Shown here one piece after another: positions 1 through 64,000 of a stretch of DNA of 64,000 nucleotides. The notes below the pieces were generated by a model. That model had not been told where the DNA came from. It ran no database searches and worked only from the letters and a program-made list of their open reading frames with translations. The first letter of the stretch is position 1. Each line of letters opens with the position of its first letter. The stretch comes from an uncultured virus (IMG/VR IMGVR_UViG_3300029309_000012) (Duplodnaviria; Heunggongvirae; Uroviricota; Caudoviricetes). The stretch lies in IMG/VR virus record IMGVR_UViG_3300029309_000012; one strand, 5' to 3'. Both the position numbers and the translations under genes were made by a program.

Positions 1-339
1 CATAGTTACGCTGACCTTATCCGCTACGGAACAGTCAATCTGAATTTTGTCTGTGGTTTCAAGCACTACTTTGTTACCAGCAAGAATTTCAAGAGACGCA
101 CCAACAGGAATGGGAGCATCTTTCAACAGGAATGTTGTTGTATTGGTTGCTGAACGTCCGCCACCAGATGTATCGCTGACTAGCTTTACACTAGCTGTGA
201 CTTGACTGGTGTGTACGTTAGCTAAAACCATACCCAAGATAATGGTAGTTGTACTACCCGGTGCTGTGTATAGGTCTTCTGGACTACCGCTAGATGCTGG
301 CATAACGTCATGCGATACTACCTTAAATGTGTTAGCCAT
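1..339 (-). CDS. Tail-associated structural protein (partial, runs off the window edge)
   Basis: Translated by hand from ATG at 339: MANTFKVVSHDVMPASSGSPEDLYTAPGSTTTIILG...; beta-rich, follows the tail fibre, preceded by GAGGG and a consensus promoter. Confidence 0.7.
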   Translation of the reverse strand, partial: MANTFKVVSHDVMPASSGSPEDLYTAPGSTTTIILGMVLANVHTSQVTASVKLVSDTSGGGRSATNTTTFLLKDAPIPVGASLEILAGNKVVLETTDKIQIDCSVADKVSVTM

Positions 340-360
340 TTCTCATCCCTCTTCGGATAT

Positions 361-389
361 ATTATACGTTATTAATCGTTGATTGTCAA
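361..389 (-). promoter_or_regulatory. Consensus sigma70 promoter
   Basis: TTGACA-17 nt-TATAAT on the minus strand in the intergenic gap. Confidence 0.85.
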
Positions 390-391
390 GG

Positions 392-2044
392 TTATCCAAG
401 CGCAATCGCAAGGGCCGTCGCCTCGTTAGCAGCATCAGCAGCAGTTACAGCCCCGATATCTGAAATAACTTCTGATGTAGAACGACTTTCAAGTCCGCTA
501 GATGTAAACCTAGCGTACTCGTCATCAGCCACAGACGAACTGTCGATCTTGACCGCGTTGGTGTTCGAGATGCCAAATGTCAGGGATGCCTGTCCGCCGA
601 TGTCAGACAGCACCTCTGATGCGGAACGTCCCTCAATCGACGTGCCATCGATGCGAAGGAAGTCGTTGTCAGCGGCACCACTTGTAAACACCGCTACGTT
701 GCCGTTGCTGATGCCGGTATCAGTAACCGCTGCTGTACCGAGTCCAAGAGTCGTACGCTGGGCAGCAGCGTCAGCGTCATCCAGCAGAGCTTTACCTGCT
801 GCTGTGAGGTCATATGTGGCTGCGCTGCCGGAACCGCTAAACTGGATACCCTTGTCAGCAGCAGACGTGAGGCCAGCAAGTGCCTGTAGTTCTGCGTCCA
901 GACGTGCGTTTGCAACGGTGCCGGACAACTGACTGGCATCGATGGTTTTGTTAGTGAGTGTCTGAGAGCCGGACAGCGTAGCTACGGTGCTGTCGATTGC
1001 AACAGTCAAGGTATTGCCCGAGCCGGACGTATCGATGCCGGTGCCGCCAGCAATGTCGAGAGTTTCGCTGTCGAGGTCGATGCTAAGTGCGCCGCCGCTG
1101 TCCCCCTGAAAATCTAAATCAGACGCAGTAACCTGTGCATCTACATACGCCTTGATGGCTTTGGCTGATGCGAGGGTGGTGTCTGTCCCGGCAACACTCG
1201 ATAGGTCTGTGTCGAGGACGCCCGACTTGAGGTTGTCCACTTCGATGTTCGACAGAGTATTGTTGTCGGCATCGAGTGTCTTATTTGTCAGAGTTTTTGT
1301 AGTTGCGGCGAGGTACGTGTCGAAGGTATCGACTGTGGTCTGACGCATCGTTCCAGCGTCGTTGGTTACGATACCATCCCCACCTGCCACGGCTGTTGTG
1401 CCAGCAGATGTGCCACCATCCATTAGGTTGAGTTCTGCGGCAGTGGCAGTTACATCCGTACCGCCAATGTCGAGGGTTGTCATCGACACTTCGCCAGCGA
1501 CAGTCAAGACATCCGATGCGAGGGTCATCAGGTCTGTGTCGTCAGTGTGACCGATAGTTGTGCCGTTGATGTTGACGTTGTCGATGACGGCCTGTGTGAT
1601 TGCACTGTTCGTGCCGAGCGTTGCGCCGTCGATAGAACCACCGTCGATGTTAGCTGTGTCCGCAGCCAAGCTGTCGATGTTGGCGGTGCCGTTTATGTGT
1701 AGGTCTTTGAACTGCTTGCTCGACGAGCCGAGATCGATATCATTGTCGGTTGTTGGCTCAATCACGCCGTCCTTGATAACAAGCTGCTCTACAGACGAAC
1801 TGGATACGTCAACCGAAAACTCAATCTGATTGTTGGGGTTGTCAATGACGACTTTGTTTAGCGGCGTAGTTTCGCCCGGATCACCGATGAGTCCGATGAC
1901 CGGACCCTCTGCAGCGGTGCCATCGTGCTTGTGACCGCTGGAATTATTGAACGCAGCAAGAACCTGATCGAATTCGTTGTTACTGTGTGCGGCGGTGATA
2001 GTATCGCCGTCAGAGTAAGACGACTGTCTAGTGTAACCTGCCAT
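392..2044 (-). CDS. Tail fibre protein (phage 1)
   Basis: 550 aa, T/S/G/D/A-rich, TLTNKT repeats, duplicated GISN...SEV(L/I)SDIG unit, follows the tail tube genes. Confidence 0.8.
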   Translation of the reverse strand: MAGYTRQSSYSDGDTITAAHSNNEFDQVLAAFNNSSGHKHDGTAAEGPVIGLIGDPGETTPLNKVVIDNPNNQIEFSVDVSSSSVEQLVIKDGVIEPTTDNDIDLGSSSKQFKDLHINGTANIDSLAADTANIDGGSIDGATLGTNSAITQAVIDNVNINGTTIGHTDDTDLMTLASDVLTVAGEVSMTTLDIGGTDVTATAAELNLMDGGTSAGTTAVAGGDGIVTNDAGTMRQTTVDTFDTYLAATTKTLTNKTLDADNNTLSNIEVDNLKSGVLDTDLSSVAGTDTTLASAKAIKAYVDAQVTASDLDFQGDSGGALSIDLDSETLDIAGGTGIDTSGSGNTLTVAIDSTVATLSGSQTLTNKTIDASQLSGTVANARLDAELQALAGLTSAADKGIQFSGSGSAATYDLTAAGKALLDDADAAAQRTTLGLGTAAVTDTGISNGNVAVFTSGAADNDFLRIDGTSIEGRSASEVLSDIGGQASLTFGISNTNAVKIDSSSVADDEYARFTSSGLESRSTSEVISDIGAVTAADAANEATALAIALG

Positions 2045-2047
2045 GTG

Positions 2048-3571
2048 TTATCTCCTCCCTCCCGGAGTAAATTCTAATTGATACCCTTTGACTGATATGG
2101 GGGCTGCGCCCTGTGTGTCATCCAAGCGCACAGCTACTGTAAATCCCCCGCCTTCTACGCTCTGTCGTACAAGCGGTGTGCCCGATGATCCGTATACTGC
2201 GGTGCCGTATGTCGATGCAGCCAACCCGTAGAGTGCGATTGCCGATCCGGTAGTCAGATCGTATTCTGCTGGCTGGGGTACATCCGCCGAACTAAAGTCA
2301 TAACGAATACGAAATTTAGAGTTGACTGCGCCGTCGTTGTCATAGTTCCAGATGATGCGCTGCATCAACTTTCGTATACCAGCATCTCCCATCGTATAGT
2401 CAGGAGAACGATATATAGCGCCTATGTTAGTGCCGTCAAAAGTGTTGCCCGACTCTTGCTTGTGGATGTATCCGTCGTATCCGCCGTGTAAAATCGTCTC
2501 GACTCCACTGATAAATCCGGAAGCAGCACACGCGGGTTTGATACCCTTGAGGTCTGCGTACTCCCAGCCTATACCACCTTCGACGCCCGACTTGATAACT
2601 CCTATGATGCCGAGAGCAGCCGATGACGCTTGTGAGTCTGTGGGGAAAAACAGACGATACTGAGTCTTTCCTCGTATAACTAGAGAGGACATTCTTTCCG
2701 TGGACACATTTTCTAGGCGAGGCTGTATCTGCTTCGACACGGTGCCGAGTTCAACGTCGCCAATCTTTTCAGTACCAGCAACTGTGCGTAGTCCGTCAGG
2801 TGCGAGAAAGACGATATCACCCGATATCTCTTGGATGCTGAAACCGTCTACACAACCAATCTTACGTGTGACTGGTACGACTACAAAATCTGACGAACTC
2901 GAACCTGTGATCTTAAAGATAGAGTCTTCGCAGAAAACAAAGAGACTTTCACGGAAGACTTTGATGCCCTTGATGATGCCGTCAACCTTAATTGATCCGG
3001 CACCGCTACCCCCCGTAAAATTATCTTCGTCGAAGGGCACACTGAAGATAAGCTCCTGCGGACTTGCAGACATACCCGCGTAGAACACGTGACTCCGGAA
3101 CACCTCCACAAACGCGGGGTCCGCCGGTCTACCGCTGGCACTTACGTCAGTGACGCTAGTGTTGTTAAAGACCGATGCGAGGTTTGCGCCGTCTACGAAG
3201 ACTACCTTGTCTGTGCCGTCGAAGTTAAAGTTAACGAAGTTGTATCGTCCGGCACTGGTGCGCCCCGTATCTATCTCTGTCCATGATCCGGTTGCGCCGC
3301 CCTTGAATACCTTTTCACCACGTGCAGCAAGGACTTGATCTTTGTAGATGTGTACACCAATAACCTTTTCGGTAGACGCGCTGGTCTGTGGTACGATGTT
3401 CGAGTTGAACTTAGCGAACCCGTTGATGCGGCGATATCCGCCGTTGATGTCAGGTTCGAAGTTTTGCAACTGTGTAGCTGCACCGGGGGGTAGGGTAAAG
3501 GCATCCTTATCAAGCACCAAACCGCCACCTAGCTTCACAACAAACGGACTGAGTAGTGAAGTATCTGGCAT
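2048..3571 (-). CDS. Tail tubular/nozzle protein B-like
   Basis: 507 aa beta-propeller-like sequence between the adaptor and the fibre. Confidence 0.7.
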   Translation of the reverse strand: MPDTSLLSPFVVKLGGGLVLDKDAFTLPPGAATQLQNFEPDINGGYRRINGFAKFNSNIVPQTSASTEKVIGVHIYKDQVLAARGEKVFKGGATGSWTEIDTGRTSAGRYNFVNFNFDGTDKVVFVDGANLASVFNNTSVTDVSASGRPADPAFVEVFRSHVFYAGMSASPQELIFSVPFDEDNFTGGSGAGSIKVDGIIKGIKVFRESLFVFCEDSIFKITGSSSSDFVVVPVTRKIGCVDGFSIQEISGDIVFLAPDGLRTVAGTEKIGDVELGTVSKQIQPRLENVSTERMSSLVIRGKTQYRLFFPTDSQASSAALGIIGVIKSGVEGGIGWEYADLKGIKPACAASGFISGVETILHGGYDGYIHKQESGNTFDGTNIGAIYRSPDYTMGDAGIRKLMQRIIWNYDNDGAVNSKFRIRYDFSSADVPQPAEYDLTTGSAIALYGLAASTYGTAVYGSSGTPLVRQSVEGGGFTVAVRLDDTQGAAPISVKGYQLEFTPGGRR

Positions 3572-4233
3572 CAGACGGCCCTCATATAATCCTTACGGTT
3601 GATTAATTCGACACGCAAGCGAAGTAGTCCTTCCTTGTAGTCACGCAACGCAAGCTGTGCAAACTGGACATCAGAGCGAAGCATATGAACGTAGTAACGA
3701 GCGCGGTTGACGATGACATCGTGGAAACGCTCGGGTATGACAGATACGTCAGTATTGTTGACCAAATCTGATGTGGTCTGATAGTAGTAATACCTGACGG
3801 TGTAAGTAGAAACGTCCGGCACGGGAGACAAGCCGATTTTTTGATCAGGTGTTTTGTAGACAAACTCGGGTAAGGCCCGTGCGCTTGTGTCCGGATTTGT
3901 ATCCGCCTCGTTGCGTTGTTCGAGGTACTCGTTGAATGACAGGTACTTCAGTTGTTTTTCCGCCGTGGATGCGGACTCTTGTACAGTAAAACTATCATAG
4001 TCGACAGTTTTTGCATCTGACTCTCGGGAATACTCTCCTGTTCCCGCAGTAGTCGTAAAAGACTGACTAACAACAGTAAACGGCCACTCAACTTCGGAGT
4101 TAATAATGTCTCGCTGCGACTTGTTGATGAAGTCTTTGACTGACGTTTGGATGCCGCGCGTCGAAGAAACTGTAGTGATTTCCACTTCATTTATTTCTCG
4201 TAACACAGCGTTGATAAGTTCTAGGAATGTCAT
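3571..4233 (-). CDS. Head-tail adaptor / tail tubular protein A-like
   Basis: 220 aa, MTFLELINAVLREINE start and IPERFHDVIV motif typical of podovirus adaptors. Confidence 0.75.
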   Translation of the reverse strand: MTFLELINAVLREINEVEITTVSSTRGIQTSVKDFINKSQRDIINSEVEWPFTVVSQSFTTTAGTGEYSRESDAKTVDYDSFTVQESASTAEKQLKYLSFNEYLEQRNEADTNPDTSARALPEFVYKTPDQKIGLSPVPDVSTYTVRYYYYQTTSDLVNNTDVSVIPERFHDVIVNRARYYVHMLRSDVQFAQLALRDYKEGLLRLRVELINRKDYMRAV

Positions 4234-4494
4234 CTATCGTACCTTGCGATATGAGCGGGTCTTTTTTGCTATCTTCTTCGGTTGCCTAGCAACCTGTTTA
4301 CCCGCCTTCGTGGCCTTACGCTTTGCGCGAGTCGTAGCAGCGTACTCTTTCGCGGAGAGCGCCTTAATAGCTTTTTCCGGTAGATATCTCTCCCCGGTAG
4401 CTTTCGGACCTTGTGTGGACGGCTTGCCACTTTTGGTGCGCCACTTCTGCTTAGTCCAAGCTGTCAAAGAGCGTTGGCTCTTCTTCTTCGGCAT
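4234..4494 (-). CDS. Small basic (K/R-rich) protein
   Basis: 86 aa, WTKQKWRTKSGKPS...GERYLP, translationally coupled in the late operon. Confidence 0.75.
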   Translation of the reverse strand: MPKKKSQRSLTAWTKQKWRTKSGKPSTQGPKATGERYLPEKAIKALSAKEYAATTRAKRKATKAGKQVARQPKKIAKKTRSYRKVR

Positions 4495-4702
4495 CTGCCA
4501 TCTCCATCGTTAAAGTAGCGAGGGCGGCCAATTTATCTTGCGCTCCGCTCCATCTTGAAAGCGCTTGATCCATTTCTTCCAAGAGACCCGGATGTTCACC
4601 GATGCCAACAGGATGATCAATGTAAACTTGGAATACAAACTCTGCATCTGCCATCTCCGCCTGATATTTGTGTTGTAACGCCTGTATCGCTAACTTGTGC
4701 AT
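4451..4702 (-). CDS. Hypothetical protein
   Basis: 83 aa, PVGIGEHP motif, GAGGA RBS. Confidence 0.7.
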   Translation of the reverse strand: MHKLAIQALQHKYQAEMADAEFVFQVYIDHPVGIGEHPGLLEEMDQALSRWSGAQDKLAALATLTMEMADAEEEEPTLFDSLD

Positions 4703-4711
4703 TATTCCTCA

Positions 4712-5143
4712 CTATAACTTACCCTGATGATGCGCCAACAAAAGAATAAAACCCACGAGTATTGCTAAAAGTGTTGACGATATTATTGTGATCAGAGTCC
4801 AGTCTACTATCTTTCTACGTCGTTTGGCTGCTGCTATTTCTGCTTCTCTTCGTGCTGTCCGTGCCTTTGCTTGGAAGCGTTGCCAGTCTCCCCACAGTCC
4901 GGGCCGTCCAGCATATATCATAATCTGTTTTAGTTGATCTTCTTGTTCCCGTATCTGTTCGAGAGCCATAAACTCCTCTAGGTCAGAACTATTGCCCTTT
5001 TTAGTCGCCTTACGCTGCAAGTCCTCCTTTGCACCCACAAAGTTCGCAATCGCAGTCCCAGCACTGGCAATGTCTTTGCCGTTCTGGACCGCCGTCTTTA
5101 TCACTGCGAACGCTGCATTTGCAGCGGCAAGTTCTGCTAACAT
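4712..5143 (-). CDS. Membrane-anchored hypothetical protein
   Basis: 143 aa helical protein with a C-terminal transmembrane segment. Confidence 0.7.
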   Translation of the reverse strand: MLAELAAANAAFAVIKTAVQNGKDIASAGTAIANFVGAKEDLQRKATKKGNSSDLEEFMALEQIREQEDQLKQIMIYAGRPGLWGDWQRFQAKARTARREAEIAAAKRRRKIVDWTLITIISSTLLAILVGFILLLAHHQGKL

Positions 5144-5331
5144 CAGTAAACTCGTACGCTTTCATCGACTAACTTAGGTAGGCAGTATGCCGTCACCTTA
5201 TTCCCTTGCTTGTGGAGTTTTTGAGCGAACCACACACATTCGTTGAGGTCGCGGAAATACATGTCCTTACTTACCATGCGTTGTTCTTCCCCTGTGCCGA
5301 GAAGCACAAACAGAAGAAACACATGTTTCAT
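5143..5331 (-). CDS. Small two-Cys protein with hydrophobic N-terminus
   Basis: 62 aa, start and stop overlap neighbouring genes. Confidence 0.65.
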   Translation of the reverse strand: MKHVFLLFVLLGTGEEQRMVSKDMYFRDLNECVWFAQKLHKQGNKVTAYCLPKLVDESVRVY

Positions 5332-5483
5332 CGCTTGGCTTTTTTGGCTCCGCGACGGGTAGGCTTGGATTTGCCCAAGACTTTACTGAGAGTCTTGTGC
5401 TGTCCAGTGTGAGCTTTGACAGCCTTCTTAAGACCCTTCGCAACTTTCTGGACGCGTTTTCTATTTTGTGGTGTAAGTGCCAT
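5328..5483 (-). CDS. Small basic protein (not in the ORF track)
   Basis: Translated by hand: MALTPQNRKRVQKVAKGLKKAVKAHTGQHKTLSKVLGKSKPTRRGAKKAKR (51 aa), overlapping start/stop at both ends. Confidence 0.75.
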   Translation of the reverse strand: MALTPQNRKRVQKVAKGLKKAVKAHTGQHKTLSKVLGKSKPTRRGAKKAKR

Positions 5484-5845
5484 CAGTCTTTATAACCTCC
5501 TCCGGCTTTTTTGTAGGCAGACGCAAGCATCTGAGCTTTACGCGCCGACCACTGACCCGGGCGTCCGCCCTTGCCACCGGCCTTGATACGATTGAATATA
5601 CGTTTTCTCATTCCGGGCTTAGTGTAGTTGCCAGCCTCATTAACTCTACTCTTGCCCTTCGCTTTAGACTTCGACGATTTGCGAGTTTTTCTAACCCGGC
5701 CACCCTTCTTGAGTTCTTCTGTTTCCTCGACGCCCGTGATCTTGTCAGCGTTACGTGTTGCGTAGAAGACTTCTTCACCCTTCTTACCCCCGTATGTGCG
5801 TTTCATCGACTGCATGATCTTTTTGCCTTTGTCTGTTAGGGGCAT
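5483..5845 (-). CDS. Small basic protein
   Basis: Probable start MPLTDKGKK at 5845 overlapping the lysozyme stop; K/R/G-rich, GQWSARKAQ motif. Confidence 0.75.
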   Translation of the reverse strand: MPLTDKGKKIMQSMKRTYGGKKGEEVFYATRNADKITGVEETEELKKGGRVRKTRKSSKSKAKGKSRVNEAGNYTKPGMRKRIFNRIKAGGKGGRPGQWSARKAQMLASAYKKAGGGYKD

Positions 5846-6360
5846 CAGAACTGTCCACTCTTCATGGCGTCCGAAAGTTTCGTCGCTCGTGATTTGACCT
5901 GCCGCGCCCAACGCGAATCGAGCATCTCGACGGATGCGGTGTCGAAGTCTTCCGCCTCGATAGCAGCCCACATCTTCTTGAATTTGCAGAGGCGTGGCAC
6001 GCCCATATTGAATGCCATGTCCATCACAATCAGTTGCCGCACAGCATCGAGGTCGTACACACAGGGCTTCGCTCGTGCTAGTTCGTTCTCTACGATTGCG
6101 ATGTCGTTAGTGGCGAGATAATACGCATCCGCTTCTGTGATGCCGTGTTCGTAGACAGCATCTATGGAGGGAATATCCATGTAATCAAGTTCTTCTTTAC
6201 TGATCCCCCGGCCTTCTAAATTGCGCCCGATACCTATAGTGTCGATGCCGAGAGTGTCCTTATACACGGTAAGAACCAAGCCTTCGTGCTGTCTTACCTT
6301 CTCTACGAATGTGTTTAAGTCGTATTTCATTCCACGCTTTATGTTATTTGCATTCATCAT
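5845..6360 (-). CDS. Endolysin, T4-lysozyme-like (GH24)
   Basis: HEG...YKDTLG..TIGIGRNL catalytic E-D-T motif; MAFNMG and SRWARQV motifs. Confidence 0.9.
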   Translation of the reverse strand: MMNANNIKRGMKYDLNTFVEKVRQHEGLVLTVYKDTLGIDTIGIGRNLEGRGISKEELDYMDIPSIDAVYEHGITEADAYYLATNDIAIVENELARAKPCVYDLDAVRQLIVMDMAFNMGVPRLCKFKKMWAAIEAEDFDTASVEMLDSRWARQVKSRATKLSDAMKSGQF

Positions 6361-6566
6361 TTCTTCGCCTCATGTCCCATCCAGACCGCAAATGCACCGG
6401 TCATAGCCCCCGTCACTACACTGACAAGTGCCGCCTGTTGACTCGTCGGGTCCGGAAGTTGCATGAACCACTCCACCACGCGCCACGCCGAAAGGGACAT
6501 TCCCAACATCATCAAACGGGGGAGTATCTTCCACTTCAGTATGCGCTCCATCGTAACTTCGGCCAT
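6357..6566 (-). CDS. Small two-TM membrane protein (lysis-associated)
   Basis: 69 aa with two hydrophobic helices, adjacent to the endolysin. Confidence 0.65.
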   Translation of the reverse strand: MAEVTMERILKWKILPRLMMLGMSLSAWRVVEWFMQLPDPTSQQAALVSVVTGAMTGAFAVWMGHEAKK

Positions 6567-6568
6567 AC

Positions 6569-6958
6569 TTACTTTTTCCCAAAGAATTTAGTAGCGCTAC
6601 GAACGCCAAATGAGGCAGCAACGATAACCCCCAGAGAATATTGATACCATTGCGGCATAGCCTTGAGTTGCTCGAATCCATTAGCCACGACTCCTTCCAT
6701 GCCCGGTATGAACGCAAGGATCAACGGCACCGAAAACAAAATGACCAGCCACTCGTCTTTCCACGATGACTGGCTTCCACGTGCCATTTCCAAGTCCCAT
6801 TCGAGTTCCCCCGTAGCCTTCTTTTCCATGATGGTCGCTTCGGCTTTTGCCCTTGCGACTTTGGCCCCCGTTTCGGCTTTTGTCTTTTCGACCTTGCCCT
6901 CTAGCCACGTACCGGCTAGATTCGCTATCGGGCCGATCAATGCAGTTAGCATTTCCAC
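6569..6958 (-). CDS. Holin-like protein (3TM, GTA-holin type)
   Basis: SWKDEW...PQWYQY...ASFGVR motifs with TM segments. Confidence 0.75.
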   Translation of the reverse strand: MEMLTALIGPIANLAGTWLEGKVEKTKAETGAKVARAKAEATIMEKKATGELEWDLEMARGSQSSWKDEWLVILFSVPLILAFIPGMEGVVANGFEQLKAMPQWYQYSLGVIVAASFGVRSATKFFGKK

Positions 6959-7233
6959 CTCTTCCGCGCCTGTCGTAGGCGGCTATTCGGATTCTTTGCA
7001 GCCTTTGGAAACTTCTTCATCTGCCCAGCAGAACGCGCACAGAACGACTTACGACGCTTGGCATCCTTGCTTCCGGGTTTGACCTTGCCCGTGACTGCAG
7101 TCTTCAATTTAGAACCGGGGTTCTTGCGACGATACGCAGCCACCCCGGCCTTAGTCATGCCAGCCCCTGCTTTCGTTGGCCGAAAGTTCTTTTTGTTACG
7201 GGCTGGCATCTTGTCGGCTTTGCGTGCCATCAT
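6946..7233 (-). CDS. Small basic protein
   Basis: 95 aa, RRKSFCARS...RWKC motif. Confidence 0.75.
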   Translation of the reverse strand: MMARKADKMPARNKKNFRPTKAGAGMTKAGVAAYRRKNPGSKLKTAVTGKVKPGSKDAKRRKSFCARSAGQMKKFPKAAKNPNSRLRQARKRWKC

Positions 7234-7379
7234 CTCTTCCTTGCGGTCTGTGCAGCACGCTTGAAGTTGCCCTTTGTCGGTGCGCCCTTGCTGCCAGCCT
7301 TACGCATCTTCTCGCCGCTACCGGCCTTAATACGACGACGCTTGGCTGCGATGTTGGCGTATAGTCCGCGACGTGCCAT
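7230..7379 (-). CDS. Small basic protein (not in the ORF track)
   Basis: Translated by hand: MARRGLYANIAAKRRRIKAGSGEKMRKAGSKGAPTKGNFKRAAQTARKR (49 aa), ATGA overlap with the next gene. Confidence 0.75.
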   Translation of the reverse strand: MARRGLYANIAAKRRRIKAGSGEKMRKAGSKGAPTKGNFKRAAQTARKR

Positions 7380-7383
7380 CTGA

Positions 7384-7668
7384 CTACGCCTTTACGAGCT
7401 TGAAGCCTTTTTTCTTAGCAGCAGCACGGAGCGCCGCAACGGTCATTGCACCACCACGCTTAGTCCCCTTTGCCTTGCCGCCATTTTTCATCGCCATTCT
7501 AGCGCCACCGCGTTTACCGCCTTTAGCCATACCTTTGGCTTTCATAGCTTTGCCGCCGTTACGCATCATTCTGCGACCGCCGCGCATACCACCTTTAGCC
7601 ATCTTTTTAGCACCGCCACGCTTGCCGCCTTTAGCCATGCCCTTACTCTTCTTCGTCATCTTCTTCAT
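7384..7668 (-). CDS. Basic repeat protein (MAKGG repeats)
   Basis: Probable start MKKMTKK at 7668 with GGAGAG RBS; tandem MAKGGKRGG units. Confidence 0.75.
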   Translation of the reverse strand: MKKMTKKSKGMAKGGKRGGAKKMAKGGMRGGRRMMRNGGKAMKAKGMAKGGKRGGARMAMKNGGKAKGTKRGGAMTVAALRAAAKKKGFKLVKA

Positions 7669-8332
7669 AATCGCTCTCCGCGTAGAGGTTATCGAATACC
7701 CGTGCCGTATCGTTGACGTAATTCGGGTCTTGCTTTGAATGATGGACCCACTGACTAGGAGCGAAGTCCGGTGGGCCATCGCCCGTTACGAACCAAGCAG
7801 GATTGGTCACCCTGACCCGGTTGTTCGGAAGAGCAACAATGTTGCCCGTCCACTTGCCAGCATCCATAAGTTCGAGTACGTGACTCTGTTTATGTTGTGC
7901 CGGATCGTCCGCTACCTCAGTATCCGTGTAGTCCACGGTGAAGTAATACTTAGCCGGATAGAACTCTCCGTCTATCTTAGCCAGCCACGGACACGGTGTG
8001 CCTCTGTTGAAGACAAATACTGAGTGGTGATGTGACTGACAGTCCCACGGCTGTGCCAGATAAGTAGGTATAGGTTCAGGCCACTCATCGAAGGGTGTGT
8101 CCCCTACTAGGGCTGTCAGGGGCATACGTGCCCACATCGCTCCGCCGTGTACGTTTTCTTCTTCGTCGCATCCCGTAAACAAAACTTGGAAGGATAGGGT
8201 ACGCATCGGTAGGGTGGTGACGCCTATCGCCATCGCATGTAAGAATTCACCCTGATATCTATCGTGATTGGTGGTGTATTCTCTTCGCACCCAAGTTTTG
8301 AAATACGGAATGTTACTGGTTATGTAGTTCAT
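7643..8332 (-). CDS. Hypothetical protein
   Basis: 229 aa globular W/H/C-rich ORF with AGGAG RBS. Confidence 0.75.
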   Translation of the reverse strand: MNYITSNIPYFKTWVRREYTTNHDRYQGEFLHAMAIGVTTLPMRTLSFQVLFTGCDEEENVHGGAMWARMPLTALVGDTPFDEWPEPIPTYLAQPWDCQSHHHSVFVFNRGTPCPWLAKIDGEFYPAKYYFTVDYTDTEVADDPAQHKQSHVLELMDAGKWTGNIVALPNNRVRVTNPAWFVTGDGPPDFAPSQWVHHSKQDPNYVNDTARVFDNLYAESDYEEDDEEE

Positions 8333-8393
8333 CGCAGGACTCCTGTTACTTTCCCGGCAGGGGTTCCTGCTTATATCATATATAAGTTAGAAG

Positions 8394-8424
8394 ATCAAGG
8401 GGGCAATAGAAGCCCCCCTGATAT
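8394..8424 (-). terminator. GC hairpin downstream of the capsid genes
   Basis: ATCAGGGGGGC-loop-GCCCCCTTGAT inverted repeat; weak U tract. Confidence 0.5.
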
Positions 8425-8430
8425 AAGTTA

Positions 8431-8898
8431 TTACGTTCCGGTCGAAACGGTAGCAGACTCGACAGGGTTCTGCGACACGTCGCACAGGACGGCGTGTACA
8501 CGGAAACGCAGTGCAGTCGTACCGGATGATCCGGCGTCAAGCACAGTCACCTGAACAGAGTCAGCAGAAGTGACCATGTTGTTTGCCGTAGCCTTCAGGT
8601 TGAACTGAAGGATTGCGGCAGCGTTACTTGCGCCACCGTCAACGAAGGCATCAACATCATCGCTGGTGCCCACGTCGAGCGTCACTTGAGCGTTGCCCGA
8701 AGCCTCAAGGACTTCGATACAGCCGCCGATCACCATCGTATCTGCAGGCAGATCGATGAGTTTGACGATATCAGCGCCAGCAAGTGAGGTGTTGTCCACC
8801 GCATCATAGACCGGAGAAGTGATGACGTACGGACGGGGCATGTTGCCCGGATGTCCGGTGGTGCCACCGCCGGTAATAGTACGATCATAAGTAGCCAT
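8431..8898 (-). CDS. Probable capsid decoration/minor capsid protein
   Basis: 155 aa beta-rich protein directly after the major capsid gene, GGAGG RBS. Confidence 0.6.
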   Translation of the reverse strand: MATYDRTITGGGTTGHPGNMPRPYVITSPVYDAVDNTSLAGADIVKLIDLPADTMVIGGCIEVLEASGNAQVTLDVGTSDDVDAFVDGGASNAAAILQFNLKATANNMVTSADSVQVTVLDAGSSGTTALRFRVHAVLCDVSQNPVESATVSTGT

Positions 8899-8914
8899 TA
8901 CTCAGTCCTCCCTA

Positions 8915-9889
8915 TTAGTCTAAGCTAACAACGGCGCGGACGATAGCTTCCGGACGGAGAACTTTCCGACCAAAGACATGGAGACCGCGAACGATGTCGC
9001 TGAAGGTTTCAGTCGAACGGACAACCTCAGTCTTCGCAATGTGCGAAGCGGTAGCCGTGGAGGACATATGACCGCCGAGAAGAACATTCTCGGAGCCGTC
9101 CGTAGCGAGGCCAGTCAGCGTTACCTGATCCGTGCCGCCGTTCGATACGAGGGCGGTGGACTTGTAGCACTGGAAGCCAGCGATGTTGCCCAGCGACACA
9201 AGACCGTTACGCAGCGGGGAAGTCGCATCGCCCGTAACTTGGACTTCTGCGAACTTCGCACCGGCTGAGAAGAGGTGCTTGTAGAACGATGGAGGTGCGA
9301 CGAACCAGCGGTTCTCTTCCGGAACAGACTGGTTGTCAAGAGACTCTGCCATCTTGAGCATGGTGTTGACGGCAGTGTCGCCCGGAGTGGTTGCACCGCC
9401 GATATCCAGAGCGGAACCGAGAGTACCGATTCCAGAAATCTGTGCAGTGGTCGCACCCGACTCACCAGTGAGACCGGCGTCAGTTGCCATGATGTCAAGG
9501 ATGTTAGCATCGTATCTGCGCTTCAAAGCAAACGCACCAGAAGAGGTGGAGAGTGCTTCGAAGTTGATGTGCGACTGACGCTCTTCGATGTCGTCAATCT
9601 TAAACGAGAAAGCATTTGCTTGATCGACTACCATAGTAATCTGATCGTCAGCAAGGTCTTGCGCGTTGATAACCGAGCCGCGACTATACGAGGACACGGT
9701 AATTACCGGTTCCTTGATAATGCGGACGGTGTCGCCAAAGTTCTCAATTTCGCCAGCGTAGTCGGTATTCGTAATGTCTTCTACAACCGAAGCGCGACGG
9801 AAGAATTTGAGAACCTTTTGGCTAAAGATTTCCGGCGTAAAGTTGCCGGAAGGCAGGTTACCATAACCTGCGGAGGTACCAAAAGCCAT
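8915..9889 (-). CDS. Major capsid protein (phage 1)
   Basis: 324 aa, GYGNLPSGNF.PEIFS, ITNTDYAGEI, GDTVRII, DIVRGLHVFGRKVLRPEA; recalled as HMO-2011/HTVC023P-type. Confidence 0.9.
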   Translation of the reverse strand: MAFGTSAGYGNLPSGNFTPEIFSQKVLKFFRRASVVEDITNTDYAGEIENFGDTVRIIKEPVITVSSYSRGSVINAQDLADDQITMVVDQANAFSFKIDDIEERQSHINFEALSTSSGAFALKRRYDANILDIMATDAGLTGESGATTAQISGIGTLGSALDIGGATTPGDTAVNTMLKMAESLDNQSVPEENRWFVAPPSFYKHLFSAGAKFAEVQVTGDATSPLRNGLVSLGNIAGFQCYKSTALVSNGGTDQVTLTGLATDGSENVLLGGHMSSTATASHIAKTEVVRSTETFSDIVRGLHVFGRKVLRPEAIVRAVVSLD

Positions 9890-9911
9890 TGGTTTACCCT
9901 TCCTTTGAGGT

Positions 9912-10790
9912 TTAAGAGTTGAAGTCTATTCGGCCTTCCATGCGTGCCGCGTCGAGTTCTGCTTCGTGTTTTTCGAACTCCCACGGCTTCATCTTGCCGA
10001 TGTCAGAAGCCTTCCAAATCCTGTCTCCGCCTTTTTCGGTCTTTACTTCACGGGCTGGTGGCCTCGTGACTGCCTCTGCAGCAGAAGAACTAAATTTAGT
10101 CCGCTTCTTTGTTTGGCCTGTGTCGGCCTTGTACAAGTCCACTATGCGTGCCGCCCAACGAGCATCCGTGTTGTTTTTGTAGATGCCGTCAGAGATTGAT
10201 TCGGGCTGCTCTTGTAGCCACTCTAGGAACTTATCTTCGGACTTGAGCGTATCGAAATCGGGCTGTAAACGTAATAGCTCTTCATAAGCCTTTTGTTTTT
10301 CCAGTTCTTTTTCCCGTTCCTTGATAGTGCCCAACTCTTCACGGAGTTCCGAAAGTTGCGACTCTGCCTGAATCGATGATACGGTTTGAACCACATCGAA
10401 CACTTCTGGGTATTGTTCTTTGAATGCTTGCAGTTCCTCGATTGTCTTCGGTGCTTGTACACCAGTAGGCATGTCCACTTCGCGTGAATCTATCGCCTCT
10501 CGTAGGGTTGTGATTTCCTGCTTGAATTCGTTGACCTTACTGTCGTAGTGTTTTTTGAGGTCGTCGTATCGCTTTTTGTAGTCGTGTTCCTCTTCTTTAG
10601 ACTCGACGAAGCTACTGCTCTGCGGAGTGGCCGTCTCTTCGGGGTCCGCTTCGGCTTGGGCTTCTACCTCTTCTTCGTCGTCTTTGTGAACATCCTCACG
10701 GTACTGACCGCGATACAGGGACTCGCTGTTGACTACACCGAACGAGTCATTCGGCTTGTTGGCACGGTGGCCGCGTACTTTCTTTGCCAT
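9912..10790 (-). CDS. Scaffolding protein
   Basis: Acidic coiled coil with YKKRYDDLKKHYD, upstream of the capsid gene; start MAKKVRG at 10790 after GAGGT. Confidence 0.8.
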   Translation of the reverse strand: MAKKVRGHRANKPNDSFGVVNSESLYRGQYREDVHKDDEEEVEAQAEADPEETATPQSSSFVESKEEEHDYKKRYDDLKKHYDSKVNEFKQEITTLREAIDSREVDMPTGVQAPKTIEELQAFKEQYPEVFDVVQTVSSIQAESQLSELREELGTIKEREKELEKQKAYEELLRLQPDFDTLKSEDKFLEWLQEQPESISDGIYKNNTDARWAARIVDLYKADTGQTKKRTKFSSSAAEAVTRPPAREVKTEKGGDRIWKASDIGKMKPWEFEKHEAELDAARMEGRIDFNS

Positions 10791-10805
10791 TTTACTTACC
10801 TCACT

Positions 10806-10875
10806 AGCGGGGCCACTTTGGCGTGTGGGTGGCCGCTCCGGTTGTGTCAGGGCCGCGAACACGCGGGTAGCTGAC
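10806..10875 (-). promoter_or_regulatory. Tandem RNA hairpins with matching internal loops in the scaffold 5' leader
   Basis: GTCAG-CTAC-CCGCG-TGTT-CGCGG-CC-CTGAC and AGCGG-CCAC-CCAC-ACGCCAAA-GTGG-CC-CCGCT, immediately before the SD. Confidence 0.65.
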
Positions 10876-13199
10876 TAATTATTTACGAACCCTTCCGGGG
10901 CCGCATCGAGGGCATAATAGTCGTGCCCTCCAAAACTTGTAAAATATCTCATTTTAGGATTGTCTTCGAAATCTTTCGCTAAAGGAGCGTCAGGTTTCGT
11001 ATAAAACATTATGTCAGATGGAAGAGGTCGTTGACCCTCTGTTTCAGGATTCATTAAGTTTTCCGCTGCTGTGAACAGCTTGCTGACTGCATTAGGAACC
11101 CGGCCTTGAACAACCTCTCGTAAACGAGGTGTAATTTTTTTCGGCTCTAGTCCGTCGTACTGAAACATACGACTTCCAGTGCCTCGTGATGATCTTTGCT
11201 TCATTACAGATGCTAAATCGTTCACATTTTTAAAACTTGGACGATTAGTGTTTGCTCTATTAACAGCGGTTTGCATAACACCTGTCATAGACTCTACTGA
11301 GTCTGTAGATGCGGTCGTTTCAACTAAACCTAAAACAAACAGCCTTCCTCTATCATCCAAACTATCTATTAAGTTTTCAACATCCCCGCGTTGTCTTTTA
11401 CTTTTTAGGAACGTCTTAAAAACTTTACGAGTGCTGTCATCGATGGGTATGGACTGATCGAAAGGAATGTCTTCCCCTACGTCACCCCCGTCTGCGAACT
11501 TTTTTCCGTCGAGGAATCCACCCCCCGCTTTTTTCTGCCGACTCGCGACTTCTTTCTTACCACGGTTGTTAATTTTGCGGAGGCGGTCGTAGCCGATGAT
11601 TTTGGCTAACTCAGGAGGTACGACAACTTCGCCCTTCGAAAGAGCAACGTCTACTGTCCCTTCATATAGTTTACGATCTACACGGCCAATGTCAAGTCCT
11701 TTTTGTACAGCCACTTCGTAGGCTTTCATCAACATCTTTCGTATGTCTTCGCTACCGGCGATTTCTACGGCTGCTGCGTTGATGATAAATGTGTCCGGTG
11801 TGACCTTGCCGTTTTGATCGTCGGCTACGGTTTCACGCTCTGTAAAGTTCTCGGGTGGCCCCTCGACGAAACCGGGTTCGAAGGTGCCTTGAGGTGTGTC
11901 ACCCTCTGCCATACCGACGCGACCGCCTCTGCGGAATCCGAAGTCAGTAACGCCCTCATAGCTTGCCGCGTAATCATCAGCAAAGTCACTCATGCTGTAT
12001 TCTGTTGGGGATGTTTCTTGAGGATCACCCTCGTCCCTAAGACGATCCATCATACGATCTCGCGCGGCTTGACCTCTTTCAAATGCGGCATCTCTTTCTG
12101 CTTCTCGTATACGATTCGCTTCGCTGCGTGATTCAGTTACGGACGGCACGAAGTCATCCGGTTGCGATGTATCTACTTTAGTAGTCGGCGTGATGCCGTA
12201 CTTGTCTTTGAGAAAGTCAACTGCCGTACCCCGACGCCTGTCGAGTGCAGACGCATTTTGACCCGGACTTAAATTGCTCGTTTTGTGAAAGAAACCACCA
12301 TACGAGGAGTCGGTTTTCATAACGCCATCAACGTGCTGCTTGTAAGCTACGGCAGCATTTACAAAGTTCACGCCCTTGAGACCTGAGATATCCACTTCAG
12401 CCTGTCGCGCCATGCTACGAAACTCTTTTTCACGGAGAGCTTGTGCCTGAGATGCGGAAACCATCATGTGACCCGAATCATCGCGCTGTCCCGTATGCAC
12501 GGTACCAAACGCGTCCATGATTGCGCCCTCGATACTCGTAACACCGGAGAGTCCTGATGAACCGGGCATACCTTGCGGACCCGCACCCCTGCGTATAGAC
12601 GTGTTTTCTATCATCGTGCCCGGGATGAAACCTTTGCGTATTTCATCTGTGCGATACATATCACTCTGACTGAGGCCACCCAAGTTACCAGTAAAGATTT
12701 TACTACCCGGTGCGCGACTAACAGTCTGACCTTGAAACTTGAACATCGAACCCGCGTTGCCGCCGTACGAAGCGATTGACTCGGCGTTCTTGCGATGTTG
12801 TTTTCGTGCAAGTTGCCCAGCGCCGTACGCTAGAGCAGAGATAGGAAGTCCTGTAGCTACAGTGGCTACAGTACCGGGTACTCCTGCAGCCTGTTCGAGG
12901 TACCGACTAAATCCCTTGCCGTTCAAGTCGCTTTTCTCTTGAGTGTCAAAGTTACGAATGTACTCGTACGGGTCTTCCGTAGAGATTTGCTGGCCCGTAC
13001 CTACGATAGGAATCTGACCGAATACGTTTGCTACTTGTTCGTCACGTTGACCGACGGGTGTGAGGATGTTTGGACGTACTGGTTCGTCATCTTTTTCTTC
13101 ATCATCTACTTCAGGTGCCGCTTCTACACCGATGCCGGGAAAAGAGTAGTAATCGACAAATTGTTGTTGATATTGTTCAGGAGTTAGCGTTTTAGACAT
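10875..13199 (-). CDS. Virion protein with a C-terminal SleB/Hydrolase_2-like cell-wall hydrolase
   Basis: 774 aa; C-terminal E...GVMQTAVNR...Q...FQY...FY...FGGHDYY pattern resembles SleB; FRRGG and FADGG motifs. Confidence 0.6.
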   Translation of the reverse strand: MSKTLTPEQYQQQFVDYYSFPGIGVEAAPEVDDEEKDDEPVRPNILTPVGQRDEQVANVFGQIPIVGTGQQISTEDPYEYIRNFDTQEKSDLNGKGFSRYLEQAAGVPGTVATVATGLPISALAYGAGQLARKQHRKNAESIASYGGNAGSMFKFQGQTVSRAPGSKIFTGNLGGLSQSDMYRTDEIRKGFIPGTMIENTSIRRGAGPQGMPGSSGLSGVTSIEGAIMDAFGTVHTGQRDDSGHMMVSASQAQALREKEFRSMARQAEVDISGLKGVNFVNAAVAYKQHVDGVMKTDSSYGGFFHKTSNLSPGQNASALDRRRGTAVDFLKDKYGITPTTKVDTSQPDDFVPSVTESRSEANRIREAERDAAFERGQAARDRMMDRLRDEGDPQETSPTEYSMSDFADDYAASYEGVTDFGFRRGGRVGMAEGDTPQGTFEPGFVEGPPENFTERETVADDQNGKVTPDTFIINAAAVEIAGSEDIRKMLMKAYEVAVQKGLDIGRVDRKLYEGTVDVALSKGEVVVPPELAKIIGYDRLRKINNRGKKEVASRQKKAGGGFLDGKKFADGGDVGEDIPFDQSIPIDDSTRKVFKTFLKSKRQRGDVENLIDSLDDRGRLFVLGLVETTASTDSVESMTGVMQTAVNRANTNRPSFKNVNDLASVMKQRSSRGTGSRMFQYDGLEPKKITPRLREVVQGRVPNAVSKLFTAAENLMNPETEGQRPLPSDIMFYTKPDAPLAKDFEDNPKMRYFTSFGGHDYYALDAAPEGFVNN

Positions 13200-13416
13200 C
13201 GTTTCTCACCACCGCTTCGTAATTACTCTTCAACTTGAGGAGCATTTCCAGTAAAGCCAGCTTCCCCTGCGTCTGGCGCAACTCCGACTCCGATTGTGCC
13301 ATCACCACGGCCTGAATCGTCACTTCCCGGAGGTCCGCTAGGTACTCCTCCATTTGGGGCCATTCCGGGCTGTTGAGGAGCGCCGCCAGCTTCCGCGCTT
13401 GCTGCTTGTTGAGCAT
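13192..13416 (-). CDS. Small head-module protein overprinted on the portal 3' end
   Basis: 74 aa amphipathic helical protein (QGKLALLE), AGGGA RBS, stop overlaps the next gene's start. Confidence 0.6.
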   Translation of the reverse strand: MLNKQQARKLAALLNSPEWPQMEEYLADLREVTIQAVVMAQSESELRQTQGKLALLEMLLKLKSNYEAVVRNDV

Positions 13417-15337
13417 TCTGCATCATCCCTTGTAACATCTGTGCGTAGAGTTGTGCTTCGTTTACGTCGTTGACGAGGCTGTCCGGATCGATGTCCTGTG
13501 CGATTGCCAACTCTCGCATGAGGTTCGGCAGCTTCACAAACGGCGCAAGCATCGGATTAGCTATCGTCTGCAGTAACGAGGTGAGACGCTGGGTGCGTAC
13601 CTCTTTCTGCATAACTGCCGCTACGCCGCGTGGCTTAATCTCCAAGTCACCCTCGATGTCCTCCGATTCCATGTTGAACTGCATGTTCCACTGAAAGTAC
13701 GCTTCACCGAGTGGCTTGAGAAGATGATCGTCGATGTTCTTGATGACCGTCTTCATCGACAAACCCGCACTGCCCATCAGCATAGACAGTCCTGCTGCTG
13801 TGCGTCCGGTGCCGGTGACCCCTGTCTGACCGTGCATGATCGATGGTATGCCTGTCTCCTCGTCAGCAAGCTGGCGAGATATCTGATACATCTGTATGTT
13901 CTCGGGAGCAGTGTTCGGGAACTTAAGGCCGTTAATGGCCGTGCCCGTAACACCTGACTGACGACGGAATATCTTGCCGGGGAAGATGTCCATGTTCTGT
14001 CCCGGCACGAGGGATGCCTCGTCGACATCGAAGACGAGGTTGCCAGCGAGGGCGAGGTTGTCGATAGCCATACGAACGTGACCGTTCATAAGTAGTTGGG
14101 CATCTTCCATATTCTCTGCGACACCAACACCCCAAATCTGATAGGGATTGATCTCGAACGGAAACGCTTGATAGGGTATCCGCGCAGGAGTGAAAGGGTT
14201 GACTACGCAACGCAAGACTTCGTTGCCACACACCCACACGTTGACCTGTAGCTGGTCGAACTCCGACATGTTTTTAGCTTCCTCTAAGCCTACTTCGTCA
14301 GCGAAGTAAGCATCGAGGACGCCCCAATACTCAAGGACTTCGAAACGATTCTCTTGATAGTACGCTTCGGTTTCGTCCTCTCGGATCGTGTCTTCGTAAT
14401 ATTTGTCAGAATAGTTCGGCCCCTTCGCAAGGACATTTTGAATCGCTGTAGCGTCGAAGTGTGGCCGCATGATGAGACTACGTAGCTGTTGTCTATTCAT
14501 GCGGTGACGCTCGATGACGTACTCGCAATCCTCTATCGACGTAGCTGACGGGTCAGGGTGGAAATCCCAAAGCGAGACGGCCTCGATACGAGGCACAGTC
14601 TTCTCGTAGGGCATGTAGTCGCGCTCACCATCTTCACCGCGCTGCCACTTGTGGACACGCTTGAAGAAATTGAACGGCCCCTTGACGATGCCCGTGCCCA
14701 AGAGTGCGGACTCGAATATCGCTTTGCGGAATACGTTGACCGCATTCGTGTCGAGGAGTTGATCGTGGATCAGCTTCTCCATCCGACGGGCCTGTTCCTT
14801 TGCCGGTTCGAACTGTGGTTCACCGACTTTCGCTTTGCCCGGAACGAGCATATCCCCGAACTCTTTTCCGTACGATCCCAAGACGTGGGAGTCGGACGCC
14901 ATCAAACCTCCCGGAGCTATCATACGTCCATCACCGGGGAATCCGTACGGATCGCTGGGTTTGATTTCATCGACAGGCGTCCGCGCATGTGCGAACTCTG
15001 CGATGCCTTCCGGTACGGGAGTCGACTCGACAACCAGTGGAAACTTTTTGTTCGCAAACAGGATGTCGACGATCTGTCCGTACGCCGCAAGAACTTTCGT
15101 CTTTGTTATTTTTATGAATACCTTCGACCTTTCTGAGTCGCGGTATTGCGTTGTCGAATCGTAGATTCCTCGAAAGTTTTTGTACGCCTTAAGCCAACGC
15201 TGCTCGTACGAATATCTGCCGTTCTCTGCGTCTTTAAATTTAGACGTGACGTACCCGGCAAGGCCGGGCATCTGTTCTTCAGGGGACGGAATAGGTACTG
15301 CCGTGTCGTCTTGCGGCTCTAGGAAGTTTTCGGACAT
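13223..15337 (-). CDS. Portal protein (phage 1)
   Basis: 704 aa, KITKTKVLAAYGQI, FHPDPSA, FEVLEYWG, WGVGVAENM motifs; between terminase and scaffold. Confidence 0.9.
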   Translation of the reverse strand: MSENFLEPQDDTAVPIPSPEEQMPGLAGYVTSKFKDAENGRYSYEQRWLKAYKNFRGIYDSTTQYRDSERSKVFIKITKTKVLAAYGQIVDILFANKKFPLVVESTPVPEGIAEFAHARTPVDEIKPSDPYGFPGDGRMIAPGGLMASDSHVLGSYGKEFGDMLVPGKAKVGEPQFEPAKEQARRMEKLIHDQLLDTNAVNVFRKAIFESALLGTGIVKGPFNFFKRVHKWQRGEDGERDYMPYEKTVPRIEAVSLWDFHPDPSATSIEDCEYVIERHRMNRQQLRSLIMRPHFDATAIQNVLAKGPNYSDKYYEDTIREDETEAYYQENRFEVLEYWGVLDAYFADEVGLEEAKNMSEFDQLQVNVWVCGNEVLRCVVNPFTPARIPYQAFPFEINPYQIWGVGVAENMEDAQLLMNGHVRMAIDNLALAGNLVFDVDEASLVPGQNMDIFPGKIFRRQSGVTGTAINGLKFPNTAPENIQMYQISRQLADEETGIPSIMHGQTGVTGTGRTAAGLSMLMGSAGLSMKTVIKNIDDHLLKPLGEAYFQWNMQFNMESEDIEGDLEIKPRGVAAVMQKEVRTQRLTSLLQTIANPMLAPFVKLPNLMRELAIAQDIDPDSLVNDVNEAQLYAQMLQGMMQNAQQAASAEAGGAPQQPGMAPNGGVPSGPPGSDDSGRGDGTIGVGVAPDAGEAGFTGNAPQVEE

Positions 15338-15346
15338 GATAATCCT

Positions 15347-15583
15347 TTAGTCGTTGCCTTGTGGGCGGTCATCAGCCATGCTGAACAGAGAAGCCTCTAC
15401 AGTCGGCTTAGTCTGTTGCTTGGGCATGTCTTCAGTGAGGACATCGGTCTTCGCGCGAGTGTCGAATTCGAGACCCTCACGATAGAGCTTGTCCGCGCCC
15501 ATCTGATCGTCGATGGTTGTTGCATCGGCGTTCATGATGTACGCTTCACCAAAGTTGTAATTACCCGTGGTCTGGTTTGCCAT
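15347..15583 (-). CDS. Hypothetical acidic protein
   Basis: 78 aa with GGAGG RBS. Confidence 0.7.
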   Translation of the reverse strand: MANQTTGNYNFGEAYIMNADATTIDDQMGADKLYREGLEFDTRAKTDVLTEDMPKQQTKPTVEASLFSMADDRPQGND

Positions 15584-15594
15584 TTTTTCCTCCG

Positions 15595-17208
15595 TTAGGG
15601 TTGTTTTACTTTAGTATCTAAGAAACTTTCACGCGGAGCGTCTTTCATAGGATACATTGCAAACTCTGGTTTGATATATCCCAGAGCATCTGTTTGAGGG
15701 GCAACGTCTGTTCGCGGACCAAGACCTGATCCACCGGGAGTCGTAGCCCTCTGATCTTCACGAAACTCTCTATCACTGAATGCCATTCCGGGAGGTGCTA
15801 TTAGCTCTGACGCTCCTGCTGCAACACCCTTCATGCCAGCTACAAAGGGAGTGTCTCCCTGCCCTTCTGCTTTTCTGGAAGCTATGATTGCGCTTGATCC
15901 TACAGCGACAGGCAGTAGTCCTTTTAATATCTTGCCGCCTTTATCGGTTATCTTCGAGTAATCTATATTGAAACCTGCACTCTTGAGAGCGGCCTTTGTG
16001 TTGTCATCGAAGTCAGCAGGCGTGGTCGGTAGAGGCGCATCTGCTTCCGGGGCTACCTTAACAGGTGCTTCTTGTGCAGGAAGTTCAAAATATCCTTCAA
16101 ATCCGGGAGTTTGAGTAGTGATTCTTTCTGTTGGCATCGGGATGCGTTCCCCGATATCGAAACCTGCCTCCGTTGCAGCGTTTGCCCAGAAACTTGCAAA
16201 CATATTTGCGTTTGCCCTGTCAACCTCTCCGACCGCACCGGGAAAGGCTTGCTGGTACGTTGTCAGTTCCCCCGTGCTGCTTTTACCTGCCGACTTGAGG
16301 CTACGGCCTTGAAGGTAAGCGAGGCGGTCCTGATCTATACCAATCGACTGTCCGACTGTAGCGTGAACATTCCGAAGAAGTTGCGAACCCTTCTTACCAG
16401 TGAAACCTTCAGGCGCGAGAGTATCGAAATAACGATTTGTCGCTCTATCAAATGCGATATCTTTAACCTTGACCGTCTTTAGAAGGTCAGTCATGTCTTG
16501 TGAGGTTACGGGCTTCCCGTTAGCCTTGACAAAGAAAAATTCTTTACTGCCAGTAGTCAGGTTTTGTTGCAGGATGCTATCTGCAACTGGATTTAAAGGG
16601 ATATTGACAGCGCGTCCCTTTGCACCCTTCGCTTCTGATTCGATGTAGATAGCACCGCTGTCAGGCTTGTAAGATGTTACTTTGAGACCTGCCGCAGCGT
16701 TAGGACGTAAGCCTGTGTTTAAATTAAAAATAATTGCTTGTGCGATAGGACGAGTCTTCGGGTCGTCGAGATACTTTGCAACACCCGCGAACAACTGGCT
16801 CATCTTGGCCTTATCCGGGTTGATTGCAACTTCAGATACTGCCTTTGCAGGTTCGGAGCGTCCGAAGATTCGATTGTTGAGGTCCGTGTTCGGAGCCTTG
16901 TCCGGAAGGAGCTTATACTCTGGAGTGTCCGGACCATACAGACCCTTGAGCGTCAGGCCGACCTGCCGCAAATTTTGCATGGCAGTCTTAACGGTTGACG
17001 TGTCTTCACTATTCTTAAACGTACGAGAGAGAAGAGTGATTCCGTCCGCATCCTTTTCGAAAAGACGCATAGCAGAGCCGGGTTGATCAGCGATGTCTTT
17101 GAAGAACTGTACGGAGGATGTGACGAAAGCGTCCCCTCGCTTGTTCTTTGTAGCGTATGCCTGTGCGACCTCGCGTATTGTAGCTGTTTTTGGATCGAGT
17201 TCTGCCAT
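15595..17208 (-). CDS. Tyrosine recombinase with atypical active site and C-terminal extension
   Basis: NTGLRP (Arg I), AKGAKG (Lys), SQLLRNVH (Arg II), YLQGR, TTY (Tyr). Confidence 0.75.
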   Translation of the reverse strand: MAELDPKTATIREVAQAYATKNKRGDAFVTSSVQFFKDIADQPGSAMRLFEKDADGITLLSRTFKNSEDTSTVKTAMQNLRQVGLTLKGLYGPDTPEYKLLPDKAPNTDLNNRIFGRSEPAKAVSEVAINPDKAKMSQLFAGVAKYLDDPKTRPIAQAIIFNLNTGLRPNAAAGLKVTSYKPDSGAIYIESEAKGAKGRAVNIPLNPVADSILQQNLTTGSKEFFFVKANGKPVTSQDMTDLLKTVKVKDIAFDRATNRYFDTLAPEGFTGKKGSQLLRNVHATVGQSIGIDQDRLAYLQGRSLKSAGKSSTGELTTYQQAFPGAVGEVDRANANMFASFWANAATEAGFDIGERIPMPTERITTQTPGFEGYFELPAQEAPVKVAPEADAPLPTTPADFDDNTKAALKSAGFNIDYSKITDKGGKILKGLLPVAVGSSAIIASRKAEGQGDTPFVAGMKGVAAGASELIAPPGMAFSDREFREDQRATTPGGSGLGPRTDVAPQTDALGYIKPEFAMYPMKDAPRESFLDTKVKQP

Positions 17209-17211
17209 CGA

Positions 17212-18903
17212 TTAATATCCGAATGTCGCGTCGTGAACTTGGTGGACTTGATTCTTGATTGCGCCGAGTTGTTTGTGGATCGACGAGTATCCGCTCACTC
17301 GTGTCATCAACATGTAGCGTAAGGCGTCGTACGCGTGATCTTCTGACTTAGTGTCTACATCTTCACTGTTGCTTTTCGACAGGGGTATACCCGCAAGCTG
17401 TTTGATTATATTCTGACACGAAGAGAAGATACGTAGACGCGGTTCGTTCGTGTACGGATCGTCAGCGAGGCGACGATGTATTTCCATCTTCCCCTGAATA
17501 CGATTACGGTCGGATGGCGTCCATCGCACACCGACTCGCATCATCGTCTCTGCTATCGATGGACCGAAGCCTGTTTTATTCCAGCACGACGAGTCGAGGA
17601 CCGTATAGTACGGTAACGGATCGAGTTGTTCTGCTTCTAATATTCTATCGGCTAACTCTTCTGCTGTCAAGTGTTTAGCATATAGTTCGCGATAAATCCA
17701 GATATTATTGTCCCAGTCAATAGCCCCCCACAAAACGCACGACGGACTCGCATAGCCGTAGTCCGCCGCTCGTATGCGGGGCCAGTTGGTAGGAAGGTCA
17801 TAAGGCTCGACAACATGACGCACTCGTGAAAACTCGGGAAAGGCCGCTCCCTCCGCCACGTCCCAATCACCTTCGAGGAGTCGCCTTCGTTCGACATCCG
17901 GGAGCGACCTGAGCATAGCCTCGTATTGGCCGTCTGCCATCAGGTAGGGATTGTCGGTCAACCGCGCCGGTACGAATTTGCGAAGGAACAGCGGCTGACC
18001 TGCTTTCTCGTGACTGTCAGGCCACAGAAAGTCTTTTTTGGTTTCTATATCGAAGGCAGGAAAAGGCTTGTTTGGTTCGATGCCATCGATATAAGTCTTC
18101 TTGACCCACCAACCACCCACTCCTCCGGGGTTGGCTGTGCAGCGCATGTACAGGTGTTGCTGGAGTTCAGGATCAGTAGTACGAAGGCGAGAACGCAGGT
18201 AATCCCATACGTACGGTGTGGGATACTGTGTGATCTCATCGATGCCTATCCAGTTGAACGCCTGACCTTGAAAGCGCGTCACGTCTTTGTCTTTGTCGAG
18301 GTACGTAAACCACATCGTCGCCCCGGACGGAAAGACCCACGTCGACTTCGACTCTCGGAACTTCGCACCCGGAAATGCCTTCGGGTAGAGTTGACGAGAC
18401 TTGTCGATCAGTTCGGTTAGCTCGTCGAGAGTACGCCTAAGAAGAAGCCCACGATGATTAGGGTTGTGACAGTAGCGCAAAGGATCGGCCAAGAGAGCGA
18501 AAGATTTACCGCCCCCTGCTGCACCACCGTAGAGTACGTCTCGCTCACCCGCCGACAGAAATTCCGTTTGCGGACCCGTATTCGGTTGGAAGACGACTTC
18601 ACTTTCGCCGACAAGTTCCGATACTGGGTCTGGCAGATCAGCCACATCCCCAAGATCGATTGTGGCAGACTGATTGCCGACAAGAGCGTTTTCAACTTTG
18701 GTAGCCTGTTCTTCGAGCTTTCGGGCATAGCGGCGTTTATCCTCTGCTGCTTTGGTTGATTTTGCGGCACGACGCTTTGCAGCATTGACACGTTTCGTCG
18801 CTGCACGCCTTGCACGCTCCTTTGTAGACAGGTTATATGTGGCTTTTGGCGCATTAGGGTCTTTTTTTGGTCTGCCGCGCCTCTTGGGGGCTTCTTCAGC
18901 CAT
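17212..18903 (-). CDS. terL: Terminase large subunit
   Basis: Walker A GGAAGGGKS, Walker B WIGIDE, TANPGG, nuclease motifs AADYGY and DHAYDALRY. Confidence 0.95.
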   Translation of the reverse strand: MAEEAPKRRGRPKKDPNAPKATYNLSTKERARRAATKRVNAAKRRAAKSTKAAEDKRRYARKLEEQATKVENALVGNQSATIDLGDVADLPDPVSELVGESEVVFQPNTGPQTEFLSAGERDVLYGGAAGGGKSFALLADPLRYCHNPNHRGLLLRRTLDELTELIDKSRQLYPKAFPGAKFRESKSTWVFPSGATMWFTYLDKDKDVTRFQGQAFNWIGIDEITQYPTPYVWDYLRSRLRTTDPELQQHLYMRCTANPGGVGGWWVKKTYIDGIEPNKPFPAFDIETKKDFLWPDSHEKAGQPLFLRKFVPARLTDNPYLMADGQYEAMLRSLPDVERRRLLEGDWDVAEGAAFPEFSRVRHVVEPYDLPTNWPRIRAADYGYASPSCVLWGAIDWDNNIWIYRELYAKHLTAEELADRILEAEQLDPLPYYTVLDSSCWNKTGFGPSIAETMMRVGVRWTPSDRNRIQGKMEIHRRLADDPYTNEPRLRIFSSCQNIIKQLAGIPLSKSNSEDVDTKSEDHAYDALRYMLMTRVSGYSSIHKQLGAIKNQVHQVHDATFGY

Positions 18904-19300
18904 CGATGACTACTTCGTTCTTCGGTGGCAACAGAACTACACCGTGCATTGCCGTGACATTGTGGTTTATCTGCTCTGGAGCGCGTACGCCGACGCGTGT
19001 GAGGAGCGATTCTGCTGCCTTGAGACGTAAGTCGTCACCGCGTTCGGGGGCGGGATTGTCTATTGTCGTGACGAGGCGGTTAGCTGCTTTGATCGCATTG
19101 ACGGAAAGGATGTCTTTTGTGCGTTCGACGATCTCATCGGCTAGAGTTTTCTTGAGCCACTGGCTCGAACCCTTCGAATAACCCGCATCTACGGCTGCTT
19201 GAGTGACGTTTCCGCCGTTTTCGAAGAGATTATCGAGAAACGTACGCTGTTGGGGCGTCAATTCGCGTTCTTTTACGGGTTTTTGCGGAAGTAAATTCAT
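18896..19300 (-). CDS. terS: Terminase small subunit
   Basis: LTPQQRTF...GNVTQAAVDAGYS HTH; directly upstream of terL; start at 19300 just after a promoter. Confidence 0.85.
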   Translation of the reverse strand: MNLLPQKPVKERELTPQQRTFLDNLFENGGNVTQAAVDAGYSKGSSQWLKKTLADEIVERTKDILSVNAIKAANRLVTTIDNPAPERGDDLRLKAAESLLTRVGVRAPEQINHNVTAMHGVVLLPPKNEVVIDG

Positions 19301-19309
19301 AATATCACA

Positions 19310-19338
19310 AGTATAGGAGCTATTTTCGGTGTTGTCAA
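19310..19338 (-). promoter_or_regulatory. sigma70 promoter for the terS/late operon
   Basis: TTGACA-17-TATACT, ATG 9 nt downstream. Confidence 0.8.
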
Positions 19339-19347
19339 CTTTTTTTC

Positions 19348-19376
19348 TTGACAAATCCGGAATCTGACAGTACACT
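19348..19376 (+). promoter_or_regulatory. Divergent sigma70 promoter facing the non-coding region
   Basis: TTGACA-17-TACACT. Confidence 0.7.
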
Positions 19377-19844
19377 GCGTGTAAGACCCGCTGGGATATA
19401 CACCCGTATCTGCAAAAGTGGCCCAGTAAGGAACCGCCGGTACCCCCTTAAGGTGTACGTTTTGGTATTTCATTGCGGTGTACGTTTTTACGTATGCCTA
19501 TTACTCCAAAAAAGTAAAATTGCTGTCGGGATTGCATGCAAATGCGGGGGTACCCCGGGTGGCCCATGCGTGCCTACGCGCACGGCATATTTCTTTTAGT
19601 TTTTCTTGTCGCAGTATGCCCTCGCCGAGGCGGCCCCCACCCATCAAAACACACCCAGCGATTTATCCCGCCGGATATATAGCGGGTCACCCGTCGCGCA
19701 CGCGCACGCGTTGCCTAGTTTGTCATGCCGGTAATGGCCCGATGCCCTCAATAGATGCCAGAAAGCGCAGCAATACCCGAACAAGCAACCCGCCGAAATA
19801 TCCCGCCGATACAAGCCGCAAGCGATATATCCGACAACCGCCCA

Positions 19845-19875
19845 TAAAAAACCCCCAGCACTAAGGCCGGGGGAG
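19845..19875 (-). terminator. Intrinsic terminator of the early operon
   Basis: CCCCCGGC-cttagt-GCTGGGGG followed by TTTTTT on the minus strand. Confidence 0.8.
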
Positions 19876-19900
19876 TTGGGGAGGAAAGGGTTGTCGGTGA

Positions 19901-20125
19901 TTAATCGTCTTTGGTCACCTTGAAGTTGCCCACCTTGATAGAACGCGGCGATGAGCTACCAATGTAGTTAGTAAAACCCATCGAATCCATAAACGATTCT
20001 AAGCCCCGGATCTGGTTGTTGATCGCATCGAGATGACAACGAAGCACGCGGATTTCGTGCTCAGTAATCGCGAAAACATCGGCAGCTTCGCCAGTGGTCA
20101 GTTCGTTCTTAATCGTGCTTTGCAT
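19901..20125 (-). CDS. Hypothetical early protein
   Basis: Start MQSTIKNEL with GGAG RBS. Confidence 0.65.
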   Translation of the reverse strand: MQSTIKNELTTGEAADVFAITEHEIRVLRCHLDAINNQIRGLESFMDSMGFTNYIGSSSPRSIKVGNFKVTKDD

Positions 20126-20186
20126 CGCAAGTTCTCCGTTGGTAAATGAGGCCGGTAGAAGCACCGGCCCCAATGTTGTACGTTTT

Positions 20187-20594
20187 TTAGGCCGATCTGG
20201 CAAGCCGATATATTTTGTAGTACCCGCCCCGGTTGTTCCCGGTATTTTTCGCCTCTATGTCGTAACCCGCCTTTCGCAGATCACTCAGGTAGGAATATAC
20301 CGATCTCTTCTGGACACCCATATGCCCGGCAAGAGTAGGCACGGCGATGAACCCCTGCGACATCCAGCGAATAGCGCAGTAGTGGGTTGACGTCAGTTCG
20401 ACATCGTCGTTCGGCTGCAGGACCGATTCAGGCAGCGGCGGCTCTTCGATTTCAGCTTCCGCTATCTGTTCCGCAAACAACGTCCCGCGCAATTTGTTGA
20501 TTAGCTGGTCGCGTTCGTCCTGTCGAATAATCAGCTCAAACCGATCAGCCAGTTTCACAAATTGGTCGACAAGTTCTTTCGGTAGTTCTCTCAT
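20187..20594 (-). CDS. HTH DNA-binding protein
   Basis: C-terminal winged-HTH pattern VPTLAGHMGVQKRSVYSYLSDLRKAGYDI. Confidence 0.7.
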   Translation of the reverse strand: MRELPKELVDQFVKLADRFELIIRQDERDQLINKLRGTLFAEQIAEAEIEEPPLPESVLQPNDDVELTSTHYCAIRWMSQGFIAVPTLAGHMGVQKRSVYSYLSDLRKAGYDIEAKNTGNNRGGYYKIYRLARSA

Positions 20595-20695
20595 TTCTTT
20601 GTTCCCTTCTTTGTTTAGAATTGCATGATCGCCGTGATCAAGACGATTAAGAAGCACAAAACCGCCAAGCGGTACGCTATTAGAAGCGCTTCCAA

Positions 20696-21715
20696 TTACG
20701 CCACCTTTCGCTCGAGACCGCGCCAGAAGTCAGACTCGATCACCGTCCGCACTTCGTCAGCCCGTCTAGTCGCGACAAGTTCCCGGTTACTATTCCGGGC
20801 TTGGATATTCGGGAGATGGGTCGAGTAGTGTGTGAGGGCATTATAAGCAGCCCACAAGGTCGAACCCAGTTCGGGGGTCTCTTCCTTGAACCGCTCCAGC
20901 AGCCAATTTAGCTTTCGCTCATTAATCGCCAGATTCTCGTCTAGCTTGGCAGCCCGGGTATTCTTCCGGCATATGGTCGCCTTGAGCATCCGCAGCAGGT
21001 CGAATTCCGAGCAGTGGCTGTTCTGCCAGACTTCCATCTGGTCACGCTGGTTCGTCCACATGTCGAGGCCCACTTCCGCCTTTTTCATCATGGCGTCGAC
21101 ATCGATGTGCCCCTTGTGAATCTTCCTCTGGTGGTACGATTTCTGCCCACCAAACACTAACGAGTTGCGGCACAAGTCACGGTAGGCACCCGAAAACACC
21201 TGAAAGGCCCATGACAGGTCGACCGAATTAAAAATGTCCATGCGGCATTTCACAAGGTCAATCTGCCCGGTACGGGTCCGGGTTTCGGTGTTAAGGTCGT
21301 TGAACATCACCGTCCGATGCACCCGTTTACCGTTGCCATAGATACGATCAACAACCGACACGTTATCGGTTGGCAGCGGAGATTCCGCCAGCAGCGCGGC
21401 TTGTTTCCCAAAAAGGGTATCGTGCGGAATTAGGGCATAGTGCCGGGACACTGGCCGGACATCCAACAGCGCATCGGTCGCCCGATTATACAATGCCGAA
21501 TAACCGTCGACAGGTCGGTCGGTCATTATGTCAAATTCCATCCGATCATCGTAGGCACGAACAGGCGTGCTGGCAGTGAGCGGCACCCGCTCCACCTTTG
21601 CGTACTTGCTGTAAAGGCTCACATCAGACGGATTGCCATGTTTCGAATAAATCTCGTCACCGTGTTTCACGGCGTTATCGATAGCGGTGGTTTCTTGTTC
21701 GATTAGGTCAAGCAT
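20696..21715 (-). CDS. DUF932-like phage/plasmid protein
   Basis: VSRHYALIPH, FNSVDLS, YRDLCRNSL, H..H and TLWAAYNALTHYSTH motifs. Confidence 0.75.
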   Translation of the reverse strand: MLDLIEQETTAIDNAVKHGDEIYSKHGNPSDVSLYSKYAKVERVPLTASTPVRAYDDRMEFDIMTDRPVDGYSALYNRATDALLDVRPVSRHYALIPHDTLFGKQAALLAESPLPTDNVSVVDRIYGNGKRVHRTVMFNDLNTETRTRTGQIDLVKCRMDIFNSVDLSWAFQVFSGAYRDLCRNSLVFGGQKSYHQRKIHKGHIDVDAMMKKAEVGLDMWTNQRDQMEVWQNSHCSEFDLLRMLKATICRKNTRAAKLDENLAINERKLNWLLERFKEETPELGSTLWAAYNALTHYSTHLPNIQARNSNRELVATRRADEVRTVIESDFWRGLERKVA

Positions 21716-21928
21716 GATTAGTTCTCCTTTGTTCATGCGTTGTTGGTAGTTGAATCATGGCACACAATTTGCACCAGTTGAACCCCCGCGCCGAAAATTT
21801 TTTCGGGCGGTTGGACGCAGCCCCGCGACTCGCCGCGCCCGTCGATCAGCCCGTCGCCCCGCCCCCGAACGCGGCAGGAAGCTCCAGCCAATCCCCAAAA
21901 AACGTACATATTAGCGTCGGCCCGTTTG

Positions 21929-22546
21929 TCATGTGATGCCGTGCCGGTCGCGCCAGACGCGCCAAGTAATCGCTTGTAGTTGGTAGGGCATGAGGCCGAG
22001 CCGTTCCGCTGCTGCCTCATACGCAGCCTGAAGAGCGCGATACTCACGGACGCCGATGTTGGTCCGGTCGTCAGTGAGGCCGACGCGCTCACCATAGGCG
22101 ATGTTCCGGGCGTGGCCGTCTATGGTCACGTTGAACTCGCCCATGATATCCATAAAAAAGGACGTGATTTTTTGTCCCTTCAGCATACGTTTTGCGCCGT
22201 CGTAATCCGGACGCGCCGCCAAGATGTCCCATGCCTTCTGTTTCATCTTGTTATATGTCGAGACTTTCACCGCGTCGATGCCGTCACCATTCACAAAGGC
22301 ACCGATTAACGCGTCAGCATTTGTCAAGTTACGTGACCATCTGTTGTTAGGTGAAAGCGCGGCGATAACAGCAACCGCAATATAAACCGCAATGTCATAT
22401 TTTACCGCGATGAGATATGCCGCCTTCTGTGCGTTTTCATACCAGACAAGCCCCTCGTTATGCTGGACGCAGTCAGCATCACGGTAGACGCTGGTAATAT
22501 TGTAGATCATCTTTTCGTGATCGATAAGCGCGGCCTGTTTTGTCAT
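21929..22546 (-). CDS. Conserved phage protein (WY...AALSP...GQKITSF...VTIDGH...LQAITW family)
   Basis: 205 aa; motif pattern reminiscent of HhH-glycosylase-like phage proteins, function uncertain. Confidence 0.6.
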   Translation of the reverse strand: MTKQAALIDHEKMIYNITSVYRDADCVQHNEGLVWYENAQKAAYLIAVKYDIAVYIAVAVIAALSPNNRWSRNLTNADALIGAFVNGDGIDAVKVSTYNKMKQKAWDILAARPDYDGAKRMLKGQKITSFFMDIMGEFNVTIDGHARNIAYGERVGLTDDRTNIGVREYRALQAAYEAAAERLGLMPYQLQAITWRVWRDRHGIT

Positions 22547-22711
22547 GTGATTACCTTTCGTTAGAAAACGATGTCGGAAACCTACGGGTAATATCCGCCC
22601 CGGTCAAGCGGTTTTATTTTCTCGCCCTGTTCCCGCAGCCAGCACGACGGACAACGAAGCTGTCCGCCATCTTTGGTTAATGCCGGTTCGCCGCACACGT
22701 CGCACGGGTAG

Positions 22712-22936
22712 TTAGTAGACAGAGTAGTCTTTAGCGTCGGTCGATTTGTCTTTGGCGTCGTCCGGTTTGCCATGCTCTTGTGGTTCGTTTGCCACGATGT
22801 CACTGTCTAGCCACTCCGCGCGTAATTTATTATAGATATCGATGCAAGATTCGCCATGTTTTGCCGTCCACTCTTCGCGGGTCATGCACAAGGCGTCCTC
22901 TTCCATTTCGATTAGCCAATCACTTACTCTGCCCAT
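22712..22936 (-). CDS. Hypothetical early protein
   Basis: 74 aa, MGRVSDWLIEMEEDA start, coupled to the upstream gene. Confidence 0.55.
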   Translation of the reverse strand: MGRVSDWLIEMEEDALCMTREEWTAKHGESCIDIYNKLRAEWLDSDIVANEPQEHGKPDDAKDKSTDAKDYSVY

Positions 22937-23252
22937 CTCGTGTACCTACCTTTCTTTCGTAGCGTTCGATAGCTGCTATAGTGTAGTCGACCTGCGTATA
23001 TATTTTGTCGAGGTCTTCTGACATGATTTCAATATATTCCATCGCTTCCTTTGTCTGTGTCAAGAGGGCGCGGAGACCTGCAGTAGTGACAGCTTTGGCG
23101 CGGAACATCTCGCCACTGCCGTCACACTGTTCACACTCACCCATCACGCCGACAAGATCACCACCACGGATAGGATCGGGCCTAGCCTCTTCGTACTCGA
23201 CGACGCCCTCTCCGCCACAGTCCCAGCATTCACAGCGTTCTACCTTTGCCAT
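22920..23252 (-). CDS. DnaJ-type zinc-finger protein
   Basis: CWDCGGEG and CEQCDGSG (CxxCxGxG twice). Confidence 0.7.
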   Translation of the reverse strand: MAKVERCECWDCGGEGVVEYEEARPDPIRGGDLVGVMGECEQCDGSGEMFRAKAVTTAGLRALLTQTKEAMEYIEIMSEDLDKIYTQVDYTIAAIERYERKVGTRDGQSK

Positions 23253-23392
23253 CAACCAAACCTTTCGATAACACCGACGACGGCGTGGTACGCCATCCAA
23301 ACCAGAAAGCCAAGCACACACGCAAACAGAAGCATCTCTATGCCGTCGTGTGTGAGGTAGTAGTCCCTCACCCTGTGCCACAGCTTACTCAT
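23252..23392 (-). CDS. Small membrane protein
   Basis: MSKLWHRV... with one TM segment, overlapping neighbours. Confidence 0.55.
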   Translation of the reverse strand: MSKLWHRVRDYYLTHDGIEMLLFACVLGFLVWMAYHAVVGVIERFG

Positions 23393-23666
23393 GTTCACCC
23401 CCGTTACCTCGTCCCAAGCCACCGAAATACTGCGGCTTACGTTTTGCCGTCTCGAAGACACCCAGCGTGATAAAGATACCAGCAAGCAGGATTGCGTGAA
23501 CAAGCGCACTCACACCGAACACTACAATCGATCCTACCCACGACGAAAATATTATACACCACATCCACGCAAGAACTTGCATGATCATATGCCGAGTGTT
23601 GAGGTCGGGGATGTTGGACAGCGGGTTCTTTGCGCTGTCCATCACCAGTTGATAGAGCCTAGTCAT
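23385..23666 (-). CDS. Membrane protein
   Basis: NPLSNIPD...QVLAWMWCIIFS, two TM segments, GRGNGGEHE end. Confidence 0.65.
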   Translation of the reverse strand: MTRLYQLVMDSAKNPLSNIPDLNTRHMIMQVLAWMWCIIFSSWVGSIVVFGVSALVHAILLAGIFITLGVFETAKRKPQYFGGLGRGNGGEHE

Positions 23667-23847
23667 ACTCTGTTTCCCATCGTTTCTTTGCCAAGTCGAC
23701 AGCGGCGTTGTGTAAGTCTTCTTCGCTTCGAAATAGACAAGCGGAATGATGCCCATACATCTTGTATGGCTTAAAGCGGGAAAGCAACTCTTCGATGGCC
23801 TCGTCGTACAAGCGTTCAAGGGTCATCTCGTTCTGATGATTACTCAC
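23659..23847 (-). CDS. Hypothetical protein
   Basis: 62 aa coupled ORF. Confidence 0.55.
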   Translation of the reverse strand: MSNHQNEMTLERLYDEAIEELLSRFKPYKMYGHHSACLFRSEEDLHNAAVDLAKKRWETEYD

Positions 23848-24079
23848 TCTTCAACTCCGCATCCTCTGCGTACACCCAGTCAGCATACCAAAAACTATTG
23901 CCATCCTCGTTTTTTCTTGGCTGGAAATTGCCAACTTGATGAAGAATGCAGATGGCTTCTTCGATGTCACGTATTTGCGATAGAGTTATATCCCGACAGT
24001 CATCGATATAGCTGATGGTGTTACGCAGTTTATTGTGTGCAGCGAGCATGTCTTTTCTTTGCTTCGTTGTGATTTCCAT
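23840..24079 (-). CDS. Hypothetical protein
   Basis: 79 aa with AAGGAGA RBS. Confidence 0.65.
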   Translation of the reverse strand: MEITTKQRKDMLAAHNKLRNTISYIDDCRDITLSQIRDIEEAICILHQVGNFQPRKNEDGNSFWYADWVYAEDAELKSE

Positions 24080-24147
24080 GTGTCAATCTCCTTTGTTTGA
24101 CGTTGTGCTAATTACCTATGCATATAACGTACACCGTCGTCAAGCAC

Positions 24148-24181
24148 AAAAAACGGGGCCAGTCGATAAAGACCAGCCCCG
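24148..24181 (-). terminator. Intrinsic terminator
   Basis: CGGGGCTGGTC-tttatc-GACTGGCCCCG followed by TTTTTT. Confidence 0.75.
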
Positions 24182-24212
24182 CTTACTTTTGCTACCAACA
24201 ACAAAAGGAGAA

Positions 24213-24476
24213 CTACCACACCTCGTATGGTATGCAGAGTTTTAACACCACTCTTTCGTACCTGTCAAGCCACCATTTGCACTCGCGTTCAGATTTCGAT
24301 ACGAACACCGTAGACCACTTGGGGTAGTCGATATTGTGTCGTGACTTCACGCCGTTGCGTGGCGTCTCACCTAAACGTACAGACGACAGGGGTGCCACCA
24401 CCTCCCACCGTCCTGCCGACTCGACGACTTCAGGAACGAGACGCTCCCCCTTACGATCACGGAATGTTCTTTTCAT
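24213..24476 (-). CDS. Hypothetical protein
   Basis: 87 aa coupled ORF. Confidence 0.55.
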   Translation of the reverse strand: MKRTFRDRKGERLVPEVVESAGRWEVVAPLSSVRLGETPRNGVKSRHNIDYPKWSTVFVSKSERECKWWLDRYERVVLKLCIPYEVW

Positions 24477-24660
24477 CAGAGTAATCCTCTACTCGAATAC
24501 ACAGTGCTTCCTGATTTACAGGCATCACTTCCCAAAATTCTACTGTCGATGCGAAGTAACACTCTGCCATCGTGTTGTACACGCCGATGCGTTCGAAATC
24601 AAATTCTTCGCTACTGAAGGCTGTTACTGCCAACAGCACCCACGCTACTGTCGTTTCCAT
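24457..24660 (-). CDS. Small two-Cys protein with hydrophobic N-terminus
   Basis: 67 aa with GAGGAG RBS. Confidence 0.6.
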   Translation of the reverse strand: METTVAWVLLAVTAFSSEEFDFERIGVYNTMAECYFASTVEFWEVMPVNQEALCIRVEDYSDEKNIP

Positions 24661-24844
24661 TCGTCTCCTCTATCGCGTCGATGTAGATGTCAATCGATTC
24701 GCGTATGACATCAGCCACAGACACCTGTTCTCTGCTGGTTTCCTGTAGCATCTTTGCGTGTCTGTCGAGTACGTCATACTGTTTGACGGTCATCAACAAC
24801 TTGTATTGTTTAGTAGGTTCATCGAGTTTTGCTGGTCGTGCCAT
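24611..24844 (-). CDS. Ribbon-helix-helix transcription regulator
   Basis: MARP...YKLLM strand, helix, SVADVIRESIDIY helix. Confidence 0.65.
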   Translation of the reverse strand: MARPAKLDEPTKQYKLLMTVKQYDVLDRHAKMLQETSREQVSVADVIRESIDIYIDAIEETNGNDSSVGAVGSNSLQ

Positions 24845-25000
24845 CCTTCATCTCTTTTCGTTGTTCCTTTTCAAGTTTCTTTCTTCGTTTGTTAGGTACA
24901 ACCTTGTTACGATATTTATCATCCCTTAAGGATTTAGCTATCGGATTAATTTTATTAATCTTAGTCATAATAGGGGTATCCCTAAAGGGGTATTATACAT

Positions 25001-25071
25001 AGGTTAGTTAGCGTAGCTGGGCTTGTCAAACAAAAAATGCTCTTGACCGAGTTACCGATGTCCATTACTGT
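25001..25071. promoter_or_regulatory. Back-to-back divergent sigma70 promoters (early leftward, replication rightward)
   Basis: Minus strand TTGACA-17-TAACCT (25029-25001); plus strand TTGACC-17-TACTGT (25043-25071). Confidence 0.65.
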
Positions 25072-25078
25072 CGCCGAC

Positions 25079-25882
25079 ATGAAATCACCAACGTGGCTCA
25101 AATCATACGTCGAAGGACTCGACATCGTACCGAATACGAAGTACCGCTCCGACTGCCCAGTCTGCGGTAAACGTAATACGTTCTCTGTGACGGACAATGG
25201 CTTACAACGGCTATGGTATTGTTTTCATGCGGATTGTAACGTGTCGGGTCGAACGGGAGTGACGTTGTCGAAAAATACGTCGAAGGATATATTCACACCG
25301 AAACAACAACCGCTTTCCATTACCAATACTTTTTCTGAATTCGAGATGCCGGACACGTTCGTATCGGTCGGTCGAAGCCTCGACGCAGAACTCTATCTGC
25401 GTAGGGTGGGGGCGTACGATGCGTACCTCGCGGGGGCCGTAGACTTACGCTACGATGTTCGAATGAACCGTGTGGTATTCCTGATACGTGATGGAAAGAA
25501 AATTGTAGATGCAGCGGGGAGAGCTTTAGATGGACGTGGCCCTAAGTGGTATCGTTATGGATCAAGTAGAAGTCCTTTTGTTTCTGGCACAAGTTCATCT
25601 GTTGCCTGTGTTGTGGAAGATTGTGCCTCTGCTTGTAGTGTGTGCAGTGTTGTCTCGGGCGTGGCCCTCTTAGGAACTAATCTTCTTGCGGAACACATCG
25701 ATGTATTGAAACAATATGATCGTGTGTTCGTAGCCCTCGACAAAGACGCTACTGACAAGGCGATTGCTATGGTACGAACGCTTCACTCGCATGTTCCGAC
25801 ACGCCTGATGGTTTTACGAACGGACTTGAAGAACATGGAAAGGACACAACGACATGAGTTCATACGATCCTACCTCGATTGA
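25079..25882 (+). CDS. DNA primase (zinc finger plus TOPRIM)
   Basis: CPVC...CFHADC zinc finger; VVED and ALDKD TOPRIM motifs. Confidence 0.9.
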   Translation: MKSPTWLKSYVEGLDIVPNTKYRSDCPVCGKRNTFSVTDNGLQRLWYCFHADCNVSGRTGVTLSKNTSKDIFTPKQQPLSITNTFSEFEMPDTFVSVGRSLDAELYLRRVGAYDAYLAGAVDLRYDVRMNRVVFLIRDGKKIVDAAGRALDGRGPKWYRYGSSRSPFVSGTSSSVACVVEDCASACSVCSVVSGVALLGTNLLAEHIDVLKQYDRVFVALDKDATDKAIAMVRTLHSHVPTRLMVLRTDLKNMERTQRHEFIRSYLD

Positions 25883-27086
25883 CGTACAGGTGTTGGGGTT
25901 TTGCCTCGACATCGACTTCTTCACGAAGGTGTCGAACATACTCGACAGGGATATGTTCACGCGTGAGATGAAGGACGTGTACGACGCAATCATATTCTCT
26001 CACACAAAGTATGCTGCCTCCTTAAATACGTCAGAACTACTGTCCCTTTTTAACGATCGTAATCCGGCGATGCCCGACTCGGCGCGGGAGAAGGCGCACG
26101 AGTTGATCACGGCCCTAGAGCCGGGTAGTCCTGACAAGCACGATCTCTACCTCGACTTGGTCAATAACTTTTGGCTGCGTGACCGTGCGCGTCAGATAGG
26201 TGAGAAGGCCATCGAAATCTTTACGGGCGAAAGCGAAGACTTCGGTGCCCTGCGTCAGATTATTGACGTTATCGAAGATGGTCGGATTTCTGACAAGACG
26301 ACGTATCGTGTCGTCACGAACGACCTCGACGCCCTGATCGACGAGGAGGTGGGCGATCCCGACTTCCCTTTCGAATTCGAACTGATACGTGAGCATCTGC
26401 CCGGCCTCGACCGTGGTAACTTGGGTATCCTGTTCGCGCGTCCGGAAGTGGGTAAGACTACGTTTTGTTCGTTTCTTGCGGCGTCGTACGTTCGGCAAGG
26501 TTTCAAGGTTTCGTACTGGGCGAACGAGGAACCGGCAGAGAAAATCATGCTGCGTATCGCACAGTCGTACTTCGCTGTATTCAAGTCGGAAATGCGTGGT
26601 CCGATGCGTGAGGACTTCGTACGTCGCTACGCAGAGGAGATAGCACCCTACCTGACGATCATGGATTCGGTGGGTACGTCTATCGAAGAACTCGACGACT
26701 ACGCCAAACTCAACAAGCCCGATATCATCTTCGCTGATCAGCTAGACAAGTTCCGTATCGGCGGGGAGTACAACCGTGGTGACGAGCGCCTCAAGCAAAC
26801 GTACGTCCTTGCGCGTGAGATAGCGAAGCGTAACAAGTGCCTTGTCTGGGCCGTCAGTCAGGCAAGTTATGAGGCTCACGACCGTCAATTTATTGACTAC
26901 TCTATGCTCGACAACTCACGTACGGGTAAGGCGGGAGAGGCGGACATCATCATCGGTATAGGCAAGACTGGATCGAGTGAAGTAGAGAACACCGTGCGGC
27001 ACATATGTATCTCGAAGAACAAGCTGAACGGCTATCACGGCATGATCAACTCACAGATCGACGTACGCAGAGGAGTGTATTACTGA
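25854..27086 (+). CDS. DnaB-like (SF4) replicative helicase
   Basis: ARPEVGKT Walker A, NEE, FADQLDK, VSQA, EADIIIG, KNK. Confidence 0.9.
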   Translation: MSSYDPTSIDVQVLGFCLDIDFFTKVSNILDRDMFTREMKDVYDAIIFSHTKYAASLNTSELLSLFNDRNPAMPDSAREKAHELITALEPGSPDKHDLYLDLVNNFWLRDRARQIGEKAIEIFTGESEDFGALRQIIDVIEDGRISDKTTYRVVTNDLDALIDEEVGDPDFPFEFELIREHLPGLDRGNLGILFARPEVGKTTFCSFLAASYVRQGFKVSYWANEEPAEKIMLRIAQSYFAVFKSEMRGPMREDFVRRYAEEIAPYLTIMDSVGTSIEELDDYAKLNKPDIIFADQLDKFRIGGEYNRGDERLKQTYVLAREIAKRNKCLVWAVSQASYEAHDRQFIDYSMLDNSRTGKAGEADIIIGIGKTGSSEVENTVRHICISKNKLNGYHGMINSQIDVRRGVYY

Positions 27087-27235
27087 TGGTTAAAAAAGAA
27101 AATGAAGATATACTAAAGCGTCTATTCGACGAAGAGTATCTGGCTGCACGGAAGCGGTGGCCTGACTTAAGCGAAGAACAGATATACAAGTTTGCGGAGT
27201 TCTTCGCACGCTTGAGATTCGAGGAGCAAGAATGA
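27086..27235 (+). CDS. Small hypothetical protein
   Basis: MVKKENEDILKRLFDEE...RFEEQE, start and stop overlap both neighbours. Confidence 0.6.
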   Translation: MVKKENEDILKRLFDEEYLAARKRWPDLSEEQIYKFAEFFARLRFEEQE

Positions 27236-27819
27236 ACGGTATCGTATTCGACGTAGAAACGACGCACACGGCCAAAGCGAACGGCAGCAGTACCCCCCTA
27301 CCATATTTCGGCAATCGCCTTGTATCGATAGGATGGCGCTGGATACGTGAGCCGTACATGTACTACGATTGTTACTCGCATTCGACTGAGCCACCCACTC
27401 CTGACGCGTTCACAAGATTTCAAGACGCCTTGAACTTTTGTGACATTCTTGTGGGTCACAACATCAAATTTGACCTGCAGTGGATACGCGCGTGTGGGTT
27501 TGTGTACGAGGGTGAAGTTTATGATACGATGGTTGCGGAGTATATTCTATCACGAGCGAGGCGTTGGCCTCTTGGACTTGCTGCTCTTGCAGAAAAGTAT
27601 GACGTTACCAAGAAAGAGAAGGACATGGTCGCGCCGTATCTTGAGAAGGGGGTCACGTTTTACGACATACCGTGGGAGGTGATTGAAGAGTACGGACGGG
27701 CTGACGTACTCGCTACACACGAGATAGCCCTCAAACAGCTAGATGCCTTTGGCACCACATACGGAGATATTTATGCAGACAAAAAATGGGTTAGTCCCGA
27801 CACTGCGCCTGTCGCTTGA
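27232..27819 (+). CDS. PolA 3'-5' exonuclease domain (separate ORF)
   Basis: ExoI FDVET, ExoII HNIKFD, ExoIII YGRAD. Confidence 0.85.
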   Translation: MNGIVFDVETTHTAKANGSSTPLPYFGNRLVSIGWRWIREPYMYYDCYSHSTEPPTPDAFTRFQDALNFCDILVGHNIKFDLQWIRACGFVYEGEVYDTMVAEYILSRARRWPLGLAALAEKYDVTKKEKDMVAPYLEKGVTFYDIPWEVIEEYGRADVLATHEIALKQLDAFGTTYGDIYADKKWVSPDTAPVA

Positions 27820-29320
27820 GATGACGGACGCTCTCGCGTCTATCGAACAAGAGGGCTTGAAGATAAATCTCGACACGCTCGAAGAAATCGAACGAGCGTA
27901 TAAGCAAGAGATGGATGGATTAGAGGTGCGTCTCAAGGAACTCGCACAGGATGCGGTAGGAGACACACCTGTCAACCTTGCGAGTCCGGATGATCGGTCG
28001 ATGCTTCTGTACTCCCGTCGCGTCACGAACAAACAGGAGTGGGCAGCGACGTTCAACTTAGGTACGGAGCGGCGTGGTGCTACGGTCAAGCCTAAGATGC
28101 GTCGACGTATGTCACGTAAGGAGTTCAATCGTAATGTCGGTCGCCTGACTGAAGTTGCTTACAAGACCCGTGCAGAGCGGTGCGCTGGTTGTCTCGGTCA
28201 CGGAAAGAACCGCCCCGTGCGTAAGGACGGCACTCCGAGTAAACTCGCTCGTAAGTGTAAGGGCTGCGGCGGTGCAGGCGTGATATACAAGTCGACGGGT
28301 GAGGTTGCGGGGTTTAAGCTCCTGCCTCGTTCGACGTACGACTTGGCGGCGGCAGGGTTCCGCACAGACAAGGACACACTAGACGAACGGCGGGACGACT
28401 TACGAGGAGATGGTCGCGAGTTCGTAGAGTCGTACGTACGGTATAACGCCCTGCGTACCTACCTCAACACGTTCGTCGAGGGGATCAAGAACAATGTGGA
28501 CTCGAAGGGTTTTATCCATCCGGAATTCATGCAGTGTGTTACGGCGACGGGTAGGCTTTCGTCTCGCAATCCGAACTTCCAAAACATGCCACGCGGTTCG
28601 ACATTCGCAATACGTAAGGTCGTCGAAAGTCGCTTCAGTGGTGGTCACATTCTTGAAGGGGACTACTCGCAGTTAGAGTTCCGTGTGGCAGGGTTCCTTG
28701 CGAAGGATGAACAGGCATACACCGACGTGCGAAACTTTGTCGACGTTCACAACTACACAGCGTCGGTTATCGGCTGCACACGACAAGAGGCGAAGGCTCA
28801 CACGTTCAAGCCCTTATATGGCGGCACGTCCGGTACGGAGGATCAGAAGCGGTACTACGCCGCGTTCAAAGACAAGTACGCTGGCGTGACAGAGTGGCAC
28901 GAGGAGCTACAGCGTCAGGCTGTTACGGAGCGCGTGATTGCTCTCCCGTCCGGTCGGGAGTACGCGTTCCCCGATGCGCGTTGGACAGAATACGGCACAG
29001 CTACAAATCGTACGGCGATATGTAACTATCCTGTGCAGGGGTTCGCCACTGCTGACTTACTGCCTATCGCACTGGTTTCATTACACAATGTTGTCAAGAG
29101 TGCAGGTATACGTAGCGTGATTTGTAACACTGTTCACGACTCTATCGTGATGGATGTACATCCGGATGAAAAGGACACGTGCATCGATTTAATGAAGCAC
29201 GCGATGCTGTCGCTGCCGTTCGAAACTATGCGTCGTTACGGCTTGACGTACGACATGCCGGTTGGCATAGAATTGAAGATCGGAAAAAACTGGCTTGACT
29301 TACATGAAGTAGAACTATAA
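27773..29320 (+). CDS. polA: Family A DNA polymerase with inserted DnaJ-type zinc finger
   Basis: TATGRLSS, DYSQLEFR (motif A), RQEAKAHTFKPLYG (motif B), TVHDS (motif C); CAGCLGHG...CKGCGGAG insert; GGAG RBS before ATG at 27773. Confidence 0.9.
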   Translation: MQTKNGLVPTLRLSLEMTDALASIEQEGLKINLDTLEEIERAYKQEMDGLEVRLKELAQDAVGDTPVNLASPDDRSMLLYSRRVTNKQEWAATFNLGTERRGATVKPKMRRRMSRKEFNRNVGRLTEVAYKTRAERCAGCLGHGKNRPVRKDGTPSKLARKCKGCGGAGVIYKSTGEVAGFKLLPRSTYDLAAAGFRTDKDTLDERRDDLRGDGREFVESYVRYNALRTYLNTFVEGIKNNVDSKGFIHPEFMQCVTATGRLSSRNPNFQNMPRGSTFAIRKVVESRFSGGHILEGDYSQLEFRVAGFLAKDEQAYTDVRNFVDVHNYTASVIGCTRQEAKAHTFKPLYGGTSGTEDQKRYYAAFKDKYAGVTEWHEELQRQAVTERVIALPSGREYAFPDARWTEYGTATNRTAICNYPVQGFATADLLPIALVSLHNVVKSAGIRSVICNTVHDSIVMDVHPDEKDTCIDLMKHAMLSLPFETMRRYGLTYDMPVGIELKIGKNWLDLHEVEL

Positions 29321-29323
29321 GAT
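29295..29323 (+). promoter_or_regulatory. sigma70-like promoter
   Basis: TTGACT-17-TAAGAT upstream of the SSB-like gene. Confidence 0.6.
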
Positions 29324-29359
29324 ATCATACACCCTATATTTCCACAAAGGAGAAGGATT

Positions 29360-30205
29360 ATGGATGGGACAGAAATGGTAGAAATACTCGGCGGTGATGA
29401 CCTAAAGGAAATCATGCGCCTAACGGGACAGGCAGACGACTCACCAAAGGAGCGTGTAGGTCTTCCCCGACTAGGAATTAACTACGATCAGGAATCGGAT
29501 GATGGGGAACCGCTCACGCGGGGAAACTGGAAGATGATGGTCGATGGTCGAAACGTCTATGCAAAAGAGGTAACGATCCAGCCCTTGATGCGGCGCTTCG
29601 AGTATAGCGTGTGGGACTCAGAGATGAACGACGGGCGTGGCGGGTTCGCGGCGAAGTCTGTTCAGACCGACTCTCTTCGTGCATCGTTTCCCGACAGCAG
29701 TGGCGGTAATAAGTGTGGACGACTGTCAAGAGACGAGGAGGAGTCCCTAGACGAGGGTGATCCCCGTGTTCTCCTTTCTCGTAGTGTCGTCTGCAATCAA
29801 GTAATTTACGGGAAGATCAGCGGAGACTTCGAAGACTCTGCAGGTAATCCTGTCAAGCTCGATAAATTGCCGTTCGTCGCTTACTTCAAGAAGTCAGGCT
29901 TCAAGCCGATAGCAGACTTCATCGGCAGTCTGTCGAACCAGAGTAAACTGATGTGTCAGTGTCGTGTTTTACTGCGGACACATAAAAATAAACGCGGTAG
30001 TGTGATCTACTGGACTCCTGTGCCGACGTTAGTGGATACCGTATCACTAGATTCGGACGACAAGGACTTGATGATCAAGTTCGAGGAGACCATCAACGGT
30101 CACAATCAAATGATCCTGAAAGAGCATGGTGAGGCATCGAAGAAGCAGTTAGCCGACGAGGACTACGATCTCGCGGCGGACTTCAAAGATGCCAACGCTG
30201 CTTAA
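29360..30205 (+). CDS. Probable single-stranded DNA-binding protein
   Basis: 281 aa after the polymerase, acidic C-terminus; assignment is largely positional. Confidence 0.55.
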   Translation: MDGTEMVEILGGDDLKEIMRLTGQADDSPKERVGLPRLGINYDQESDDGEPLTRGNWKMMVDGRNVYAKEVTIQPLMRRFEYSVWDSEMNDGRGGFAAKSVQTDSLRASFPDSSGGNKCGRLSRDEEESLDEGDPRVLLSRSVVCNQVIYGKISGDFEDSAGNPVKLDKLPFVAYFKKSGFKPIADFIGSLSNQSKLMCQCRVLLRTHKNKRGSVIYWTPVPTLVDTVSLDSDDKDLMIKFEETINGHNQMILKEHGEASKKQLADEDYDLAADFKDANAA

Positions 30206-31082
30206 CATCCAAGACTACATGACGAAGGTTATCCGGGGGGAGACAAAACTCTCCCCGGCTAACGTCGATCTGTTTGTTGAAGACTGTAAGACTGCAGTTA
30301 TAAAACAACTGGGCGGACGAGAGCGAAGTTATCGCATACGAATGTCCGGACTCGGTAAGCCCCTCTGCCAACAAGTTTGTGAGAAGCACGGCATCGAAGA
30401 GACGATGCAGTACAACAGTGTCATGCGCTTCTTGTATGGTGACATCACAGAAGCCGTTATGATGCTTGTTATGCGAGAGGCCGGTATCGACATCGTCGAC
30501 TACCAGCGAGAGGTCAAACTCGATCTCGACGGGCATCACATTACAGGCACGCTCGATGTTATCATACGTGACGGTGCAGGTGTCGAACAAGTGTGGGACA
30601 TCAAGTCAGCAAGTGACTGGGCCTTCAAGAATAAGTTTACGGGCTTCGGCGGCTACGAGGCCATGAAGACGGACGATCCCTTCGGCTACATCATGCAGGG
30701 CTTCCTTTACTCAGAAGCGGTAGGACTGCCGTTTGGCGGTTGGATAGTTGTTAACAAGTCGAGTGGTGAAGTTGCTGTAGTAGAAACATACGACTGGATG
30801 GGTGAAGACAAAGAGCAGTATCTCGAAGATGCTAAAAAACGTATAAAGTTTCTTAGCAACCCCGACGTAGAAATGTTCCGTCCGTACACAGACGAATTCG
30901 AAACGTACAAACGTAAGGGCGAAGTGATACGTACAGGCAATAAGGTCTTACCTAAAGAGTGTGGCCTGTGTGGGTATAAGACACATTGTTGGCCGAATGC
31001 AGTCGTACATCCCCGCGTCACTTCACAGGCTAAGTCACCACCGATGGTGTGGTACTCACGCCTCAAGACACGAGAGATTTGA
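30189..31082 (+). CDS. PD-(D/E)XK exonuclease
   Basis: RMSGLGKP.CQ, GTLD...WDIKSAS, Q..LY, C-terminal CGLCGYKTHCW. Confidence 0.85.
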   Translation: MPTLLNIQDYMTKVIRGETKLSPANVDLFVEDCKTAVIKQLGGRERSYRIRMSGLGKPLCQQVCEKHGIEETMQYNSVMRFLYGDITEAVMMLVMREAGIDIVDYQREVKLDLDGHHITGTLDVIIRDGAGVEQVWDIKSASDWAFKNKFTGFGGYEAMKTDDPFGYIMQGFLYSEAVGLPFGGWIVVNKSSGEVAVVETYDWMGEDKEQYLEDAKKRIKFLSNPDVEMFRPYTDEFETYKRKGEVIRTGNKVLPKECGLCGYKTHCWPNAVVHPRVTSQAKSPPMVWYSRLKTREI

Positions 31083-31462
31083 TGGCGTACATTTTTATAC
31101 GAGAGTACGACTTAGACCTTCTCGAACTCAACAAAGAGATGTATCACATGTACATCGAATCTCACAAGGGTGTGGGAGGAGATCGTCGAACTGTGTTTTT
31201 ACGTCAGCACGAAAGAGGATTACCCTTGACGTTACGTGAAAACTTCACGAAGGATGGGGTGATATCCTCTGATACCGAAAAGAGAGATATCACTACTGTC
31301 GAAAATGAGATACAAAATATAAGCAGGTTAGCCAACGCAGGAGTCAATGTATGTATCCCTCTGAACTCTTTGATAAACGAATGTTGCTTGATAGAAGCAC
31401 GGTCACCAAAGGTGTCGGTGTACGTAATGAAACGCCTAGAGTCCGCCGGAATGCGTCTATGA
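31082..31462 (+). CDS. Hypothetical protein
   Basis: Coupled ORF within the replication operon. Confidence 0.65.
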   Translation: MAYIFIREYDLDLLELNKEMYHMYIESHKGVGGDRRTVFLRQHERGLPLTLRENFTKDGVISSDTEKRDITTVENEIQNISRLANAGVNVCIPLNSLINECCLIEARSPKVSVYVMKRLESAGMRL

Positions 31463-31839
31463 AACAAAGCTCGGCCAAGAAGGCCGGGTTTCGTTCGAAC
31501 TTCGAATTGAACTTGGCACGTGCCCTCGCTGACCGGGGCATCATGTACGAATATGAGTCAACAAAGCTGACCTATCTTCCTAAACCGCGCACCTATACAC
31601 CTGACTTCTTTATACCCTCGACGAATATATACATCGAAGCGAAGGGGCATTTCGACAAGGGTGATCGAGTGAAGATGCTTCTCGTAAAGGAACAACATCC
31701 TGAACTCGATATACGTTTTGTGTTTCTGAATTCTCGTAATAAAATTTATAAGGGATCGAAAACGACCTACGCAGACTGGGCTACAAAGAACAAGTTCGAC
31801 TGGGCGGAGGGATCGATACCAGAGGAGTGGTACAAATGA
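31459..31839 (+). CDS. Endonuclease I / Holliday junction resolvase (T7 gp3-like)
   Basis: FRSNFE, YTPDF, IEAKG, HPELDIRFVF, TTYADWA. Confidence 0.9.
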   Translation: MKQSSAKKAGFRSNFELNLARALADRGIMYEYESTKLTYLPKPRTYTPDFFIPSTNIYIEAKGHFDKGDRVKMLLVKEQHPELDIRFVFLNSRNKIYKGSKTTYADWATKNKFDWAEGSIPEEWYK

Positions 31840-32153
31840 GTGACTTACAGCACGAATTAGAGAAGGCTTCTCTTCTTCCGGATCGATGGTACTTGATCAT
31901 GAAAGAAGCAGAGGATGGCTTCACCATCACGGCATACGATACGATGAAGGGTGACGAGTTGCAGGACATGGGTTCTGTCATACTGTCGGGCGTTATAGAG
32001 CTTCTGCATACGGACTTCGACACGGTTTTCGAAGCGGGTATGGACAGCATCAAACGTCAAAACGAAGAGATTAAGGTTCAGACCAACAATGGTGAGCTTG
32101 TTCTTGTACGAGAAGAGAATGTCGTTAAGGTTGATTTCGGAAAGAAACAGTGA
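31836..32153 (+). CDS. Hypothetical protein
   Basis: Acidic protein ending NVVKVDFGKKQ. Confidence 0.65.
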   Translation: MSDLQHELEKASLLPDRWYLIMKEAEDGFTITAYDTMKGDELQDMGSVILSGVIELLHTDFDTVFEAGMDSIKRQNEEIKVQTNNGELVLVREENVVKVDFGKKQ

Positions 32154-32428
32154 GACACGAAGATTACATGCGAATGAGAGCGGAAAAAGAAACGGTAGGA
32201 TTAGAACTTACTGGATCAGATATGGTGAACAGTCCACCACACTACAATCAGGCAGGGGTTGAGTGTATCGAAGCTATACGCGCTGCCACAGACGAAGGCT
32301 ACCAATACTACCTGCAAGGAAACATCATCAAGTACCTGTGGCGTTATCGTTACAAAAACGGCGTCCAAGACCTAGAAAAGGCGAAGTGGTACTTAGATAA
32401 ACTCATAAAGGAGATAGAAGATGAATAA
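32150..32428 (+). CDS. DUF3310 protein (T7 gp1.7 nucleotide-kinase-like)
   Basis: VNSPPHY...ECIEAI...GNIIKYLWRY..KNG..DLEKAKWYL. Confidence 0.85.
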   Translation: MRHEDYMRMRAEKETVGLELTGSDMVNSPPHYNQAGVECIEAIRAATDEGYQYYLQGNIIKYLWRYRYKNGVQDLEKAKWYLDKLIKEIEDE

Positions 32429-34430
32429 CATGTTGCCTACGCCGTATCAGCAATTCATACACAAGTCACGATACGCACGTTGGCTTGACGATGAACAGCG
32501 TCGAGAGAACTGGGACGAGACTGTAGAACGATATTTGCAGTTCATGGTCGATCACGTCAAAGAGAAGCACAACTTCGATATGGAAGTGATGTGTCCCGGA
32601 GACATAAGTAAACTGCGGCAGGCAATACTTAGTCAGGACATCATGCCGTCGATGCGTGCGATGATGACTGCGGGTCCGGCTCTTGCACGGGACAATATCT
32701 GTGGGTACAACTGTAGCTACATTCCCGTTGACAGCCCTCGTGCGTTTGACGAGTGCATGTACATATTGATGTGCGGCACAGGTGTAGGCTTCTCTGTCGA
32801 GCGTGAGAACGTGGACAAGCTGCCGGTAATTAGTGATGGAATGCAGTCAACAGACACTGTGATCAAAGTCGGCGACTCCAAGCCCGGATGGGCCAAAGCG
32901 TTGCGCGAACTGATTGCGCTGCTGTATGCAGGACACATTCCGAAGTGGGACTTGTCCGACATACGTCCATCTGGTGCGCGTCTAAAGACGATGGGCGGTC
33001 GTGCTTCTGGTCCGGGTCCGCTCGAAGATTTGTTTAATTTTGCTGTGCAACTATTTGTAAAGGCACAAGGTCGTCGTTTGTTTCCTATCGAATGTCATGA
33101 CTTGATGTGCAAGGTGGGTGAGGTCGTTGTGGTGGGTGGCGTACGCCGTTCCGCCCTGATTAGTCTGTCGAACCTGAACGACGATCAGATGGCACACGCT
33201 AAATCTGGTGCATGGTGGGAGAACGAGGGGCAGCGTGCGCTGGCTAACAACTCTGTTGCCTACAAGGGCAAACCCGAAATGGGCACGTTCATGCGCGAGT
33301 GGGTATCTTTGTATGAGTCTAAGTCAGGAGAACGGGGGCTATTCAACAGACAGGCTGCGGTAAAACAGGCTGCGCGGAATGGTCGTCGTAAAGTTCACGA
33401 TAGGCCATTGATTGACGAAGATGACAGTCAGTATGTAGTTCATCCCCATCGTCGTGAAGAAACCTTCACCCAGTTCGGCACAAACCCCTGCTCCGAAATT
33501 ATCCTGCGTCCTTATCAGTTTTGCAACCTTTCAGAGGTGGTTGTCCGTGACTACGACACACTAGAAGACCTGAAAGAAAAGGTTCATCTTGCGACTATCT
33601 TGGGCACGCTGCAGTCTACGCTCACTGACTTCAAGTATTTGAGGAAGATATGGAAAACCAACACAGAAGAAGAACGATTGTTGGGCGTGTCCTTGACTGG
33701 TATTATGGATCATCACGTCCTATCAAAAAGCATCGACTCCGTCCGTTGGCTCGAAGAGATGAAGCGCGTGGCCATAGACACAAACTGGGATTTGGCAACG
33801 AACGGACTTGGTATTCCACAGTCGGCTGCTATCACCTGTGTAAAACCGTCAGGTACTGTATCGCAACTGGTGGACGCTGCAAGCGGCATTCACGCTAGAC
33901 ACAGTAAGCACTACATACGTACAGTTCGCGGAGACAACAAAGACCCGCTGACACAGTTCTTGAAGGAACAGGGCGTGTACAATGAACCGGATGTCACGAA
34001 GCCGGACAATACGACCGTGTTTTCTTTTGCAATGGAGTCGCCTGATGGTGCGGTCACTCGCAATGATTTGACAGCTATCCAACAGCTAGAGCTTTGGAAG
34101 ACGTATGCCGTCCACTGGTGCGAACACAAGCCGTCTGTGACCATCACGGTCAAAGAGGATGAATGGATGGACGTGGGCGCGTGGGTGTACAAAAACTTTG
34201 ACGTGGCGTCGGGCGTGTCGTTCCTGCCGCACAGTGATCACACCTATCAGCAGGCACCCTATCAGGACATCGAACGCGAAGATTATCTGGAGTGGCAGCA
34301 AGTGTATGGTCACCTCAATATTGACTGGCAGGCGTTGTCTGAATACGAGAGGGAAGACAACACATCTGGCTCTCGTGAGCTTGCGTGTACAGCAGGTTCG
34401 TGTGAGGTAGTCGACTTGAACGCGGCATGA
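32421..34430 (+). CDS. nrdJ: Class II (B12-dependent) ribonucleotide reductase
   Basis: PSMR, YNCS, GTGVGFS, GGVRRSA, TNPCSEI, FCNL, TCVKPSGT, C-terminal ACTAGSCE; no beta subunit nearby. Confidence 0.9.
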   Translation: MNNMLPTPYQQFIHKSRYARWLDDEQRRENWDETVERYLQFMVDHVKEKHNFDMEVMCPGDISKLRQAILSQDIMPSMRAMMTAGPALARDNICGYNCSYIPVDSPRAFDECMYILMCGTGVGFSVERENVDKLPVISDGMQSTDTVIKVGDSKPGWAKALRELIALLYAGHIPKWDLSDIRPSGARLKTMGGRASGPGPLEDLFNFAVQLFVKAQGRRLFPIECHDLMCKVGEVVVVGGVRRSALISLSNLNDDQMAHAKSGAWWENEGQRALANNSVAYKGKPEMGTFMREWVSLYESKSGERGLFNRQAAVKQAARNGRRKVHDRPLIDEDDSQYVVHPHRREETFTQFGTNPCSEIILRPYQFCNLSEVVVRDYDTLEDLKEKVHLATILGTLQSTLTDFKYLRKIWKTNTEEERLLGVSLTGIMDHHVLSKSIDSVRWLEEMKRVAIDTNWDLATNGLGIPQSAAITCVKPSGTVSQLVDAASGIHARHSKHYIRTVRGDNKDPLTQFLKEQGVYNEPDVTKPDNTTVFSFAMESPDGAVTRNDLTAIQQLELWKTYAVHWCEHKPSVTITVKEDEWMDVGAWVYKNFDVASGVSFLPHSDHTYQQAPYQDIEREDYLEWQQVYGHLNIDWQALSEYEREDNTSGSRELACTAGSCEVVDLNAA

Positions 34431-34567
34431 CCGGCGGGGGAGACATGCCGACGTGGTGGCAGTGGTGGCTCATCGGAGCTATCACTGTCAACACCGTCAT
34501 AAATCTTGTGGTGTTCTTCAAGCACAGATTCAAACAAGACAGAAAACGTGGAGACAGTGATGGGTAA
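34427..34567 (+). CDS. Small membrane protein (not in the ORF track)
   Basis: Translated by hand: MTGGGDMPTWWQWWLIGAITVNTVINLVVFFKHRFK..., ATGA overlap. Confidence 0.55.
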   Translation: MTGGGDMPTWWQWWLIGAITVNTVINLVVFFKHRFKQDRKRGDSDG

Positions 34568-34760
34568 GATATTCGTATTGGTGATCAGCGTGTGGGGCTT
34601 CACGGGCGACGAGTGGCAGTACATCGGCAATCAAATCGTACTCAATAAGGACATGACTGAAACACAGTGCGAGGCTATGGCCGATAACTGGACGCGCTGG
34701 GAAGACAATGAATACTATACCGTCTCTATTGAGTGCCACGAAAAGGATGTCAAGACATGA
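34560..34760 (+). CDS. Small two-Cys protein with hydrophobic N-terminus
   Basis: MGKIFVLVISVWG..., GGAG RBS. Confidence 0.6.
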   Translation: MGKIFVLVISVWGFTGDEWQYIGNQIVLNKDMTETQCEAMADNWTRWEDNEYYTVSIECHEKDVKT

Positions 34761-35227
34761 TCGAAGTTCCTATCACTCCGGACTTGATGCGTCGTGCCCA
34801 AAAAAAGACTGCCCACGTAGGCATCCTAGAGGGCAGTATAACGGGTAGTACGAGTCATGTGGTAGGGGCACTAGGGGAGCTTGTCGTAAGCGACCTCACG
34901 GGCGCTCTAGAGGCGAATAACAGGCACTACGATCTGGTGCTAGACGGCAAGCGCATCGACGTCAAGACGAAACGATGCAACACGAAGCCGCGACCGCACT
35001 ACGATTGTACGATACCCGCGCACGGAACGAAACAAGACTGCGACTCGTACGTATTCGTACGTATCAAGATCGACGGTTCGAAGGCGTGGATTTTAGGGGA
35101 GATCGATAAACGTACGTTTTACCGCAACGCGAAGTTCTATCGTCGTGGTGACATCGATCCGGACAACGGATTCGTATTCAAGGCGGACTGCTATAATCTC
35201 CCGATAGAGGAGTTAAATAATGTATAA
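34757..35227 (+). CDS. Putative PD-(D/E)XK nuclease-like protein
   Basis: G..GE, YDL, IDVKTK motifs. Confidence 0.6.
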   Translation: MIEVPITPDLMRRAQKKTAHVGILEGSITGSTSHVVGALGELVVSDLTGALEANNRHYDLVLDGKRIDVKTKRCNTKPRPHYDCTIPAHGTKQDCDSYVFVRIKIDGSKAWILGEIDKRTFYRNAKFYRRGDIDPDNGFVFKADCYNLPIEELNNV

Positions 35228-35429
35228 GGCTATAGTTATGGTGTGTTCTATATACTTACCAGACGGACCCTGCTTCAACTTTATAGATGAACGGGGGCCG
35301 TATCCTACAGAAGAACGATGTGAAGAACGTGTGATGGAGATGACAGAGGCTATACTTCCTATGCCTAAAGCTCTTCCACCACCACACGCGTACTCTTACA
35401 GGTGTGAAGTAGTAGGAGAACAGCTATGA
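35220..35429 (+). CDS. Small Cys-rich protein
   Basis: 69 aa, GPYPTEERC motif, GAGGAG RBS. Confidence 0.6.
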   Translation: MYKAIVMVCSIYLPDGPCFNFIDERGPYPTEERCEERVMEMTEAILPMPKALPPPHAYSYRCEVVGEQL

Positions 35430-35635
35430 AGGCGCAACTGTTTTCTCTCACTGCACACTTACGACAGGACGGCAACGTCGAACTCAACAAAGAGTCGGTG
35501 CGCCCGGAAGACCTAGAAAAAGAAATGGACACGGGAGTGCCTGATTATGAGGGCACACACTCCGTCGTGTCCTTGTTACGTTATTTGAACTCGTCTGCTG
35601 ACGAGATTATAGATAAGTCGGCTAAGTACGTTTAA
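35426..35635 (+). CDS. Hypothetical protein
   Basis: 69 aa, AGGAG RBS, last gene of the rightward operon. Confidence 0.6.
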   Translation: MKAQLFSLTAHLRQDGNVELNKESVRPEDLEKEMDTGVPDYEGTHSVVSLLRYLNSSADEIIDKSAKYV

Positions 35636-35952
35636 GGCTTTTTCATTTTCGCACCCGCGATACGGTCTGCTACTGTAGGTGCGGGATTATTATCGTAGCC
35701 TGCTTTTATACTCAACTTACCAAATGGTGTATCTCCACTAGCCATCGGCATCGGTGACATAGCGGACATAGCTGTCTGCTGCTGACGCTTACGCTGTGTG
35801 TTTTGCTGTGTCGGGCTTGCGGTCATCATACCACCAGCATACGCTTTCTTTCTTTTCTTCTTGGCGATGCCGCCGTGATGTAACATCGATTTACGTTTTG
35901 CGGCACCACCATACATCATGGCCTTGCGCTGGCCGTTGGTGTATGTTTTCAT
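35632..35952 (-). CDS. Small basic protein with xxxGG motifs
   Basis: 106 aa containing MMYGG, LHHGG and AYAGG. Confidence 0.65.
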   Translation of the reverse strand: MKTYTNGQRKAMMYGGAAKRKSMLHHGGIAKKKRKKAYAGGMMTASPTQQNTQRKRQQQTAMSAMSPMPMASGDTPFGKLSIKAGYDNNPAPTVADRIAGAKMKKP

Positions 35953-38900
35953 TAGCTTTGTCCTTCATCTTCAGGTTGTTGGAGTAAATCGTCGAGCATC
36001 TTTCTACCTTCTTCACCTAATTGACCAAGCTCGGAAATCAAAAAGTCAGTTACGAGATTGTCGAAAGTATCCAAGTCCGCCTTCGTCATATCCTTCGGGA
36101 ATTTAATCATACGAAGCATGATGTCCGCAGCTTCTTTGTTCCCCGCCGCGAGTTTCATCAGGTCGAGTCCGGCCTGTGAGGCGAGTGACACACCAAATTC
36201 TGCAGCTACGTACTGCGGCGAAACCATACCACGTGCGAGGTTGAACGCACGAGAGATAAGTTGATTGGTATTCATCGGGCGTACAATGTTGTCAATTTTC
36301 GGCTCGATTCCTTGCTGACGACTAACGTACGACATCTCCTCACTTAAAGTGTCGGCAATGTCAGTGATAAATTGTTGATGATCAGAGTCTATATATCGTC
36401 CGAGAATTGCCTTCACGTTGTCGCGTTCGAGAGCTTCAACTAACATTTCTGGCGTGTACAAGGCCATATTAGTAAATTCTTCGCCGTCGAGGCCAACACT
36501 TTTCTTGCCCTGCACCGGGGCAACTCCACCATAGTCCATCATACCACGCACCAAAAGGTATGTGATGCCCCGATCGAAGGCTTCTTCTGTGGCGTACGTG
36601 CGCTGTTTGCTGCCTACTTCTATGGTGTATCGATCACCTACTTTTGCGAGGACTTCAGCGCGAAGTTCTTCGATAGCATTAGCAGAGCCACCTACAACCA
36701 TTTTCTCAAAAAATTGACGGGGTGTGTTCTGTCCGATAAAGCGATTGATGAGCAACGCACCATCATTTTGAATAGCTGTATCACTGATAACTTTGCTACG
36801 AACGGCTTCGGACTGCTGGCCGACTCGGCGTTGATACTTTTCGTATTCTTCGAGTATTACCATGTCACTCGGATCGCCATCGCCTGAACGTGCTTTGTTG
36901 AGAATACTTGCAATCCCACGATCCTGTTCGAGCATATCATCGAGATCGACGAGTTTCATACGAACCGGACGATCCTTACCCGGAACTTTTACGAGTACGG
37001 TCAGAGCGTCCTGTACCTCATTGAGGTTCTCGATAGACTCCCAGTCGTACCCGCCGCCCTGAGTAGCAGCAAGAGGAGATGAGCGTTGTTGCAACTGTTT
37101 TGCAGCTTGCTTACCCCACTTGGCGTACACGACTTCTTCGAGCACGTTTTTGACGAGATTGAAATCCCGCTCTCCTACGTCGGTAGACAGGTCGAATACA
37201 AACTCTGCACCGCCCATACGGGATATGTCGCTAAACTCTTGGATGAACTGATCACGAACTTTTACGATAGAAGTCATAGCCACATCGTCACCGCGTAAGG
37301 CTTTTGAGATGCTTTCCGTGAAGGGATCGAAGGCTTCGAGAGGCGTAATATTTTTGTATGCGATTTGAAAGAGACGATCACTGATGACAGCCCCTTCTGG
37401 AATCTCTTCTCCGATAGCAATATCTTCGAGAAAATACGTTTCCTGTCCCTCACTGTCTTCGAGTTTTCCAACAGCTTTTACAGGACCGTCTTGCGATTTG
37501 TGAACTTTTCCGAGAGGACCGTTGACACGAAGTTTGTCAAACCACTCCGTTTGATATATCTGCTTCGCCCTATTCCACTCTGCAGACAACTCGGGAAGCT
37601 GATTTTTAATTAACTTTTCTACGTTACGACTATATCCGTCGTACATCGATGCTAATTCATCATCTCCAGTGCGAACGGCATAATCCCGAAACGCAGAGTA
37701 TACGTCCATGACTTCGCTCGGTGTTGCCTTGAACTCCGGACCCTCACCTCTCTTCATGTAGAAGAGCATAATATCGAGGGGATGTACATCTTCACCCAAG
37801 AAGTAATCGCCTGCGTTCGGATTCGTGTGGAGCTTACGAAGTTCATCGTACGTGTTGCCTTCTAAACTTTCTAGTGAACGCACGGCCATCTTGTTCGCAA
37901 CCGTGTACATCTGACGACCGAGCGTGCCCGTGAAGAATTTTGACTTTTTGCTGAAGAAGGCTTCAAGCGTACCCGCATCGTCCGGGGCGAACTCCATCAA
38001 GTCCAAGATCATGTTGTTGATAGTAACGGTTTTACCAGCTTTACGAGCCTTAGAATCTACCCCCACAAAACCGCGTTTGGCTTTGCGCTTCATGTTTTTG
38101 AGACGTTCCATCATCGACATCTCAAGATTACGTGCGGTCATCTTGAGGTGCTTGGTGTCGTTACGCCTGTATAGGGATATGTTCTCCATACGCTGCGCTA
38201 GTAACTCTGTGTTACGAGCGTATTGTTCGTCGAGCTTACCGAGCATAGCTACGTCGTCAACGAGGGTAGGAGCGAGAAGCTCTAGCTCCATGTCGTCGAG
38301 TCCTTCGAGCATACCCGGAGGAATCTCTGTATTCGGATCGACTAAGATGTTTTCACGGAAGGATGTAATCTGTTCGGAAAGAGCCGCCTTCTCTGTGTTG
38401 ACAAGGCGCGTCTGGGCTGTCTGTGCCGCTTGTAGAGAGCTAATGTAATTCTCCACCTCTTCTGGGTCGGCAATATCAGTGCGATTTGCAACCATCTCCC
38501 GTAGACGAGTAATCATCAGTGCCGTCTTTCCGGACTCGGCTTCCATCACCCGCAGGTACTTTTGTTGTGCGCTCAAGTTTTTCAAGCTACCTGCGTCACG
38601 TGCATCGACGCTAAAACGTGCAAGCCTGTTAGCAGCATTCATAAAGCCAATGCTGGATTGACGAGCAAAATCTGTTGCGACAATTTTTTCTATCTCCGGA
38701 CGCATATCTGGAGGAAACGACTCTACGATACGAGCCATACGATCTTGATGCTTTTGCATCGAAGTTACAACTTGATCAAGTCCGTCGTCATCGAGAGAGG
38801 TGGATACTCGTCCTACGTATGTGAGAGCCGTCTCAACCTCTCGGGGTAAGTCTTCACCGGTACGAGCCTTGTAAATATCGCGTACGTTTTGCATGTTACC

Positions 38901-40775
38901 GTCGCGAAGATAGCCTTTGATGCCGTTTACGCCGAGAGCGGTGAAAGGAATGTTAGCAATAGACTCAACTATACCGAGTCCCTTACCCACAATATCACCG
39001 CCTTGTTGATTTACCCAGTATGCGGCACTGCCTATACCCTTAACTGTAGGCTTACCAAACGCTATATACGCGAGGGCACCTACGCCTTCTGCAGCTAGGC
39101 GATCTCCTCCGAAAAAGTCACGCACGCCTTCATTCTCACCCATGTAATACATGACGACGGAGAGAGGAGCCGCTTCGATAAAGTTTTCTTTGATGTTGGG
39201 AAGAACACGGCCCGTTACTCCGGCACGGAATGCCATGCCGCCGAGACGATTATATTCAGCTTGGACTGTCCGATATTTTGCAGATAATTTATTGACACCA
39301 TCACTACGCATGTCACGCATCTGCTGAGACAGCACGTCACGCTCTTTGAGTATCTTGGTCAGATTTCCTGTAGCACGATCTACACCGAGAGCGTAGAGGG
39401 CACTCTTCTTGTTGAAGTTCGAAACCAAGCCTTCCATGCGCATGGCCTCACCAGCTTGTACGGTAGACATACCCCTGTACTTCGCAAAGAGTTCGATGTC
39501 GGCGTCTGTGGCGTCCGGCTTCGAGGCACGTTCTGCGAGGTCTTTGAGTTTCTTTTCTACACCTAAGATGTCCTTACGACCGGTCGCTGCCTTCATCTTA
39601 CCAGCACCGGCCATCATCAGAGATGCTTCAGCAAGTACCAAGCCGTATTGTTGTTTGTTGCTCAACTGATCGATGGACGTATTGAGAAGGACTTGTGCCA
39701 TCTCCTCAGTGACGTATGCGGGTTTCACAGTAACCGTGTTGCCCTCTGCATCTTTGTACGTTTGGGTAGTAAGTCGGTCGTACGTTTCTTGTTCGATTTC
39801 ACCGTTAGCGAGTTGCCGCTGAAGGTCCATCTCGACCATTTCGTTCATAACTTGCGAAAGCTGCTTGATACCGAGAGCGTCGGACGCTACGCCTTTCCAC
39901 CAGAGGCTAGCCTTTTCTCGATCAGGAGCCATTTTATTCCACTCGTCGATCCACTCCTTGCTGGTGTCAGAACCAGTTAAGAATGCACCGATGTTGGAAA
40001 TGCCCGTTTTAGTCGTAGCTTTTACTGCGTCCCAGCCATAGTTGACTGCAATGTCCGGAAGATACACACCCGTGCCAATTACGGTGCCTTCATACACCTT
40101 TTCGACGAGGGCATCCCAGAAGTCGCCTGACGAGATGTTGCGTACAAACACACGTTCGATTACGTTTTGATCGGCCTGTGGTAGTTGACTTCCATCGGGG
40201 TTAGTCATTCCGGAGAAGGAGTCACTTACGACACGGGCGATAGCCGCCTTACCCTCGAAGATGTTTTGCTGTACAGAAAGCAGTTCGGGGTTGGTGCGTG
40301 CTTCCTCTGTAGGAGCAAAAACGTACTCACCTTCTGCTATTTGCTGACCGAATTCTACAGGGGTGATATCGGGCTGCCCTGCCTTGTACATTTCAAAGGC
40401 ATTTTCTACACGTTCTTGCGCCGCTTGTTTGAACTCAGGTTCTATACCTTGTAAGTTCGGATCAGAAAGCTCGATATCATTCTGTAAATTTCCCTGCGGA
40501 ATCTGTGCAACTGTGGGAATATCACCAGATATGACTTTTGACTTGAATTCATCGAAAGTAAGCTGACGGGTTTGTTCCTCGACGCTTCGTTTCGCCATCT
40601 CTCCCGTCGTTTCGACGAGAGGCATACCCGTGATCGGGTCCGTTCCGACTTGGAAGCCTTTGTCTACTCCGGTAGTTTCTTCTTTGACGATACCGCCGCC
40701 TGTAATAACTTTTAGGGCTTTTGCACCTAGTTCAAGCGGATCAGGAATCGGTCCCTGTGGGATAGGTGTAGCCAT
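35952..40775 (-). CDS. Large internal virion (ejection) protein
   Basis: 1607 aa helical protein, last large gene of the internal-core cluster, SRAFNLARGMVSP motif. Confidence 0.7.
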   Translation of the reverse strand: MATPIPQGPIPDPLELGAKALKVITGGGIVKEETTGVDKGFQVGTDPITGMPLVETTGEMAKRSVEEQTRQLTFDEFKSKVISGDIPTVAQIPQGNLQNDIELSDPNLQGIEPEFKQAAQERVENAFEMYKAGQPDITPVEFGQQIAEGEYVFAPTEEARTNPELLSVQQNIFEGKAAIARVVSDSFSGMTNPDGSQLPQADQNVIERVFVRNISSGDFWDALVEKVYEGTVIGTGVYLPDIAVNYGWDAVKATTKTGISNIGAFLTGSDTSKEWIDEWNKMAPDREKASLWWKGVASDALGIKQLSQVMNEMVEMDLQRQLANGEIEQETYDRLTTQTYKDAEGNTVTVKPAYVTEEMAQVLLNTSIDQLSNKQQYGLVLAEASLMMAGAGKMKAATGRKDILGVEKKLKDLAERASKPDATDADIELFAKYRGMSTVQAGEAMRMEGLVSNFNKKSALYALGVDRATGNLTKILKERDVLSQQMRDMRSDGVNKLSAKYRTVQAEYNRLGGMAFRAGVTGRVLPNIKENFIEAAPLSVVMYYMGENEGVRDFFGGDRLAAEGVGALAYIAFGKPTVKGIGSAAYWVNQQGGDIVGKGLGIVESIANIPFTALGVNGIKGYLRDGNMQNVRDIYKARTGEDLPREVETALTYVGRVSTSLDDDGLDQVVTSMQKHQDRMARIVESFPPDMRPEIEKIVATDFARQSSIGFMNAANRLARFSVDARDAGSLKNLSAQQKYLRVMEAESGKTALMITRLREMVANRTDIADPEEVENYISSLQAAQTAQTRLVNTEKAALSEQITSFRENILVDPNTEIPPGMLEGLDDMELELLAPTLVDDVAMLGKLDEQYARNTELLAQRMENISLYRRNDTKHLKMTARNLEMSMMERLKNMKRKAKRGFVGVDSKARKAGKTVTINNMILDLMEFAPDDAGTLEAFFSKKSKFFTGTLGRQMYTVANKMAVRSLESLEGNTYDELRKLHTNPNAGDYFLGEDVHPLDIMLFYMKRGEGPEFKATPSEVMDVYSAFRDYAVRTGDDELASMYDGYSRNVEKLIKNQLPELSAEWNRAKQIYQTEWFDKLRVNGPLGKVHKSQDGPVKAVGKLEDSEGQETYFLEDIAIGEEIPEGAVISDRLFQIAYKNITPLEAFDPFTESISKALRGDDVAMTSIVKVRDQFIQEFSDISRMGGAEFVFDLSTDVGERDFNLVKNVLEEVVYAKWGKQAAKQLQQRSSPLAATQGGGYDWESIENLNEVQDALTVLVKVPGKDRPVRMKLVDLDDMLEQDRGIASILNKARSGDGDPSDMVILEEYEKYQRRVGQQSEAVRSKVISDTAIQNDGALLINRFIGQNTPRQFFEKMVVGGSANAIEELRAEVLAKVGDRYTIEVGSKQRTYATEEAFDRGITYLLVRGMMDYGGVAPVQGKKSVGLDGEEFTNMALYTPEMLVEALERDNVKAILGRYIDSDHQQFITDIADTLSEEMSYVSRQQGIEPKIDNIVRPMNTNQLISRAFNLARGMVSPQYVAAEFGVSLASQAGLDLMKLAAGNKEAADIMLRMIKFPKDMTKADLDTFDNLVTDFLISELGQLGEEGRKMLDDLLQQPEDEGQS

Positions 40776-42808
40776 TAAACACTTCCTGCTTGTGCTGCTT
40801 CGTATGCGTCAATCATCTTTTGATCTGTAATCGTAGCACCAGTTGTTTTATCAACATACTTACCGCTGGGGAGTTTCATTACTTTTGATGTGTCGAGCGG
40901 TGCAGGGGACGGAGGTGGCATAGCAGCGGAGACCGTTGCCACATTTCCGTTACGGTTGAGGAAGTCCACTGCGATTGCCGCATCTACAATCTTGTAGTCG
41001 TTTGCTGTGGCAGGACGATCATCAGAAGCGTACCGAGCAAAAACGGCGTACTGCTGCTGCTTCTTTTCAAACTCCCTGATCGATACTTGGAGGGCTGCTT
41101 GAGCCTGTCCGATAGTCTGGAAGTTTGAGCCGAGCTTGCGAAGCTGAAGTTCGATGTCTTGGTTCGACAGACGACCAGACGGGTCTGCGGCACGAGCCAT
41201 CTCGAACGCAAGAGAGATACGCATAGCTTCGAGTGCGGCTATTTTTTCGTCGGCAGCATTTGTTATACGTTCATTGAGATAATCTCGATATTCTGTTGTG
41301 AAACGCTCATCGTTCTCTAGGTTGAGAGACCCTTCACTAAACGGGTTGAGATCACGAATTGCATTGCCTAAAATACCTTTATCGAGATCAAAGTAGGCAA
41401 CCATCTTTCCCTTGAAGGCTTGATACGCCATGCTGTACTGGATTTCTTCGCCGTCATCTTCCCGCTTGCGGAAACCCTCGAACTCGTCATAAAGAGCTTG
41501 GAGACGCTCGGCAGTATTACGCAGAGTCTCCTGACCGTCCATGAACGTCTTGAAGTCTGCAGTGTCTGCTTTGTCACCGAATATCTTAGTGAGGATGTAT
41601 CCTTGAACAGTTTCGACATCCGTTTCGATGACTTCTTCCCCGAAGATAGCGGCTTGAGGTTTGTTCTTTCGACCGGGAAGGTGGGCAGCGAGGGCGTAGA
41701 CAGCCATCGTGAAGTCACCGCCTGTGATATCACGTACTTGTGATGCGATACGCTTGACGGCTGCTTCCGCTGTCCCACCGTCCATCATAGCCGGAAGGAG
41801 TTGCGGAGTTACGTTTTCGATACCATCGATACTCGTACCCATCTCAATAGACGCCTCTAGGGTGCGCTTCTTGTACGTGTTAGGGATACCGGCGAGGGTC
41901 ATATAATTGCTTGTCCACTGTTTGAACAAGAGGCGATCATCGTAGCCCAAGTTGGCAGCGATGGCGTTGTGCATCTCTGCGTCCATACCGGTGAGTCCGG
42001 AAATAATTAGGATTTTCTCTTCTGGCTCTCCGGTATCTGCGTTGACGCCCTTTACGACCGGACCCATAGAGTTGAATGGGCTGTCCGGAAACTGCTCGTT
42101 GTGAGCTACGATCTGAGCATCGAGATCGAAAAGAGCAGGATCAGTAGAGTGTGTTCCGCCCACCTCATCTACAATGTCATCACCGTATTTATCTTTGATG
42201 TAGTCGTCGAGGTAGTTCAAGCCCTTGTAGAGAACACCCGTGCCGCTAACATCTGGGGCACGACGCAAGCCTTTTGTTTCGTCAGTTTCGGCAGCGATAA
42301 CAGCACGACGCGCGGCGTTTACGGATGATGACAGAGTTCCGGCTTGTTGCTTGCTCAAACCGCCCATAACAGTTTCGAAGTCCGCGCTGTTTGCAAATCC
42401 AGCAACTTCAGAGAGCCACATGCGAGAGGTTGATGCGTCACCCTTCCATTCTGTATTCCATTCGATGCCGCCGAGCTTGTACTTATCTACTTCGTCATCA
42501 TCATCTACAGTTGACTTGAGAGAGCCGAGTAAGCTCGTCATTTCTTCATCAGAAAGAATGTCGTCACTGCGCGTACCAAAAAGGTCGATACCCCCACGAG
42601 CTTGCATCTGCTCTTCGGAGCTAGAAATCATCTTCTGAATTGCCTCTACGTTAGCGTTGTTAAAGTTGTCACCAACAGAAGATACAAGAATAGCATCTCT
42701 CAGCTTGTTAACACGCTCCCGTTCACTCGCACGTTTTTCGATCTCAAGCCCAATATTTTGAGTGAAACCTTGTACGAGTCCTGATGCAAGTGCGTAGCCA
42801 ATACCCAT
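40775..42808 (-). CDS. Internal virion protein
   Basis: 677 aa, G-rich hydrophobic N-terminus, DPSGRLSNQD motif. Confidence 0.65.
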   Translation of the reverse strand: MGIGYALASGLVQGFTQNIGLEIEKRASERERVNKLRDAILVSSVGDNFNNANVEAIQKMISSSEEQMQARGGIDLFGTRSDDILSDEEMTSLLGSLKSTVDDDDEVDKYKLGGIEWNTEWKGDASTSRMWLSEVAGFANSADFETVMGGLSKQQAGTLSSSVNAARRAVIAAETDETKGLRRAPDVSGTGVLYKGLNYLDDYIKDKYGDDIVDEVGGTHSTDPALFDLDAQIVAHNEQFPDSPFNSMGPVVKGVNADTGEPEEKILIISGLTGMDAEMHNAIAANLGYDDRLLFKQWTSNYMTLAGIPNTYKKRTLEASIEMGTSIDGIENVTPQLLPAMMDGGTAEAAVKRIASQVRDITGGDFTMAVYALAAHLPGRKNKPQAAIFGEEVIETDVETVQGYILTKIFGDKADTADFKTFMDGQETLRNTAERLQALYDEFEGFRKREDDGEEIQYSMAYQAFKGKMVAYFDLDKGILGNAIRDLNPFSEGSLNLENDERFTTEYRDYLNERITNAADEKIAALEAMRISLAFEMARAADPSGRLSNQDIELQLRKLGSNFQTIGQAQAALQVSIREFEKKQQQYAVFARYASDDRPATANDYKIVDAAIAVDFLNRNGNVATVSAAMPPPSPAPLDTSKVMKLPSGKYVDKTTGATITDQKMIDAYEAAQAGSV

Positions 42809-42811
42809 CGC

Positions 42812-43363
42812 TTACGGTTCCTTCTTCGTCATAGTCATAAAGTTTTCCTCGCGAGGAGGTTGAGGTGCCTCTCCACGACGGATACCCTCGTTAATCGTCT
42901 CGCTGACGTATGAGAACATAGCCGGATTGTTTTCCCGCATCATCGAGAAAAACGTACGATCATCCATTTCGTCTTCGGTCAGGGCGTCGTCATTCTCGAA
43001 CAAACGATAAGGTATGTTTTCATCCTCTGCTACGGACGCGATATACATAGCCAGCGGACCCTTGATCAGCAAGCCTACGTCTGGGGAGAAGCCGCCCTCC
43101 TGAAACGCCTGAAAAAGATATCCTTCGACGAGTGCCTCAACAGACGCGCCCACCATGAGGAGCTTCATCATTTCTTCGCGCACGTGTGGTACCTCTAAGG
43201 AGTCCACCGCCTTGCGGAGTACGGATTCCGGATCAACGTCTTCCTGTGGCTTTCCCCACGGCCAACGCTCATTGTCAGACGTGAGACCGTAGCCCGGAGG
43301 TGACATGGAAAACGGGTCTTTAGCTTCGATAGTGCCGCGTTGTGGGAGCATTTCTTCAGCCAT
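42812..43363 (-). CDS. Virion-associated hypothetical protein
   Basis: 183 aa, PPG..LT...WPWGKP motif. Confidence 0.65.
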   Translation of the reverse strand: MAEEMLPQRGTIEAKDPFSMSPPGYGLTSDNERWPWGKPQEDVDPESVLRKAVDSLEVPHVREEMMKLLMVGASVEALVEGYLFQAFQEGGFSPDVGLLIKGPLAMYIASVAEDENIPYRLFENDDALTEDEMDDRTFFSMMRENNPAMFSYVSETINEGIRRGEAPQPPREENFMTMTKKEP

Positions 43364-43365
43364 AG

Positions 43366-43815
43366 TTACCTTACCTTGATATCACCGGGTTGTTTAGTTG
43401 CTAGGGTACGTCGTCCGGGACGTGTTGTAATCGGAGTTGCGTATTTAGCAGCGAAGTCACGCATCTGTTGATTAGAGCTTTCGGTGAGCATACGACTCAC
43501 TGCAGAAGCTACCCGGGGATCAGATTGTACCATTCGCTGCACCGGGTCCATACGCATCGCACGAGTGGTGGGCTGACCCCGAGTCAACTCTGCAACGGAA
43601 CGGGGACGTGCCGCTTCGGGGGCCGTAAACGGTTGTACGCCCGACATGCCTTCCGGACCCTTCATCGCACCCATACTAACGAGAAAAGATTCGCCTAAAT
43701 TCATGCCCTGTTTACCGACGATGCTAGAGGCTGTTGATCCGGTTTGCTGTCCGCCGCTCATGCCGCCAGTGATTGCGGCGATACCGAGCGGTATAAGTGC
43801 AGTCAAAAGATTCAT
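43366..43815 (-). CDS. Probable internal virion protein
   Basis: 149 aa with a hydrophobic G-rich N-terminus. Confidence 0.6.
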   Translation of the reverse strand: MNLLTALIPLGIAAITGGMSGGQQTGSTASSIVGKQGMNLGESFLVSMGAMKGPEGMSGVQPFTAPEAARPRSVAELTRGQPTTRAMRMDPVQRMVQSDPRVASAVSRMLTESSNQQMRDFAAKYATPITTRPGRRTLATKQPGDIKVR

Positions 43816-43817
43816 AC

Positions 43818-45170
43818 TTACGATCCTCTATTTGCGTACCACAGAGCCAGCCAGTTGCCGATACCGGCAGCAAGCTGATCTTTTTGTTGTTGATTGTACA
43901 GCGACTTGGAGTTGGCAAACTCCATCGCCATTATACCGACCTCGTGTTGCCGCTGCAAGTACGATTCGTTTTTCTGGAAGTTCCACGCGGCGTTGTCACG
44001 GTACTTTTGCCACAAGTTGTTCAGGGCGTTTTGACTTGCGTTGAACAAGTTCTGAGCGTTGATACGGTTCGTTTCATTTTGCACGGCAGTATCGGCAGTG
44101 TTGACTTGTCTGCGCCACTGTACGTTTGACTGATCGACGGCAAACTGCATATTTGCGTTGAATTTTTCCCGGTTATCACGCATCGCAGCATTAAACTGAC
44201 TCTGTGCGTTGATTTCTCCCGCGTTAAACTGATCGACAGCGGCCTTTCGGTTCGAGTTTGCCGTCTCGACTTGTGATCCGAGTTCGGCAAAAAACTCTTC
44301 AACCTGTAGCTCGTTCTTTGCGTTGAACTGCTGACGTGCGTTTTCTTCGGCAGCATCCTTAAAGATAGCCTGTGTTAAAGCGTTGTACGAAAGCGTGTCC
44401 GCCTTCTGCTGAGAGTCGAGGTTCTTTGTTTCGGTGGCGAGGAGAAGCTGCGCGTTTGTTACGGCCCCCTGCAAACGGGCAGAGAGATTTGCCTTGTCCA
44501 TACCTGCTACTTGTGCGGCGTTAGCGAGAGCGGCTTGTTGTTCACTCTTCAAATTTTGTAGCTGGATCGTGGCGTACTTATTAGCGTCTTGTGTCGCGAT
44601 GACAATGCCCGACTCCATGACAGCCTGTGTCATAGCTGCTGCAGCCATCGACGAAGCACCCAAGCCCCGGGCTTGCATAATACCAGCAACCTTTCGGACA
44701 GCCGGGGCGGCAAACGCTGGCATAGGTTTACCTTCTTCGATACTATTAAGAAGCTCACCGAGTTGATATTGGACAGTAGCGCGTTCATCGAGTTCTGCTG
44801 TTGCGGCAGTCGCTATCGCACCCGGAGATAGCGTACCTTCAACTTGCGTCATGTCGATTTGTGGTGTGGCTTCGATCTGTGCCGCCTCCATCGCTCCGAC
44901 TTGAGGCGTAATCTGTTGTATCGGACCTATTTGTCCTAAATCTGTTGAAGCAGTAGGAGTTGTAACTTCGATACCTGTCGTAGGAGCGATGCCCGTCGGA
45001 GCTACAACTTGACCGGGAAGCTGCGTCCCGGTAATTGCTTGCATCTCTCCTTGTTGCACCGTCGGACGCACCACATCGACTTGAGGCACTCCCGCCTGTT
45101 GTCCGGCGGCGAGTGAGCCAATTTCGGTCATCAGGTCGGTATCTGTGGATATCTTATCTTGTTGAGCCAT
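43818..45170 (-). CDS. Internal virion protein (Q/A/N-rich coiled coil)
   Basis: 450 aa with repeated QFNA units. Confidence 0.65.
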   Translation of the reverse strand: MAQQDKISTDTDLMTEIGSLAAGQQAGVPQVDVVRPTVQQGEMQAITGTQLPGQVVAPTGIAPTTGIEVTTPTASTDLGQIGPIQQITPQVGAMEAAQIEATPQIDMTQVEGTLSPGAIATAATAELDERATVQYQLGELLNSIEEGKPMPAFAAPAVRKVAGIMQARGLGASSMAAAAMTQAVMESGIVIATQDANKYATIQLQNLKSEQQAALANAAQVAGMDKANLSARLQGAVTNAQLLLATETKNLDSQQKADTLSYNALTQAIFKDAAEENARQQFNAKNELQVEEFFAELGSQVETANSNRKAAVDQFNAGEINAQSQFNAAMRDNREKFNANMQFAVDQSNVQWRRQVNTADTAVQNETNRINAQNLFNASQNALNNLWQKYRDNAAWNFQKNESYLQRQHEVGIMAMEFANSKSLYNQQQKDQLAAGIGNWLALWYANRGS

Positions 45171-45172
45171 CT

Positions 45173-45373
45173 TTACCTAATTCCCATAAATACTGTGACG
45201 ACCATAGCCACAACTAAAATCGTACTGCCCATGATCATCGCTTCGAGACGCCACATGCGCTTGTCGAGGGCGTCGAGCTTTTCTTGGACAGCAGCATACC
45301 GGATGGCGCACTCCTTCTCGTGTGCCTCAAGTTCCATCTGTGTCTTGAGTACGGGTTCCATCGCCAGCTTCAT
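45173..45373 (-). CDS. Small coiled-coil plus TM protein
   Basis: HEKECAIRY...RLE followed by a C-terminal TM segment. Confidence 0.65.
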   Translation of the reverse strand: MKLAMEPVLKTQMELEAHEKECAIRYAAVQEKLDALDKRMWRLEAMIMGSTILVVAMVVTVFMGIR

Positions 45374-45555
45374 CAGTCGGCGTCGAGTATTGTCAAGTCA
45401 CCGGCTGCGACCTGTTTCATTATTTCGTCGTAGTGGCGGTTGCCGGTTGCGCCGTTCTTCACAGTATACGTCTTGCCATCAATGACGAATTTGATGTGAG
45501 TGTTGCCTGTTTTCCAACTATCTGGATTGTAATACTGTGCGCTAGTAATGTTCAT
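45373..45555 (-). CDS. Tail-fibre-associated small protein
   Basis: 60 aa, NRHYDEI...LTILDAD, follows the fibre gene. Confidence 0.6.
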   Translation of the reverse strand: MNITSAQYYNPDSWKTGNTHIKFVIDGKTYTVKNGATGNRHYDEIMKQVAAGDLTILDAD

Positions 45556-45560
45556 CCTGT

Positions 45561-46658
45561 CTACAACTCCGCATCAAATGTTGCTGCACCACCTTGAGAA
45601 CTAGTATGGTCGATGGCATACGTTGTGCCACTGGTAAGGCCACTAAAATTAGAAAATCTAACTCTGCCTCCTCCATAAGTGCCGTCTGTTACACCAGAGT
45701 CTGTATCTGCACAACTTGCAGAAGACTGATTGTGGTCTGCTGATGTTATGTTGGTTATTTGAATGACTGTACCGTTGTTGCTAACAGTCGGATTGGCTCT
45801 CATGGGTGGATTGAATGTGACAGAGCAGTCAAAGGCAGAAGTGCTAGACGCTTTACCATACCCTGAACCGATTTGTTGAAAATAACGCTTGCACCGTTCT
45901 AACTCATCTGCAAACGACCGATGCTCGAACGGCGTGGCCTGTTCGCCGAGTTCCATCTGCACTCCTGTCAGGAAAAACGTGCGGCTAGTGCTGTCAAAGA
46001 AAGAGGTAGTGCCACTGCCTACTTGCTCGTTATTTACAGTAGCATCCCACGTTGTCTGTAATGTGCCGCCGGTATAAGTCGAGCCAGCATGTAGATAAAA
46101 CCGGAGCGACAGGCTTTCGGCATTGTCATCATCTAGTGCGCTGCCGCCTGTATCTGCGGGGAATGTAACAGACACTCTGTTCCAGTCTGTCGTCACAGAA
46201 AACTGTGCGCCAATCTGACGACTGTTGTCACTGTCGAAGATACCCACCACATATGTGGCTGTTGCATTTCCCTTCACATAAAAAGACACGGTGATTGGCT
46301 GTGCATTGCTGGTCCCCTTTGCGAACCTCTGACAGTCTTGTCCCTCTAGCCTTTGTTCAATAAAAAACCTTTCACTGGCCGCAATAGATGTGTCTGCCGT
46401 GGTGCAATCCAGCTTCAAAGAATTTGGGATGCCGCTTGGTCCATCAGACGCCTGTGTAACAGTAAACCTGCCAGCAGAATTGCCGTTTGTATTTAGGTGA
46501 AAGCGGTCAACAAGAAACAAGTCAGATGCACCCTGACCAGTGCTGCTGGTTCCCCTCTGGCTAACAGCCATTGAACCGTTCACCAGCACATTCTTGCCAG
46601 TGATACCACCGGCATCTGCCGAACCGGCCAAGTCTGCAAATTCTCTTGCTCTGCTCAT
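45561..46658 (-). CDS. Tail fibre/receptor-binding protein
   Basis: 365 aa, NG.M.VSQRGTS, DRF, GVQMELGEQATPFEHRS, RCKRYFQ motifs. Confidence 0.75.
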   Translation of the reverse strand: MSRAREFADLAGSADAGGITGKNVLVNGSMAVSQRGTSSTGQGASDLFLVDRFHLNTNGNSAGRFTVTQASDGPSGIPNSLKLDCTTADTSIAASERFFIEQRLEGQDCQRFAKGTSNAQPITVSFYVKGNATATYVVGIFDSDNSRQIGAQFSVTTDWNRVSVTFPADTGGSALDDDNAESLSLRFYLHAGSTYTGGTLQTTWDATVNNEQVGSGTTSFFDSTSRTFFLTGVQMELGEQATPFEHRSFADELERCKRYFQQIGSGYGKASSTSAFDCSVTFNPPMRANPTVSNNGTVIQITNITSADHNQSSASCADTDSGVTDGTYGGGRVRFSNFSGLTSGTTYAIDHTSSQGGAATFDAEL

Positions 46659-46670
46659 GATCCGGCCTCC

Positions 46671-49475
46671 TCAACAAGCCATAAGTACACACGGCACAAG
46701 GTAGCTGCCGTCGTCATAGTTGTGTGAAACTGTGGTGCTGGTAACTTTTGCAATCGTCTTGCTGCGAACAATGTCATCGCCCTGCGGCTTGGCAGTGCCG
46801 TCACCTGCCGACATCAGCAAGTCGCCCCGTGCTACTGTTGTGCCTTGTGCAATGCGGATGACCATATCGCCGGTCATTGCGACATTCATGTCATTAAAAT
46901 CGTCGCTTTCATCCCAGTTAACAAATACTCCAGCGACGTTTACATCGCCTTCAACTGACGATACGGCCATACAGTTAAGTTGCTCGTTGTCTTCATCATA
47001 CGCATCAACAGCCGGTGTCTTCTCATCACCCACCTTTTTGCCTTCAGGTATTTCATCGCCATCCTCATAGAGTGTGGCTGCTTGCGCCTCGTGATGCCAC
47101 TTCGCCATCTGGTCTAGGTTAGTCATCACTGTGCCTTTGACTAAGCCGTCAATTTTATTGCCGTCTGTAGCTTGTGACCAGCGAGAAAGGTGGCCACCGT
47201 TATAAGACACGGTGGTGCCGGACACACTAATGTTTCCTTCAGAAGAGTTTGCTTGTCTGAATTGTATAAGTTGACCGTCGCTAGATTGACGATTCAGATA
47301 TATTATAGATTCTGCACTGTTGGTGCTTGTATGGGAAACCTTGAGGTAATGATGATTTGTATTAGCCTCTACAAAAGCGGAGCCTTGTGTACTTAGGCCG
47401 TCTGAAACCGTCCCCTGAGAGGCAATCAATAAACTGCCCGTGCTATTGATACGCATACGTTCTACGTCGTTGACGTAAAATTGCATGTTGTGACCAGCGT
47501 CAGAAGTTGTTCCAGCATCTAACCGCAAGTGGGTGGTATAACCTGTGATGCTGTTTTGTGCGTTTCCACTTGCATCTTCATGCGTTATAAGCGTTGCCGT
47601 ACCATCACTAGACCGGCCTTTGACACCAATTCCTGCTGCGCCGCTGGACGCTTGAACATGCAGCGGACGGGATGGCGTCATGCCGATACCGAGATTGCCG
47701 CTGCCGTCGATGGTCATGCGGGTTGCTGAGGCTGTGCCCACTGTCAGTTTCTGTGTGCTTTGATTGTAATTTAAGAATCCGTCAAATTCCCCACTGCCAG
47801 ATGTAGCATCAGAAAAATACAAACTTCCTGACGACGACGCGCCACTGCGGATTGTAATCCCAGCATTATCTGTATCAGCAACAGTAAGAGTGTCGGCAAA
47901 GTCAGCAAATCCTTCTGTATCTGTGTTGATCAGCACACGGTTATTGCTGCTGTCCACTTTAAGCGTGTTGGTGTCAAAAGACACATCGCCAGTGATGCCG
48001 CCGCTGAACCCAACCGCACCAGCAAATGTGCCGCCGTTGGTCTTGCTTACCATGTCAGCCGTGGTGAATGACTTGAACGCATAGATGTTCACAAGGTCAT
48101 TCGCAGCAGCGCCAGTCGCCAGCACAACAGATGTGCCGTTGGTAGCTGTAAAATCTGACGGGTCGAGGACAATACCGTTCATCACGACTTGCAGATTGTC
48201 TGCCGTGTAAGACAGCGTGGCACTGTTGTCGTCAGAGCCAGAGAATGTAGTCTGCCCTGATGTCGCTGTGTACTCGTACAGGATCAGGCTGACATTGCCA
48301 GCAGATGTGGCGGCGATCCAGTTGGCTCCATCATACACCCGCATCTCGTTGGCGGTGCTATTAAAATATAATGCGCCAGAAACTAGGGGGTTTCCGTCAT
48401 TGTCCTGTGCTGGATTGCTGGTCTTGCTGCCGAGGTAGGTGTCATCAAAGTTATCAAATGCTGTGGCCGCAGATGCAGCACTAGCTGCCGCCGCAGTTTG
48501 ACTTGCCGCCGCAGCCGTGGCAGATGATGCCGCCGCTGTCGCAGAAGCCGCACTATTTGTCTCAGAAGTCGAGGCATTGCTGGCAGAAGTCGCCGCTTCG
48601 GCAGCTTTTGTGGTCGATGTCGCCGCAGATGTCGAGGCAGAAGATGCACTTGATGCCGCCGCCGCCTGACTAGCCGCCGCCTCTGATGCCTTAGTCGTGG
48701 CAGTTGAGGCATTTGCAGCCGCGCCCTGGATGGCGGTGATGTTGGTCGCGTTGGTGTTTACAGAGGAGATGTTGGACGCAACTGTGCCGATGTCAGAAGC
48801 GTCACCAGCCACAGCCGTAACATTGCTGCTGATCCCCGCCACCGAGGCCACATTGCTGGAGATGCCGGCTACTGTGGTTACATTTGATGAGATGCCAGCC
48901 ACAGTCTGAATGGCATCTGTTGCATCGGTGCCATCCTCGATGTCAGCCAGGGTGGCGATGTCGCTGGCGATAGACCCCAGGGTCGTGACATCCGTTGAGT
49001 TAGGTCCAGCCTCTGGCGCACCAGTTGTCGAGTTGAACTGGAGATACTTGCCCTTGCGGTTATCCACGGACGGGATCGTGTAGTCCAGGTTGGTCGGGTC
49101 GGAGAAGTTGCCTTTGAGTGAGCGGTCAACCTTCTCATCAATCTGCTGATCAAAGATGGTCAGTGCGTCTAGCTGCTCATTGAGACTTGAGGCCTTGAGG
49201 TCGCCGGCCGTCACAAAGTCTGTAGTCCGCTCAATGTCCCTGGCACCAATGATGGTGATGCTTTGCGAAGATGTGGCGGCAACCCCCAGGGTCACACTGC
49301 CGGTGCCGTTGCTGTTAATCGTGACTGTATAGTCCGCTGTCTTTGTCAGTAGCGTCGTGTCCTTGAAGACCTGGATATCGTCATCATCCAGTATCTCAAA
49401 GGTAAAAGCATAAGGGCCCGTGCCGGCACTGCCGGACAGTACAACTCTGCGCTTCACTGCATTGATATTCGTCAT
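46671..49475 (-). CDS. Tail fibre (T7 gp17-like N-terminus, A/S-rich stalk, probable C-terminal chaperone)
   Basis: 934 aa; PYAFTF...DYTV...LNEQLD N-terminal anchor; A/S/T stalk; GAGG RBS. Confidence 0.8.
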   Translation of the reverse strand: MTNINAVKRRVVLSGSAGTGPYAFTFEILDDDDIQVFKDTTLLTKTADYTVTINSNGTGSVTLGVAATSSQSITIIGARDIERTTDFVTAGDLKASSLNEQLDALTIFDQQIDEKVDRSLKGNFSDPTNLDYTIPSVDNRKGKYLQFNSTTGAPEAGPNSTDVTTLGSIASDIATLADIEDGTDATDAIQTVAGISSNVTTVAGISSNVASVAGISSNVTAVAGDASDIGTVASNISSVNTNATNITAIQGAAANASTATTKASEAAASQAAAASSASSASTSAATSTTKAAEAATSASNASTSETNSAASATAAASSATAAAASQTAAAASAASAATAFDNFDDTYLGSKTSNPAQDNDGNPLVSGALYFNSTANEMRVYDGANWIAATSAGNVSLILYEYTATSGQTTFSGSDDNSATLSYTADNLQVVMNGIVLDPSDFTATNGTSVVLATGAAANDLVNIYAFKSFTTADMVSKTNGGTFAGAVGFSGGITGDVSFDTNTLKVDSSNNRVLINTDTEGFADFADTLTVADTDNAGITIRSGASSSGSLYFSDATSGSGEFDGFLNYNQSTQKLTVGTASATRMTIDGSGNLGIGMTPSRPLHVQASSGAAGIGVKGRSSDGTATLITHEDASGNAQNSITGYTTHLRLDAGTTSDAGHNMQFYVNDVERMRINSTGSLLIASQGTVSDGLSTQGSAFVEANTNHHYLKVSHTSTNSAESIIYLNRQSSDGQLIQFRQANSSEGNISVSGTTVSYNGGHLSRWSQATDGNKIDGLVKGTVMTNLDQMAKWHHEAQAATLYEDGDEIPEGKKVGDEKTPAVDAYDEDNEQLNCMAVSSVEGDVNVAGVFVNWDESDDFNDMNVAMTGDMVIRIAQGTTVARGDLLMSAGDGTAKPQGDDIVRSKTIAKVTSTTVSHNYDDGSYLVPCVLMAC

Positions 49476-49536
49476 TTCAATACCTCACGGTCCTGTTGGC
49501 TGTTGTAACATGAAGACGCAAAAAAATCCATGTAAC

Positions 49537-52008
49537 CTACCTACCCGTAACGCCCAGGATGTTAGGGGCTCTGTCGGGTTGTGCTTGACCTGGACGCCAC
49601 CAATACTCCTGGTCGTACTCTCTCATCCGGCGTTTCTCTATGCGTCTAAAGCGCCGGTAAGCATCTGGGTCTGACATGAGGCGCAACTGATCCAGGATGG
49701 TCCTCTCTATTGCTAGGCGCAGATACCAGGTCGAGGCACCGGGCATGTTCCTGCCGAAGAAGTCCACCGCCTCTTTGCCGGCGTTGGTGTCTTTCCCCTG
49801 GACCAGTTCCATCACGTTACCGATAGTCAGTTTTCGTAGATCGTTAAGGAAACCAACCCTGGGGCCAGCAATCGTCTCCGACAGTCCTCCGCCAAAGCGG
49901 TTGACGCTAGAGAACAGGAAGTCGCCAAAGATGCCGATGCCGCCACCAGTCAGGAGGGCGTTGCCCCAAAACTCAGGCGTGTCCATTGCGAGAGGGTCAC
50001 GGCCTTTGGATATCTCACGCACCTGGATAGACAGAGCGGCCATCGCTGTGGATGTAATCAGGAGGTCAGCAGCAATCCCGGCCTTACGCCTGGCACCCTT
50101 CTGATACACCGCGGCCTTGATGTTGTTCATGTAGAAAGTGACAGGGAAACTCTTGAACATGGCAAACGACCTGGCAATCTCACCAACCAGGGTGCCGGCC
50201 TTTGTGCCACCGACCAGAGCGGTCCTGCCTCTTACTGACGCAACAGGTACAGCCAGGTTGGTCATGCCCTGGACCATCTCCAGCATCTTGAACGCCAGTT
50301 CGCGGTCAGTCTCCATCATCTCATCAGGGCGCAGAAACTTAGCCCCTTTGAAGTCGTACTGCTCAAAGCCGGCCATCTTGGACCAGTCATCGGCAGAGAT
50401 GCCGTATCTATCCAGGGTCTGGCGGAAAGCGGTGTTGAGTTGTGCATAGGGCGTCTTGGCGTTGTCCGCGATGAAGCCCATGAACTCCATGCCGAAAGCC
50501 CAACGGCCGGCCTGGGTGAATGGCGACAGCAGGGAGATGTTCATAGCCACGTTGGATATGGCCTCAGTCACATTCGGGCCCAGGACATCGTTGGCGTAGC
50601 GTGACTGACCATAAGCCACAGACGACCAGTTCTCTGCCACCAGGCCCATCCTGATAGCTTGCTGCTTGGTCATCTTGCCGGCGGTCATCATGGCAAAAGA
50701 CTTTTGCATTGAGGAGCGGAGGAGGGGCATACCAGCCATCCGCTTGGCAATCCTGGTGAAGTTCGGGTCCGTAGCGATGGCCAGGATCGAAGTCGAGCCC
50801 AGATAGGCAGAGGTCAGAAGATTGCCCAGGCCGGCAAAAGACCTGGCCACTGTGCCATTCACTGGCGCATGAGACTTGCCGGTGATGTAGTCATACATCT
50901 CATCGAACTTGTTATGACGGCCCACTAGCTTGGCTGACTGCTTGTCATTGCCCTTTGCGGCGTCAATCTCTTTGGCTTGCTTTTGCGTCTGTGTCTTGAG
51001 GAACTTGACCGTCGATGTCGGGTTCGGGCCCAGGATTTCGAGCAGAGCCACATCCCTGGCCATACCGTCAATGTGGTTCATCATGATGGAGAAGGTGTCA
51101 CCACCGCCAAAGCTGTCCTGGTACTTGAGCCAGTTGTCTGCGCTGTTGAACACCAGGAAACGATGATCCTGGCGGCGACGGGCTAGAGACTTGCCCTGGC
51201 CACCGACAGAACTCTCCTTGACCTTGGCAAAGCCCTCAGTGGCGATGGTCTCCCATATCTCATCCAGGGCATCCTCAAAGTCCACATCGTTCATCGGCTT
51301 GCCGGTCTTGAAGCTGACCATCTTCTCCTGGTCCAGGAGCGGCCTGATAAACTTCTTCCACTCAACCCTGCCGGCCTTTCGTATAGCCGCGTTGTCATGG
51401 ACCTGGGGCATCCCCCAATCACTGCGCTTGGGGATATCACCGCCGGCCTTGTTGAAAGAGACCCGCAGGAATTCCGATGCCTTCTCCCAAGCCTGGGCCA
51501 GTTCTCGTGCCGCCTGGTCGCCCGTGTTTTCTTTGAATATCTCGCGGACCATGTTTTGCGATGTTGCTTTGGACTTGCGTGTTGTGCGGCCCAGGACCTG
51601 GGTCTTCTTTAACTGAGCAATCACATTGTCCATGAGGGCATGAGCCATACCCCGGACAGCGGCCTGACGGGCTGACACATTGGAGTAGGGGCTCCGGCCG
51701 GTGCCATCACGCTCCAGGAGAGAGATCATGGCCTCGCCAGGATCGTTGCCTTTGAACTCGCCCAGGTTGTTGAGGACGCGGCGTTGAGTGGCCCGTTGCA
51801 GGATCATGCGGCGCTTCTTCTGCTTCGCCTCATACTCCAGGACATCGAAGGTATCACGACCAGCCTGGGCGTCAGCTTCGGCCGGGCCCATCTGCCTGGC
51901 CCGGTTCTCTGCCTTAAACTCACTAAACATCTGCCTGGCACGACTTGCCTGGGGGCCGGTCAGGGTGCCCTCTTTCTCAGCGTTTGCGATACAATCCAAC
52001 AGGCTCAT
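49537..52008 (-). CDS. Large internal virion protein (phage 2)
   Basis: Start MSLLDCI at 52008; WGMPQVHD, FKSFP, GGGIGIFGDFL motifs; upstream of the fibre. Confidence 0.75.
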   Translation of the reverse strand: MSLLDCIANAEKEGTLTGPQASRARQMFSEFKAENRARQMGPAEADAQAGRDTFDVLEYEAKQKKRRMILQRATQRRVLNNLGEFKGNDPGEAMISLLERDGTGRSPYSNVSARQAAVRGMAHALMDNVIAQLKKTQVLGRTTRKSKATSQNMVREIFKENTGDQAARELAQAWEKASEFLRVSFNKAGGDIPKRSDWGMPQVHDNAAIRKAGRVEWKKFIRPLLDQEKMVSFKTGKPMNDVDFEDALDEIWETIATEGFAKVKESSVGGQGKSLARRRQDHRFLVFNSADNWLKYQDSFGGGDTFSIMMNHIDGMARDVALLEILGPNPTSTVKFLKTQTQKQAKEIDAAKGNDKQSAKLVGRHNKFDEMYDYITGKSHAPVNGTVARSFAGLGNLLTSAYLGSTSILAIATDPNFTRIAKRMAGMPLLRSSMQKSFAMMTAGKMTKQQAIRMGLVAENWSSVAYGQSRYANDVLGPNVTEAISNVAMNISLLSPFTQAGRWAFGMEFMGFIADNAKTPYAQLNTAFRQTLDRYGISADDWSKMAGFEQYDFKGAKFLRPDEMMETDRELAFKMLEMVQGMTNLAVPVASVRGRTALVGGTKAGTLVGEIARSFAMFKSFPVTFYMNNIKAAVYQKGARRKAGIAADLLITSTAMAALSIQVREISKGRDPLAMDTPEFWGNALLTGGGIGIFGDFLFSSVNRFGGGLSETIAGPRVGFLNDLRKLTIGNVMELVQGKDTNAGKEAVDFFGRNMPGASTWYLRLAIERTILDQLRLMSDPDAYRRFRRIEKRRMREYDQEYWWRPGQAQPDRAPNILGVTGR

Positions 52009-54143
52009 ACTACGCACCCTCTCAGTCGATCCAGCATCCGCTCATCTTGAGCCAGTTCGGCTTTGATTTGTCGGCCGGTCATCTCAACAGGCACGACCTC
52101 ATCACCGGCCACCATGTCGATGGTCAGGGTCTCGTCGTCAGGCATGTTGTCGAAGTCTGTGTCCCTGGCCACTTGCTCAATGGTGTTGGGCACCTCCGCT
52201 TCCTGGAAGGTGGTTTCCTGGGGTAAGGGCCGCGTGTCAGGGGGGTCTAGGGGCTCGTCTGGTAAGAGACCCCTGTCGAGGTTAGCTGTCGCCTCATCGG
52301 CGCGATTTAGGTGGTCGAAGAGCCTTTCGACTTGCCGAGCAACCTCTTCATCCGGGCTTGCCCCTCCGGGCTGTCCGCGTAGTCCGCTATCCTCTGGTCC
52401 GCTTGCTCGAAGTTGTAGGTCGACCCCTTCAAGGAGTTGTCCGGTGTCTTCGATGACGGGCTTGGGTTGGCCCCTTTGCCCGTTGTTGTCGATGTGCGTG
52501 TAGCCATCTGCAAGTCCTTCCTTCTTGAGTATATTATAGGTATTCATCGGCCCATCGCCAACCTCCTTAATATACTCCAGGGGTATGTAGCGGCCCGTAT
52601 TGAGGAACCGCATAAACATTCTGTTACGGGCATTGATGTAGCTGACATCCATGCCAACCAGGTCAACCTTGTAACCGTTGGCCTTCAGCTTTTTGATAAT
52701 ACGCTGGATAGTAGCTGGCTTACCGCCAACCTTTGGGATGACCATGTTGATGCCTTCATCCAGGGCCTTGGCCATGACGACCTCTGCCAGGAAGCCGCTT
52801 TCCTCATGAACGGCTGTAGCACCGGCACCATCGTTGAACTCAGGCAGCAGCTTCTTGGCCTCATCCGGGTCAATAATTGCCGCGCCATATCTCCTGGCGA
52901 TTGGGTTGGCGATACTAGACTTGCCGGCAGCAGGGGGGCCAAGAATGATGATGGCCTTCTTATCAAACTGCGAAGGAGCGTCAGGGACGGGCATCTTGTC
53001 GTCTACAAAGCCAAGCACCCTGGCGTCGTCGTAAAGCCGCTGTATGGCGCTCTCGTAGCCAGTAAAGGTATCTCCAGTCCTGGGGTCATTGAAGGTCCGC
53101 TCTGTGTCCCATTTGATCGACCCGTAGTCTGGTGCGTTGACTGTCTCAGGTATCGCTTTCAGTGCTGCATCTGCCTGGCGGATCGCCTCGTTGTTCATTA
53201 GCACCGCGTCATCGACATTGTTGTTGAGGTCTTCGACTAGCTTGATCTGAGCCGGAGTTGCCTCATCTGGCGCGGTGAAGGTCTCCGGGATGTCAGTCGT
53301 TAGCGCATCAAAGTCGTCCAGGGCGTCGATGGCCAGATCAGCCTCACGGGCAGGGATGGCATTGCCGCGGAATAGTTCCAGGCCCTTACGCACCTGGTCA
53401 GTGGTCATAGCCACACCCTTACCAGCGCCCATTAGGACAGGGGGCAGACCAGCACCAATGACGCCACCGATACCGATGTTGATGAGCATTTGCTCATAGG
53501 AATAGTCCAGGCCCAGGGACTGATACCACTCCCGCACCCCAGGCTGGAGGATCGCCTCAGTGCCGGCACCAATCAGGCCCTCTGCCAACATAGCGCCACC
53601 TAGCTTTCTGTGCCGCATAAAGGCCATCGGCCCCATCATAACCATCTGGTCCAGGAAGGCCTGGTCTGTGAAAACACCACCACCCTGGCCAATGAAGCCG
53701 CCTACCTTGCCCATAGTCGTCTCACGGCTTCTGGCTTCTTCTCCTGCCTCAATCGCAGCCAGGGCTTGCTCTTTGATCCTGGCGTCCAGGGTTGAGCGGG
53801 ACAGGTCAGAAAACTCAGGATAGAGTTCGCGGTTCTCATCCAAGTGCGTAAACAGCTTTTCTAAGGACTGCGCTCTCGACCTGTCACTGTGCCCCATCGA
53901 ATCGGACGCACCAAAGTATCTGCCAGGATTAGAGAAGGTCAGGCCCTGGCGCTCACTGATCGCGTCAATCAGGGGCTGCAACTCTTCGCTCATGAGATCA
54001 GTGTAGGTGTCGATATTGGAGCCGCGGACCTGGGCCTCATACGCCGCGCCCATAGCATCGAAGAAGCCCAACTCCTCTCCACCAAATCCAAAGGGCGTAT
54101 CTCCGACGCCAGTGTTGTAATACTGGTCGAAGAAGATGCTCAT
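52005..54143 (-). CDS. Internal virion protein with a zeta-toxin-like P-loop kinase domain
   Basis: GPPAAGKS Walker A, IIDPDEAK, VHEES, RFLNTGR motifs inside a 712 aa ejection-type protein. Confidence 0.75.
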   Translation of the reverse strand: MSIFFDQYYNTGVGDTPFGFGGEELGFFDAMGAAYEAQVRGSNIDTYTDLMSEELQPLIDAISERQGLTFSNPGRYFGASDSMGHSDRSRAQSLEKLFTHLDENRELYPEFSDLSRSTLDARIKEQALAAIEAGEEARSRETTMGKVGGFIGQGGGVFTDQAFLDQMVMMGPMAFMRHRKLGGAMLAEGLIGAGTEAILQPGVREWYQSLGLDYSYEQMLINIGIGGVIGAGLPPVLMGAGKGVAMTTDQVRKGLELFRGNAIPAREADLAIDALDDFDALTTDIPETFTAPDEATPAQIKLVEDLNNNVDDAVLMNNEAIRQADAALKAIPETVNAPDYGSIKWDTERTFNDPRTGDTFTGYESAIQRLYDDARVLGFVDDKMPVPDAPSQFDKKAIIILGPPAAGKSSIANPIARRYGAAIIDPDEAKKLLPEFNDGAGATAVHEESGFLAEVVMAKALDEGINMVIPKVGGKPATIQRIIKKLKANGYKVDLVGMDVSYINARNRMFMRFLNTGRYIPLEYIKEVGDGPMNTYNILKKEGLADGYTHIDNNGQRGQPKPVIEDTGQLLEGVDLQLRASGPEDSGLRGQPGGASPDEEVARQVERLFDHLNRADEATANLDRGLLPDEPLDPPDTRPLPQETTFQEAEVPNTIEQVARDTDFDNMPDDETLTIDMVAGDEVVPVEMTGRQIKAELAQDERMLDRLRGCVV

Positions 54144-56746
54144 GGTTGGGCTCTCTTCAGATCAATCAGATAAGGCTGACCATTCGGCGCGAACAGGACT
54201 TCGCCCTTGTAGGCCATCTTGTAGAGGCCATCGCCAACAGAGATCAGGTTGGCCCTTTGCACGACGGACAGAGGCACAGCTTGCTGGTTCAGCACACCAA
54301 CCGGCAACTCATCGTAGGGCCTCATCTGACCGTCAGGGCCCTGGGTGACAGCTATAGCAGTGAGGTCATTCACGCTTTCCATATTGTCGAATATTTCATC
54401 GACGCCATCGTCTGCCTTGATGCTCGACGGGATGATGATGTTGCGGCCGTTGTAGGTCACAATCCCGCCACGTTCTTCACCGTTGATGACTTGGCGTCCA
54501 GCAGCTAGTTGCAGGGCCTCATTGTAGAGGTCCCGATCAAAGACGCCCCCGGCGCTGCCACCCTTGCCCAGGTAGATGAGGTCAGCCACAGACTTAAGCC
54601 GGTCAATCGCCCTGTCCATCGGTGGACTACCGGACAAGCCGTCAAACAGGGTGACGCGCTGGTCACGCATGTCTGTCATCTCGCCCAGGGCGCGATCCTC
54701 TTTGCCGGCCTTTATGCCCCGCCCACGCATCGCAGCTTGAATTGTCGCTTCATCCGCACCGAGAACCATCATGCCGCCGATGTGAGCCAGTTCCGGGGCG
54801 TCTTTGCTAATCTGCCCCAGGACCACCAGTGCATCCTGGCCAAAAGCAGTGGACAGTTTGTTGAGCGTTACCGTCTGTAGTTCGACAGGCATCTCCTCCA
54901 AGGCCGTAGCCAGGGCAGTGGCCTCAGACTTTGTGAGGATTGTCTTCGGTGTGCCGTAATGCGCCGAGACTTTGTTAGCGTCTTTGACCCGTGCCTCAAC
55001 CGCTGTTGCGATATCGGTTGCCTGGCTGTCAGGGCTCAACACCGTTTCCACCAGGTCAACGCCGAGGGCCACGACGCCAGAGCCATTCCCCCAGGACAGT
55101 GGGTCATCCTTGAGCCCTGTCTCCATAGCCGTGAGCCGTTGCTCCATCAGCGCCAGGAACTCACTTTCATCGGCAGAGTAACCGCCATCGCGTTGGCGCA
55201 GAGTATTGATCTTGTCCTCTAGCGTCATGGTGCTGTCGTTGGCGATATCGTTGAACAACTCTGACATAGCAGTCAGCCTGGCCACATCGCTCCGCAGCGC
55301 AGCCACCATATCTTTGGGCGCACCTTCAGCCTCTAGCTTGTTGATGCCGTCATTGATCGCAGCGACATCCTCATCCCGGATCGGGTCAAACCTCTTGACC
55401 ACTTTCTCCAGCGCATCAACGCTTCTGCCAATGCTTGTAGCCGTCGCCTTCAAAGCCGCGTTATCGGATCTTTCGTCAGATGCCATAGCTGCCAGGCGAG
55501 ACTTGACGATCTTGAGCCGCAAGACATCCTCTGGTGTGCCAGCCTCTTCAGCACCCATGCGGTTAGTGATGGTGTCACGCTCCTGCCGCAGTTCTTCCAG
55601 GTTAAATCCCTGGATGCCGCGGAAGTATTCGATGTGGCTCTCTGCTGTAGCCAGGCGCTCTTTGACCTCTGCCAGCCTGGCCTTGTCTGCGCCGGCATCT
55701 TCCAGGGCGTCAATCCTGGCCCTCATCTTGTCGATGACCGCAGTCGAGGGGATGCCCCCGGCCGACACAACAGTAGAGACCTCATAGTTCAAGTCAGCCT
55801 TGAGATTAGCAATCTCAGAGTTAAGTGCAGAGATGTCAGAGTTGGCAGCAGTGCGGAAGTTCCGCACCAGGGTCTGAGCGTTGTCGTCAGAGATGCCACG
55901 GGCCAGGCCACCATCCTTGCCAATGTCAGCCTCAAGTCGGTCAGCGTACTCCAGTCTCTCCTCTGGTGTCTCAAGCCTGTCAAAGCCACCGCGCACTCTA
56001 GCAATCTGGGCTTTGCGATTAGCGCGGATCATGGCATCCGCGACTTCTTCTTCATTGTACCCCTGGGCCCGGAGCATAGCGCCTATGGCCTCAACGCCCT
56101 GGTCGATATCTTTGTTGATGACCGCATCAGACATGCCCGACCTGGCCAGATTCTCCAGGCTTTCGGTCATAGTCTCCAGGTTCAACGCACCCTGGGCCCG
56201 GTTCTCCTGCTTCTTCTTCTTGATGTGATCCTCAGAATAGTTGAGGAACTGAGCGTTGCGGTAGCTGTCCAGAGTGAGGCTGACTTCCTGGGCCGCGGCC
56301 GGGTCCATCATGCCCAGAGCATCGGAGAAGCCGAGCGTCACCATATCCAGTCGCTCTGCCAACTGCGTGGGGTCTTCACCAGCCTCAATCGCTTCCAGGT
56401 ACTGCTTGCCCATCTCGCGCTTGGCTTCGACTTCGATCTCTGCACTCAATCCTTTGACCGCGGCATTGTAAGCAGCAGCCTCGCCAGCATTGAAGCTGGC
56501 AGGGTCTTGGTCCTGGAGTTGGGTCAGTGTCCTGGTCGGATCAGACGCGCCGAGCATTGAGCCCTGGAGAGTGTTCCGTCGCTCCACCTCTTTGAAGGCA
56601 AAGCTAGAGATACGGTCCATCGCCCTGGCCATTGCCTCAGATGTACGCGCAGCCTCACGACCAGCAGCCATGTCGATGCGGGGCACATCTCCTGTACCAA
56701 CTGTTTGGATGGGGGCAGAGGCCAGTCTTTCAAACAGTTCTGACAT
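54140..56746 (-). CDS. Internal virion protein (gp15-like position)
   Basis: 868 aa helical acidic protein in the core-protein cluster. Confidence 0.65.
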   Translation of the reverse strand: MSELFERLASAPIQTVGTGDVPRIDMAAGREAARTSEAMARAMDRISSFAFKEVERRNTLQGSMLGASDPTRTLTQLQDQDPASFNAGEAAAYNAAVKGLSAEIEVEAKREMGKQYLEAIEAGEDPTQLAERLDMVTLGFSDALGMMDPAAAQEVSLTLDSYRNAQFLNYSEDHIKKKKQENRAQGALNLETMTESLENLARSGMSDAVINKDIDQGVEAIGAMLRAQGYNEEEVADAMIRANRKAQIARVRGGFDRLETPEERLEYADRLEADIGKDGGLARGISDDNAQTLVRNFRTAANSDISALNSEIANLKADLNYEVSTVVSAGGIPSTAVIDKMRARIDALEDAGADKARLAEVKERLATAESHIEYFRGIQGFNLEELRQERDTITNRMGAEEAGTPEDVLRLKIVKSRLAAMASDERSDNAALKATATSIGRSVDALEKVVKRFDPIRDEDVAAINDGINKLEAEGAPKDMVAALRSDVARLTAMSELFNDIANDSTMTLEDKINTLRQRDGGYSADESEFLALMEQRLTAMETGLKDDPLSWGNGSGVVALGVDLVETVLSPDSQATDIATAVEARVKDANKVSAHYGTPKTILTKSEATALATALEEMPVELQTVTLNKLSTAFGQDALVVLGQISKDAPELAHIGGMMVLGADEATIQAAMRGRGIKAGKEDRALGEMTDMRDQRVTLFDGLSGSPPMDRAIDRLKSVADLIYLGKGGSAGGVFDRDLYNEALQLAAGRQVINGEERGGIVTYNGRNIIIPSSIKADDGVDEIFDNMESVNDLTAIAVTQGPDGQMRPYDELPVGVLNQQAVPLSVVQRANLISVGDGLYKMAYKGEVLFAPNGQPYLIDLKRAQP

Positions 56747-57297
56747 CAGCGTGGCTCATACATTGTATAGCTAGAGTTTCCGACAGATGGCGCTGGCTTG
56801 GGGTTTGTGAAACTAAACGCGCCAGTCTGATCTGCCATGTAAGCCGCCTCGCCAATACTGGCGACAGCATTGATGTAGCCCTGACGACGGGCCATGTTGC
56901 CAGCAGCCACATACTGAGCGGACTGGATCGCACCACCAGCCTCAATGATTTGTCCCTGGAGTTGCATCAACTCCTGGTTCTCTTTGCTTGTGAAAAAGTC
57001 TGTTACGCCTTTGCCCAGGTTGTAGATGGCAAGGTTGGCCACTGATCCAGAGAAGGGGTCGATAGAACCGGCCGCAGCCCGTGCGTTAATTGTTGACAGG
57101 TTCTGAGCGATCTTCTTGAGGACCTGGATGCCCTGACGCTTGTGATTCAGCGTCTCAGACCTGGTACGCAACATGCCGGCCCTGGCTTGCATCTCTGCTT
57201 GCTTGGCTTGCATGTTGTACATTTGCTGTTGGGCTTTCGCCATCTGCATCTGCTGGATGGCACCAAAGACTTTAGACCCTATCGCTATAGCTTCCAT
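56746..57297 (-). CDS. Internal virion protein (gp14-like position)
   Basis: 183 aa A/Q/G-rich protein after the nozzle gene. Confidence 0.65.
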   Translation of the reverse strand: MEAIAIGSKVFGAIQQMQMAKAQQQMYNMQAKQAEMQARAGMLRTRSETLNHKRQGIQVLKKIAQNLSTINARAAAGSIDPFSGSVANLAIYNLGKGVTDFFTSKENQELMQLQGQIIEAGGAIQSAQYVAAGNMARRQGYINAVASIGEAAYMADQTGAFSFTNPKPAPSVGNSSYTMYEPR

Positions 57298-57298
57298 A

Positions 57299-59272
57299 TC
57301 ACTGCCCCACGCTTACTTTGTAGTCGAGAGCCAGGACCGTCATATCAAGCGGCACGGTCTGCTTGAGTGTGATGGCTCCCTCTTTGTCAAAGCCCAGGAG
57401 TGGGCCGATGGTCTTAATGCCGGTGAAGGGCTGAACGCTAGTGTCCAGGTTGCTCTCTCCAAACTGACGGAAGGCCACCAACTCATCGTTGATGGTCAGC
57501 GCCTTTGTCTCAAAGAGTTCGGCGTTCACCTCCAGGATGCGCTTCTTGAAGCCACGCAAAGAGCCAGACTGTATCTGCGGCTCAACCGGCATGGTCTTGA
57601 CCTCAACCGTGTAATCCAGACCGACCTGATAGTTGCTGGTGCTTGCCCTGGCAAAAGTCGCCGTGTTGCTGCTCACAGTCACATCTGGCTGCACAACGCC
57701 GTCAGTGATGACCTTGACGGTCTCAGTGTCCAGGTGAGCGACACTGACAGAACTGGTGGCACCAGAGGCTGCAACCGCGCTGTCCAGGTTGAGGGTGCTG
57801 TCAAAATACTCGACAAAGTATTGTGCCGCGCTGTTCACTGTCCGCTTGGTGATAACGTAAATCTCATCGACATCCACCCCGACAGCCTGGAACTCACCAT
57901 TGGTTGTGAACTTGGCCGGCGCAGTGACCTCCTGAGACCGCAGCAGTGAGAACACGATCATTGACCCATCTGTACCGTTGACGATCATCAGCCGGTCACT
58001 CTCATCTGTTGAGGTGGCGCGTCTGATCGCCATGTCAGTTGGGGCCTTGAACAGGTGGCCCGACAGCATGGAGACATTGCTGGTGTTGTAGGCAAGTTCT
58101 GTATCGGTGAAGGCTAGTTCGTTGAGAGACTTGCCCTTGCGCTGAATGAACAGGGTGCCACTGTCCACGCCGACAATCGGCACATCAGCCTTCGACCCGT
58201 TCCTGGTAGCAATCTTCACGATGAAGTTGGACGGGGTGATCGGCTCCAGGTTTGCCTGGGGAACATAGAACTCACCACCCGTTGTGAAGAGTTGGAGGTC
58301 GCGGCCGGAGAAGATGTCAGTGATAGAGTTCAGCGTCGATGTCGAAAGCGTTGCCTCAAGAGCCGCATCGTCCAGGCCTTCACCCTTGTCGAAGTTGAAG
58401 AAGTCATTGGCCCGTGATGCCCATACTGTCGAGGGCAGGGACTTGGACCCCGCCATCCAGAGCCGGCCTTCATGGAAGGTGATGGCCTTGGGCCAGCCCC
58501 TGGTGTTAGACCAGGCAAGTTCATGGCCAACCTCCAACTCCCAATCGTTAGCGGAGATGGCGTCAGTCGAGAAGAAGGGCACCTCTGCCACGCCGCGGAC
58601 TTTTGTGGCGCTGACAAACTCCACAATCCGAAGCCGACCAAAGTTGCTCAAAATGTTGATGTACTGATGCTCATGCGAGGCTGAGAAGACCGAGGCTGTC
58701 GCCGTGATCTCGACATTTCCAGATGCGGCAGATGGCGTGATGTCTGCCGCAGGATTACTGGTGGTGATCGAAAATGGATAGTAGGGCCGCTCGACAAACG
58801 AAACAGTCGATTTCGTCCAGGACGAATTGTTAGCACCGCGGACTAGCTTCAGTGGCTCCAGGTCCTCATGCGTGAAGATGATGGTGTCGGCCGACTGTGC
58901 AAAGCGTAGATTCGGCAGCATGGCCGCGGTGATCTCAGAGATCGCCAAGAAGTTGTTGCCAGTGCCGTTGATGTTTGTAACCAGGGCCCCACTGCGGAAG
59001 ACATACAGCTTGCCGGCAGTTAGTGCGAACATATAGCTGTCGTCTGTGTTGAACTCAAACGGGATAAGCCTCACGCCATTGGCAGCGCCACTATCCAGGG
59101 TGGCAGCGTAGCGCAACCCCTCACGCCGCCTGATACCGCCCTGGGGCTGGATCACAACATTGGTGGCAGTCTGTAGGGCAGAGTAATACTGCTTGAGGTC
59201 GATCCTGGCCCGGAGGAGGGGGTCGATCTCACCTACTGAGAAATTTGTCTGTATCTGGACAATCCGGCTCAT
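57299..59272 (-). CDS. Tail tubular protein B (nozzle)
   Basis: QTNFSVGEIDP, QGGIRRR, RLIPFEF, AQSAD, GWP...FHEGRL motifs. Confidence 0.85.
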   Translation of the reverse strand: MSRIVQIQTNFSVGEIDPLLRARIDLKQYYSALQTATNVVIQPQGGIRRREGLRYAATLDSGAANGVRLIPFEFNTDDSYMFALTAGKLYVFRSGALVTNINGTGNNFLAISEITAAMLPNLRFAQSADTIIFTHEDLEPLKLVRGANNSSWTKSTVSFVERPYYPFSITTSNPAADITPSAASGNVEITATASVFSASHEHQYINILSNFGRLRIVEFVSATKVRGVAEVPFFSTDAISANDWELEVGHELAWSNTRGWPKAITFHEGRLWMAGSKSLPSTVWASRANDFFNFDKGEGLDDAALEATLSTSTLNSITDIFSGRDLQLFTTGGEFYVPQANLEPITPSNFIVKIATRNGSKADVPIVGVDSGTLFIQRKGKSLNELAFTDTELAYNTSNVSMLSGHLFKAPTDMAIRRATSTDESDRLMIVNGTDGSMIVFSLLRSQEVTAPAKFTTNGEFQAVGVDVDEIYVITKRTVNSAAQYFVEYFDSTLNLDSAVAASGATSSVSVAHLDTETVKVITDGVVQPDVTVSSNTATFARASTSNYQVGLDYTVEVKTMPVEPQIQSGSLRGFKKRILEVNAELFETKALTINDELVAFRQFGESNLDTSVQPFTGIKTIGPLLGFDKEGAITLKQTVPLDMTVLALDYKVSVGQ

Positions 59273-59886
59273 CCACGAACCGAAATCAGACTGTAGTCCT
59301 CAATCGCCTCTGTTTGTCTGTTCTGGCTGTCGATAGACGTTGCCACGCGGAAGAAGCCCCCGCGCATATTCTCAGAGGGTGTCCCGACAGCCTGGGTCTT
59401 GAAATAGTCCGCTTTGGTTATCTGGTCCGTCACGGTCTCCGCGATGTTCCAGGCCATCATGTATTTCAACAGTTGGATGAAGTAAGTCGGCAACTCAGCT
59501 TCTGGCGTAGGATACTGGTAATCGACATATATCTCTTCCTCAGAAGAGAGCAGCTTGTCGCCCATGACTTCCCAGCCATATTGGATCGGTCTCGCGCCGG
59601 ATGTGCCAGAAGTAAACACTGCGCGAACATTGTTGAGCCTGTCGCCTGGTAGCTGATACTCATACTTGAACTCGTTGACAGGAGTGGTCGTTGTCCTGGC
59701 GAGTTGCGTCTTCTTGAATGAGAAGGTCCAGGGGTGCATCCCGATGGTGCTGTCCCGGATGTCATCATAGAGGCGGTCACAAATCTGTGCCGCGTCAGTT
59801 CCTTCAGAAAAAGAGGAGAGAGGCTTCGCGCCCAGCATTATCAATGCGTCTGAACATATTGATAGTTTGGTGTCGCCAGAAGCCAT
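59269..59886 (-). CDS. Tail tubular protein A (adaptor)
   Basis: ICSDALIMLG, HPWTF, YEYQLP motifs. Confidence 0.85.
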   Translation of the reverse strand: MASGDTKLSICSDALIMLGAKPLSSFSEGTDAAQICDRLYDDIRDSTIGMHPWTFSFKKTQLARTTTTPVNEFKYEYQLPGDRLNNVRAVFTSGTSGARPIQYGWEVMGDKLLSSEEEIYVDYQYPTPEAELPTYFIQLLKYMMAWNIAETVTDQITKADYFKTQAVGTPSENMRGGFFRVATSIDSQNRQTEAIEDYSLISVRG

Positions 59887-59905
59887 AGCCTCTCTCCTGT
59901 AAGTT

Positions 59906-59938
59906 AGAGCCGGCCTCGCCTGATAGAGACCGGCCCCG
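59906..59938 (-). terminator. GC hairpin after the capsid genes
   Basis: GGGGCCGGTCTC-loop-GAGGCCGGCTCT; no clear U tract. Confidence 0.45.
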
Positions 59939-59945
59939 GAGGAAC

Positions 59946-60230
59946 TTAGTCGCTGTCAGTGACAACCCCGATGACCGTGCCATCGGAGACATCGACAACA
60001 CCGGAAGCGTTGGACACGACGATGTGCATGGTCACAGTGCGGGTGCCGCCTGTTGCTCCATGAACAATGATCATGTCGCCAACCTTCAGAGTGTTGGACA
60101 GATCGTTGAAGTAGCCCGACGCATCTACTGCGGTATGTGCATCAGTGGTCGTATACACATACAGAGCAGGGCGGGAGCCGGCGAGTGATTGGCCACCAAG
60201 TGCGCCAAATCCATCTTTCGAGTAAGCCAT
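59946..60230 (-). CDS. Probable capsid decoration protein
   Basis: 94 aa, SGYFN...LKVGDMI, directly after the capsid gene. Confidence 0.65.
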   Translation of the reverse strand: MAYSKDGFGALGGQSLAGSRPALYVYTTTDAHTAVDASGYFNDLSNTLKVGDMIIVHGATGGTRTVTMHIVVSNASGVVDVSDGTVIGVVTDSD

Positions 60231-60245
60231 CAGTCAGTCTCCTTC

Positions 60246-61094
60246 CTAGCTCTCACGACATGTGATTTTCGTGATGCCAACAGGGTCGATGGCTACAGCG
60301 CCAGCCGAGAACATCGAAGCAACCAGGAAGCTGGTTTTTTCCGGGATGTAATCGACGCGGCTTTGCGCGTTCATGTTGATACCAAGACCCATAGCGTCAC
60401 GATGGAACGCATAGACGATGCGGTCAGATGAACCGTCGATAGCCAGTCCGCCTTCATCCCTGTCGCCAACCTGGACAAACCGGAAGCCGAGGAAGGTGTT
60501 ACCACCTGTCATGTCTCCAGTTACCAAGGCTTTGACAGTGTTGAAATCGGAACTGGTGACTTCGGTTTCAGCCAGCAAACCATCCATGTTATTGGCATGG
60601 GCAACGATGACACGGCCTTCAGCAGGGACGTTTGCCGCGTCCATTGCCTTCTTAGCGGCACGAAGTTTCGCCACGTTGAGGTTTGTGTTGGAACCACCGA
60701 CTGAGTTGGCAACAGTCTGTGTGCCAGAACTTGCCACCAGCGCATCAATAACCACCTGGTCCATCCGACGACCAATAGCGCCAGCAACAACCTGGACCAG
60801 TTCTGCACGGTCCTGGAAGTTCACTTTTGCCTGGTTGAAGATGTCCGAGTATTCAGCAGCGATGTAGTCTTCCATCGTCGCTGTTACCTGGGAGTAGGTT
60901 ACCGACATAGGGGTCACATCGGTTTGGGGCACACGGATGCTTGCCGTGCCTTTCCCGATCTTCGGGAATTTTACGGTTGAGCCCTCGACAGTGCGTTCAC
61001 GGGTGAGACCAGCCAGGGCACGTTGACCCTGGTATGCTTGCTTCACCTCACTGTCGAAGAGGGTCACAAACGCATTGCTGATAGATACAGCCAT
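60246..61094 (-). CDS. Major capsid protein (phage 2)
   Basis: MAVSISNAFVTLFDSEVKQAYQG, FPKIGKG, AIGRRMDQ, FLGF, DYIPEKTS; recalled as HTVC010P-type; AAGGAG RBS. Confidence 0.9.
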   Translation of the reverse strand: MAVSISNAFVTLFDSEVKQAYQGQRALAGLTRERTVEGSTVKFPKIGKGTASIRVPQTDVTPMSVTYSQVTATMEDYIAAEYSDIFNQAKVNFQDRAELVQVVAGAIGRRMDQVVIDALVASSGTQTVANSVGGSNTNLNVAKLRAAKKAMDAANVPAEGRVIVAHANNMDGLLAETEVTSSDFNTVKALVTGDMTGGNTFLGFRFVQVGDRDEGGLAIDGSSDRIVYAFHRDAMGLGINMNAQSRVDYIPEKTSFLVASMFSAGAVAIDPVGITKITCRES

Positions 61095-61203
61095 TTGCTT
61101 GCTCCTTCGCAAATCAAAGATAGAGGTTTACATCGCAACGGTTGTCCTGGCCGGGCCGTGTATAGCGAGAACTGGCCGCAAAAAACGGTTGTCAGTTGGG
61201 CAA

Positions 61204-61232
61204 ACTATAACCTCACGGGGTTACGCTTACAA
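61204..61232 (-). promoter_or_regulatory. sigma70 promoter for the capsid gene, flanked by a 14-bp inverted repeat
   Basis: TTGTAA-17-TATAGT; repeat arms at 61185-61198 and 61230-61243. Confidence 0.65.
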
Positions 61233-61281
61233 CTGACAACCGTATGGTTTGCCTATTGGAGAGAAGCCCAGGGCTTCCTTT

Positions 61282-62109
61282 TTATGCCACGTTCTCCATG
61301 AATTGTTGCTCAACCCACTGCGTATAGGCCATGTCTTTGCCATAACGCGGGTCAGCCACAAGCTGCTGGAGTTCGTTGATAGACTTCTGAGCCCCTTCCT
61401 GGATTTCGATGGCGGGGATCGGAGCCTCATTGTATGACTGCCTGATCTTGTTCATGGCAGTGATGAAGCTGGCGTCTGTCGAAGCGTTGGCCATAGCGTT
61501 AATCTCAGCATCGTTGAGAACATTGCTTTGAGCAAACTTCATCAGCCACTGCTCTGTTTCAGCGATGATCTTGTCAGCCCGTGGCCCCAGCTTTGCCTTC
61601 TGCTCTGCAATGGTCTCCTGGGTCTGCGCTTCCATCTCGCCAGCAGATGCCAGGTAGACTTCAGCAATCTCATTGAAAGCGTCCTGGCTAATGCCGTGCT
61701 TCTTGGCTATTTCGAGATAGCCTGTAAGCATGGGGTCGTCGCTTTCGATGCCGGCGTCAGTCATGATGTCCATAGCGTATTCGCCATCTTTCGGGGCCTT
61801 GTGTAGGCCCTGGGACATCTTTGTGCGGAGTTCCTTGTAGTCACGTTTGACTGTGGCCAGTTCTTCAAATGCCTTCTCGACATCGGGCCCGTCAGTCTCA
61901 GACCAGAGTTCCGGCGGAATCCACTCAGGTCGATCACCCCAATCAATGGGCTCTTCATCTGCCTCATCTGTCTCCAGGTGGGGCATAGCCTCTGGCTCTG
62001 TCACCTGTTCTTCTTGTGGGGCGTTAAGGTTGAGGAGGGTTTGCTGCTCCTGGTTATCGCTCTGCGGCTCTTCCGAGTTATCGCTCACGGCCAGTTCATC
62101 TTGGTTCAT
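61282..62109 (-). CDS. Scaffolding protein (phage 2)
   Basis: Acidic 275 aa, RPEWIP...YKEL, HGISQDAF, DPRY; between portal and capsid genes. Confidence 0.8.
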   Translation of the reverse strand: MNQDELAVSDNSEEPQSDNQEQQTLLNLNAPQEEQVTEPEAMPHLETDEADEEPIDWGDRPEWIPPELWSETDGPDVEKAFEELATVKRDYKELRTKMSQGLHKAPKDGEYAMDIMTDAGIESDDPMLTGYLEIAKKHGISQDAFNEIAEVYLASAGEMEAQTQETIAEQKAKLGPRADKIIAETEQWLMKFAQSNVLNDAEINAMANASTDASFITAMNKIRQSYNEAPIPAIEIQEGAQKSINELQQLVADPRYGKDMAYTQWVEQQFMENVA

Positions 62110-62354
62110 AAGTTACGACCTCTTGTGATGCGCCTCTCAATCTCCCGGACAATGCTGTTCTGTCCCTCTCGCGCAAAGCCATGAGACGCATCTTCGCCTG
62201 GGTACCAGGTAGGCTGCTCAATCGTGGTCTTGCGGAGATGTTCAAGAACGCTCTGCCCTTCCTTTGTGGAGAAGCAACGCACAAAGGCACGATCCAGGTC
62301 ATCACGATCCGATACACCTGGCGTCAGGATTTGGAATACATCTTGTTCGCTCAT
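62106..62354 (-). CDS. Small head-module protein (Bbp19-like)
   Basis: F...EGQSVLEHL...REGQNSIVREI. Confidence 0.7.
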   Translation of the reverse strand: MSEQDVFQILTPGVSDRDDLDRAFVRCFSTKEGQSVLEHLRKTTIEQPTWYPGEDASHGFAREGQNSIVREIERRITRGRNL

Positions 62355-63892
62355 TGCTGTGGTCCTTGCATCTGTGCCATCGCACTCTGCATTTCTTTGA
62401 TAATAGCCTCACGCGCCTCTTGGCTATTGATGATGCTGCGCGGCACGGCCATCTTCTCAACAATGTAGTCGAGCATCGCATCCTGGTTGATTGCTACCTG
62501 GCCCATCGGGCCGGCTGTCTGAGCAATCTGTGCAAACTCCAGGACATTCCGCAGATCATCCATGTTTTGCGCCTGTGCCAAGGGAGAAACAGGCACAACG
62601 CGAACTACCTTGCCATCAGCCTTCAGAGGCATATCAACCAGGTCTTTCTCGTTCATCACATAGAGTATGCGGTTGACCATCGGCATCATACATTCTGTGA
62701 TGAGGCGTCCGTAGGCAGCGCCCAGGTTCTGGGACAACTCCTTCATACGTTCCACGATCTCAGTGGCTGACCTGGCTGACTGCGTGTCGAGGGGCAGGGT
62801 GTCATCCAGGAGCATCTTCTTGATGCCCATCACCAGGTCGTTGATCACTAGCTGACCCACATTGAAGTCAGCGGCAGACCGCAGTGGCTGGAGACTTGCG
62901 CCATTGGGGCCACCGTTCCTGGCGACAGGGATTATCGCACCAGGAGCGATGGCTATGTTTTGTGGGTTGAGGACGCCATCATCGGCCGCGGTGTATACAC
63001 CAGCCACAGCGATAGAGGCGTTCTTCAACACCAGTTCCTTGACCTTGTTGAGGGTCTTGATGTCGGGTAGGGCTGAGACCAACGGGCCGCGCCCGTAGAC
63101 TTCGCCGGCAACCTTCATATACCTGGCGACAATCCAGGGGCTAACATCCATTGTGCGATACACCAGGTCACTCGCACCGGCCGCTTTCTTGTCCTTTGCA
63201 TAGACCAGGTGATAGCAGTAGGTCTGCATCTGCTCTGACCAGACTGTGGCCTCAAGGAGTTCAATCTCCTCATCACCCTGGTCAACGGCCTTTCGCGCCA
63301 GGTCCTCTGGCAGTTTGGCGTCAGGCCACTGTCTCTGTATCACATCAACCCTGACCCGCATCCGGCGGTAGACATTATCGACAACGCCGTAGGGCCCTTC
63401 TTCCAGGCTCACCAGGTACTGTGGGACAGCGGTGAAGCGGACAGGCGCATCGTCATCGCCAGGCTGGATCAGCATGACGGCCGTGCCGACACATAGATCA
63501 AGCAGGAATTCCGACATTGCCAGGTCGAAGTTGGTCTGCCGAATCACATCGAACATGCGGTCAGTGTATAAATCCAGGGCCTGGCCGATTTCTTCCTGGC
63601 GGTCCTCTGGCACCTCATTGCCATTCTGGAGCCGGCACCAGTTGCGATATGGCGGGAAGAGGGCGGACTGGATGCGGTTGGCAAACCTCTGTGTCGAGTT
63701 GATGGCCGTCGCATCGAAGACCCTGGCCATCTTGTCCTGGCCTGGCGACTTGCCGTCATAAAAGCCGGAGTAGAGATTGCGTTGCGGCAGGGCGAACTCG
63801 TAACACTCCTCATAGATGGACCGCCACTGGTTCTTCCTGGCGTCCGCCTTCTCAGCGCGTTTCATAATCTCATGCGGTGTGAACTGTGCCAT
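62351..63892 (-). CDS. Portal / head-to-tail connector (T7 gp8-like)
   Basis: 513 aa, FDATA, GEVYGRGP, ALPDIKTLN, SATEI, VSPLAQAQ. Confidence 0.9.
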   Translation of the reverse strand: MAQFTPHEIMKRAEKADARKNQWRSIYEECYEFALPQRNLYSGFYDGKSPGQDKMARVFDATAINSTQRFANRIQSALFPPYRNWCRLQNGNEVPEDRQEEIGQALDLYTDRMFDVIRQTNFDLAMSEFLLDLCVGTAVMLIQPGDDDAPVRFTAVPQYLVSLEEGPYGVVDNVYRRMRVRVDVIQRQWPDAKLPEDLARKAVDQGDEEIELLEATVWSEQMQTYCYHLVYAKDKKAAGASDLVYRTMDVSPWIVARYMKVAGEVYGRGPLVSALPDIKTLNKVKELVLKNASIAVAGVYTAADDGVLNPQNIAIAPGAIIPVARNGGPNGASLQPLRSAADFNVGQLVINDLVMGIKKMLLDDTLPLDTQSARSATEIVERMKELSQNLGAAYGRLITECMMPMVNRILYVMNEKDLVDMPLKADGKVVRVVPVSPLAQAQNMDDLRNVLEFAQIAQTAGPMGQVAINQDAMLDYIVEKMAVPRSIINSQEAREAIIKEMQSAMAQMQGPQQ

Positions 63893-64000
63893 TAGGTGCC
63901 CACTTCCTTCTGTGCTTTTGAGTGGGCGCTTTTGAAGCTGCTGCCTAATCTCATGCTTTCGCGCATCATCTTCATATGTTTTTTGGAATGATGTTGTGAG
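63892..64000 (-). CDS. Small basic protein (partial)
   Basis: Translated by hand: ...QHHSKKHMKMMRESMRLGSSFKSAHSKAQKEVGT, stop overlaps the portal start. Confidence 0.6.
   Translation of the reverse strand, partial: SQHHSKKHMKMMRESMRLGSSFKSAHSKAQKEVGT

Follow-up and report, generated by a model that had tools for sequence, protein, structure and literature searches.

A distinct tyrosine recombinase family encoded between terL and portal in uncultured podophages related to HMO-2011

We analyzed a stretch of 64,000 nucleotides from an uncultured tailed virus (IMG/VR record IMGVR_UViG_3300029309_000012; the whole stretch is hereafter called the window) and found that the tyrosine recombinases encoded by the gene between terL and portal form a separate, uncultured family whose architecture and genomic setting are both new. 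This gene, called REC (recombinase-like gene; 15595..17208, minus strand), encodes a protein of 537 aa followed by a stop codon and was recognized as an ORF with matches to PF00589, to phrog_216, and to known recombinase folds. Its product is a divergent tyrosine recombinase and, judging from its conserved residues, probably an active one. Comparisons among related genes further indicate that REC is modular: the core is swapped as a cassette and the disordered tail is exchanged independently, an arrangement described here for the first time. Our tentatively favored explanation is that the recombinase is made late, is taken up into the head, and enters the new cell together with the DNA.

REC in the head operon

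The terminase of the window is closest to those of HMO-2011-type marine podophages (52–57% identity with CRP-2, HMO-2011, and HTVC115P), a group that ranks among the most abundant marine viruses. Allowing for circular permutation, window positions 1–49475 are colinear with the complete 54-kb genome of an uncultured relative (G002). As proposed in the initial annotation, a 537-aa ORF does reside between terL and portal, and its ATG at 17208 is located 3 nt past the terL stop codon (17212–17214). Immediately upstream is terL (17212..18903, minus strand; PF03237; phrog_979 at 9.7e-61), which is itself preceded by terS (18896..19375, minus strand; PF03592). The true start of terS is probably near 19300, given that relatives match from about residue 25. 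An acidic, conserved ORF of 78 aa (15347..15583, minus strand) separates REC from portal (13223..15337, minus strand; PF23899 at 9.3e-30). The gaps between terL and REC, REC and the 78-aa ORF, and the 78-aa ORF and portal are 3, 11, and 9 nt, respectively. The 78-aa ORF is present in every locus that reaches that far, with 39–100% identity, and it yielded no match to a Pfam or PHROGs family.

A synteny survey of IMG/VR loci carrying the core type of the window revealed the order terL, REC, 78-aa gene, and portal in 34 of 45 loci, with no exceptions. The remaining 11 loci end at a contig edge and have the expected neighbor on the side that is present. All nine loci representing three other core types have terL upstream, and seven of the nine extend to portal. 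REC is therefore present in 54/54 related loci, and an empty terL–portal site was seen in none of them. In HMO-2011 and CRP-2, portal directly follows terL, and REC and the 78-aa gene are both absent, and in phage phiM6 the terL–portal junction houses seven unrelated accessory genes. Because this junction is variable, as phiM6 illustrates, the position of REC alone constitutes weak evidence for a head function.

Upstream of terS is a promoter-like site (19310..19338, minus strand) of the form TTGACA-17-TATACT with 11/12 matches, although such sites are no more numerous than in shuffled sequences. A terminator-like hairpin (19852..19873, minus strand) closes the upstream unit, and no minus-strand terminator-like sites were seen between this hairpin and position 13000. 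That REC keeps a fixed place in a head operon free of terminators suggests that it is synthesized late, and we infer a late transcript that REC shares with terS, terL, and portal. The proposal that REC lies far from the regulatory region was overstated, however, in that an HTH gene, a Q-like gene, and a 525-bp intergenic region are found 2.2–6 kb upstream on the same strand.

Contigs that are identical to the window, obtained from two RNA-library runs of a single study, bridge the junction of terL with REC (17174–17634 and 17175–17457) as well as those linking REC, the 78-aa gene, and portal (14829–15928 and 15315–15690). Note that DNA is possible in such libraries and that the samples may be the source of the window DNA. 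Among these sequences, which are contigs only, no joints or loose ends inside REC were listed. In RNA run X13, most of the region from 19472 to 26000 is uncovered and DNA runs cover it; missing coverage of this kind proves nothing.

Fold, active-site residues, and isolation of the REC family

The Pfam model PF00589 (Phage_integrase) matches only residues 149–248 of REC, with 24.8 bits relative to a cut-off of 27.1, and the PHROGs family phrog_216 (integrase) matches at 1.8e-7. A search of PDB sequences with the REC protein alone gave no match. An AlphaFold model built with 29 relatives has high confidence for residues 130–300 and 320–370 and pLDDT values of 70–85 for residues 1–100. Values below 50 were obtained for residues 304–317, just ahead of Y318, and for the tail (residues 377–537), which is predicted to be disordered. 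The protein can thus be divided into a helical N-terminal domain resembling core-binding domains (residues 1–125, 16834..17208; pLDDT about 70–85, with support from VIA alignments), a catalytic domain (residues 126–375, 16084..16833), and a disordered tail rich in Ala, Pro, and Gly (residues 376–537, 15598..16083; delimited by pLDDT <50 and composition), all encoded on the minus strand.

When this model was used in a Foldseek search, the leading matches were all tyrosine recombinases, and the protelomerase TelA appeared only at E 0.04–0.08, which is weaker than the integrases. VIA-align gave values of 14.7 for archaeal XerA (covering model residues 7–345), 13.4 for Brujita Int, 13.3 for the staphylococcal integrase 3nkh (rmsd of 2.5 Å over 153 residues), 13.0 for the lambda Int core (rmsd of 2.8 Å), 12.7 for Tn1549 Int, 11.8 for SSV1 Int, about 10 for Cre and Flp, and 9.0 for topoisomerase I, where the catalytic part alone is aligned. 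The alignments with XerA, Tn1549 Int, lambda Int, XerH, and Cre run from residue 7–9 on through the catalytic domain, and those with Tn1549 Int and lambda Int span model residues 8–308. Because these alignments extend over both halves, we assign to REC a core-binding domain in addition to a catalytic domain. In the predicted structure, the N-terminal domain aligns with the core-binding domains of recombinases and not with the N-domains of type IB topoisomerases.

A profile constructed from 51 REC-family members matches the solved integrases 3nkh (1.1e-6) and Tn1549 Int (3e-4) over the first half of the catalytic domain, and these alignments pair R168 with their Arg I. R168 is also aligned with the TGxR Arg of XerH, and K197, which is invariant in 29 close relatives, aligns with the XerH hairpin Lys (E 0.085). 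Comparisons by hhalign of the family profile with the single sequences of lambda Int (E 0.73) and Cre (E 0.34) were not significant; the lambda Int alignment nonetheless paired TGLR with TGQR. All the motifs quoted in the initial annotation were found, namely NTGLR(168)P, GAK(197)GR, QLLR(279), LQGR(302), and TTY(318)Q, and the corresponding minus-strand codons are located at 16705–16707 (R168), 16618–16620 (K197), 16372–16374 (R279), 16303–16305 (R302), and 16255–16257 (Y318). In an alignment of 51 family sequences, which extends down to 18% identity, G166, R168, F226, R279, and Y318 are invariant, and G301 and R302, the latter within LQGR, are at least 90% conserved.

REC therefore has the same two-domain fold as the simple tyrosine recombinases (XerA, Tn1549 Int, the lambda Int core, and XerH) and shares with them Arg I, the hairpin Lys, and the HxxR Arg; Y318 would be the nucleophilic Tyr. 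In contrast, the HxxR box is incomplete: its Arg (R279) never varies, whereas its first His is replaced by Q276 in the window protein, by Q, A, or P in close relatives, and by Y in the distant ‘YDLRR’ members. An Arg (R302) likewise stands where His/Trp II is normally found. REC further differs from these enzymes in its additional 160-residue disordered tail with a terminal motif, in its location in a head operon lacking an att region, and in its Pfam score below the cut-off. Passages of a review (PMC8371274) describe active archaeal integrases in which HxxR has become KxxR (SSV1 type) or YxxR (pNOB8 type). The initial statement that SSV1-type integrases carry QGR was overstated relative to these passages, which give KxxR alone for that type. 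Because such active enzymes exist, the missing first His is no argument against catalysis by REC. The conserved Arg, Arg, Arg, and Tyr residues argue that phosphoryl-transfer chemistry has been kept, and REC would thus be expected to be catalytic. Together with the fold matches, these residues uphold the original identification of REC as a tyrosine recombinase.

We consider it unlikely that the fold is used outside recombination, be it by a DNA-binding regulator, a relaxing enzyme similar to type IB topoisomerases, or a fast-evolving counter-defense cargo. Loss of the first His would agree with such a use, as would the extreme diversity of cores in near-identical backbones (see below), which is reminiscent of arms-race loci such as the T4 internal proteins covered in sections of PMC9026906. 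However, across the 51 sequences two of the Arg residues never change, nor does the Tyr, and conservation of the third Arg is 90% or higher, suggesting that the chemistry is kept. In addition, the N-terminal domain appears to align with recombinase core-binding domains rather than with topoisomerase IB N-domains.

The tail is indeed rich in Pro, Ala, and Gly, as reported initially, with 14.8% Ala, 10.5% Pro, and 9.9% Gly in residues 376–537. The hydrophobic G/A segment said to lie within it is also present, but its Kyte-Doolittle maximum over 19 residues is just 1.39, and therefore the segment is no clear membrane helix. A search of the ESM Atlas with the tail returned no informative cluster.

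The REC family is isolated in sequence databases. Its profile retrieved just 104 proteins at E<=0.001 among 1.84 billion cluster representatives, and no ordinary integrases were among them. PF00589 matched 17 of 48 distant members at E<=0.01, with four above the cut-off. A word-indexed search recovered 247 proteins, all of them metagenomic and most of them marine. No match was obtained by tblastn with four core types against 50,697 GenBank phage records, and no relative was found for two core types in scans of 185,579 prokaryote species genomes, which used few exact peptide patterns and so are sensitive to close relatives only. No relatives of P0172 were found in viral contigs.

Exchange of core and tail and the motif at the tail end

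Phages whose terL and portal are 78–93% identical to those of the window can have REC cores with only 24–32% identity to the window core. Nucleotide homology between the window and four loci (L066, L068, L051, and L064) continues through terL, proceeds 8–27 nt into REC, and then stops, with the break located near window position 17200 (about 17182 for L064). For L066, homology returns at 16033, which corresponds to residue 392 at the start of the tail. It returns in the 78-aa gene for L068 and L051, and only in the portal gene for L064. The window and L066 proteins are identical at 30/125 positions of the core-binding domain and 81/250 positions of the catalytic domain (111/375 for the core) and at 130/146 positions of the tail. 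The corresponding values for L006 are 118/125, 232/250, 350/375, and 53/146.

Clustering at 50% identity of the 170 full-length proteins (out of 176) with a delimitable core yielded 35 core clusters and 42 tail clusters in 55 combinations, in a sample that is biased to the REC type of the window. Multiple tail types were seen with eleven of the core types, and multiple core types with nine of the tail types. In addition, 39 REC-family proteins carry an N-terminal extension of at least 80 residues. The 78-aa gene and the tail follow the phage backbone and not the core.

These observations bear on the notion that REC and the 78-aa gene form a selfish mobile cassette that inserted at the terL–portal junction and does nothing for the phage, which we judge to be highly improbable. 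The absence of both genes from HMO-2011 and CRP-2, where terL adjoins portal, and the cassette-like swapping of the core are what such an element would produce. However, REC occupies every one of the 54 related loci with no empty site among them, there are no terminal repeats and no flanking noncoding DNA, and the 78-aa gene and tail track the backbone instead of the core.

REC tails are unalignable across types, yet most have a similar end, as exemplified by DQGFLSR, DDNFLTMSP, and, in the window, RESFLDTKVKQP. The window motif comprises E527-S-F-L-D531 (15616..15630, minus strand) and was identified by the pattern [GNS]F[LIMV]. This pattern occurs within the last eight residues of 134/176 full-length REC members compared with 91/6393 control windows (1.4%), which are 15-residue segments from elsewhere in the same REC-family proteins. 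Note that these counts are not independent because the sequences are related.

A 183-aa protein (42812..43363, minus strand) ends with EENFMTM, and this C-terminal motif is kept in 116/120 of its homologues. Its gene lies just upstream of those for proteins of 677 and 1607 aa, a gene run whose sizes resemble those of T7 gp14, gp15, and gp16. The 774-aa protein encoded after portal (10875..13199, minus strand) is a candidate ejected protein that carries an internal GGGFL and a SleB-like lytic transglycosylase end domain, and domains of this type are typical of ejected virion proteins. The same motif ends 11 of 16 distinct forms of the large post-portal protein (e.g., ARGGFLA). The terminal motif is found in only 7 of the 32 homologues with the SleB-like end domain, and all seven are identical to the window there. 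Because the terminal GFV of the window protein is not conserved, the motif need not be C-terminal in the 774-aa protein. We rejected the idea that the motif was re-created after domain accretion, given that 25/32 homologues with the SleB-like end are without the terminal motif. Pfam searches with the 78-aa, 74-aa, and 183-aa proteins, the N-terminal extension, and both parts of the 774-aa protein revealed nothing credible.

Alternatively, and no less plausibly, the motif at the end of REC might mark the protein for degradation or bind a host factor. Complex prediction with REC tail residues 470–537, the major capsid protein, and the putative scaffold gave a score of 0.01, which says nothing either way on binding.

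Target sites, lysogeny, and the role of REC

There is no room for attP beside REC, which is separated from the coding DNA on either side by only 3 and 11 nt. Between positions 15000 and 20300, no inverted repeat was conspicuous as a lox- or att-like site; the repeat search of this region did reveal direct repeats upstream of terS. Searches for tRNA-like sequences or other RNA families between 15300 and 20000 gave only three chance-level rows, and the window carries no tRNA genes. In the intergenic region ahead of terS, the window is 76% identical to a phage whose core differs and 79% identical to one with its own core type, and hence there is no co-variation with core type at the blastn level. 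Moreover, among 27 distinct genes there is no suppression of synonymous change that would mark a site embedded in the core gene, where synonymous codon identity is flat (mean of 0.52, with a maximum of 0.72 over 12 codons).

According to excerpts of two reports (PMC6918029, PMC9038755), HMO-2011-type phages encode their canonical integrase upstream of the replication module, and CRP-3, a relative with a canonical integrase, can integrate according to one of these excerpts (PMC6918029). The other is from a survey that, in the passages concerned, describes subgroups IV to X of HMO-2011-type phages as being without identifiable lysogeny-related genes (PMC9038755). No canonical integrase was found in the window, and REC itself is the sole Phage_integrase-like match in two near-complete relatives.

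A serious rival to our preferred reading, albeit a somewhat unlikely one, is that REC is an ordinary, unpackaged lysogeny integrase that occupies a permissive slot, replaces the canonical enzyme, and has cores that target different attB sites. Highly divergent cores are just what integrases with different attB sites show, and the cassette-like diversity of REC cores, which form 35 clusters at 50% identity, is a typical trait of integrase specificity modules. The two near-complete relatives have no integrase-like gene besides REC, the catalytic residues of REC are conserved, and the equivalent slot houses accessory genes in phiM6. The integration of CRP-3, as excerpted from PMC6918029, and the existence of active archaeal KxxR and YxxR integrases that likewise lack the first His, as given in portions of PMC8371274, point in the same direction.

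However, this explanation leaves several features unaccounted for. No noncoding DNA adjoins REC to serve as attP, the flanks stay conserved while the core changes, synonymous positions do not point to a site embedded in the core gene, and no tRNA-like fragment was found between 15300 and 20000. Scans of 185,579 species genomes with two core types, by a method that sees close relatives only, revealed no integrated copies. In addition, REC sits in what is probably a late operon, and nothing like its long tail, with the conserved motif at the end, is known from other integrases. A lysogeny integrase explains the core diversity well but not the tail, the missing att region, or the absence from the genomes scanned. 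The initial view that REC is not an ordinary lysogeny integrase is strengthened by the conserved and presumably late position, which differs from that of the canonical HMO-2011-type integrase, by the lack of an adjacent noncoding attP, and by the failure to find REC in prokaryote genomes with scans sensitive to close relatives.

It is improbable that REC acts late and unpackaged on replicated DNA, either by resolving multimers or branches or by setting genome ends with terminase. Such a role would suit a gene with conserved catalytic residues that shares an operon with terS and terL and begins 3 nt after the latter. On the other hand, monomerization is unnecessary for headful or concatemer packaging, the phage has its own junction-resolving endonuclease (31351–31839; phrog_945, phrog_9019), and cultured relatives package without REC. 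A site acting in cis should also co-vary with the core, and the comparison of 76% with 79% identity in the intergenic region shows no such effect. Nothing was found in support of the initial suggestion of a concatemer resolvase working with terminase.

The possibility of virion loading, also raised initially, gains circumstantial support from several sequence features. We favor loading because the disordered tail ends in a motif common to two other likely head or internal proteins, because core and tail swap independently, and because REC shares a terminator-free operon with terL and portal. A disordered linker with a common end peptide, inherited apart from the core, is the layout of a capsid cargo, and a packaged recombinase is therefore tentatively favored. 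The fold, the conserved residues, the fixed position, the modular exchange, and the common end motif are established by the comparisons above, and late timing, catalysis, head loading, and reaction on incoming DNA are the steps that we infer for REC. The first His of HxxR would be dispensable in the family, and the short acidic-x-F-hydrophobic peptide that ends the tail of ~160 residues would dock REC to the assembling head, much like a T4 capsid-targeting sequence or an encapsulin cargo-loading peptide. Packaging would thus include a few copies of REC, which would leave the head together with the DNA. Being premade, REC could act on the incoming genome in the new cell ahead of any phage gene expression, perhaps by circularizing it through its terminally redundant ends, in the manner of Cre in P1, or alternatively by inserting the genome into a host site. 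Counting against our preferred reading is the finding that no target site was located near REC, inside REC, or co-varying with the core type. The low confidence with which the Y318 segment is modeled also counts against it.

Known systems resemble individual parts of this proposal. Unlike the SSV1- and pNOB8-type archaeal integrases, REC carries an extra tail, belongs to a bacterial tailed phage, has no sign of an att site in its gene, and gave no split copies in the scans of 185,579 genomes for close relatives. The Cre/lox system for P1 cyclization differs in that Cre has an adjacent lox and no tail, whereas no lox-like site was found at REC; to our knowledge, Cre is not known to be packaged. 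As depicted in parts of PMC9026906, T4 capsid-targeting sequences combine a short terminal peptide with a flexible linker and unrelated cargo that varies between related phages, which is similar to REC. However, the T4 signal is N-terminal and cleaved off, whereas the putative REC signal is C-terminal. Encapsulin cargo-loading peptides, as partial accounts portray them, are also short terminal peptides common to unrelated cargo, like the REC motif. Retroviruses, which carry their own integrase, offer a parallel for a packaged REC.

A literature search, which covered subscription journals little, did not reveal any report of a recombinase gene at the terL–portal junction or of a recombinase in virions of such phages. 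Likewise, we know of no prior case of a tailed phage with a site-specific recombinase as a virion protein, and there was none in the literature searched. If packaged, REC would be the first known natural example of a tailed phage delivering a site-specific recombinase as a virion protein. More doubtful is the fuller proposition that an abundant group of marine podophages packages a tyrosine recombinase and injects it with the DNA, using a C-terminal capsid-targeting peptide shared with ejection proteins, and that the core is a specificity cassette exchanged between phages. If the terminal motif is a loading signal, it would provide a compact natural tag for placing enzymes in podovirus capsids. 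The many interchangeable cores would represent a stock of recombinases, presumably with different site specificities, and a conserved recombinase hidden in the head operon would alter how the life cycle of this HMO-2011-type clade is read.

Composite structure of the window and candidate internal proteins

The window is a composite, wherein positions 1–49475 match a complete HMO-2011-type genome in circularly permuted form and a T7-like structural module begins at position 49537, within the remaining segment (49476–64000). This module carries genes for a second portal (62351–63892), a second capsid protein, tail tube proteins, and internal proteins. Its G+C content is higher (0.55–0.57). The module matches Methylophilales phage MEP301 best (58.7%), and a counterpart is absent from the complete 54-kb uncultured relative G002. 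The join to segment 49476–64000 is either an artifact of chimeric assembly or a junction that exists in nature.

Within the internal-protein block of the T7-like module, a 712-aa protein (52005–54143, minus strand) has a Zeta_toxin kinase domain (PF06414, 1.9e-21) at residues 390 through 555. Elsewhere in the window, three consecutive minus-strand genes (35952–43363) encode proteins of 183, 677, and 1607 aa that yielded no family match. Their sizes and order are reminiscent of gp14, gp15, and gp16, which form the internal core of T7.

Recombinase N-terminal extensions and the portal tail

Among 170 members of the family of the tyrosine recombinase-like protein encoded between terL and portal, 39 carry an in-frame N-terminal extension of at least 80 residues (e.g., positions 5590–6000 of the related locus L006). 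The extensions are of at least two unrelated kinds, for which no family match was found. The insertion point coincides precisely with the start codon, and the extension is flanked on either side by a copy of the recombinase gene's first few bases.

The C-terminal tail of the portal protein (13223–13300, minus strand) is itself rich in Ala, Gly, and Pro. Its GF[TS]GN motif is present in all relatives, including the marine podophages HMO-2011 and CRP-2, which have no such recombinase.

The terS start and upstream region

The listed GTG start of terS (19300–19375, minus strand) is probably too far upstream; matching to relatives begins only near residue 25, and a promoter-like site (19338–19310, minus strand) falls within the listed ORF. 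The intergenic region upstream of terS (19376–19900) contains two 25-nt direct repeats (19439–19488), both ending in GGTGTACGTTTT, and a second repeat pair (19653–19673 and 19788–19808). Short islands upstream of terS, at approximately 19348–19408 and 19500–19600, are maintained in distant relatives. These repeats and conserved islands are possible promoter or packaging signals.
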